From the NCBI GenBank assembly GCA_001600695.1, contig BCKQ01000005.1, forward strand, positions 859,820-923,819: a stretch of 64,000 bases of DNA, given 5' to 3'. The notes below the pieces were generated by a model. The model did not search any database. It worked only from the letters and a program-made list of their open reading frames with translations, and was not told the origin of the DNA. This DNA comes from Ascoidea asiatica JCM 7603 (lineage: Eukaryota; Fungi; Ascomycota). The position numbers were made by a program, and so were the translations under genes. How positions within the stretch are numbered: position 1 is the first letter of the stretch; every line of letters starts with the position of its first letter. This document shows positions 1-64,000 of the stretch, piece after piece.

Positions 1-434
1 TCTGTTCCTATCCCATAGTTAGTTTGAATTTTTTTTTTCTTTGAAGAACTTTTAAAATCCATTAGTTGATCCTCACTATTGGAAGCACTTGAATTCATTT
101 CTATATCCAAATCTATTTCTTGAATATTTTTAATTATTTTGACACTATTGGCGATTTTATTACTGCTCTTGTCATGATTAAACTTATTGCTATTTGAAAG
201 CATTATTGGAGCTTGAAAAGCCATAAATTTATGTTCAACACCATTCTGACCATCCTTTATTTCACTATCATAGTAATCTTGATATAAAAAATCTTGCTCA
301 GAATTCGAAAAAATCTGAGATGAATCATTTTCGGCACAATTGGATAATTCATTTTCTGCTTTCAAAGTAACAGAAGAATCATCTTGACTCTCCTCATTAT
401 TTGCCGATTTCACAAATTGTATCGAGTTTAGCAT
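1..434 (-). CDS. 5' part of a gene running off the window edge; acidic/Ser-rich N-terminus, possibly a G-patch protein (Spp382/Ntr1-like)
   Basis: Read by hand: ATG at 434 opens MLNSIQFVKSANNEESQDD...KKKIQTNYGIGT with no stop to base 1. The last residues NYGIGT resemble the YGIG start of the Ntr1/TFIP11 G-patch, but only this fragment is visible. Confidence 0.55.
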   Translation of the reverse strand, partial: MLNSIQFVKSANNEESQDDSSVTLKAENELSNCAENDSSQIFSNSEQDFLYQDYYDSEIKDGQNGVEHKFMAFQAPIMLSNSNKFNHDKSSNKIANSVKIIKNIQEIDLDIEMNSSASNSEDQLMDFKSSSKKKKIQTNYGIGT

Positions 435-751
435 TCCACAAAAGGATGTATTCTTTTCATATGAAATTTTTTTTGATTTTAACTAAAAATCCTTCATTAT
501 TCTATTTCTGATGAACTAACCTCTTATAGAATGTTTTTTTGATATGTAGTAAATGAATAAAATTAAAAAAAATGAAATAGCTTTAGGTAAAATTAGTTTT
601 TCTAAATTGGACTCAACTCCGTCACCGATTTCTTTCTCAGCTTGATGCTTAATAAGAACTACAAAATTTAATAATTCAGTACCAGTGAATTTAAATTATT
701 AACTAAGAATACAGATTATGCTTAAATTCTATTTAAAATAAAAAGGGTCAA

Positions 752-1936
752 ATGAAAAACTACAAAATTTACAGCTGTGGATCCAACGGTAATTTTCAGC
801 TTGGTAATAATACCAATGAAGACTCAAATTTTTTCAAAAGCTGTCAATTCAAAGAGCAAAATGGAAACAACACCTCAATTTGGAAGATCAACCCTTTAAA
901 AATAGTATGTGGTGGAAATCATTCACTTGTGATGCTTGATAATGGAGATTTATATTCTTGTGGGTTAAATAATTACGGCCAATGTGGCTTTAATCCTGAA
1001 ATATATGGAACATATATTGAGACCTTTCAGAAAGTTCCTAGAATAGATAATAAAAAATGGATGGCCTCTTCTTGTGGTTGGGAATTTTCAATATTAGTTA
1101 ATGAAAATATGGAAATTTTCAGTTGTGGATATGGTACTAATGGAGAACTTGGTTTAGGTGATTCTACTACAAAAAGTATAGTACCTAATTCAACTGTTGA
1201 AATAGAAATTCCAAAATCTTCTTTGAGATTGATTAACTTTAATCTAGAGAATTTGAATTTAATAGATATAAAATCTTCATTAGATCACACTGTTATGTTA
1301 CTCTCTGAAAACAAAATGGTTGGTTGGGGAAATAACAAGAAAAAACAATTAGGTGAAACATTATCTAATGCTAAATGTATATGGACTCCTGAATTTATAA
1401 ACATGAACTTGCTAGAATCTCCTATAACAACTATATCTGTGGGTAGAAATTTCACCATTATTGGTTCTAAACCATTCAAAAAAATGAGGATTTTCAGTAA
1501 TGCCAAAACTTTAACTTTTAATGTCCAGAATAATGAAATATTAGAAAACATTAGTTTTCATGATATTAAAACAATGTGGACTTCGTTCCATTTACTTGTA
1601 GATGATCAAATTCATTCTTTTGGAAATAATAGACATAAACAACGTTTCCCCTTGGAATATTTTTTGAAAAAAAAACAAGAAGAAAATATTTGTGTCAATC
1701 AATTTGAAACAGGCAGTGAGCATGGCCTAGTACTTGATGAGACTAAAAACGAAATCTTCAGTTGGGGTTGGGGAGAACATGGAAATTGTGGGATAAATGA
1801 AATTTTTATTGGGGTGAATACTTTCGATTTTTTGAATCCTTTAAAATTTCAAAAAGAATTAAAGAGTTTTGAGAAAATTGAATCCATTTTCTGTGGATGT
1901 GCGACAAGCTGGGCAGTAGTTTCTACAAATGAATAA
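752..1936 (+). CDS. ATS1: RCC1-repeat protein Ats1/Kti13 (Elongator cofactor)
   Basis: RCC1 repeats: SCGSNGNFQLG, CGGNHS, CGWEFS, WGWGEHGNCG, C-terminal GCATSW. Confidence 0.85.
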   Translation: MKNYKIYSCGSNGNFQLGNNTNEDSNFFKSCQFKEQNGNNTSIWKINPLKIVCGGNHSLVMLDNGDLYSCGLNNYGQCGFNPEIYGTYIETFQKVPRIDNKKWMASSCGWEFSILVNENMEIFSCGYGTNGELGLGDSTTKSIVPNSTVEIEIPKSSLRLINFNLENLNLIDIKSSLDHTVMLLSENKMVGWGNNKKKQLGETLSNAKCIWTPEFINMNLLESPITTISVGRNFTIIGSKPFKKMRIFSNAKTLTFNVQNNEILENISFHDIKTMWTSFHLLVDDQIHSFGNNRHKQRFPLEYFLKKKQEENICVNQFETGSEHGLVLDETKNEIFSWGWGEHGNCGINEIFIGVNTFDFLNPLKFQKELKSFEKIESIFCGCATSWAVVSTNE

Positions 1937-2044
1937 ATATCACCAATAATTTAGAATATGATGTATAATTTTAAGTTTATATATTTATTATATACAAGGA
2001 TGAACATTCGCATTTATAGCAAATTATTTTTGGTAAAAATAAAA

Positions 2045-2631
2045 CTATTTTCTCTCTGTAGGTTTGAATTCGGCTGAAGTTGGTTCCTTTGGATCCCCAA
2101 GCTCTTCAGCATCTTCATCAGGAACTAAAACGTCCTCTTTTTCAAACAATTCTAATAATTCACCGCTTTGAGCCATTGAAGTCACAATATCACATCCCCC
2201 AATAAACTCTTTTCTAACATATAATTGAGGAATTGTAGGCCAATTACTATATTCTTTTATTCCTTGTCTTAAATCAGGATCTTCTAAAACATTATAGGCA
2301 GCAAATTTGTCTGGATCAATACCTAATTGTCCTAATAGCATAATTGTAGATCTAGAAAACCCACATTGAGGAGCTTCTGGTGTACCCTTCATAAACAATA
2401 CTACAGGTGCAGATGAAATAGCACTATCAATAGCTTCTTTTGTTTCGGTTGAAATATAACGTTGTAAAAAATTTACCGGAGTAAAAGATACTTTTTGCTT
2501 TAATAAAAAGCTTGTTGATGGGCGAATCTAAAAAGTTAAACAGATTAGTAATAGCACTTTTCGAACATTAAAATAAAATGATTTGAAGTAAAACTTACCA
2601 ATGAATTTTGGAATAAAACTTTTCTAAACAT
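2045..2631 (-). CDS. GRX5: Mitochondrial monothiol glutaredoxin; 2 exons (2631-2599, 2527-2045)
   Basis: KGTPEAPQCGFS and WPTIPQLY motifs. The intron has a GTAAGT donor, TACTAAT branch and TAG acceptor. Splicing gives an in-frame presequence MFRKVLFQNSL-IRPSTSFLLKQK. Confidence 0.95.
2528..2598 (-). other. Spliceosomal intron (71 nt) in GRX5
   Basis: GTAAGT...TACTAAT...TAG; phase 0; restores the frame. Confidence 0.9.
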
Positions 2632-3020
2632 TTTGGAGAATGATCTTTGACTTCAGCGATAAGATATATTGTTTAATGAAAGACAGAGATTATTAATTCA
2701 CCTTCTTCATCAGAAGAAATATTCACGAAATCTAAAATATTCCCAATTAAATTGATTTTATTATTAATAAAGTAAGTACGGATGAATCAGGAAAACAATA
2801 CCGGAAAATATAGGCGGATTTTTTATGATGGACTTACGTAATTACTGGTAGAAAATGGCTGAGAGCACAGTGAAAAATTGCAAGTTACAAAGGTTGGAAA
2901 TACCATTTAATTTAAGTTTTTAACTAAAACTGGAAGAGAAAGCTTTTATTATAATGGTTATGGAAGAAATATAAACAAGAGATGTAATATAGATACAGAA
3001 TATACAAGATAATTAGTTCA

Positions 3021-4388
3021 TTATTGCAACGAATTTTTAAGTGAACTAGCCATTTCTATAGCACCATCCGGATTACCTTTATTGAACACAAATAGTCCTT
3101 GGAGTTGTGCAGTGCTAACACTTGAAATATTAAGTTTCTTTAGCTGTTTCATAAAAACCTGGCATTTTTCAGTTTCATTTTCATAAAACCTCAAAAACAT
3201 TTGTTGAATTTGAAAGTTGGATGCATTATCAATTAATACTTTGAAATCCACCCTACCTGGTCTTAATAAGGCAGGATCCAACTTTTCAGGATGATTTGTG
3301 GTCATAAAAGTAATTGATTCTTCAGCAGAAGCTACCCCATCTAATGCGTTTAGCAAACCACTGAAAGTAACCCCGGAAGTATAACCTTTATCTTTTGTTT
3401 GATCTCTTTTATTGAAAGCAGCATCAATATCTTCTAACAAGAGTAAACTTCTTTCAGGAATATTATTCATCAAATGATTTAATCTATCATCTGTCAAATT
3501 TGCTTCAGAAAGATTTAATAAGCATATATTATAATCCATATGACCAGCCAATGCTTGAATAAAACTTGTTTTACCACTACCAGGAGGTCCGTATAAAAGG
3601 TATCCTCTTCTATATGGAATTCCTCTTTTAAAATACCAATTTCCACTATTTAGAAATCCTTTTACATCTTTAATTATTTTTTCTTTGATTCCTTCATCTA
3701 AAATAACTGAGCCAACAAGCCTTTTCTTTCTTGGTTGTCCAAAGGGCCTCCATTCTCCGCCCCATGAAGTATATATAACAGTTTTTCCTTCATTTGCTTT
3801 TAATGCAAGATTTTTAGCTTCATTTAATAATTCATGAAAAAGATCTCTATCTCTATATAAAGTAGTTAAGGTTACAGTTTCAAAAGGAGTGCCATTTGTC
3901 ATATCTAATAATTTTCCAGATCTTTCTCTTTTTACAAGCATGTATGCACCTTTGTATTTAAGTAAATGATTTCCAGGACCAGGAACTAAAGAGAAACGAG
4001 TATTTACAGAACCATTATCATGTTGAATAAAATTAGTTTCAACACTTAAATGACGAGAAGATCTATGTTTGTAATTGGACATCCATTCAAGAAACCAAAG
4101 GTAAGATTTATCTTTTGAAGGAATTTCTAAATCGACTAATAATTGACGATATATTAATGATGAAGATTTAATTATTCCTTGTCTTGCAATGGCTAATCCA
4201 GTTCCAAGAACCATTAAACCACCACCTGCAGCAAAATAAGGATTATTTTTCATTATATCGTTGAATAACCCAGTTGCCATTCCTTTCATTGATCCATCAT
4301 TATTGTTTAATGAATCAAGAGATATAGATGGAGATTCAACACCATTTTCATTTGATTGAATACGAGAAGATCCAGTATTTGTATTCAT
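3021..4388 (-). CDS. BCS1: Mitochondrial AAA chaperone Bcs1 (Rieske protein insertion)
   Basis: [11 protein letters not shown] transmembrane segment, [20 protein letters not shown] Walker [10 protein letters not shown] Walker [13 protein letters not shown]. Confidence 0.97.
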
Positions 4389-4976
4389 CTAGCACTTTAT
4401 TGGGTTGTAAAATTTAAATGTGCTTTTTATTTAATAAAAAACTAATCAAACCTAATGTGTCTAAAAAATAAACTAAAAAATAATCTTATCAATTATTTTC
4501 TAGATTATAACTAAATTGAATTAGTAAAATATTTCAAAAGATCTTAGTGAATTTTTTTTAGATTTTCAAGTACTCATACAAACTAAAAATCACCCATTCG
4601 GTTTGATTGAAAGCCCCGTAAAAATCAAAAACTTGTTTAGGTATGATTTTCAAACCTAAATAATAAGCTAAGTAAATACCTGCTAAATCAGTCAAATATT
4701 TTTTTAATTGTTAGAGTCGATTGAAAAATTGGTTAAATGATTGAATTAAATTATTTTATTAAAAATGCATTTTAATATACTTTTTTTTGCTTATTTCGAA
4801 CATCTACAAATATTTTTAGTTTTTCTGAAAAATGTTATAATTAGAAAAAAAATGAAAAATAAAAATAATGAAATCAAAAGCAATAGCATTTTAAACAAAT
4901 ATATAAAATAAGATAAGATAAAATTAGAGTGATGCATGAACAAATAAAACTAGGATAGTTGAGAATTTTTATTAAA

Positions 4977-5936
4977 TTATAAAATATCATCATCAGCTTC
5001 CACAATTAAAGATTTAATATGAAGTAGTATAGAAGTTTTCCATTTATCTAATTTTGAAAATTGATCAAATTCATAAACTTTATCAGTGAAAAGTTGAGCA
5101 TCATTTTCTTTAACAGAAGTTATTATATCAATTAATAATTTAAATTCTCTTGTAGATTGAAAAGAAGGTTCCCATTCAGTATAAGCATTTAAAGCTTTTT
5201 CACTTGCAACTATATCATTTGATGAAAGATAACATAAAATACTTTTAAAAAAATAATCTTTTAAACTCCATTTTGATAGATTATTTCCAAGAGATTTTTT
5301 AGCAACAGTTTCATACAAGCCAGCAGCATCTATATAATTACCAGCTTTTGCTTGTAAATCAGCAGCTTTTATATAAGCTTTATTTGATAAAGCTTCAGCT
5401 TGATCAGATGAATACCAATCACCAGCTTCCATATAACTTTTAATTGCATCATTTAAATTTGTTGAAGCTAAATCATTTTCATAAATTGCCCCCAAATCCA
5501 TTTTAAAATTTGCAGCTCTTCTAAATTGACCTTTTTGAGTAAATATTGATATAGCTTGATTTAAAACTCTAGTTGCATCTAATGGAGAATCATTTCTATA
5601 ACTTTTATAAGCTTCAACTAAAGTATTAGCAGCTTCATCATTACTTTCAGCTTTAAATTGACATTCAGCAGCTTTTTCGAATGTTTTACCAGCCATTACA
5701 CCTAATTTTTGTAGTCTATAAAGATTTGCACCTTGAATATATAAGTCTGCTGCTTCTTCAAATCTATAAGTATCATTTCCTTTAAAGAAACTTGCAAATC
5801 CACTACTAGGAGCTGCTTTTTTATCAGCCTTTAAAAATGTAATAATTAGTTAGTAAATAATGGTAATTATATAACAATATGATAAAAATCAATAAGAATA
5901 ACATACTTTTGCAATAAAAGATTGAGGATCACTCAT
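4977..5936 (-). CDS. SEC17: Alpha-SNAP; 2 exons (5936-5907, 5828-4977)
   Basis: KGQFRRAA, LSKWSLKDYF, C-terminal DDDIL. Exon 1 MSDPQSFIAK joins ADKKAAPSSGF in frame. Confidence 0.95.
5829..5906 (-). other. Spliceosomal intron (78 nt) in SEC17, AAG acceptor
   Basis: GTATGT donor, TACTAAC at 5855-5849, AAG 3' site; phase 0 after codon 10. Confidence 0.9.
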
Positions 5937-7113
5937 TTTTAGTAATTAGTATTAATAGAAAAAAGAGATTATTATAAATTTTTGTTCACTTTTTAGTTCT
6001 TTTAAATTATCTTTTAGTGAATATCTTAAACGAAACACTTTTATGCAATTTTAATAACAGTTATAATTATTATGGGAAATAAATTGTTAATTATCTAAAA
6101 TTATTTTGACTAAAATATTATAAATCACCATCAACAACTCCAATAATCTCATCACTCATTAATAACTTAGCTGTAGTCGTTATCAACAGCCAAACCGGAG
6201 CTTGCCTTAGTTTAAGGTTGATGGAGATTACGATAGCCAACCTGGCACGTGGTAAAGGATACCTTGGCGCGGATTTAAAACCGTGAAACGGATATTCCGG
6301 AGTGGCCAACTGGCACCAAAAACACCTGAATCAGCTGAATCAACAAAACTAGTTGAAACAGCCGAAACACCTGAAACAGTTGACTCTTCGAATGAGACAA
6401 GAACAGATAAGAATCGAGGAATCTACTTTTTTATCTCTGGATAAGGTGGCAGTCATTAAAGAAATAAGTTATTGTATAGAATTGGAATTATCAAATTGGA
6501 ATAAAAAGGGTCGAATTTTTTAAAATTTGAAGTCACTAGAGGAACATATGAAGAAAATTGATTGAGAAGAAGAAAAAGAAAGGTAAAATATAAAATTATG
6601 AAGACAAAATAAAAATTCATTAATAAGAAGTCATATATAAAACAGAATAATATAGTTCCGATGAAAACAATATCGTATACCAAATTAAGATATGTATATA
6701 GTTCAAAAAGGGAAGTTAATCTTAAGAAATTATTTCATGAATAAGTAAACAAGCATTATGAAAGAAAAAAAAATTTAAAAAATAAATATTAAAAAAAGAG
6801 AATTGAAAAAATTTAGTCCCGAAAATTGATTATAAAGTGAGTTGATTCATTGATCTTTAGTTCATAAAGTTCATAAAATATTTTAAATGATATACTGTAG
6901 GTAATGAAAATGATATGAGAAAAAAAAAATTGAAGTAAAGAAATAAAGTGAGTAGAGCAATAGGAATTTTTAAATTCTAATTGAGAAGAGTTAAAAAAGT
7001 TAAAAAGTTAAAGGCTCATGGAGATAAAGAAATAATGAGTTAATAAGATAAGGTTATAGGATAATAATAAAAAAAGCATAGGAGAATCATATCAGGTAAT
7101 TTAGTACCTTATA

Positions 7114-8342
7114 TTATATATTTAAATCTAAAAAATTTAATTGTTCAATACTGTCGTTAAGTTTTCTAAGTTCAGATAAATATGAGATAATTTGGAGTTC
7201 ATTGATATTTAAATTGAAATTTGATAAGAAAAGGAAATTAATTTCTAGTTGATTTAATTCTTTTAACGAAATTCCAACAATTGAAGAGAATTGTGCATTT
7301 TTTATAAAATAGTTTAAATCTTCAACTAATAATTTTGAAGCAATTCTAATTGAAGTTATAATTAACTTATGCACATTTAGATCAGTAATATCAAAAGAAA
7401 AATTAAATTCTAAATCATTATCAACTTTTTCATTTGAATTATTGTTGTTTTTTATTGGAAATGCCATTCTATAAATATAATAAGAAGCAACTAAATAAAC
7501 AAATGGAGAAAATTTAAAAATTTTATGAATATGAAATATAAAATCTAAGATTGAAATTTCTGGAATTGGATTTGAATTAAATTTATCAAACAACTTACAT
7601 TTTGCAAATTGTTGATTTTCAATTTGTTCTAATCTATTTTTTTTAGTTAATAATTTATTTAATTCAAAAGGAGTGATTGTTTCATTTTCTAATTTATTTG
7701 ATAAATTAAAATTTATAAATTTATCTATATTTTTACTATCTTTATTTTTAAAGGTTATATCAGAATATTCATTTTTTAAAGAAGATAATTCATTATCCAT
7801 AAAATTTTCAAAATTTATTGGATTTCTTATATTACTTATAGCATTATTAATTTTTTCATTGATTTGATTTAAATTAGTGGAAATTTTTTTATAATTATTG
7901 AAATTTCTATTAAATTTATTTTTATTTTTAATTTTTGAAAATTGAATCAAATTTAATAAAGATTTATAAAAAATTAATATTGAAACATTTGAAGTTATTA
8001 TATTTGAATTATTTGAAAAAATTGTATTATAATCTTTATATAATTTTTCATAATCTAAAGAAAGATAAAATTTATTAAAGTAATTGATGTCTTCAGGTGA
8101 TAAGTTTTTTGAGTTTTTGAAAAATTTATTTGATTTTGATTTGTTTGATTTATTTAATTTTTTTGATTTTGTTGATTTCTTTGAACTTGATGATGAGAAT
8201 TCAAGAGTTCTTTTAGAGCTATTTTGATTTGTCCTATTTGTAACATTGTCAGTATTAGTATTATTGATGTCATTATTATTATCAGTGATATTATTGTTAT
8301 TGAAAGTATTGCTAGAATTATTATCCGTATTATTGATAGGAC

Positions 8343-8376
<34 letters not shown>

Positions 8377-8472
8377 GATATTATTATTATTATTACTATT
8401 ATTTATATTGTATGATAGTTTTGCATTAGGCAAAGAAGTATGAGATGAAGTTGCAATCATTTTTAAAGACAT
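7114..8472 (-). CDS. Pho80/Pcl6-7 family cyclin (Pho85 partner) with poly-Asn N-terminus
   Basis: Cyclin box: PEISILDFI..., NVHKLIITSIRIASKL, GISLKELNQLEINFLFLSNFNL. Confidence 0.8.
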
Positions 8473-10577
8473 TTGATTATATAGTAAATTGAAATTGAGT
8501 AAAAGCCAATGAAAGCAAATTTATATATATATATTTATAAGAGATAGTATATGAAGTATTTTATAGCAAATAAATTATAAGATAAATTATTATATAAATA
8601 ATTACTCAGAATAGCAAAATTTGAAATTGAAAAAGAAAATCTTGAGATATTAAATGATTTATTCAATAATAGTTTTAGTAATATTAAGTTATTGAATTAT
8701 TGAATAATATTTAAAAGTATTGAATAATACCTCTATTGTTTTTTGGTTTAAAGTTGATGATTTAAGAAAAACGGTAAATAAATATAACGAATAAGTTTTT
8801 AAAAAGATGCAGTTAAATAGCTAAGATTAGTTATGAATTATTTGGAATTGTTATAAGTTTAAATAACTTGAGAAGAAAATGGAGTAAATATTAATCAAAT
8901 TATATTTAAGTGAGAGATTGATTAAAAATATTTGACTTGGGATATACTAATAGATTTATTTCATATAAACAAAAATGGACTGGTTTATTTGAATACGGTG
9001 ATTAATTAATTTTAGTGAGTGTTTGTTATGGATTGATGTTAATAATGAAATTGAATATGATTTGTTTATATATATATTTTTTTAGTTTAAAAGAAGTTAA
9101 ATAATTTCAGTTAAAGAGTTAAAAATTTATAAATTCATTCAAAAAATTTAGCATAAAGGGCAATTTTCTCAAGAAACCAAAAGCCAAAATGAAAAATTTA
9201 AAACTAAAAAAACAATAGAAAAAAAGTCTTTTGAAATATATTTTATATGAGTGAATGAAAAGACTGGAAATTAGTTATTTTATATAAAATTGAATTTAAA
9301 AGATTGATTGTATTGAGTTGTTTTTATTTTTGTATTGAATAAATTGTACCAGTTCATTTTACTTGTAAAAGTTTTCTTCAAAGAAGAAAAAGGTAAAAGA
9401 TTTACAGTCTGCAGAACTACAGAACTACAGTTTACACTATTAAATTCTAGCTCAGTGCTAGTGCTTGAATCAAGTAGAAATACTACTAACAGTAACTATT
9501 AACTGAATTTAGTTCATTTCTGTTCGTAGAATGGATTTCACTGTTGATTTCACTGTTGTTTTCAGAGTGAGCAGTTACGTAACTGGGAAAGGGCAATAAA
9601 AATGGAAGTAAAATGGAAGTGGGAGTAATCTCTGGTACAGTTTAACACTGTGGTAACACAAGTAACGAATATAACGTAAGCACCGCAAATAGGATATCTG
9701 GTAATGAAACAAATGCAATCGGCAAGAAACCCTTAGCAGCAGCCACCAAAAGAGGGCCGCAGTTTTATGCGGAAACTCCCGCTTTCTAAGCGCCTAGCGT
9801 TCACTCACAGAGTAACACGTCAGCAAACTGTGCACCCGGGGAAAAATACCTCTCTTGTAAGGATATCCACCTGTTCTAGACGGCATATTTCTTAATGTCC
9901 ACAGAAAATAAATTAATTTTCTCAATACCCATTCTGCTGGTACAACTTTGGATCCTGTAGTTACGCCAAGTGTAGTCAACGTAACTAGGACTCGGAAAAA
10001 CCTTTGCAGCATACCACAGTGCGCGTTTTTTTCCTGAATAATTTCACCGCGAATAGGAATCACGGAATAATTTGAACTTTTGGTCACTTTTTTTGCCAGC
10101 GCTTGCGATTCATGGACAAGGATCTAAGGATCTTCCAATTTGTTTTTCTCGGGTTAAGAATACACAGAAAGAGACGGGCAGTGTTGTCAGCAGAGACAAT
10201 AAACGATCACATGTTTTGAATAAATCAGTTCATGTGACCTGGATATAGATCCTTCGGGTTGGTTTTGTGTATTCTCTTAACTGCGTATGGCAAGGAGTTA
10301 AATTTCAGAATCCTGCTGTTAACAGTTACTTTCGTAAAGAGCCTGTGAAAAATATAAACAAGAGAAAAGCTAAAAGGCTACGAGAGAAAACTCCTATTGT
10401 TCAAATCAATCGAGCCTATTCTTAAATACAATTCGAGTATCTATTTGATTTACTATTTAATCAATTTCATTCTTTTGGTTTATATAAAATCCATTTAATA
10501 ATCTCAATCATCTCAATTAATAGTCCCCATTGATAATTTCAATTAACAGCTGAAAGTATTGAATAATTATATTAAAA

Positions 10578-11441
10578 ATGGCAATCATAACTATTACTGT
10601 AACTGCAATCTCAACATTTATATTAACACTTTTTGTTGACAATAGAATTTCAAAAAAAAGGGCAGATAAAAGATTAAACATTTTAAAAGAAGAGTTAACT
10701 GAAATGATTAAAACGGCAGAGGAAAATAATAAAAAAAAATTAAAAGAATTAGATAATTTAATTTTTGAAAAAAATGAAAAAATAACTTCTTTAAAAGATT
10801 TATTAACATCTTCAAATTCTTTAAGTTCTCCAAATTTGAATATTGTTGAAAATTCATCAAAAGTTACTCAATTAGAAATTCCATCAGATGTTCCATTGGA
10901 TATTCCATCGGATTTTCCATCGGTAAAAGGAAAAGGAAAAGAAAAAGAAGAAAATCCTAAAGTTGCTTTATTAAATATTCAGCTTGAATCCCCAATTAAA
11001 GAATCTTCAAAAGATTCAATGCAAAGTAATTCAAATCAGGTTGAATCTAATAAAAAATTCGTTAATGAATCTCCAGTTATAGAATCTCTCATACCAGATT
11101 TAACGGATAAGAAAACTCCAACCAATAATTCTATTAATGCTATTGATTCAGATGTGAAAGAGTCTAAACCTGAATTAAATAAAGAGAAAACTAAAGACTC
11201 AAATCTAGTTAAAGAATCAAAAGAATCCGAACCAATCATCGAGGCTGAAGAATCTAAGGAGCCAATTACAGAAACCAAAGAATCCAAGAAGTCTCAATCA
11301 ATTGTTGAACCAAAAGAAGTCAAGGAGCCCAAAGAAGTTCAAGAGATTGAAGAAACTAAGGAAACAATTAAATCTGTTGAACCTATTAAACCAGAATTAA
11401 CAGAATTAGAAGAACAAAAAATTCCTTTACTTGCTAATTAA
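10578..11441 (+). CDS. Uncharacterised protein: N-terminal hydrophobic anchor, coiled coil, E/K/P-rich repetitive tail
   Basis: 287-aa ORF with AAAATG start context and host-like codon usage; no recognisable domain. Confidence 0.7.
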   Translation: MAIITITVTAISTFILTLFVDNRISKKRADKRLNILKEELTEMIKTAEENNKKKLKELDNLIFEKNEKITSLKDLLTSSNSLSSPNLNIVENSSKVTQLEIPSDVPLDIPSDFPSVKGKGKEKEENPKVALLNIQLESPIKESSKDSMQSNSNQVESNKKFVNESPVIESLIPDLTDKKTPTNNSINAIDSDVKESKPELNKEKTKDSNLVKESKESEPIIEAEESKEPITETKESKKSQSIVEPKEVKEPKEVQEIEETKETIKSVEPIKPELTELEEQKIPLLAN

Positions 11442-11717
11442 CCTTTTAATGCTTAATGTTTGATGGTTTGATGTTTTGATATTTTATTATTTACTTTAAT
11501 TTTAACCTATCCACTTATTTTATTTTTTCTTATATTTTTGCTTTTTCTGCTTTTTTTGAATCCGGTTATTATATTGTATGGTTATCATATATTTTGGTTT
11601 CATTTGGTTATCTTTTTTATTATATCTGTTGTTTATTGTTAATTGTTTATTTTCATTCTGCATTCCAAAAAGCTCTTTACTTACTTTCCTTTTACATACT
11701 TTTTTATATTTATTTAA

Positions 11718-12683
11718 TTATTTGAATATTTCCCTTTTATTAAAAATCATATCTTTTTTTTTAAAACAACAAAAATAACATTCTTTTGATTCTGACCTAC
11801 ATGCTTCAGGTTTGAATCTAATCACAATTTTAAAAATTTTTTTTAATCTATTTTCTAATAAATTATCTTCAGTTCCAGTAAAAAATTTACAAATTAATTT
11901 ACCATTTACTTTTAATAAATCAATTGATATTAATAAAGCTGCATCGCATAATTCCATACTTGATAAATGATCCTTTAAAGGTATTCCTGATGTATTTGCC
12001 ATCATATCACTTAAAATTATATCTACTGGATATAATATTTTGTCATCATTATTATCACTATTATCATTATTGTTATTATTGTTATTATTGAAAAAAGTTT
12101 TTATTTTATCATAGGTTACTTTAGATAATATATTTCCTTGAATTGAATGTGAACCTGGAGGAGCAGTGCAAGGCAAAAGATCAACACCTAATATTTTACC
12201 TTTATTTATTATAGTTGATTTTGAAACTTCATTATTTTTTTCAATGATATCTTTATTATTATTTTCATCAATTAATTTTCCAATAGTTTTTTCAATTGCA
12301 ACTTGAGTCCAAGCACCAGGAGCAAAACCTAAATCAAGTATATTTTGACCTTTTTTGAAAATTTTAAATTTTTCATCAATTTGTTTTAATTTATAAGCAG
12401 CTCTTGATCTATAATGATCTTGTTCAAAGGCTTTTTTGATAAACGGATCTTTTTTAGCTCTATTTAACCAGCGATTTGAAGAAGCATTTTTTGAGTAAAA
12501 TCTATTAAATAATAATTTATTTGAAAATTTATTTGAAAATTTATTTGAAAAAATAAGTTGATTTTTTTTATTTATAATTTGATAATTTGAATAATTTTTA
12601 AAAAGAATCGTATTAGTATAATTATAGTTACCGATGTTTATAAATGAGATTGAATTTACGTTTTTGAAACAATTATAAATCAT
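11718..12683 (-). CDS. MRM2: Mitochondrial 21S rRNA 2'-O-methyltransferase (FtsJ/RrmJ family)
   Basis: YRSRAAYKL, LDLGFAPGAWTQVA, ILSDM, KPEACRSESKECY. Confidence 0.93.
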   Translation of the reverse strand: MIYNCFKNVNSISFINIGNYNYTNTILFKNYSNYQIINKKNQLIFSNKFSNKFSNKLLFNRFYSKNASSNRWLNRAKKDPFIKKAFEQDHYRSRAAYKLKQIDEKFKIFKKGQNILDLGFAPGAWTQVAIEKTIGKLIDENNNKDIIEKNNEVSKSTIINKGKILGVDLLPCTAPPGSHSIQGNILSKVTYDKIKTFFNNNNNNNNDNSDNNDDKILYPVDIILSDMMANTSGIPLKDHLSSMELCDAALLISIDLLKVNGKLICKFFTGTEDNLLENRLKKIFKIVIRFKPEACRSESKECYFCCFKKKDMIFNKREIFK

Positions 12684-25403: not shown

Positions 25404-26127
25404 GGTGGTAGTGGCACTAGTACTAGTATTAGTACTAGTAGTAGAACTGTTATTGATATTTTTTGAAAAAATTTGAATTAAAAGGTTTGAAATAAATTTA
25501 GAAGATTGAGCAATTGGAAAACAATTTTGATATTGAATAAACATTAATTGTTCAAAGAATAATTTTTTAAAACTTAAATTTGGATCTTTTAAGAAAATAA
25601 TTAAATTAATTGAATCTAAGATTGAATAATTTTTAATAAAGAAATTTAAAGGATTAAAAGAAAAACCAGATTTTATATAAATTTCATTATTTATTTCATT
25701 ATTATTTTCACCATTTATATTATTATTATTATTACTAATTGTTGATATATTTGTATCAGCGGTTAAGTTTATATTATTAATATTATTAATATTATTTGAA
25801 TCAGCGGTTAAATTATTAATATTATTACTCATAATATTTGAAGAGAAATCATTTGTGAGAGTTTTAGAGATTATTGAAAGTAATTTTTTAATAAGTAAAT
25901 TATGAGAATCAAGAGATAAATCGAAATTTAAATTATTTAAATAATTATTAATATTTATGAAAGTTATTGATAAATCATTTAATTTTAAAAGTAAATGATT
26001 ATTTGAGTTACTATTGTTATTGGTATTGTTATTGGTATTTGAAGATGGATTTGGATTTGAAGGCGTATTTGAGATATTTGAATTGATTGAAGTATTTAAA
26101 GGATTTAAAGTAGGTTGTTGATTGTTG

Positions 26128-26159
<32 letters not shown>

Positions 26160-26876
26160 TGAAGATGTTGAAGTTATTGAATTTTTCTTTTTATCATAAT
26201 TGATTGTAATTAAAGTATTAAAAAAACCAATTTCTTTAATTTTTAAAAAAATTATAATTAAATAATTTATATAAAAATTTTTTTTATTTAATAGATTAGT
26301 ATAATTTGAAGAATTTGAAGAAATTATTGAAGTTAATTGATTTGATAAATTTTGAATTGAATTAAATAATCTATATAAAATTTTATTAATTAAATCAATT
26401 GATAAAGTTAATAATTTTAAATCATTTGTATATAATCTTTGAGAAATAATATCAAAAATATTTAAATTTTTTATAATTGAAATTAAAAATGGATCAAAAG
26501 AATTAATTTTTAAATTTTTTGGTAAATTACCATTTAAAAAAAATAAAGAAATTTTTAAAATTGATTTAAAAGTTTCAGTTGAAATATTATTTGAAATTAA
26601 ATTAAATAAATTTAAAAAAATTAAATTATCAAATAATTTATTAAATAAATTATCAGATTGTGGTAAAATTTCTAAGATTTTATTTAAAACTATAATTGCA
26701 TTAACTTTTTCTTGTTTATCATTATTTGATAATATATGAAATTTTAAATCATTAATATAATTTATTGAAGAAATTTCATCTAATTTATTTGAATTTGGTA
26801 ATGGATTTTGTAATAAAGATGTTGATTGTATAAAATCAGCAATATGATGATTAATTGATCTTGTATCTTCCACCAT
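23649..26876 (-). CDS. LMO1: ELMO-family protein (Dck1/Lmo1 GEF subunit) with poly-Asn/Thr insertions
   Basis: ELMO-like core (FKKLFFEQL...FPIAQSS, RIWKDANAELDDF) and a C-terminal PH region (FVKEQRVLQLTKGSWVY, WLDGLKLL). Confidence 0.8.
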
Positions 26877-26877
26877 T

Positions 26878-26975
26878 ATGATATATTAGATATTAGATAT
26901 GATATTAGATATGATATTAGATATGATATTAGATATGATATATTAGATATGATATATGATATATTAGATATTATA
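26878..26975. repeat. 12-bp tandem repeat (ATATTAGATATG)n abutting the LMO1 start codon
   Basis: Directly visible; several perfect copies followed by degenerate ones. Confidence 0.9.
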
Positions 26976-27786
26976 TATGAGATAATATGATATATGAAGA
27001 TTGATAGAAAAGAATGTAAATAATACAGTATATGAATAACAAATGAATGAAATGAATAAATATAACTGACAGGAAGACAGATGACAATTGATATAAGAAA
27101 TGGATAATGTTTATCGTATCATATAAAGAATCATATTACTTATCATATCTAAAATTGATTAGTATTATTAATATATATTAGCTTCTTCTTCTTCTGCTTC
27201 TTCTTCTTCTTCTTCTTTTACTCTTTTACTCTTTTTAAGATATTTTATTTTTTATTATACAGTATTACCATATCGAATATCGTTTGATTATTTCAGTTTC
27301 TGGTACTGTCGCAGTATCGGCAGAAATAACTTCAAGCTATTTCTGTTACCAGTGCCAGTGTTGAGTGAGCCTATTGTTGAGCAGATCTAAGCTCCAGCGC
27401 ACGAGAGACAAGCAACAGTCGCAGCAGTAACCCGCCCACCGCAACCAGCGCCGGGCGCGTCCAGCTGAGAGCAGTTCTGGCAAAGTCTCGTCGCAGAGCA
27501 CCCCTTTGGCTGTGTTCGGTGCTCGCGTTCGGTGCTCGCGCTGTTCTCGCCCGTTTCCCAGAGGACCACTGCAATGGGACACTTTCCATGCTGTCTGTTA
27601 CTGAGCACCGGCTACCTCGCAGTACTTCTCATACCACACGGACTTGTTTTTTCAAAAAGACATCCGGCTCAGGATCTGAATATAATTATATTATCGTTGC
27701 ACCGCGGATTTCAGGATAACTCAGATATACTACTACTTACTGTATTGCATTGTATTGTATTGTAGTAATATAAGCTTATTTACTTA

Positions 27787-28594
27787 CTAATATGGTAATT
27801 GATTAATAAATTTCAAATATTGATCTTCAAGATATAAATTGATATCAATAACTTTTTTAAAGAGCAATTCTTGTTTAGATCATATCAGAACAGAATAATG
27901 TTTAAAGAGAAAAAACCTTATACTATCTATCATCTTCGGAATGTAAAAGTATCTTTAGAAAATAGGTTCAAAAATGTCACTTATTTTAGATTCTATTCCT
28001 AAAATGTATATATCTTCTTTGATTCTTCATCAACTCAACAAGCTGAGAACTTTCATTAGAATTTTCATTATTGGACGAAATATTATTAAAGTCATTAGAT
28101 TCTTCAACATGTTGATTTTCTAAATCAATTCCAGAACTATCTTTGGTATTACTAATTTGACAATTATGAATAAACTTAGTATAAATTATTAATAAAAAAA
28201 ATAAAATCTCGGTATAATAATAAAATTATCTTTTTTATTCTCAAGATATTTAATTCCTGCTGCAGGAATTCCATCAACTAATATTATATTTCTAAAAGAA
28301 TCATAATCATCACTTTTTTTAAACCATTCAAACATCATTGGGGATGTTGAATATGGGGGCATAGTAATTATACTAATCCATTTATATCTCAAAAATTTAT
28401 TACCACTATTAATATTAATAATATTTTTATTTTTATTTAAATAAATTAAAAAGTTATTCAATTTTTTATTTTTATTATATTTAAAAAATTTCATAAAAAA
28501 TTTAATTTTATAAATATATAAAATTATAAAATAAATTGAAAATGGTAAAAAACCTTTTTAGTAGTGGAACAAAAATTTCTTCTGGTGAATCCAT
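27787..28594 (-). pseudogene. Frameshifted/nonsense-disrupted ORF relic, weakly F-box-like N-terminus
   Basis: MDSPEEIFVPLLKRF then a +1 shift in a T-run into the 101-aa ORF (28494-28189). Further coding-like segments (IYTKFIHNCQISNTKDSSGIDLENQHVEE..., IKEDIYILGIESKISDIFEPIF*RYFYIPK...) are separated by shifts and stops. Confidence 0.5.
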
Positions 28595-29659
28595 CTTTTA
28601 CATATATTATTAATTTATTAATATATTTCAATAAGTTAAATAAAATCATCATTTAAAGCATATCAGTGGAGTTTATATACAAATTTCACTATTCCTTACT
28701 AAATTTAGAACAATCCAAACCTATTCATAAATTGAAATAAGCAAATTATTAACTTACTAGAAAAAAAGCAATCAAACAAAAAACAAAATGGCAATCTTCT
28801 TTAGATTACTTAATATTGCTAAAAATTTTCTCTAAACCTTATTTAAAAACTTGTCAAACTGCAATTGCTATTAATTCCATAATTGCTCCATCCAATAAAG
28901 TCTGTAATAAAGAATTGAGATTATTAATCCTTAATTTAAATATCATCAAAATTGGATATCTTTACGAACGAAAAGCAAATTGAAATAAGATTTCAAAACC
29001 AGTAAAGGACCACAGATAAACTAATTGAAATTTTTATTATTCAACGAATTCAATGATTTTCATCTTTTAATCCAACTTAGATTTGATGGCTCTTTTGGAG
29101 AATAAAAAGGGTTTCAAAACAATATCAACAATAAGATTAAATTCACTGCAACTCATCAAACTTTGGACTTTCTTGGTTAGTGTTTATACAAGTACAGATA
29201 ATAGGCTACGTGATTTATAGGAGAAAAATACACATGAAAATTCCCATAAGTGAAATATTTATTTTAAAACATTTTAATATCACGTGACCACGCATGATAT
29301 TTATTTCCTAACTTTTCCTAACTTTTTCAGGTTAGGATAGGAAAATTTAATTTAATAGCCTAAATCCAAACGATTGCCGACTTGTTTTATCTTCCCGATC
29401 AGCTTTACAGTTGAAATTGAAAATGGATCTAAAGAACTAATTTTTGAGAAGTTACTATACCCAAACCAAAAATTGCTTATTTAAGATGACTTTAAGTTCC
29501 AACTAAAAAGGTTTTGAAACTGTAATATATTTTGCTTTATATAATAAATATATATTACTTATCTATATTATTGAAATAAAATTGAGTAAGTCTCTTGAAA
29601 ACACATAGGAGATGACTTCAATCAAAAGAATATTTTAAAAAGTTCAAGTTTAACTGATA

Positions 29660-29700
29660 ATCCAATATCCAATATCCAATATCCAATATCCAGAATCCAA
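29660..29700. repeat. 7-bp tandem repeat (TCCAATA)n
   Basis: 4 perfect plus 1-2 degenerate copies. Confidence 0.8.
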
Positions 29701-30121
29701 AATTTCAAAACTTCAAAACTTCAAAATTATGAAGGTTGGAAGATATTTAAAAATCTTTACTTTCAATGTTATGGTCAAATCCTGAATTGTAAGCTACTTC
29801 TGCAACTCTCTCCATATTCATCAATTTGGAATTGACTCTAAATAATTATGAATCCTGTATAATTTCCATAAGTGAATAACTATCTGATCTGATCAACTCT
29901 TCATTTACTTCCCATGAACTTTATCTTATTTATCATTATTCGATAAAATAAGAAATCAAGAGACCCAGACGTGTGGACTCATATATATCACCTGATCGGA
30001 AATATAATAATTGATTGAATATAATTAGAAATGGAAACAAATATAGTAATAAATAAGATATAAAAGATAAAAATAATTTAATTGATATGATAATAATAGT
30101 AATCAATTATAATTAGCTAAA

Positions 30122-31381
30122 ATGAGTAAAAATAAACAACAAAGAATATTAGATATTGAGAATATCGACGAAGTTTTAACATCTTTAGAATTATCAAATC
30201 CATCTTCATTATCAGAACTTAATCCAAATTCAAATCCAGATTCAAATATTGAAAAAAATTTAATAATATGTAATTGTAATGGTGTTAAACATCCTTTAAA
30301 TCAATTAACTCCAAATTGTTTAAATTGTGGTAAGATAATTTGTATAAAAGAATTAAAAAATAATTTAAATATTTGTACTTTTTGTAAAAAGCCTTTAATC
30401 TCCTTAGATGAAAAATTAAATTTAACTAATTATCTAATTAATGAAAAGAAAAACTTAATTGAATTAAATAATTTCAAATCAAATAATTTTGTAGACAATA
30501 ATAATAATAATAATAATAATAACAGTAAAAAGAAAAAAAACTTTAAATTAAATTTCAATTCAAATGTTTATAAAGAACAAGATAAAATTTTCAAAAAAAT
30601 TGAAAATGATAGAAAAATTAATTCAATCAATTCAATTAATGAAAATTTAGATAAAGCAAATAAAAATTTAAATAATTTACTTAATTATCAGAATAATTCT
30701 GAAAAAAGAACTAAAATTATTGATCAAGTATCTGATTTTAATATAAATAGTATCAATGATATAAATAATGATAATGATAATAATTTAAATTCGAATTGGA
30801 ATAATTCAACTTTATCAATGAATGAAAAAATTCTTCTATTAAAAAAAAATCAAAAATTTAAAAATAATCAAAAAATTTTATTAAATAAAAATTTAAGGAA
30901 AAAAAATGCAATTGAGATTTCAATTAAAAATGGTAAAGTTTTAATGAAACAAAAAAATTCATCTTTATCTTCATCAACTTTAAAGCCTGATTCTAATTCA
31001 GATTCAGATTCAGATTCAGATTCAGATTCAGATTTTGATTTTTATAATGAAGATAATGAAGATGATGAATTAAATGATGAAATTAAAAATCTTGAAGAAA
31101 AAGTTAATCGCGAAAAAAAATTAAATTTAAACAATTTATCTTCAAAATCTTGGGATTATAAAAAAGATCAATTGAATTGGAATTTAAAGAAAAAAGATTA
31201 TAAAAATTACTTATTCAATTCAAGTGATCAATTCAATAATAATAACTTGAATGAAACTCCAAAGATTAACTTTAAAAGATTACAAATTGATAATGATAAT
31301 GATGATGATAATGATATATCTAATAATAAATCTAATAAAGATAATGAACAATTGGAAAATATAATATTAAACTCTTTTTAA
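30122..31381 (+). CDS. RQT4: C2HC5 zinc-finger protein, RQC-trigger complex subunit (ASC-1/TRIP4 homolog)
   Basis: CNCNGVKHPL...PNCLNCGKIIC...CTFC; LLNYQ...RTKIIDQVSDF. Confidence 0.85.
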   Translation: MSKNKQQRILDIENIDEVLTSLELSNPSSLSELNPNSNPDSNIEKNLIICNCNGVKHPLNQLTPNCLNCGKIICIKELKNNLNICTFCKKPLISLDEKLNLTNYLINEKKNLIELNNFKSNNFVDNNNNNNNNNSKKKKNFKLNFNSNVYKEQDKIFKKIENDRKINSINSINENLDKANKNLNNLLNYQNNSEKRTKIIDQVSDFNINSINDINNDNDNNLNSNWNNSTLSMNEKILLLKKNQKFKNNQKILLNKNLRKKNAIEISIKNGKVLMKQKNSSLSSSTLKPDSNSDSDSDSDSDSDFDFYNEDNEDDELNDEIKNLEEKVNREKKLNLNNLSSKSWDYKKDQLNWNLKKKDYKNYLFNSSDQFNNNNLNETPKINFKRLQIDNDNDDDNDISNNKSNKDNEQLENIILNSF

Positions 31382-31435
31382 TCTTTAAATACAATATAAA
31401 CCATAAATATATAACATATACAAGATAATATAGTA

Positions 31436-34400
31436 TTAATTAGAATTTTTCATTTTTTCTTCCATAATCTTATCTTCTTTGCTTTTCATACCATTAATTG
31501 TTTCCCAAATAATTTGTCCAGAATTTCCATACCCTGGTAAATTACTACATTTATCTCGAAAGTAATCAATATCTTTCATCATTATATTTTTTTCAATATC
31601 ATCTTTAAATTTAACTTTAGTATATTCTTCAATAACTTTTTTCTTATAATTATCAAAAATTTTTGATAATATAAATGAATATTGTAATTCAGATAAATTT
31701 TTAACTAAAACTCTTGCAATTGTACTAATATCTTTGACTAAAATTTCCATATATTTATGACAAATTTTTGGTAATATTATTGGTTCACTCCAATTGACTT
31801 CTTCAATTTCTTTAACTCTTGCAATAATTCTATCATTCATTATTGATATTAATTTATTAAAAATTTCTGTTTGATGTTTCTTTAAAATTTCAATTGTTTT
31901 ATTAATTTCTTCATTAATTCCTTTTTCATTGATATCATTTAATTCCTTGCTTTCTTTATTTTCTTCATTACCTTTTTCTTCTATATTTTCATTTTTCTCA
32001 TTCTTTTCATTACTTTTATTTTCAATTCCATCTATACTATTTTTTTTACCATTTCCATTAATATTCTCAATTGTTGTAGAATTTTTACCAAACTCAAAAT
32101 TTACTGGTTTTTCAATTTTTTTATCATTATTGAAATTTGGATTTAGTCTATTGAAACTTTTTTTAATTATTGGTAATAATCCCATCAAAAAATCAAGTGA
32201 TTGAGAACAAATTGCTAAATGTTTGACAGTAATATGTTTTAGTGATGATGTTCTTGTTGCTCCTGCTCCTAGAACTGAATTTTTACTTTTATTATTAATC
32301 ATTATAATTAAATCTAATAAATTTGTTTCATAATTTTTTTGAAATTGTGGAAATTTACTCATTAATAATATATAATCTTTAACTGCTTCTAATACATCAA
32401 TAATAAAATATGGTATTATATATTCTTTATCATTTATAATTAATGTATTTCCAGCTTGTTCTTTTTTGATTATTTTTTTCTCTTCTATTTTTTCTCCTTC
32501 ATTTATTTCTTTATTTTCTTCTTTGCCATCAGATTTATCTTCATTATTTTCACTTTTTGAATTGGTTTCAATTATTGGTGATTCATTATTTTTACTATTT
32601 TCACTTATGAAACTTGAAGTTTCATCAATATTTGATAAAATTGAATTATTTTCATTAATTCGATTAAATTCTTTTCTTAAATCAACAGAATCTTGCCATT
32701 TCTGAGGTTCTTTATCACCAGATTCAATTATTTCATCAAGAAGATTTTGAAACGTTGATGCATGTTTATAATCTTTCCAATTCTCTTTATCGATTTTTAA
32801 ACCAATTCTACTTATACAATTCTTATGAAATAAAAGTCCGTATTGATTAACATGTTTATCAAGTATATTTTTCAAATAGTTTTGTTTCATTGAACCTGAA
32901 ATATTAATATTTTCACATTCAACTAAAAAATAATAATTTAATAAATAAAATCTTGAAAAAAACTCAACAGAAGTTTGAACATTTAAATCTTGTCTAATAG
33001 TAATAATTTTTGCCATTCTTTTTTGAACCGTTAAAATACAATGTTCTATAGTTTTTGTAATATCTAATTTTATAATCAATTCACTAAAATTTTGTTCATT
33101 TTGAGAATCAATTGTATTCAAAGCAGTATCTAATAAAATTTTTTGATGTGATGTCAATCTTCTTAAACCTTCAGATAAATCACAATATATTTTAAATAAA
33201 ATTATCTCGAAATCTTTTGGAGTTAAAGATCTAATCGAATCAATTAATATTTGACTACCACTATTTTGTTGAATTTGATTTAAATTAATTTGACTTAAAC
33301 TTCTATTTCTATTATTCATTAAAGTTGTAGTTAGAGAAGCTGTTGAAGACATTCTTGAATTTGTAATTAAATTTAAATTTAAATTAGAATTAGAATTTGA
33401 ATTTGAATTTGAATTTGTACTTAAGTTTAAGTTTAAATGATTATTACTCCTATTACTACCTATTGAAGATACTGAATTTGTTTCAGAGCCTAAATTTGAA
33501 TTTGAATTTGATATAAAATTATCTTTTGAAGAAGGTAAATGATATTTTATAATATTTTTAAACTCAACAATTAATCTTTCTTCATAAGTTTTAAAGGCAA
33601 TTAAAATTTTATTACATTTAACAAGACCAAAAATATATTCATTTAAAATATTTCTAAAATTTATATTTAAGTTTAAATAATTTTTATTAATTTTTTTTTT
33701 ATTAGAATTTGTCTTATTTATAAAAGCAATACTTGAAGATTTTGAATGTCTTTTAATCATTGATAATTCTTTTGAAAAACTTTGAATAATTCTAAATAAA
33801 GTATCATCATAAGTTGTATTTTCATAATGATCTCTTAAATCAGTTATTAAAAAATCTAAAAATAAGTTTATATATGAATTACCAATTCTTTCAGTTAAAT
33901 TAGTTAAATCTTTTTTTAAAGGATTTAAAGAATTTAAATTATTTAAATTTAATAAATTATTTGAATTATTGAACTTTTTTAAAATATTAATTAAATTCAT
34001 AGGCCAAATTTTGATTTTTTCTTTATAATTTAAAATTGAAATTAAATCGCCAGAAATTAAAAATTTTATTAAATCTATTAAATTTAGAGAATTTAAAAAA
34101 TTTCCTTTAAAAAATAAAAAATCAATAGTTTTTTTTAAATTTAAAATTAATTGAATTTGATTAATTGAATATTGTAAATATTGAATATTATTTCTTTTAA
34201 TAATTTTTAATAAAATTTTTTTATTTTTTATAAAATTTAAATTTTTTAAATTTATTAATTTTTTTTCAATATTTTTCAGAATTTTTATTGAATCTTGAGA
34301 ATTTTTTGTAATTAAAGATAATTCATCTAAAGTATTAAAAAAAGAATCAGAAGATTTAGAAATTTCATTAATCAAATGAATTTCAATAATATCTAAATAC

Positions 34401-35593
34401 CAAGATAATTTTTCTTGTAATAGAGAATTATTTTCAAGATAAATTTCTGTTGCATTTGAATTATTATTACTATCATTATGATTATTATTATTATTATTAT
34501 CTGAAGAAGAGGAATTATTAATTGAAGAAGATAAAATTTTTGAATTTTCTATAACTTTATTAAAAATTCTTGGATTATCTAATCTAAAATTTTGTTGAAA
34601 GAATATTGAAGGTACATTTGATAAATCATTTGAAGTGTAATCATTATTTGTATTTATATTATTACTTATAGAATTATTAGTTGATTTATTATTTATATTA
34701 TTTATATTATTTGAATTATTTGAATTAATTGAAGATAAAGCATTTAAAGTTGATTGAGTTAATTTTCTATTATTTTCAAATTTATTAAATTCTAAATGAA
34801 TTGAATTTAAATAATTATCAAAAGATAAATTTTGTTTTTTATTAATTGGAGTTATATTTGATAATTTTACTCTTGGTATATCAAATTTTGAAGGAGAATT
34901 TAAATCAATTCTAAAATTATTATTAATTATAAATAAAGAATTTTTATTTTTATTTCTTTTTAAATCAGAATTTGAAATTAATTCAAAAATTGAATTTGGA
35001 CCTAATGGAGAAATTTTTGTTGAAGTTAAATTATTCATACCTAAATTATTTAAAGAAAAAGAATTATTAAAATTTATTGTATTTGAATCAAAACTTTGTC
35101 TATAAGAAGTTGAAATAAATGAAGAATTTGCAAAATCTCTATCATCATAAGTTGTATCATTATCATTTTCATTATTGGTAGTATTAATATTTGAGTTATT
35201 TAAATTTGAATTTAAATCTGAATCTATATATGAATCTAAATCAGAATCTGAATCAATTTTATTTTCTTTATCATCTTTATCATCCTTATCAATTGTATCA
35301 ATACTATTATCAATATTATTATTAATATTATTATTAATATTATTATCAATATTATTATCAATATTTTTCTTCTGCTGAAAATTAGAATCTGAATTATGAT
35401 TTGAATTAAGATTAGAACTATTATTTATATTCTCTTCACTATTACTTAATTTTTCATTTTGTTGTTGATTTTGATCATCTTTTGGTTTTTGATCTTTATC
35501 TTGATCATGATTTTCAGTTCCAGTTTCAATTTCATTTTCATTTTCATCGTCATCTTCTTCTTCTTCTTCAAGAACTATATTATCGTCATTCAT
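31436..35593 (-). CDS. VPS54: GARP complex subunit
   Basis: VPSIFFQQNFRLDNPRIF, LQEKLSWYLDIIEIHLINEISKSSDSFF, VLGAGATRTSSLKHITVKHLA. Confidence 0.95.
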   Translation of the reverse strand: MNDDNIVLEEEEEDDDENENEIETGTENHDQDKDQKPKDDQNQQQNEKLSNSEENINNSSNLNSNHNSDSNFQQKKNIDNNIDNNINNNINNNIDNSIDTIDKDDKDDKENKIDSDSDLDSYIDSDLNSNLNNSNINTTNNENDNDTTYDDRDFANSSFISTSYRQSFDSNTINFNNSFSLNNLGMNNLTSTKISPLGPNSIFELISNSDLKRNKNKNSLFIINNNFRIDLNSPSKFDIPRVKLSNITPINKKQNLSFDNYLNSIHLEFNKFENNRKLTQSTLNALSSINSNNSNNINNINNKSTNNSISNNINTNNDYTSNDLSNVPSIFFQQNFRLDNPRIFNKVIENSKILSSSINNSSSSDNNNNNNHNDSNNNSNATEIYLENNSLLQEKLSWYLDIIEIHLINEISKSSDSFFNTLDELSLITKNSQDSIKILKNIEKKLINLKNLNFIKNKKILLKIIKRNNIQYLQYSINQIQLILNLKKTIDFLFFKGNFLNSLNLIDLIKFLISGDLISILNYKEKIKIWPMNLINILKKFNNSNNLLNLNNLNSLNPLKKDLTNLTERIGNSYINLFLDFLITDLRDHYENTTYDDTLFRIIQSFSKELSMIKRHSKSSSIAFINKTNSNKKKINKNYLNLNINFRNILNEYIFGLVKCNKILIAFKTYEERLIVEFKNIIKYHLPSSKDNFISNSNSNLGSETNSVSSIGSNRSNNHLNLNLSTNSNSNSNSNSNLNLNLITNSRMSSTASLTTTLMNNRNRSLSQINLNQIQQNSGSQILIDSIRSLTPKDFEIILFKIYCDLSEGLRRLTSHQKILLDTALNTIDSQNEQNFSELIIKLDITKTIEHCILTVQKRMAKIITIRQDLNVQTSVEFFSRFYLLNYYFLVECENINISGSMKQNYLKNILDKHVNQYGLLFHKNCISRIGLKIDKENWKDYKHASTFQNLLDEIIESGDKEPQKWQDSVDLRKEFNRINENNSILSNIDETSSFISENSKNNESPIIETNSKSENNEDKSDGKEENKEINEGEKIEEKKIIKKEQAGNTLIINDKEYIIPYFIIDVLEAVKDYILLMSKFPQFQKNYETNLLDLIIMINNKSKNSVLGAGATRTSSLKHITVKHLAICSQSLDFLMGLLPIIKKSFNRLNPNFNNDKKIEKPVNFEFGKNSTTIENINGNGKKNSIDGIENKSNEKNEKNENIEEKGNEENKESKELNDINEKGINEEINKTIEILKKHQTEIFNKLISIMNDRIIARVKEIEEVNWSEPIILPKICHKYMEILVKDISTIARVLVKNLSELQYSFILSKIFDNYKKKVIEEYTKVKFKDDIEKNIMMKDIDYFRDKCSNLPGYGNSGQIIWETINGMKSKEDKIMEEKMKNSN

Positions 35594-35607
35594 AATTTAT
35601 ATATAAG

Positions 35608-35667
35608 ATTGATTAAGATTGAATGAGATTGAATGAGATTGATTGAAATTGAATGAAATTGATTGAT
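35608..35667. repeat. Degenerate (GATTGAATGA)-type tandem repeat upstream of VPS54
   Basis: Visible repeated GATTGA/AATTGA units. Confidence 0.65.
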
Positions 35668-36857
35668 ATCGACTAAAATTGAAATATTTGAGAAATGATT
35701 TCAATAAAGAAGAATTGAGAAAAGGAATACCAGTATTTGGAAACTGTAGTTTTTGGAATGAATTGAATAATAACCTTTATAATATAAATAGGGGCAGTTT
35801 CTTATATTCTATTCTATATTGTATTGTATTATATTGTATTATATCGTATTGGATTGGATTGAAGTGAAGGTGTTGTTGTCTCTGTTGCTTCTGGTTCGTG
35901 TGCTTCTTCTGGATCTGGCGAGTGCTGCATGTATCACGTATTTGTCACGGACTTATCACGTAGCCCTGCTAGGTGCACAGCCACTGGTACACAGCCATTA
36001 AAGCCACTAGTAGCACCCCCTTAAACCGGCGCAGTGTGGTTAGTTTTAACCCCGGGGTTGTTTGATTCACGTGCAGACCTCTGATGCTGGTGGCCGTGCT
36101 GACTAAGGCCTCCCGTGTTTCTGGCTTCTTTCCCTTTTTCTTATTTTTTTTCCTTTTTGTCTTGTTTTTCTTTTTCTTCTTTTTTTTTGTCCGGGTTTTG
36201 ATTTTTGCCCTTGTTTGCAGTTTGTTTGTTTGTTTGTTTGCCATTTTATTTTTATTTTTACCACTCTCAGCAGCTGAAATTTGGAAAATCAAAATAAAAA
36301 AATATTAAATTAATAATGAATGATAATAAAGCAAATAATTAATAATCTACATTACTTCACCAATTACTAAACCAAATACTAATTAAAAAAATTAAATAAT
36401 TAAATAATTAAACAGTTAAATAATTAAAACTCTGAGAAAGAGAAAAATGGTCTTTGTTTGAGTCTCTGATCACAGAATACGCTTCCAATTACTTATACTT
36501 TTCCATTATTCCATTACAAGTTCTTCTTAAAGAAAAAAAATAAATTTCATTTATTATCAATATCAATATCATTTTATAAATAATTTCATTTAATATCAGT
36601 AGACTCTATATCAAAATTCATTATAATTACAATTCATAATAGTTTCCTTTGTCTTTGCATTTATTCACTTTTACTTTTAAATAGAACAAACTCACATTTT
36701 TTTACCTTTCATTTTACCAATATTTTAAGATTTATTTCATATATAAACCCTTTATTATTTCATAATTTAATAATATTTAATAATAATTACTTATCTAATA
36801 ATATTTAATAATATTTAGTAAATATTTTATTCTTCTATTCTTTTACTCCCCTCCTAT

Positions 36858-36890
36858 TATATCATATCATATCATATCATATCATATCGT
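36858..36890. repeat. (ATATC)n microsatellite upstream of the RKM3-like gene
   Basis: About 6 tandem ATATC units. Confidence 0.85.
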
Positions 36891-36972
36891 ATTATATTAT
36901 ATTATACTATATTTTATCACTTATCATTTCATACCTTTTCATATATTATAATAACATATTCTTTAAAAAATT

Positions 36973-38310
36973 ATGTCGGATCTTAATTCTTTATTAAATT
37001 GGTTTGAAGAAAATAATATACTTATTCATCCAGATATTAAATTTATATCAAATTCAAAAGGTAAAATTGGTTTATTTGCTCAATCTGATTTAAATCCATC
37101 AAATCTACTACTATCCTTTCCTCCTCAAGAAGAAGATGATGATAATGATCATATTCAAGATGATAATGACTCACATTCAAATACAAATAACGACTTACAA
37201 GATAATTCAAGCAAACATTCAGATGAACATTCAGATAAGAATTCAAAAGAAGATATGGAAGACGATCTAGAAAATGATGAGGACGAAGAAGACGACAACG
37301 AGGACATGTATCAACCTTTGATAAGAATACCAAAATCTTCTATATTCACTGCAAATAATTCATTAATCTCAAACTTATTATTCGATGAAAATATTCATGG
37401 AATCATTGCTTTAGTTTTAGCTTTTATTTATGAATATTATAATTCTTCAATAAATTCTCCATGGTATCCATTTTTAAATTTCTTTTTAAATTATAATTTT
37501 AATTATAACAGTAATTATAATTATGATTCAAATACTAACTTTAAATCAAATAAATCTGATATTTATGAATTTTTTATTCAAGCAAAAAAATTTTCAATTA
37601 AAATGAATAAATCAAATAATATTAAAATTCCATTAATTTTAAAAATTAATAATATTAAAAATCAAAATTTCTTTTATAAAATTGTTTCAAAAATTGAATA
37701 TAATTTTTTTAATATTGATTCATTTCATGAAATTGGTTTAGTACCTTCTTTAGATTTAATTACTCAAGTCTTTAATCAATTTAATTCAAATTCTCATTTT
37801 CAATCAATTTATGATGTTTGTAATAAATGTGGTGAATTTATTGAAGATTGTGATCATATTCAAGATAAATCTATCACAACCACTAATAATAATAATCATG
37901 AAATAAATGATGAAGATCAAGATAATGACCAAGATAATGATGACCATGATGACCATGATGATGTAATGACTGATCATTGTTTATCAAATACAACTATTGA
38001 TACTGAACATGAAAGTGAACATGAACATGAACATGAAAATGGAAATGAACACGAGACTGAAAATAATGATTCTGAAATCACGAATGAATTTATTAATAAA
38101 ATTGATAATGATTTAAAAATTGAAAATCAATTAATTAAACAAGATGAAATTAAAAATTTGAATTATATTAAAAATATTTTAAATTCAAATTTACCAAAAT
38201 ATCTATTAGATTATAATGAAAAAAATAAATTTGATCCAATTTTACCTGAACAATGTTGTGATATAATTTTAGATAAAAAAATTTTAAAAAATGATGAAAT
38301 TTTTATCTAA
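36973..38310 (+). CDS. RKM3: SET-domain ribosomal lysine methyltransferase Rkm3-like, degenerate and C-terminally truncated
   Basis: IRIPKSSIF...ISNLL, LAFIYE...SPWYPFL, FNIDSFHEIGLVP, HFQSIYDVCNKCGE...CDH insert; ends at DEIFI*. Confidence 0.7.
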   Translation: MSDLNSLLNWFEENNILIHPDIKFISNSKGKIGLFAQSDLNPSNLLLSFPPQEEDDDNDHIQDDNDSHSNTNNDLQDNSSKHSDEHSDKNSKEDMEDDLENDEDEEDDNEDMYQPLIRIPKSSIFTANNSLISNLLFDENIHGIIALVLAFIYEYYNSSINSPWYPFLNFFLNYNFNYNSNYNYDSNTNFKSNKSDIYEFFIQAKKFSIKMNKSNNIKIPLILKINNIKNQNFFYKIVSKIEYNFFNIDSFHEIGLVPSLDLITQVFNQFNSNSHFQSIYDVCNKCGEFIEDCDHIQDKSITTTNNNNHEINDEDQDNDQDNDDHDDHDDVMTDHCLSNTTIDTEHESEHEHEHENGNEHETENNDSEITNEFINKIDNDLKIENQLIKQDEIKNLNYIKNILNSNLPKYLLDYNEKNKFDPILPEQCCDIILDKKILKNDEIFI

Positions 38311-38698
38311 TATAATAATATTTAATAATATATAAATGCTATAATGACCCTCTAATTTTAATTGCTTTTTTTTTTTGGCTGTTTGTTCTTTTTTTTACTT
38401 TTCCTTTTGATTTTTCTTTAACTTTTTTTTAAACTTTTCTTTTTTTTTCTAACCAAATGAGTATTCTTTGATCCTTTTATAGTTATATTAACTTTATATG
38501 ATCGTAAACTCATAAAGATTCTAAATAAAAGAAATCAAAAAATAAAAAAAAAAAAAAAAAAAAAGTTTATGAAATTGAAAAATTATAATTAATTATTAAA
38601 GTACAAAAAATATATTTCAGCTATAATTTAGCTAATAAATAATAAAAATTAATAAAAATTAATAAAAATAATAATGAATTGAAACTAAAAAAAATAAT

Positions 38699-39763
38699 TT
38701 AACGTAAGAAATAATTATATTTACTATGTTGTGCTCTATCATCATTTTGACCACCAGCTTTAAAATCCCATTTGATTTCAATATCAAGTTCTCTTTGATT
38801 AATTTTATTTGGTCTGGAAGCTAAAGATCCTTTAATTTTTTCACCTTTTCTAACACTTAAAACTTGATCTAAATAAAATACAGTTTGTTTCCAATGTGTA
38901 TAACGATGATGTGGTGATGTTGAAAATCTAACTTCATTTTTAAATGAATCTGATGGAAAAATAATATCAAACCATACAACCCAAGCATGAACATAATCAT
39001 CTCTTGTTGCAGTTAAAGTAAAATTTTTATGAAATGCTAAATCTTCAATTTTTACAGTATTAAGATCAAATTCAATCATATTATATGAATTTGTAACTTG
39101 TTGTTTTGATTCAACTGTATCAACTAATGGTTCTGCCATTGCAACTTCAATAAATGGTGAATAATCAAAACCATAAACATCTTCCCAAAAATTAATTTTA
39201 TCATCTTTATATTGAGCATCTTCAATAGCAGCAATATGAATTGAAGCTTTATCTGGAAAAATTAAACCATCTTTTTTTAAATATTTATCTCTTGCAACTA
39301 AAACAGTATCTAACATTGACTCATATAACAAAAAATAACCCATCCATTCAGAAATTATAATATCAACTTTTGGATATGGAAGTTCAACATCTTCTAATTT
39401 TCCTTTTAAAAGTGTAATTTTATCTTCTAAACCATTTAATGAAACAATTTTTTCTGCCATTCCAATAATATTTGACATATCAACAGCAATAACATGTTTT
39501 GCACCTGCTCTAGCTGCGAACATTGAAAGAATACCAGTACCACAACCAACATCTAAAACAATTTTATCTTTAAATAAATCTTTGTTTTTATAAATTGCTT
39601 GTCTATAAGATAATGTTCTTACATTATCTTTCAACATTTCTTCATGAATTCCAAAATGATCATAAGAAGAAAAATAATGTTGTTCTGTAAATGGAAGTTT
39701 GGCATTATCTGTGGCAGAATCCAAATGGTTTTCCAAATGGGCTTCGGTATTACTTTCAGACAT
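38699..39763 (-). CDS. HMT1: Type I protein arginine methyltransferase
   Basis: YFSSYDHFGIHEEMLKD, VLDVGCGTGILSMF, IISEWMGYFLLYE, THWKQ. Confidence 0.97.
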   Translation of the reverse strand: MSESNTEAHLENHLDSATDNAKLPFTEQHYFSSYDHFGIHEEMLKDNVRTLSYRQAIYKNKDLFKDKIVLDVGCGTGILSMFAARAGAKHVIAVDMSNIIGMAEKIVSLNGLEDKITLLKGKLEDVELPYPKVDIIISEWMGYFLLYESMLDTVLVARDKYLKKDGLIFPDKASIHIAAIEDAQYKDDKINFWEDVYGFDYSPFIEVAMAEPLVDTVESKQQVTNSYNMIEFDLNTVKIEDLAFHKNFTLTATRDDYVHAWVVWFDIIFPSDSFKNEVRFSTSPHHRYTHWKQTVFYLDQVLSVRKGEKIKGSLASRPNKINQRELDIEIKWDFKAGGQNDDRAQHSKYNYFLR

Positions 39764-40401
39764 TCTAGAAAGATATTAAAGCTTAGTAGAAATAAAATAT
39801 CAATGAATTTTAATATTTAATATTGATTTTTCACTTAATGATTTTTTCTTTTTTGTTTATTTTCGTAGTTTTTTATTCCTTTTCAAATCTGAGATAAAAA
39901 AACTTGGCCCATGAAAAAAAAAGATTTTTTTTTTCATGAAAATTTAAATTTTCCACGATCTCGAAATCCGCAGCACGGAAAAGTTTAGATTTGGGTTGGT
40001 AAAACCTAAATCAATCTGAATCTATTAAGGAGACTTGAAGAAAGAGTAGCTAAAACCACTGTTTTCAACGTTATTTCTTTCAATTTTTTTTTTAAAAATA
40101 GATGGGATATTTTGGCTAATAATATCATTGTAAATTTGCTAAAAAACAATTAAAAAATAAAGTTTGTTTCCAGTATCTTCGAAACCGCGGATTCTGCCCG
40201 CGGATCCAAGGCTTATTGTTTTTTTCAATCCCAAAACTGAAGCTTCAGAAAGAAGCAATTTCAAAAAAGGTCAATAATAAAAAAATGGATTTGGATTAGT
40301 AATGAGCTTCTTTCATCATTATTGATCAATTAAAGTCTATTTCAGATTCAGAAACTGTTGATTATATTGCTACCAGTGGTTGAATTCAGTACTTTTACAA
40401 A

Positions 40402-43400
40402 ATGCCAAAAGGAAGAAGAAAGGGGGTGACCAAAACATCTAGTTCAAAACATTCTCATACGACTGTTAAGGATGAAGCATTTAATGATTTATTACAACAA
40501 AAATATAAAGGAAAAGATATATGTGATCCAATAAATACAGCCGAAGATAAATGGAATCTTTTACCTGCTTTTTTAAAAGTCAAAGGTTTAGTCAAACAAC
40601 ATCTTGATTCTTTTAATTTCTTTGTTGATATTGATATGAAAAAAATTATAGAAGCAAATCAATATATTTTTAGTGATGTTGACCCAGATTTTTATTTGAA
40701 ATATGTTGATATAAGAGTTGGTCAGAAATCAATTAGACAAACTTCTTCCAAATTCACAAATAAGAAAGCTAAACAAGTACCTCCAAAAGAAATTAATAAT
40801 CCTCCCCATGAATGTAGACTACGAGATTTAACTTATTCAGCTCCAATATATGTTGATATTGAATATACTAGAGGTAGAAAAATTATAATGAATAGAGATC
40901 TTGAAATTGGTAGAATGCCAATTATGTTAAGATCTACTCGATGCATTTTAGAAGGTTTAACTGATTCTAAAATGGCTAAATTAAATGAATGTCCCAAGGA
41001 TCCTGGTGGATATTTTATTGTAAATGGTGTTGAGAGAGCTATTTTAGTTCAAGAACAATTATCTAAAAATAGAATAATTGTTGAATCTGATGAAAAAAAA
41101 AATATAGTTCAAGCTTCTGTTACTTCTTCTACTCATGAAAGAAAATCAAAAACATATATTGTAACTAAATATAATAAAATTTATTTGAAACATAATTCTA
41201 TTTCTGAAGAAATTCCAATTGTTATAGCTTTAAAAGCTTCTGGAATAATTTCTGATTTAGAAATTTTACAAATGATTTGTGGTGATGATATTAATTATCA
41301 AGATATTTTTGCAATAAATTTCGAAGATCCTTTAAAAATGAATATTTTAACTCAAAAAGATGCTTTAGAGTATATTGGTCAAAGAGTTAAATCAATTAGA
41401 CGATTTAATGCTCCAAGATTAACTCCAATACAAGAAGGTATTGAATGTATTGCAAATACTATTATTGCTCATATATCTGCAGAAAATGGTTTAGATTTAC
41501 GTGAAAAGGGACTTTATATGGCAATTATGACAAGAAGAGTTATAATGGCCATGCATGATTCCACTATGGTTGATGATAGAGATTATGTTGGTAATAAAAG
41601 ATTAGAATTAGCTGGTCAATTAATGTCACTTTTATTTGAAGATTTATTTAAAAAATTCAATACAGATTTCAAAAATAATATTGATAAAGCTTTAAAGAAA
41701 TCAAATAGAGTTCATGAATTTGATCCTTTATTATCTATAAGTGTTTATTCAAATTATATTACAAGTGGTTTAGCAAATTCAATTTCAACGGGTAATTGGA
41801 GTTTAAAAAGATTTAAGATGGAAAGAGCTGGTGTTACTCATGTTTTAAGTCGATTATCATATATTTCAGCCTTAGGTATGATGACTCGTATTTCATCTCA
41901 ATTTGAAAAATCAAGAAAGGTTTCTGGTCCAAGAGCTTTACAACCTTCACAATTTGGTATGTTGTGTACCTCAGATACACCTGAAGGTGAAGCATGTGGT
42001 TTAGTTAAAAATTTAGCTTTAATGACACATATTACAACGGATGATGAAGAAGAAACTGTAACTGAATTATGTTTAAATTTAGGTGTTGAAGACATAAGAT
42101 ATGCTGATTATAATTCAATATTTATGGGAAATAATTATGGAATATATATTAATGGTAGTATAATTGGTTTAACAAAATTACCGAAAAAATTTTTAAGAAC
42201 ATTTAGAAAATTAAGAAGAAGTGGTAAAGTATCCCCATTTATTTCAATTTATGCAAATCTGTATCAACGTGCAATTCAAATTGCAACAGATTCTGGTAGA
42301 ATTTGTAGACCTTTAATAATAGTTGATAAAAATGGAAAATCTAAAGTTAAAGCAGACCATTTAAGAAAATTAAAATTGGGGGAATGGGAATTTGATGATT
42401 TTTTAAAAAATGGATTAGTTGAATATTTAGATGTTAATGAAGAAAATGATTCATTTATTGCACTTTATGAAAAAGATTTAGTTGTTGGAGATACAACACA
42501 TTTAGAAATTGAACCATTTACAGTTCTTGGAGCAGTTGCAGGATTAATTCCATATCCACATCATAATCAATCACCAAGAAATACATATCAATGTGCTATG
42601 GGTAAACAAGCTATTGGAGCAATAGCATATAATCAATTTAGAAGAATTGATACATTACTTTATACAATGTGTTATCCACAACAACCTATGGTTAAAACTA
42701 AAACAATTGAATTAATTGAATATGATAAATTACCTGCAGGACAAAATGCAACAGTTGCAGTTATGTCATATTCAGGATATGATATTGAAGATGCTTTAGT
42801 TTTAAATAAATCATCAATTGATAGAGGATTTGGTAGATGTCAAACATTTAGAAAAGAAACAATACTTTTAAAAAGATATTCGAATCATACAAAGGATATT
42901 ATTGCAGGTGTTAGAGTTGATGATAATGGAGATCCAATTTGGGAACATGGTACATTAGGACGTGATGGATTATCAGAAGTTGGATTAAGAATTAAAAGTG
43001 GACAAATATTTGCAAATAAATCAGTACCATTAAATACAGCACCAGGTACAGGTACAAGTACAGAATATAGAGAATCTCCACAAATTTATAGAGCTCCTGA
43101 ACCGAGTTATATTGATCAAGTATTATTAACAGAAACAAGTGGAGAACAACCATTAATTAAACTTTTAATGAGACAAACAAGAAGACCAGAACTTGGAGAT
43201 AAATTTTCTTCAAGACATGGACAAAAAGGAGTTTGTGGTATAATTATAAATCAAGAAGATTTACCATTTAATGATGATGGTATATCACCAGATATTATTA
43301 TGAATCCACATGGTTTTCCATCACGTATGACAGTTGGTAAAATGCTTGAATTAATATCAGGTAAAGCAGGGGTTTTGAATGGTACATTAGAATATGGTAC

Positions 43401-43914
43401 ATGTTTTGGAGGATCAAAATTAGAAGATATGTCAAAAATTTTAATTGATAAAGGATTTAGTTATTCAGGTAAAGATCAATTATATTCAGGTATTACTGGA
43501 GAATGTTTACAAGCATATATATTTTTTGGGCCAATTTATTATCAAAAATTAAAACATATGGTTATGGATAAGATGCATGCAAGAGCAAGAGGACCAAGAG
43601 CAGTTTTAACAAGACAACCAACAGAAGGTAGAAGTAGAGATGGAGGATTAAGATTAGGAGAAATGGAAAGAGATTGTGTTATAGCATATGGAGCATCACA
43701 ATTATTATTAGAAAGATTAATGTTATCATCAGATGTTTTTGATGTTGATGTTTGTAATAAATGTGGATTGATGGGATTTCATGGATGGTGTAATACATGT
43801 AAAAATAGTGAAGAAGTTATAAAAATGAAAATGCCATATGCAGCAAAATTATTATTTCAAGAATTATTATCAATGAATATAGCACCAAGATTAAGATTAG
43901 GAAATGCATTTTGA
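40402..43914 (+). CDS. RET1: RNA polymerase III second-largest subunit C128
   Basis: [49 protein letters not shown]. Confidence 0.98.
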
Positions 43915-44080
43915 TTAATGATTGAAGGTCAAAATTCGATTTGAATTGAATTGAATTAAATTGAGTTGAATAAGTAAATAAATAAATCTATATATGTATA
44001 TATATATATGTGAAAGTGAACAAATAATTAAATGAATAAAGAAATGAGAAATAAAGTAATATAAGTGAAGATTTTAGTTA

Positions 44081-44700
44081 TTAAGAAGGAGGTAATTTTG
44101 ATTTATTTTCATAATGTGGTTGTTTTTCATAAGCATTTGGACTTGAAGGCCTTTTAATTTTTGAAATTTTATTATTTTCACTATTATTTAGGTCTCTCTT
44201 ATCAGAATTACTAAAATCATTTTGACTATTATCATGGTTATGATTATGATTACATTTGTTATTATGTTTATCATGAGATTTAGGTAAATTATTATTTCTA
44301 TTCAAAATTTCTTCATAATCAGAATCAGAATCAGAATTTGAATCCGAACTTGAATCTGAACCAGAATCTGGGGTACCGTCGAAATCTCTTTGAGGATGAA
44401 ATATGCAGCATACTATTATATAAAATAATGTTAATATATGAAAACTTATGGTTAAATTGAATAAAATTGAATAAGTTATAGAATATACATACTTTTTGTC
44501 TTTTTTTTATTCATATGTTCGTTATCTACAGTTTCCTCAGCCCATGATACATGAGGTCTTGTAGGAGTATTTCTTCTTATTGAATCAGCAGTGGCGTTCG
44601 AGTTATGTCTGAGAATCAAATGAGGAGCATCATCAGAATGCTGCTGAATTGTTATTGTCGAAGAAGAAGGTAGAGTTTGTTCTCTTGTTTGATAAGGCAT
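44081..44700 (-). CDS. YPI1: PP1/Glc7 inhibitor-3; 2 exons (44700-44493, 44412-44081), 179 aa
   Basis: Splicing yields [29 protein letters not shown] (RVxW and CCIF motifs); C-terminal SPNAYEKQP. Confidence 0.93.
44413..44492 (-). other. Spliceosomal intron (80 nt) in YPI1
   Basis: GTATGT donor, TATTAAC branch (44436-44430), TAG acceptor; phase 1. Confidence 0.9.
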
Positions 44701-45174
44701 TGCTATTGTTATGTATAATTGACTTGATTTAGTTGAATGAATATGAATTAAAATGGGAGTAATAATAATAGAAGTAGAATAAAGATTGTTTCGATTTTTG
44801 CTGTTTTATAAGCAAGCAAGGAGAAGAAGATGATCAACAAAAGAGGAAGAACAGAAGAAAAGAAGATGGTGCACCAGACGAGACTTCTCCGGCAGCAGCA
44901 ACACCGCCACATTAAGATCCGACAGCACCGCCACTCAAAAAAACGGATCGCAAGGCTTGAAAAATTAAGAAGATCCGTTAGTTTGGTCTCATTTGTATTT
45001 TTTGGGTTTTATTACTAATTGTAATTTCAATTACTAATAGATCTATTATCTATCAGCAATAGATTATATAAAGACAAAGATAGATAATTATAATAAAGAT
45101 AGAAGAATTAGAAGAAATATAATAGATAGAATTATCAATCTACTCAATTACTTCGATTGAAGCATAAAATCAAA

Positions 45175-46488
45175 ATGAATTCAATTTTTTTTGGGTATGA
45201 AGCCTTGAATAGAGTTTCTTTCTTGAGAAATGATTTAAAATTCATAAAATCATGTATTGAATTCAATGGAACAAAATTAATTTTTTTAAAAAATTTAAAT
45301 CCAATTTTAATTGCAACAAATTTTAATAAAGATAAAAATGATAAATATATTAAAGATATGAAAAATATTAAAAATTTAGAATTGTTTAAATTAGATATTA
45401 ATAAAAATTTAAAAATTAAAAATTATTTATCAAATTGGAATAATTTACATATCAATTTATCAAATTATATTTTAAATGATCAAAATAATTCAAAAGAATA
45501 TTTAAAAATTAAAAATGATTTATTAAATTATTCAAATATTTTATTCTTAGGTCTTGATGATTCAACTAATTTAGATAATAGCTCAAAAAATAACTTTATA
45601 TATAATAAAGCTTATAAAGGTATACCATATTTTGCAATTGATATTACAAATAATACTTTTTTGAATAATGAAATTAAAGATATTTTATTAAATACAAATC
45701 TTGATAGTAATCATTTATATCTTGATGATAATAATGAATTTATTGGTAATAAATTTAATTTCTTTGATCATTTAAAATTTTTAAATAACTTTAATGCTTC
45801 AATATTTTCTCAATCAAAAATGTATTTTGATTGGTTAAATAAAAATAAATTTTGTTCATCATGTGGTAATAAAATAATTTCAATAAATTCAGGTAATAAA
45901 TTATTTTGTACAAATGAGATTAAGGAAAATTGTTTAGAAAAATCAAAAAAATTTTCAAATTTATCATTTCCAAGAATTGATACTGCAATTATAACTTCAA
46001 TAACAAATTTTAAAAATGATAAAATTTTATTAGCAAACAATAAAAAATTTCCATCAAGAAAATTATATACAAATATTGCTGGTTTTTTAGAACCTGCAGA
46101 AACTTTAGAATCTTGTATAAAAAGAGAAATTTGGGAAGAAACAAATATTATTTCAAATAAAATTATTATTAATATTACTCAACCTTGGCCATATCCTGCA
46201 ACTTTAATGGTTGGTTGTATAGCATTTGTTGAATTTAATAATAATGATGAAATTATTAACCTTGGTCATGATCCTGAATTATATGATGCTAAATGGTTTG
46301 ATTGTTCATTTATTAAAGAATTAATTGAAAATAGAAAAAAATTGGAATCCTCAAAAGATGAAAATGAAATTGAATTGCTCAAATCCAAAACTGAAAATGA
46401 AATTATGTTGCCTCCAGTTGGTACAATTGCCTTTGAATTGATTAAAAATGTAGTTTATGGAAACTATCATAATTCAAATCATCTGTAA
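45175..46488 (+). CDS. NPY1: NADH diphosphatase (Nudix, NudC/NUDT12 family)
   Basis: LNRVSFLR, FCSSCG zinc motif, FPRID, Nudix box AGFLEPAETLESCIKREIWEET, TQPWPYPATLMVGC. Likely ATG at 45175. Confidence 0.93.
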   Translation: MNSIFFGYEALNRVSFLRNDLKFIKSCIEFNGTKLIFLKNLNPILIATNFNKDKNDKYIKDMKNIKNLELFKLDINKNLKIKNYLSNWNNLHINLSNYILNDQNNSKEYLKIKNDLLNYSNILFLGLDDSTNLDNSSKNNFIYNKAYKGIPYFAIDITNNTFLNNEIKDILLNTNLDSNHLYLDDNNEFIGNKFNFFDHLKFLNNFNASIFSQSKMYFDWLNKNKFCSSCGNKIISINSGNKLFCTNEIKENCLEKSKKFSNLSFPRIDTAIITSITNFKNDKILLANNKKFPSRKLYTNIAGFLEPAETLESCIKREIWEETNIISNKIIINITQPWPYPATLMVGCIAFVEFNNNDEIINLGHDPELYDAKWFDCSFIKELIENRKKLESSKDENEIELLKSKTENEIMLPPVGTIAFELIKNVVYGNYHNSNHL

Positions 46489-46777
46489 TAAATAGTTCTA
46501 ATTTATCATTTATATCATTTATGTCATTTATCATTTATATTAGTTACCTCAGGTTATATTATATAAATAAGAAGCCCCATAAAACTGGCTTCTTTTTTAC
46601 AATTATTTCATGTCAAAAGCCGAGAAGCCCAAAAAATGCAGCCCACGGCAGTACCGCCAATTCGGTTTCGTGTCTAAATTTAGAAATAATCAAAATGTAC
46701 AAAGGGCTAAATATTACTAATGTTAATGTTGTTTTTTTGTTATTGTTTTTAATGAGCATTTCTTCTTCAAACAGTCT

Positions 46778-47105
46778 TGAAACAATATGATAAAATGTTA
46801 AAATGATAAAATGATTAGATTAAATATTATGGTAATGTAATGTAATACGGTAAAAGATAATTTACTCAATGTTTTTAATATTCACCAGTTAATCAACTCC
46901 TTTCTTTGCCTTAGTTAGTTAATTACTTCATTAATTGATTAATCTCTTTGAAAAGTATATTATTATTATTACAAGTAATAAAATGTTAAAAACTTGAAGT
47001 TTTCTGATTTTTTTTTTTTTTTTTTAATCTAACTGTATTTTTTTGTATTAAGGTTATATATTTTGAGAAAAAAGCTTAGAGATTATTTGGAGATTATTTG
47101 TTTCA
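46778..47105. promoter_or_regulatory. Two Ste12-type pheromone response elements upstream of the MAPK gene
   Basis: TGAAACA at 46778-46784 and TGTTTCA at 47099-47105. The motif is AT-rich, so chance occurrence is possible. Confidence 0.4.
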
Positions 47106-47531
47106 TTAATAATTGAATCCTGTTAATCTTGAATTTTAAAAGGAAGTTAATTTATCAATTTAAATAATCGAAATTTGAAAATTAGTTATTAGAAATTAAT
47201 AATTGTAAATCTAAATTGAAAATTGTAAATCTTTAATAGTTAATTTACTTTTTTTTTACATTTAGTTTTACATTTAGTTTTAGTTTTAGTATTTATAAAA
47301 GTATTGACAACTACAGTAGTATTTATTAATGTTAGTCAATATTTGTATTTTATTTAAAATATTTTAAAATTTTATGATTGTTTGTCATTTTCAAAAAAAA
47401 TTATTATAATAAATAGATAATATTTATCTTTTTTCATTATTTATTTCTTTTTTTCTTTAATTCTTTCTTTCTTTTCTTTTATTCTTTATTATATTTCATA
47501 TCAATTCATTATATTAATATAAAGTAAATGA

Positions 47532-48602
<1,071 letters not shown>

Positions 48603-49092
48603 TAGAAACTAAAAAGTTAAAAATTAAAAATCAATAAACATTAAGTCATCTTATTATCATTTTATCTATAATTATCATTATCTTATCATTATCATTATCA
48701 TTATCTTATCAATATCATCTTTTATCGTCTATAATATAATAATACAATAATAATGTAAGTTAATATACTGAGTAGTAGTTTTACAATAGAGAAGACCCAC
48801 AACCACGGCGATTATAGTCACGTGGTATGCTCCTGTAGCAATTTCAAATTTCAAATTTCAAAATAACCCTGAAGAAATCACCGGCACCAACAAGAACAGT
48901 GCTGTAGCACAGTCAGTGGTGGTAATCGTAGCAGAAGTAGCAGAAGTAGCAGCAGTAGCAGCAGAAGAACCACTGTTTTTGTAACTCGGTGGTTGATGTT
49001 ATTTGACACTGACTGATTGCTGGTAATAATCACTGGAATAACACATCAATTAAGACTTAACTTCACTTGACTTACTTACTTACTTTGCTAAA

Positions 49093-49542
49093 ATGTCTGT
49101 GACTGCTGCTGGGTTCAATGCTGAAGAAGCTGATAATCTCGAAGATATCGAAAAACAATTTGCTGTCAAAGCAGTACAACAAGCTGAAGTATTTTGGAAC
49201 TTACTTACAAAAATCCCAGGTTCAAAATTAAAATTAACAAAATATGATGATGAATTATATGATGCTTTAATTAATGAATTTCCAGAATATAAAAATAAAG
49301 ATTATCTTTTAAATATTGATGAAAATGATTTAAAAAATCATAAATCAAAAGAAAAATGGAGATTATTTATTAAAAATTTTGAAAAAAAAATTCAAGATTA
49401 TAATTTTGGTACTTTATTAAGAACAAATTCAAATTCAGAATATGATCAACATGGTACTATTTTCGTCTTAAGAGTTCAATTTTATTGTATTGAAATTTGT
49501 AGAAATAAATATGGTCTTAATGATTGGATATCCAAACAATAA
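49093..49542 (+). CDS. CHP1: PBDC1/Ypl225w family protein (eEF1A chaperone Chp1)
   Basis: ADNLEDIEKQFAVKAV, LKLTKYDD, DYNFGTLLR, RVQFYCIEICRN. Confidence 0.92.
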   Translation: MSVTAAGFNAEEADNLEDIEKQFAVKAVQQAEVFWNLLTKIPGSKLKLTKYDDELYDALINEFPEYKNKDYLLNIDENDLKNHKSKEKWRLFIKNFEKKIQDYNFGTLLRTNSNSEYDQHGTIFVLRVQFYCIEICRNKYGLNDWISKQ

Positions 49543-50042
49543 TCAATAACCTCTCATTCATTCATTCAATCATCTTTTTCTTCTTCTTTTTATATTTCTC
49601 TTCTTCTTCTTCTCTTTCTTCTCAATTCAATAAATGCTCATCTTTAATCAAAATTATCTTTTTTTTTTTTATTTTTTTAATAAAATTTTAATAAAAAATT
49701 TGACTTCGCACACATGCGCGCCACACCACGTCCATATACTTCCTACTACATTCATCTGCGTCTTTCTGCTTTTCTTTAATATTTTTTTTTTTCTTTGCCC
49801 TTTTGAAAATTTTCTTTTTCAAGTAAAATTTCTTTTTAATTATCAAATAACTCAATAATAATTTGATAGCCAAATAATAATATTAATCATAGACATATAA
49901 AAGAAATATCCCCTATATACTTTCTTAATATATTATATATATATATTTATAAATTTTTCATATATTTTCTATACTTTCTTACATTTGATATTCATTATCA
50001 ATCTTATTACATTTATATCCATATATATTTATATTTATTAAG

Positions 50043-53000
50043 ATGCCTCCGAAAGTAGAAAACGACTCAAAAAAGAGTCCAAATCAAAATAATAGAAAAA
50101 ATAAAGGTCGTAAATTAAATTTAAATAATGATCTTGATTCAATAATAAGTAATAATAATAATAACAATCATTATCAACAACAACCAGTACTTAATAGTGC
50201 TTATGGTTCTCCAGTTGGTTTTCAATCAAATGGTTTAAGATCTTCAAATCAAAATCAATCTTTTCAAAGTTATATGAATCAACAAAATCAACAACAAGCC
50301 AATTTAAATAAACCTTTTCATCGTAATCAAAAAAAGAAATATTCTAATAATTCTCAACCAAATAGTAATTTAGTTTCTCCTTCAAGTTCAACAACTTCTT
50401 TAACTTCTTTAAATTCAACAACTTCTTTAAATTCTTTAAATTCAACATCTTCTTTAAATTCTTTAGATACTTCATTATCAAAATTAAATTTAACTCCAAT
50501 TTCTGATTTAATTAATGAATTTTTATATGTTAATTCAATTTCTGAAATTAAAAAAATTTGTAATAAAATTATTCAAAAAATTTTAAATTCAACAATTGAA
50601 AATAAATTAAATTTAATTGAAATTTGGAATTTAAATTTAATTATTAAAACTTTATCAAAAAATAAAAATAAAAATTCAATTCTTATCAAAGAATCTTCTT
50701 TAATTCTTTTACAAACTTTAATTAAAAATTTATCAATTTATAATCCAAATGAATTATATTTTATAAAATTTTTAAATATAGTTTTAGATTTATTAAATGA
50801 AAAAGAAAATAATTTAAAAAGATCAACTCAATTAACTATAGATTTAATTTATAATTCAATTCCAATTCAAGCTTTATCTTCAATTTTATTACCTTTATTA
50901 TTAAATTATTTAAAATCTTCGGCAAAATGGATTTGTAAAATTGGTGCTTTAAAATTAATTAATAAAATTATTGAAGATTCTCCAAATGATTTATTAGAAT
51001 TTCAATTTTATGATACAATTCCAATTTTAACTGATATGGTAACTGATTTTAAACCAGAATTAGCTGAAATGGGTAAAAAAACAATTAATAATTTTGTTAA
51101 TATTTTAGATAATTTAGATCTTAAAAATAAATATCCAATAATTACTGAAACTTTAGCAAATCCAAAAAAAGTTCCTGATTGTATAAAAGATTTATCTTCA
51201 ATTACTTTTGTTGCTGAAGTTACTGAACCTGCTCTTTCTTTATTAGTACCAATTTTACATAGATCTATAACTTTATCGAATTCTTCTCAAGAACAATTAA
51301 GAAAAACTGTTATAATTATTGAAAATTTAACAAGATTAGTTAATAATAGAAGAGAAATTGAAAAATTTATACCAATTTTATTACCTTCTGTTAAAAAAAT
51401 TGTTGATAATGCTTCTTTACCTGAAGTTAGAGAATTAGGTGCAAAAGCTTTAAGTGTTATTGAAGATGCTAATAATCAAAAAGATGATCATAAATTTCAT
51501 GGTATCATTGATTTAGATACTTCAAAAGATTTAATTAAAGATAAAATTATTGATAATGATTTATTACTTAATTATCTTGGTACAATTATTCAATGTGATG
51601 CAAATGTTAATGATTGGAAAAGACTTCAAGAATTCCTTGAACAATGTTTTCAAGTTATTGATAAAAATGATAATTCTTCTGAAAATTTAGAACAAGAACT
51701 ATATATTCCTGAACTTATATTTTCTTCTGAAGATGAAAAAAAAAATTATATTGATTCTGTTATATCAAAATTAAGAATTATTTTTCATGTACCTGTAAAA
51801 TCTTCTTTAGATGATGGTATCGAAATTGTTAATGCCGATTTTTCTTTAGCTTATGGTAGTAGAATGTTATTAAATAAAACTAATTTACGTTTACTTAAAG
51901 GTCATAGATATGGTTTATGTGGTAGAAATGGTGCAGGTAAATCAACTTTAATGAGAGCTATTGCAAATGGTCAATTAGAAGGTTTTCCATCAAAAGATGA
52001 ACTTAAAACTTGTTTTGTTGAACATAAATTACAAGGTTCTGAAGCTGATCTTGATCTTGTTAGTTTTATTGCTCAAGATGAAGAACTTCAAAATGTTTCA
52101 AGAGATGAAATTTCTAAAGCTCTTGAAGAAGTTGGTTTTAATGATGAAAGAAGAGCTCAAAAAGTTGGTTCATTATCTGGTGGTTGGAAAATGAAATTAG
52201 AACTTGGTAGAGCTATGCTTATGAAAGCTGATGTTCTTTTATTAGATGAACCTACTAATCATTTAGATGTTTCTAATGTCAAATGGTTAGAAGATTATCT
52301 TATAAGTCATTTAGAAATAACTTCATTAATTGTTTCCCATGACTCCGGTTTCTTAGATATTGTTTGTTCTGATATTATTCATTATGAAAATAAAAAATTA
52401 GTTAATTATAAAGGTAATCTTTCTGATTTTGTTAAAACTAATCCAGAAGGAAAATCTTATTATACTCTTACTGATTCTAATGTTAAAATGGCTTTCCCAG
52501 CTCCTGGTATGCTTGCAGGTGTTAAATCAAATACAAGAGCTGTTGCTAAAATGACTGATGTAACATTTACTTATCCAGGTGGAACAAAACCATCTTTATC
52601 TAATGTATCTTGTGCTTTATCATTATCTTCAAGAGTTGCTATTTTAGGTCCAAATGGTGCCGGTAAATCAACTTTGATAAAACTTTTGACTGGAGAGTTA
52701 GTTCCTCAACAAGGAACTGTAGAAAAACATCCAAATTTAAGAATTGGTTATATTGCACAACATGCTTTACAATATGTCGAACAGCATAAAGAAATAACAG
52801 CTGTTCAATATTTACAATGGAGATATAGATTTGGTGAAGATAGAGAAGTTTTATTAAAAGAATCTCGTAAAATATCGTCAGAAGAAGAAAAGAAAATGAT
52901 GGAGCATGAATTTGAAATTGATGACGGACGTGGAAAAAGAGCTATTGAAGCAGTCGTCGGTAGACAAAAATTAAAAAAATCATTCCGTTATGAAATTAAA

Positions 53001-53705
53001 TGGAAATTTTGGTTACCTAAATATAATTCATGGGTAAGTAGAGAAAAACTTATCGAAGAAGGTTTTTCAAAGCTTGTTCAAAAATTCGATGATCATGAAT
53101 CATCTAGAGAAGGTCTTAGTGGTCTTGGTTTTAGAGATTCTTCTATAAAAGGAAATGTTGTAAAACATTTCGAAGATGTTGGATTAGATGGTGATATTGC
53201 TGAACATACTCCATTAGGCTCATTATCTGGAGGTCAACTTGTTAAAGTTGTCATTGCTGGAGCAATGTGGAATAATCCTCATTTATTGGTTTTAGATGAA
53301 CCTACAAATTATCTTGATAGAGATTCCTTAGGAGGTCTTGCTGTTGCAATCAGAGATTGGAGTGGTGGTGTTGTAATGATATCCCATAACAATGAGTTTG
53401 TTGGATCTTTATGTCCTGAACAATGGGTTGTTGAAAATGGTACTGTTGTTAATAAAGCCATTAAAGCAATTGATGAAAATAACTTTGAAGATGGTGGTCA
53501 TGGAAAACTTGCTAATAGAGCCTTAAATGCTCACATTACTGTTGATAATGATGATTCACCTGCAAATATCAAAGTCAGAACTAGAAAGAAGAAAATGACT
53601 AGAAACGAGAAAAAAGCAAGAGATGAAAGAAGACGTCTCAGATACATAGAATGGTTGTCAAGTCCAAAAGGTACACCAAAACCTGTTAATTCTGATTCAG
53701 AATAA
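50043..53705 (+). CDS. NEW1: eEF3-like ABCF ATPase New1 with N/Q-rich N-terminus
   Basis: HEAT region, two ABC cassettes (GRNGAGKST, GPNGAGKST), chromodomain insert, C-terminal RRLRYIEWLSSPKGTPKP. Confidence 0.95.
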   Translation: MPPKVENDSKKSPNQNNRKNKGRKLNLNNDLDSIISNNNNNNHYQQQPVLNSAYGSPVGFQSNGLRSSNQNQSFQSYMNQQNQQQANLNKPFHRNQKKKYSNNSQPNSNLVSPSSSTTSLTSLNSTTSLNSLNSTSSLNSLDTSLSKLNLTPISDLINEFLYVNSISEIKKICNKIIQKILNSTIENKLNLIEIWNLNLIIKTLSKNKNKNSILIKESSLILLQTLIKNLSIYNPNELYFIKFLNIVLDLLNEKENNLKRSTQLTIDLIYNSIPIQALSSILLPLLLNYLKSSAKWICKIGALKLINKIIEDSPNDLLEFQFYDTIPILTDMVTDFKPELAEMGKKTINNFVNILDNLDLKNKYPIITETLANPKKVPDCIKDLSSITFVAEVTEPALSLLVPILHRSITLSNSSQEQLRKTVIIIENLTRLVNNRREIEKFIPILLPSVKKIVDNASLPEVRELGAKALSVIEDANNQKDDHKFHGIIDLDTSKDLIKDKIIDNDLLLNYLGTIIQCDANVNDWKRLQEFLEQCFQVIDKNDNSSENLEQELYIPELIFSSEDEKKNYIDSVISKLRIIFHVPVKSSLDDGIEIVNADFSLAYGSRMLLNKTNLRLLKGHRYGLCGRNGAGKSTLMRAIANGQLEGFPSKDELKTCFVEHKLQGSEADLDLVSFIAQDEELQNVSRDEISKALEEVGFNDERRAQKVGSLSGGWKMKLELGRAMLMKADVLLLDEPTNHLDVSNVKWLEDYLISHLEITSLIVSHDSGFLDIVCSDIIHYENKKLVNYKGNLSDFVKTNPEGKSYYTLTDSNVKMAFPAPGMLAGVKSNTRAVAKMTDVTFTYPGGTKPSLSNVSCALSLSSRVAILGPNGAGKSTLIKLLTGELVPQQGTVEKHPNLRIGYIAQHALQYVEQHKEITAVQYLQWRYRFGEDREVLLKESRKISSEEEKKMMEHEFEIDDGRGKRAIEAVVGRQKLKKSFRYEIKWKFWLPKYNSWVSREKLIEEGFSKLVQKFDDHESSREGLSGLGFRDSSIKGNVVKHFEDVGLDGDIAEHTPLGSLSGGQLVKVVIAGAMWNNPHLLVLDEPTNYLDRDSLGGLAVAIRDWSGGVVMISHNNEFVGSLCPEQWVVENGTVVNKAIKAIDENNFEDGGHGKLANRALNAHITVDNDDSPANIKVRTRKKKMTRNEKKARDERRRLRYIEWLSSPKGTPKPVNSDSE

Positions 53706-54043
53706 TACCTCTTGCATGTTCGAAATTGTGATTTAAAAGTTATAATACTACTCTTTTTATATTTGTGTTTTTTTATTTCTTCAAACCTTTTTATTTCTAC
53801 TTTTTTACTATAGCTTCCTTTTTGATAGATAATATATAATTCATATACTTGGCTCAAATTCCAATAGATAGAAGCATTAATTCAATATTCAATCAAAGCA
53901 TTAAAATTTTTCAAATAAGTAAATAAACTATTGTTTATAAAACTATAAAAATAAATGTAAAAACAAAATAAAAGAGAAAAAAACCATTATACAAGCGTTG
54001 CAATAAAAAAAAATATATAAGATATAAAAAATAAACAAGAAAA

Positions 54044-57000
54044 TCATGCTTCAACAGCTAATTCTTCAAGCATTTTATAGTTACGTAACTCAATTGAACC
54101 ATTACCTGGTAATCTACTTGATCCCATTAAGTAATTATCTACAACACGAGCACATTGTCTTCCCTCTTGAATACCCCAAACAACTAATGATTGACCACGA
54201 CGGCAATCACCTGCTGCAAAAAGATTACTTTCATTATCAACTCTATAATCATTTTGCCCGGTAGTTGCAATTGTACCACGAGGAGTTTTCTTGGTTTCAA
54301 GTTGATCTGCTTCTGGTCCAAAAAAACCCATAGATAATAAAACAACATCGGCTGGGAAAACCTCTTCAGATCCAGGAACTTCAGCCATTTGCCAAGCACC
54401 AGAATCTGATTTTTTCCATTCAACTCTAACTGTTTTGATTCCCTTTACATTTCCTTCGCCGTCACCAATAAATTCTTTAGATAAAATGCAATATTCACGA
54501 GGATCTTTTCCATAATGTTCTTCAACCTCTACATGACCATAATCAACACGGAAAATACGAGGCCATTGAGGCCATGGATTATCTTTAGCACGTTCAGCTG
54601 GTGGATCTGGAAGTAATTCAAAGTTAACAACTGATTTTGCACCATGACGTGTTGCTGTACCTAAACAATCATTACCAGTATCTCCACCACCGATAACAAC
54701 GACATTTTTGCCAGCAAGAGTAACTCTAATATCTTCAAGCTCATTATCTAATAAGGCCTTGGTATTGGAACGAAGTAGTTGCATTGCGAACATAATATTA
54801 TTATTTTCACGACCAGGAATTTTTAAATCTCTTGGAATAGTTGATCCAACACATAGAATGACGGCATCATATTCTTCCTTAAGTTCTTCGACACTTATAT
54901 CTTCACCAACAGAAACATTGCATTCAAATGTGATACCTTCTTCTTCCATCAAATCAGTACGACGTTTAACAATTCTTTTATCTAATTTCATATTTGGGAT
55001 ACCGTACATTAATAATCCACCTGGTCTATCAGATCTTTCTAATACAGTTACCAAGTGACCAGCTTTATTCAATTGATCAGCGGCAGCTAATCCAGCAGGA
55101 CCGGAACCAACTACTGCAATTTTTTTACCAGTTCTAAACGTTGGAGGATTAGCTTTGATCCAACCTTGAGTGAAACCATGATCTATAATTGCAGCTTCGA
55201 TAGCTTTAATTGAAACAGGGTCATCAATTAAGTTAAGAGTACAGGCAGCTTCTTGACAAGGGGCAGGACAGATTCTACCAGTGAATTCTGGGAAATTATT
55301 GGTCATTAATAATCTCTGTAAAGCATCATACCATCTGTCTTTGAAAACAAGTTCATTCCATTTTGGAATAATATTAGAAATTGGACAACCACTATCAGAA
55401 GTACAATATGGAGTTCCGCAATCCATACAACGTGCAGCTTGATATTGAAGTTCTTCTTTAGTAAGACGAGAGGATAATTCTGACCAATCCTTGGTACGTT
55501 CTTTAACAGGTCTATATCTTTCTTTACGACGTTTATATTTCATGAATCCACGAATTTTATCAATTTTTTCGAACATTTTTTTTTCATGAGAAACATTGAT
55601 TATTGTATCCTCTAAATCTGCAACTTTAGGTTCTTTTGCAGTTTCTTTGAATGAAACTACTTTTTTAAGTTGATTTTTCATATGAGCTTTCTTTTTCATT
55701 ATTTCACCATTTGTAACATCGGATTCTGGATCTTGACGAATTGTTTTTATGAAACGCTCTCTTTCGAGCCTCTTAGCCTCTTCAGCTTTTCTCTTTTCTT
55801 CTTCCAAAACTTTCTTATATTCGGTTGGAAGAACTTTGACAAAACGTGGTAAGATACGATTAAAGTCAGAAAGTACCCTTTCACCTAGTTCTGAACCAGT
55901 GTAATGAACATGATCTTCAATTAAACCACGAACGAAAGCAATTTCAGCAGGATCACTTAATGTCATTAATTCAACCATTTCTGGGTTGATGTTTTCAGTA
56001 AGTTCTTGTCCAATATCTAATACATATGCAATACCTCCGGACATACCAGCAGCAAAGTTACGACCAGTTTTTCCTAAAACAATAACACGACCACCAGTCA
56101 TATATTCACAACCATGATCTCCTAGACCTTCAACCACAGCATTGGCTCCTGAGTTTCTTACACAAAAACGTTCAGCTGCAATACCCCTTATAAAAGCAGT
56201 ACCTGAAGTGGCACCATACAAACAAGTATTACCGATTATTATATTTTCTTCAGCTTTGAAAGTAGAACTTTTTGGTGGGTATATAATAAGACGACCACCT
56301 GATAAACCCTTTCCAACATAGTCATTAGAATCACCTTCTAATTCTAATGTTATACCTCTAGCAAGATATGCACCAAAAGATTGACCAGCATTACCTTTAA
56401 GATTAACATGAACAGTGTCTGTTGGTAAACCTTGTTCACCAAATTTTTTTGAAATACGGTATGATAATGTTGAACCTAAAGCACGATCAGTATTTATAAT
56501 ATCAGCTTCAATTGTAACTGGAAGACCACGGTCGAGAGTGATTTCGGATTCATCAATCAATTTATTATCAAGACGAACATGTAAACGATGATCTTGTTTC
56601 TTAACACATCGAGTAGCAACACCTGGACGAATAGTGTGAGCTGGTGTTAATATAGGAGATAAATCGAGATTAGCACTTTTTGTTGTTCTTAAGTCATCTC
56701 TAACCTTAAGTTTTTCAGCACGACCAACCATCTCATTAATTGTTCTAAAACCTAATTTGGCCATAATAGCTCTTAATTCTTGAGAAATATAATAGAAGAA
56801 ATTGATGACATGTTCAGGTGTTCCCTTAAATTTCTTTCTAAGTTCTGGATCAGAAGTAGCTACACCAACTGGGCAGGTATTTAAATGACACTTTCTCATC
56901 ATAACACAACCCATTGCAATTAAAGGTGCAGTTGCAAAACCCCATTCTTCAGCACCAAGCAAACATGCAACGGCAATATCACGTCCGGTTTTAAGTTGTC

Positions 57001-60000
57001 CATCAGTTTGAACAACAACACGACCTCTTAAATCATTGAGAACTAAAGTTTGATGAGTTTCAGCTAATCCTAATTCCCATGGTAAACCAGCATTTTTTAT
57101 ACCAGTCCAACGTGCAGCACCAGTACCACCATCATGACCAGAAATTAAAATATGATCAGCCTTAGCTTTTGCGACACCTGAAGCAATAATACCAACACCA
57201 ACTTCAGAGACTAATTTAACAGAGACTCTAGCTCTTGGATTAGAGCATTTAAGATCATAAATCAATTGTTTTAAATCTTCAATAGAATAAATATCATGAT
57301 GTGGTGGAGGAGAAATTAAGCCTACACCTGGTGTGGAATGTCGTGTTTTAGCAATAGAATTAGATACTTTATTACCTGGTAATTCACCACCTTCACCTGG
57401 TTTGGCACCTTGTGCCATTTTAATTTGCAATTCATCTGCATCAGAAAGATAGTATGAAGTAACACCAAATCTACCGGAAGCAATTTGTTTAATGGCTGAT
57501 CTCATAGTATCTCCATTATCGAAAACTATTGATCTTTCAGAATCTTCACCACCTTCACCGGTATTTGATTTACCACCCAATCTATTCATTGCAACAGCCA
57601 ATGTTGAATGGGCTTCCATCGAAATGGAACCATAAGACATTGCACCAGTGACAAATCTTCTAACAATCTCAGTCCATGGTTCAACCTGATCTATTGGAAC
57701 AGGTTTTGATGTTTCATAATCAAAATCTAATAACCCTCGTAAAGTACATTCTTTGATTGCTTGATATTCATTTTTAGAGTAAGCAGCATAAGCTTTTTCA
57801 TTTTTATTTCTTACAGCATCTTGAATATTTGCAATAGCAGTAGGATTATTTATGTGAGGATCTCCACCATCTCTCCAGTAATATTCACCAGTTTCAGGTA
57901 AAGCTTCTGGTTTTATAGTTTGTCTATCAGGGAAACCACGTTCATGTAAAGAAAAGGCATCTTGAGCAATATATTCAAAAGTTATACCTTTGATTCTTGA
58001 TGCAGTTCCTGCAAAACATCTGTCAACAACAGAATTATCAACACCTAATGCTTCAAAAATTTGAGCACCTTTATATGAGGCTAATGTTGAAATACCCATT
58101 TTAGACATAACTTTTAAAATACCACCATCAATTGAGTGTTTATAGTTTTCAATTACATCTTCATCAGTAATTTCCTTACGTAATAAGCCTTCATGGTTCA
58201 TTCTTATTAAGGTTTCCATGGATAAATAAGGATTGATTGCATCAGCACCATAACCAAGTAATACACACATATGATGAACCTCTCTAGCTTCGGCAGTTTC
58301 AATAATTAAAGCGACTTTTGATCTTTGTTTTTGACGAACTAAATAATGATGAACTGCACCACAGGCAATTAAAGCAGAAACTGGAATTTTTTGTGCGCTT
58401 GTTTTTCTATCAGAAAGTACAATAATACTTGAATTATTGATAATTGCATCAGATGTTTCTTGGCAAATTCTATCTATAGCATTAGTATAACCTAATAAAC
58501 CTTCGGATTTACTGAAAGTTATATCAATTGTTGAAACTGTATATTTTGGGAAAACTTTTGAAATATTGACTAAAGCTCTAAATTCAGGAATAGTTAAAAT
58601 TGGAGAATTTATTAAAATTCTACCACATTGAGCAGCTTTCATTTCTAGAAGATTACCTTGAGGACCAATATAACATTCTAAAGACATTACAATGCTTTCT
58701 CTTATTGGATCAATTGGTGGATTTGTAACTTGAGCAAATAATTGACGAAAATAATCATATAATAAACGAGGATTTTCAGATAAACAAGCTAAAGGTCCAT
58801 CATTACCCATTGAACCTAAAGCTTCTTTACCATCTTGAGCCATTGAAGATAATAAAAGATTTACTTGTTCATAAGAATAACCAAAAGATTTAAGTAAAGG
58901 ATCATATTGTACAGTTACATTACCAGATATGTCAACATCTAAGCATTGACTGAAACCTCTTGATTCAATTTTTTTAGTTAAATCTGGAATTGTTATTAAA
59001 TTTGCAGAAATCCAAGATTTGAAATCATTTCTTGAAGCAACTTTTTGTTTAAGTTCTCTATCATCGACAATTCTACCTTCTTTTGTATCAACTAATAACA
59101 TTCTACCGGGTTTAAGACGACCTTTATAAGCAATTCTTTCAGGGTCAATTGGTAAAACACCAACTTCAGATGCACAAATTATATGGTCATCATGAGTAAC
59201 ATAATAACGACAAGGTCTTAAACCATTACGATCTAAGTTTGCACCACAATATCTACCATCAGAGAAAGTAAATAAAGCAGGACCATCCCAAGGTTCCATT
59301 AAACAAGCAGCCCATTCATAGAATGCCTTTTTTTTTGAATCCATATTTGGGTTATTTTGCCAAGCTTCTGGAATCATAAGCATTATAGCTTCAGGTAAAC
59401 TTAAAACACCATTTATTATTAATAATTCAAGAACATTATCAACAGCAGCTGAATCAGAACCCCCTTCTTCGATTATTGGATATAATTTATCTAATTCATC
59501 ACCGAATAATTCTGAAGCCATTACACCTTCTCTTGCTCTCATCCAATTTTTATTACCACGTAAAGTATTAATTTCACCATTATGAGCAGCCCATCTTAAA
59601 GGTTGAGCTCTATCCCAGGATGGAAAAGTATTTGTTGAAAAACGAGAATGAACTAAAGCAAAATGACATTCATATTCAGAATTGACAAGATCATGATAAT
59701 AATTATAAACTTGTGCAGGTACTAATTGACCTTTATAAACAATATTTCTATTTGATAAAGAACAAATATAAAACCAATTATGTAAACCAATAATATGAGT
59801 TGATTGTTTTCTTAGTATATATAATTGAGTTTCAAACTGTTTTTGATAATTTAATTCGAAATCATCATTTGAAACTGATTTCATTGGAGTATTTGAAGTA
59901 CCATATAACGATTCTAGTACAACAACAGGTTGTAAAATTAATGGTTCTCTTGATAAAGCTGCTGGGCCTAAGATTGTTGAATCATGTGGTACTTTTCTCC

Positions 60001-60502
60001 ATCCAAGCACTCTTAAACCTAAAGAGGTTGCAATTTGTTCAAAAGTTGATTTTGATTTACTTAACACATTGCTATCATTTTTAAAAAATAAATTTCCAAC
60101 AGCATATTGACCTAAATCAGGTAAAGTTATATCAGAAATATATTTAAATTCTCTTAAGAAAAATTTATGGGGAATTGAAGTCATTACACCAGCTCCATCA
60201 CCATCTCTTGCGTCAGAACCTACAGCACCTCTATGAGTCATATTACAAAGTAAATATTTTGCATCAGATAAAATTTTATGAGATATTTTACCTTTGATAT
60301 TACATGTAAAACCTACACCACATGCATCTTTTTCATACTCAGGATCATATAAACCTTTTTTAGTTGGTAAGGTTTTTGCCCAAGATTTATTTTCTGGAGT
60401 TTCATCATAATTATAAACTGAAAATTCATTATTTTCATTATTTTCATCACTTTCATTATTTTCATAATTATGAAGTTTCTGTTGGCTTTCAGCAGAAACC
60501 AT
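54044..60502 (-). CDS. GLT1: NADH-dependent glutamate synthase (GOGAT)
   Basis: EKDACGVGF, HSRFSTNTFPSW, KMAQGAKPGEGG, CHLNTCPVG, C-terminal beta-subunit-like domain. Confidence 0.99.
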   Translation of the reverse strand: MVSAESQQKLHNYENNESDENNENNEFSVYNYDETPENKSWAKTLPTKKGLYDPEYEKDACGVGFTCNIKGKISHKILSDAKYLLCNMTHRGAVGSDARDGDGAGVMTSIPHKFFLREFKYISDITLPDLGQYAVGNLFFKNDSNVLSKSKSTFEQIATSLGLRVLGWRKVPHDSTILGPAALSREPLILQPVVVLESLYGTSNTPMKSVSNDDFELNYQKQFETQLYILRKQSTHIIGLHNWFYICSLSNRNIVYKGQLVPAQVYNYYHDLVNSEYECHFALVHSRFSTNTFPSWDRAQPLRWAAHNGEINTLRGNKNWMRAREGVMASELFGDELDKLYPIIEEGGSDSAAVDNVLELLIINGVLSLPEAIMLMIPEAWQNNPNMDSKKKAFYEWAACLMEPWDGPALFTFSDGRYCGANLDRNGLRPCRYYVTHDDHIICASEVGVLPIDPERIAYKGRLKPGRMLLVDTKEGRIVDDRELKQKVASRNDFKSWISANLITIPDLTKKIESRGFSQCLDVDISGNVTVQYDPLLKSFGYSYEQVNLLLSSMAQDGKEALGSMGNDGPLACLSENPRLLYDYFRQLFAQVTNPPIDPIRESIVMSLECYIGPQGNLLEMKAAQCGRILINSPILTIPEFRALVNISKVFPKYTVSTIDITFSKSEGLLGYTNAIDRICQETSDAIINNSSIIVLSDRKTSAQKIPVSALIACGAVHHYLVRQKQRSKVALIIETAEAREVHHMCVLLGYGADAINPYLSMETLIRMNHEGLLRKEITDEDVIENYKHSIDGGILKVMSKMGISTLASYKGAQIFEALGVDNSVVDRCFAGTASRIKGITFEYIAQDAFSLHERGFPDRQTIKPEALPETGEYYWRDGGDPHINNPTAIANIQDAVRNKNEKAYAAYSKNEYQAIKECTLRGLLDFDYETSKPVPIDQVEPWTEIVRRFVTGAMSYGSISMEAHSTLAVAMNRLGGKSNTGEGGEDSERSIVFDNGDTMRSAIKQIASGRFGVTSYYLSDADELQIKMAQGAKPGEGGELPGNKVSNSIAKTRHSTPGVGLISPPPHHDIYSIEDLKQLIYDLKCSNPRARVSVKLVSEVGVGIIASGVAKAKADHILISGHDGGTGAARWTGIKNAGLPWELGLAETHQTLVLNDLRGRVVVQTDGQLKTGRDIAVACLLGAEEWGFATAPLIAMGCVMMRKCHLNTCPVGVATSDPELRKKFKGTPEHVINFFYYISQELRAIMAKLGFRTINEMVGRAEKLKVRDDLRTTKSANLDLSPILTPAHTIRPGVATRCVKKQDHRLHVRLDNKLIDESEITLDRGLPVTIEADIINTDRALGSTLSYRISKKFGEQGLPTDTVHVNLKGNAGQSFGAYLARGITLELEGDSNDYVGKGLSGGRLIIYPPKSSTFKAEENIIIGNTCLYGATSGTAFIRGIAAERFCVRNSGANAVVEGLGDHGCEYMTGGRVIVLGKTGRNFAAGMSGGIAYVLDIGQELTENINPEMVELMTLSDPAEIAFVRGLIEDHVHYTGSELGERVLSDFNRILPRFVKVLPTEYKKVLEEEKRKAEEAKRLERERFIKTIRQDPESDVTNGEIMKKKAHMKNQLKKVVSFKETAKEPKVADLEDTIINVSHEKKMFEKIDKIRGFMKYKRRKERYRPVKERTKDWSELSSRLTKEELQYQAARCMDCGTPYCTSDSGCPISNIIPKWNELVFKDRWYDALQRLLMTNNFPEFTGRICPAPCQEAACTLNLIDDPVSIKAIEAAIIDHGFTQGWIKANPPTFRTGKKIAVVGSGPAGLAAADQLNKAGHLVTVLERSDRPGGLLMYGIPNMKLDKRIVKRRTDLMEEEGITFECNVSVGEDISVEELKEEYDAVILCVGSTIPRDLKIPGRENNNIMFAMQLLRSNTKALLDNELEDIRVTLAGKNVVVIGGGDTGNDCLGTATRHGAKSVVNFELLPDPPAERAKDNPWPQWPRIFRVDYGHVEVEEHYGKDPREYCILSKEFIGDGEGNVKGIKTVRVEWKKSDSGAWQMAEVPGSEEVFPADVVLLSMGFFGPEADQLETKKTPRGTIATTGQNDYRVDNESNLFAAGDCRRGQSLVVWGIQEGRQCARVVDNYLMGSSRLPGNGSIELRNYKMLEELAVEA

Positions 60503-61323
60503 TTTGAATATCGATTGGTTGATTATATATATATATTTGAATATGTTTCTTTGAAAGAAACCTTTTATTATAGCTTTAAAATATTGATTAAATAATAAAT
60601 GAGATTAGACTAAATATGAGGAAAAATGAAAAAAAAATTAAGATTTGAAAATGAATCAAATCGGAAGAAGTAAATTGAACTAAAAAAAACACGATAATGA
60701 TAGTTGGATTATATTTTTAATCAAGATTATATTTGTTTAAAAAAATATATTATAATTTGATATAATTTTATATAATTTGATTTGAAAAAGAATTGATAAA
60801 TGAAAAAAGTAAAAATAAGGATAAGTGATTATTTAAATTTAAGAATGAATAAGAAAAGGTATATTATTAATCAATCTAGAGGACAAATTGAATAAGAATT
60901 AAGAAGATGAGAAAATTTGCAGCTTCAAAAGAATATAATTTCCTTAGGAAAAGAAAATAAATTAAGTATGTTAAGACAGTTAAGCGAGTTAAGCGTGAAA
61001 TGTCGATTTGATGATCCAGTGCTAAATATTTACAACAGTGAAGATACTTTAAAAGAAAGTATTTTATGAAGATTAAATGCTTTTCCTATTGAGGAAACAA
61101 AAACCGGTATTCCGGGCAAGCCATGTGCGCTTATATACAGACACCTGCGCTCTAGGTGGTCTGGGCGAGGCAGCCCCAAGCCAATCAGCGGGGCCTGATT
61201 AGAGATCATTGACAGCAAGTGTCTGAAATCGGGACTGCCAACTATCCTCCCACAGGTTTGTGCCGACAGAAGTCCCATACTACAGAGGATTGTCCAAATT
61301 AGGATTTAGGGTTTGCAATCATT

Positions 61324-61566
61324 TGAGTCATACCTCCTCACCAGCTTAGCTTCCAGCTTAACTTTCTTCCCCAACTAGCAGTGTTTCGAGAAATTTATTA
61401 TACTTCTGCTGGAGGATGCTCCTTCGCCGGCGGATTTTTATCTGCGTTCAAAGGCATCTCACCGGTCCGGCCTCGGGTAGCACTTGTTTCTCTTTTTTAT
61501 TCATTTTCTCAGTTCTTTTTCGCTAAGTGTTGCAAGTATTCAAGACAGCACAGTAGTAATGACTCA
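61324..61566. promoter_or_regulatory. Two Gcn4-type TGASTCA sites upstream of GLT1
   Basis: TGAGTCA at 61324-61330 and TGACTCA at 61560-61566. GLT1 is a known Gcn4 target in S. cerevisiae. Confidence 0.6.
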
Positions 61567-61883
61567 GCACTGACTAAGCGACTTTTCTCCTCTAATTTTC
61601 AGTGGTTTAGATACACTTGACAACTTTAAAATTAGGCGATGAAAGAATAAAATTAACGTTTCAGCTGCCTTTTTGAAAGCATTGTTCTTGAATAATATCT
61701 AAAGTTTTATTGATTAATGATTACATAATCAGCTATTTCTTACTTAGTATGTTGAATAAGGCTAACGTTACTCAAAAAGTAACATGAGATCCTTAGTGGG
61801 ATTATAAAAATTAATTAAGATTCGTAATATTCGTAATTTCTTTTCTTTTTATATACAAAGTGAAATTTATATAAATATATAAT

Positions 61884-63539
61884 TTATTCTTCAATAAATT
61901 CAATTGAACATTTTTTGATATGATGATTAGATTCATGTAACTTAGTCTTAATGATTCTTGAAACATTTTCAAATTCTTTAATATCTAAAACATTATCCCA
62001 TTTTTGTTTTGGAACAACTAATTTTAAATCTGTTATAATAATATTTGATCCACTACCAATAATATTCAATTGACTTATTTTATATGGAACTCTGGAATTA
62101 TTATTACTTAATAACTTATTTAAAATATCTTCCAAAATTTTTTGAATATTAATATATCTTGAATCTTTTGTTGAAATTGAATGATCAATCAATTCATATA
62201 TTGAATTTTTAATACCTTGAAAACCAGCTCTGATAATTAATATAGAAATTAATAAACCTCCAACTGAATCCATCCAGCCAATATTAAAAAAATATGCTGA
62301 AGAGATTGCGAATAATGATACTGTTGATGTTAATCCATCAACTCTATGATGCCATGCATTTGCTAATAAAACTTTTGAATTTGTTTTTAAAGCAACTGAT
62401 GATGTTAATCTATATAAACCTTCCTTAATTGCAATCGATGCAGCAGCTATGTAAGCTGCATTAATATTACTTATTTCTTTTGTAATTTCAATAAGTCCTT
62501 CAGTATCATGATTATGATTAATATCATGAGAATGAGAATGAGAATGTCCGAAAGAAATAATTGAATTAATTGTATTCATAAAATCATGTGCAATAGTTGG
62601 TAAAATTGGTGTTAAAATTTCAATTAATGATGACCAACCAATCGAAAGTCCTGCACTTAATAAAATTGTTGAAACTGTTAAACAACCTAAGGTTTCAATT
62701 TTACCATAACCATTTGGATAATTTAAATTACAATTTTTATTACCAAAATTTACTGTAGATAATGTTAAAATATCTGAGATTAAATCATAAGTTGAATGAA
62801 TTGCATCTGCAATTAAAACTTGTGAATGAAATATTATACCTCCCATACCTTTACTTACAGCTAAACCAATATTAGAAATTAAGCCAATGGCAGTTATTCT
62901 AACTGCAGGATTTCTCCAATATTGCTTTGGAGTTGCATTAAGTAAAATCGATGTTGAAGAATGGCAATTGGTTCCAGGAGTATGAGTATGAGTATGAGTT
63001 AAAACTCCTGTTAAAGAAGTATTTGAATCAACACAATTATCATCATTATTAATGTTATTCAATTTAGTTGATGATTCAAATACAGATTCTGGATTTGGTA
63101 TTGAATCACCTGGGTTTTCATTTATATATTTATAACCACCTTTAACACCAAAAATTGCAATATCATTAGTTTCAGTTTCAGACTCTTTTAAATGAATATG
63201 ATCATCATGATTCTCAAAGGTATCATTATAGTCTAATTCTGAACCAGGTTTAGAATGTGAATGAGAGTGTCCATTATTTTCATGAGAATGAGAGTGTGAA
63301 TGGGAATGAGATTGAGGATCTATATTTGAGTGAGAGTGAGAATGAGAAGAAGAAGAAGCTGAGGAACCTGTTAATGGATAAGATTTCAAAGATTTAACAT
63401 TATTTAAAATTATTGAAGAAGTTGAAAATAAAGATTTATTTAATATGATTCGTCTTGATTTTGAAAAACTTTTATTAGTTCTTGAAATTGATCTAAAGGA
63501 AGCTAAAGAATTTGAAGGAAAGTAAATTGATCGTAACAT
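61884..63539 (-). CDS. MMT1: Mitochondrial cation-diffusion-facilitator iron transporter Mmt1/Mmt2
   Basis: Presequence MLRSIYF..., HIHLKESETE, NPAVRIT, ADAIHS..D, YPNGYGKIETLG, LLANAWHHRVD. Likely ATG at 63539. Confidence 0.92.
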   Translation of the reverse strand: MLRSIYFPSNSLASFRSISRTNKSFSKSRRIILNKSLFSTSSIILNNVKSLKSYPLTGSSASSSSHSHSHSNIDPQSHSHSHSHSHENNGHSHSHSKPGSELDYNDTFENHDDHIHLKESETETNDIAIFGVKGGYKYINENPGDSIPNPESVFESSTKLNNINNDDNCVDSNTSLTGVLTHTHTHTPGTNCHSSTSILLNATPKQYWRNPAVRITAIGLISNIGLAVSKGMGGIIFHSQVLIADAIHSTYDLISDILTLSTVNFGNKNCNLNYPNGYGKIETLGCLTVSTILLSAGLSIGWSSLIEILTPILPTIAHDFMNTINSIISFGHSHSHSHDINHNHDTEGLIEITKEISNINAAYIAAASIAIKEGLYRLTSSVALKTNSKVLLANAWHHRVDGLTSTVSLFAISSAYFFNIGWMDSVGGLLISILIIRAGFQGIKNSIYELIDHSISTKDSRYINIQKILEDILNKLLSNNNSRVPYKISQLNIIGSGSNIIITDLKLVVPKQKWDNVLDIKEFENVSRIIKTKLHESNHHIKKCSIEFIEE

Positions 63540-64000
63540 TTTAACCAAGAAACGAAATGAATAATAATCTCCAAATGGTTTAATTTCTTCTTACTTCTTA
63601 CTTATATATATTTATATACCTAAATCAATGAAACTAAAAGAATGAAAAGAATTAAACGAAGAAAAGTGATGAAAGTTATAAAGTTTTTCAAAGGTGTATG
63701 GCTAAATCCTGAATTTTTATTCTTGGTTCTGTTTTTTTAATTGTTGATAGTGGTGTTAGGGACCTAAATCTGGAATAAGTGTGGCGGATGTGAGGCACTG
63801 TCTTCGGAGTTTGAGCGGTTCGAGTTTAAGGAAAGTACAGCGCGGGGTAATAGCACAGCCAATGAACTCCCTTTACTGAGCCACGCAGGGGCAATCACCA
63901 GTACCACTTCCATGGTACACTAACCACACTGGTATTATTTCCACCGACGACTTCTTCTCAGATTTGAATTGTTTCTTGTTTGTTATTCTGTTCCTCGAAG

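Follow-up and report, generated by a model that had tools for sequence, protein, structure and literature searches.

The NPY1 locus

The window, a 64,000-nucleotide stretch of contig BCKQ01000005.1, has the same GC content (26%) as the genome assembly it comes from (20.3 Mb in 71 contigs). It contains an NPY1/NUDT12-type NAD(H) diphosphatase gene located between RET1 (RPC2) and a MAP kinase gene, in a neighbourhood that also includes a VPS54-like gene, an arginine methyltransferase gene, NEW1 and GLT1 (Table 1). The NPY1 product can be aligned over its full length with fungal NAD+ diphosphatases (Npy1/NUDT12), to which it is 33-46% identical, and its NUDIX domain is matched by Pfam PF00293 (E=1.9e-11). 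In the homolog alignment the NUDIX-box residues E306, E309, R317, E318, E321 and E322 are invariant, as are Q336, P337, W338, P339 and P341 of the TQPWPYPAT segment downstream of the box; PF09297 is present in the homologs. The NUDIX glutamates, the four-Cys zinc ribbon and the SQPWPFPxS-type motif that characterize the Npy1/NUDT12/NudC family can all be read in the sequence. On these features the ORF is an NPY1 ortholog, and hydrolysis of NADH and of NAD caps is its predicted activity. A long Asn/Lys-rich insertion lies near the N-terminus. In an AlphaFold2 model (mean pLDDT 76.7) the last helix (residues 418-428) gives way to coil, and the last three residues (435-437) have pLDDT values below 50, from which we infer that the C-terminus is probably free and accessible.

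Table 1. Features of the NPY1 locus and the tRNA genes relevant to CUG decoding. Positions are those of the window unless a contig label is given.
Feature	Position	Strand	Remarks
VPS54-like gene	31436-35593	-	
CTG, VPS54-like codon 439	34277-34279	-	third CTG of the window; unconserved stretch
Arginine methyltransferase gene	38699-39763	-	
RET1 (RPC2)	40402-43914		
CTG, RET1 codon 620	42259-42261	+	second CTG of the window
NPY1/NUDT12-type NAD(H) diphosphatase gene	45175-46488	+	437 codons + stop; ORF list, Pfam, homolog alignment
Zinc-ribbon cysteines C227, C230, C245, C253	45853-45933	+	all four invariant in homolog alignment
NUDIX domain (residues 270-380; QPWPYP motif, residues 336-341)	45982-46314	+	Pfam match, invariant columns
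AAT CAT CTG, tripeptide N-H-(L or S)	46477-46485	+	where orthologs have their PTS1
CTG, last sense codon of NPY1	46483-46485	+	sequence; identical in contigs from three runs
Tandem in-frame stops TAA TAA (NPY1 stop 46486-46488 and a second TAA)	46486-46491	+	sequence
MAP kinase gene	47538-48602		
NEW1	50043-53705		
GLT1	54044-60502	-	
tRNA-Ser(CAG) gene 1	G000:C4:1039949-1040079		intron-bearing; cloverleaf with anticodon CAG after intron removal
tRNA-Ser(CAG) gene 2	C11 near 18.9 kb		intron-bearing; cloverleaf with anticodon CAG after intron removal
tRNA-Leu(CAG) gene	~G000:C5:479233-479375	-	regular cloverleaf; ~380 kb upstream of the window
tRNA-Leu(UAG), one gene	C33		intron-bearing

The last codon of NPY1

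The sequence-only reading of this DNA had drawn attention to the end of NPY1 and had proposed that a CTG at its last position might put codon ambiguity to functional use. Its description of the gene end holds: the ORF closes with AAT TCA AAT CAT CTG TAA TAA, and the stretch from 45100 to 46700 shows zero differences in contigs assembled from three public runs of two studies (2016, 2023), possibly from the source strain. The codon stands out within the gene, where Leu is, as had been noted, mostly encoded by TTA (35 codons against 14 of all other kinds: TTG 8, CTT 4, CTC 1, CTA 0, CTG 1). We considered whether the end of the ORF could be a 5' splice site (CTG/GTAA...) that hides a different C-terminus. 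This reading was rejected, because GTAATA does not conform to the yeast 5' splice-site consensus and because the alignment of the ORF with its orthologs extends to the last residues. The predicted C-terminal tryptic peptides of the product are NVVYGNYHNSNHL (1529.70 Da) and NVVYGNYHNSNHS (1503.65 Da; monoisotopic masses), 26 Da apart.

The tRNA set and the reading of CUG

Type-II tRNAs were located by a pattern search over the whole assembly, and their intron-removed forms were folded in local scripts. An Rfam tRNA scan of the genome, in which 63 of 1,728 candidates were scored, missed all tRNA(CAG) genes. ARAGORN misread the intron-bearing Ser(CAG) genes, and its 94-nt 'tRNA-Leu(TAG)' calls are intron-bearing tRNAs with the anticodon loop CTTTTAG, of the Lys-UUU type; they were discarded. 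The search recovered two Ser-type and one Leu-type tRNA(CAG) genes. Both Ser-type genes have the D-arm GTGGTTAAGGC, Ser-like variable and T arms, G73 and A37, and an anticodon loop that reads C-A-CAG-A-A; the 49-nt and 50-nt introns of the two are not related to each other. The Leu-type gene has the loop T-T-CAG-G and the Leu identity elements A35, G37 and A73. Its D-loop has 8 nt, with a G13:A22 mismatch, and its variable region 13 nt; a 62-nt intron interrupts the gene and a poly-T terminator follows it. With the tRNA-Leu(AAG) of the same genome it shares 83% identity.

Two tRNA-Ser(CAG), one regular tRNA-Leu(CAG) and tRNA-Leu(UAG) make up the published complement of A. asiatica (PMC6041473), and the set of genes predicted here corresponds to it exactly. 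Within its order, A. asiatica alone is described as having a regular tRNA-Leu(CAG) with an 8-nt D-loop and G13:A22. In most Ascoideales a tRNA-Leu(CAG) gene persists without being used in translation; the Saccharomycopsis genes have aberrant cloverleaves and are unused, and A. rubescens has none. The placement in the Ascoidea/Saccharomycopsis CUG clade that the earlier reading had presumed, with decoding of the stochastic type, thus agrees with the tRNA(CAG) complement, by which the yeast is probably A. asiatica or a very close relative. Published proteomics of A. asiatica, evaluated position by position, found 53.9% Leu and 45.0% Ser spectra at CUG sites. Given these data and the competing Ser- and Leu-type tRNA(CAG) genes, the NPY1 product is probably a mixture of molecules ending in -NHL and in -NHS. 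The two C-termini that had been derived from the Leu and the Ser reading of the codon would, judging from the tRNA genes, probably both arise from one mRNA.

CTG usage in the window and the genome

CTG is rare throughout. Among the ~14,000 codons in the window's 21 long ORFs it occurs three times: besides NPY1 there is one in RET1 and one in the VPS54-like gene, and NEW1 has zero, which bears out the remark that the codon is nearly absent nearby. RET1 codon 620 corresponds to Ser in S. cerevisiae RPC2 and to Leu in human RPC2, and this site therefore tolerates either residue. For the stretch around codon 439 of the VPS54-like gene no relative of solved structure was found; the Vps54 domain recognized by Pfam is much further along the protein, at residues 1056-1155.

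Across 99 ORFs (47,208 codons) CTG occurs at 0.36 per 1000 codons and makes up 0.4% of the Leu box; the literature gives a genome-wide share of 1.3% of Leu codons. The rarity is mostly a matter of AT bias, as the ratio CTG/CTA (0.18) does not fall below those of TTG/TTA (0.063) and CTC/CTT (0.066).

The 17 independent CTG codons in the 99 ORFs are not spread evenly, three of them falling within the last three codons of their genes. Apart from NPY1 these are an MDH-like gene that ends in -ID(CTG)L and a multicopper oxidase gene that ends in -IS(CTG)GA, and neither reading of either end gives a PTS1. With NPY1 left out, 2 of the 16 other CTG codons still lie in the last three positions, an excess with P=0.0045 in this sample of 17 codons. 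The 11 further CTG contexts that we examined are hydrophilic, unconserved stretches. According to the published rule, CUG survives only at sites that are indifferent to the residue, and its occurrence at protein tails and in hydrophilic, unconserved stretches fits this rule.

A. asiatica has 4,936 reported CUG codons and, as derived from the published Table 1, ~7,700 predicted genes. With an assumed ~470 codons per gene, ~10 genes genome-wide are expected to have CUG as their last codon by chance. For PTS1 proteins ending in Leu, of which we assumed ~60, the expectation without selection against CUG is 0.2-0.8 proteins with a terminal CUG. This amounts to about one per genome, and a single case of the NPY1 type is therefore within chance.

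The C-terminal tripeptide

The last alignment columns of the orthologs read -KL, -SL or -NL. Of 130 homologs, 111 have I, L or M as their final residue and 81 end in x-[KRH]-[LIVMF], typically SKL, AKL, TKL, NKL, SKM or PKI. As most fungal orthologs have such a PTS1-like end, the terminal CTG is, by alignment, the key residue of an ancestral PTS1. Asn at -3 recurs in four orthologs, as -NKL; His at -2 is found in none of the 130 other homologs, and the combination of the two is unique to the window protein. S. cerevisiae Npy1 (P53164) ends in -SHL, and its sequence end and published localization agree with the earlier statement that it is a peroxisomal protein with this C-terminus. The D. hansenii protein is likewise peroxisomal.

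The Saccharomyces PTS1 consensus is [A/S/C/P]-[K/R/H]-L (PMC13343957). In -NHL the Asn at -3 falls outside it, the His at -2 fits, and the Leu at -1 exists only under the Leu reading of CUG. The broad PROSITE microbody pattern, [STAGCN]-[RKH]-[LIVMAFY], would accept -NHL, and Candida boidinii dihydroxyacetone synthase ends in the same tripeptide. We regard -NHL as a candidate PTS1 with roughly even odds of being imported into peroxisomes.

Nearest homologs and other PTS1 proteins

Word-based searches with the whole protein and with residues 205-437 returned no protein match above 50% identity to the NPY1 product and no named Ascoideales protein. The nearest homologs were taken from Logan assemblies. 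A quick tree groups the window protein with P0007 as a pair (SH-aLRT 91, long branches). P0007 ends in -AKL with CTA as the Leu codon; it stems from an assembly of 44% GC whose few CTG codons lie in Ser-like contexts. P0011, from a 28% GC assembly, ends in -ELN and P0006 in -LNN, both without a PTS1. Among these nearest homologs, none of them Ascoidea, the end of NPY1 is thus either a CTA-encoded -AKL or lacks a PTS1, and a terminal CTG is not conserved.

Peroxisomal enzyme families were also looked up in the genome and their last codons read. This gave 12 PTS1-type proteins: catalase (-SRL), malate synthase (-TKL), Fox2 (-VKL), carnitine acetyltransferase (-PKL), SCP2 (-AKL), a thioesterase (-SKL), two enoyl-CoA hydratase/isomerases (-SKL, -HKL) and four acyl-CoA synthetase-like proteins (-SKL, -SRL, -SKL, -IRL). 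Their terminal Leu codons are TTA (eight), CTA (two), TTG (one) and CTT (one); CTG is the last codon of 0/12. A terminal CTG that is neither conserved nor enriched had been named beforehand as a result that would refute the switch, and the outcome went against the idea. Neither in these 12 proteins nor in the nearest homologs did we find a toggling codon that is conserved in relatives or recurrent in peroxisomal proteins.

Interpretation of the terminal CUG

We suggest that the terminal CTG is probably a rare codon tolerated at a C-terminus under weak constraint, where targeting is weak or dispensable and a mixed -NHL/-NHS product results. This is consistent with the survey of PTS1 proteins, with the chance-level count and with the Asn at -3; loss of NPY1 in D. 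hansenii gives no beta-oxidation phenotype, which counts against selection. In molecular terms, the Ser- and Leu-tRNA(CAG) would compete so that the final CUG is read either way, and one NPY1 mRNA would yield two proteins. The form ending in -NHL would expose a weak, PTS1-like end and might be imported by Pex5; the -NHS form would stay cytosolic unless carried in by a mixed dimer. NudC/NUDT12 enzymes are homodimers, and peroxisomes import oligomers. A codon read 50:50 therefore need not give a 50:50 split, because mixed dimers could bring in -NHS subunits. Partial peroxisomal import, or a split between compartments, would most likely be a by-product.

Several observations sit less easily with a tolerated codon. 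A final I, L or M is conserved in 111/130 homologs, and in this respect the NPY1 CUG departs from a published survey of 26 A. asiatica cytoskeletal and motor proteins, in which conserved Leu and Ser positions never carry CUG (PMC6041473). A neutral G in third position should decay fast at 26% GC. The -NKL ends of four orthologs, with the same Asn at -3, point in the same direction.

CUG could instead be kept by selection as a dual-targeting device that distributes Npy1 in a fixed ratio between peroxisome (-NHL) and cytosol (-NHS). It would be the sense-codon equivalent of PTS1 signals that arise by readthrough. In its favour, the genome has tRNAs of both types that seem to be functional, orthologs have the decisive PTS1 residue at this position, the model shows the C-terminal tail as an exposed coil, and the CTG persists against a strong AT bias. 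A split would also make biological sense, as Npy1 is documented to hydrolyse NADH in the peroxisome and to remove NAD caps from cytosolic RNAs, and dual targeting by recoding has precedents (PMC4207609, PMC4359377, PMC5133446). We nevertheless consider such a device very unlikely. None of the 12 other PTS1 proteins has the codon, a single instance is what chance predicts, the terminal CTG is not common to the nearest homologs found, and two further proteins, with CTG at -2 and at -3, have no PTS1 under either reading. Moreover, a weak tripeptide by itself already allows partial import, so that no codon trick is needed. The proposed functional use of codon ambiguity is thus not supported by the tests that were run (PTS1 survey, chance estimate, tail CTGs and nearest homologs), and nothing shows selection rather than tolerance of the terminal CUG.

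It is also conceivable that the PTS1 has already been lost, in which case neither -NHL nor -NHS works, Npy1 is cytosolic and CUG can sit at the tail because the tail drifts freely. The yeast consensus does not include Asn at -3, and none of the 130 homologs combines it with His at -2; the signal is gone in P0011, P0006 and other homologs, and two unrelated genes likewise have CTG within their last three codons. On the other hand, His at -2 and Leu at -1 match the -SHL of S. cerevisiae, four orthologs have -NKL, and -NHL agrees with both the broad PROSITE pattern and the C. boidinii dihydroxyacetone synthase end. On balance we judge a complete loss unlikely, though less so than a selected device. 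Finally, CUG might be read in essentially one way, as Ser with a silent tRNA-Leu(CAG) like that of Saccharomycopsis or as Leu, which would leave Npy1 with a single C-terminus. The unused tRNA-Leu(CAG) gene of most Ascoideales offers a model for this; however, the gene found here is regular and has all Leu identity elements, unlike the aberrant Saccharomycopsis genes, and the gene numbers (two Ser, one Leu, one Leu-UAG) match those of A. asiatica. One-way decoding is accordingly improbable.

Relation to known systems

The ambiguity in A. asiatica has been treated as purely deleterious (PMC6041473), a harmful leftover of a code change that is avoided at every important site. The NPY1 CUG is a concrete case in which it strikes the key residue of a sorting signal. 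Should both C-terminal peptides exist and only -NHL be imported, this would be a cell-biological consequence of a non-deterministic code, and should the terminal CTG prove conserved or needed, it would be a use for one. Otherwise the gene is a clean example of ambiguity tolerated at weakly constrained protein ends. A selected switch, if true, would for the first time show a sense-codon ambiguity at work in protein sorting and a benefit arising from a stochastic genetic code. A full-text literature search for 'CUG codon' together with 'PTS1' returned no relevant paper.

A close parallel is the stochastic CUG decoding described for A. asiatica (PMC6041473), with which the present genome shares the tRNA complement and a rare CUG that is mostly confined to unconserved hydrophilic sites; the mixed Ser/Leu residue predicted for NPY1 follows directly from that work. 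The difference is that the NPY1 CUG lies at the key Leu of the orthologs' targeting signal. In Candida albicans, too, Ser and Leu are statistically mixed at CUG (tRNA-Ser(CAG) is ~3% Leu-mischarged; cited in PMC6041473), but there a single tRNA is mischarged, whereas here two tRNAs would compete at ~50:50, and no targeting signal is involved in C. albicans. S. cerevisiae Npy1 (P53164), an NADH pyrophosphatase with NAD-cap decapping activity, shares the zinc ribbon, the QPWP(F/Y)P motif and an x-H-L end with the window protein, which differs in having Asn instead of Ser at -3, a terminal Leu that depends on an ambiguous CUG, and the N-terminal Asn/Lys-rich insertion. Cryptic PTS1 signals produced by readthrough or alternative splicing in fungal glycolytic enzymes and in mammalian LDHB and MDH1 (PMC4207609, PMC4359377, PMC5133446) likewise draw two C-termini from one gene, with the PTS1 on one form only and the ratio between cytosol and peroxisome set by a decoding step. 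Those signals lie in extensions beyond a leaky stop, with conservation between species and experimental proof; that of NPY1, as read from its sequence, would depend on a sense codon read ~50:50, with no extension and with no conservation found.

CTG codons close to stop codons

Extreme C-termini are where CTG codons cluster in this genome, as judged from a small sample (n = 17 CTG codons). With NPY1 counted, the last three codons of the ORFs hold 3/17 (P = 1.6 × 10−4), and when NPY1 is left out the excess in these codons gives P = 4.5 × 10−3, both values coming from the same small sample; the last 60 codons hold 6 of the 17. The two genes that join NPY1 in the last three codons are listed below, together with the tRNA-Ser(CAG) genes.

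Positions of genes with CTG in the last three codons and of tRNA-Ser(CAG) genes
Feature	Location	Strand	Source
MDH-like gene, CTG at codon 362 of 363 (end GAT CTG CTT TAA)	L080:1486-2577	-	own genome sequence
Multicopper oxidase, CTG at codon 559 of 561 (end TCT CTG GGA GCT TAA)	L054:1102-2787	-	own genome sequence
tRNA-Ser(CAG) gene, contig C4	L058:50-180	+	own genome
tRNA-Ser(CAG) gene, contig C11	L059	-	own genome

A very AT-rich yeast contig from a Logan assembly (L064, 28% GC) has only two CTG codons in 2,734, and a GDPD gene on it (6673-7581, + strand) carries CTG four codons ahead of the stop (CTG CTT GCT GGT stop). The NPY1 of this contig ends in -ELN and lacks a PTS1. The two malate synthase paralogs of the A. 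asiatica genome (L067 and L068, on contigs C6 and C4) differ at their C-termini, one ending in the PTS1-like -TKL and the other in -IDL, without a PTS1, which suggests one peroxisomal and one cytosolic isoenzyme.

tRNA genes

U33 is near-universal in tRNAs. Both tRNA-Ser(CAG) genes (2/2) instead have A at position 33, in a loop reading C-A-CAG-A-A. Their acceptor stem (GATACAG) is nearly identical to that of tRNA-Leu(CAG) (GATACTG). The introns of the two genes are unrelated, and that of the C11 copy contains two N. ARAGORN labels 94-nt genes (L010:906-999, L012:1297-1390 and similar) as tRNA-Leu(TAG), an assignment we rejected; they look like intron-containing tRNA-Lys(UUU) genes, since the anticodon loop CTTTTAG precedes an intron. 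The true tRNA-Leu(UAG) is a single intron-containing gene on contig C33 (L060). Genes for tRNAs are densely clustered at L012, L010, L016 and L017 (contigs C19, C4 and C15), with up to five per 3 kb, and Phe(GAA), Glu(TTC), Leu(TAA) and the 94-nt Lys-UUU-type genes recur as members.

NPY1 and RET1 compared with their orthologs

NPY1 contains an Asn/Lys-rich insertion (approximately residues 45-120; window 45300-45540) that is missing from its orthologs and is modelled with low confidence at residues 54-61 (pLDDT below 50). In RET1 (RPC2), codon 620 is CTG (window 42259-42261); at the aligned position S. cerevisiae RPC2 has Ser and human RPC2 has Leu, so either reading is accepted at this site.
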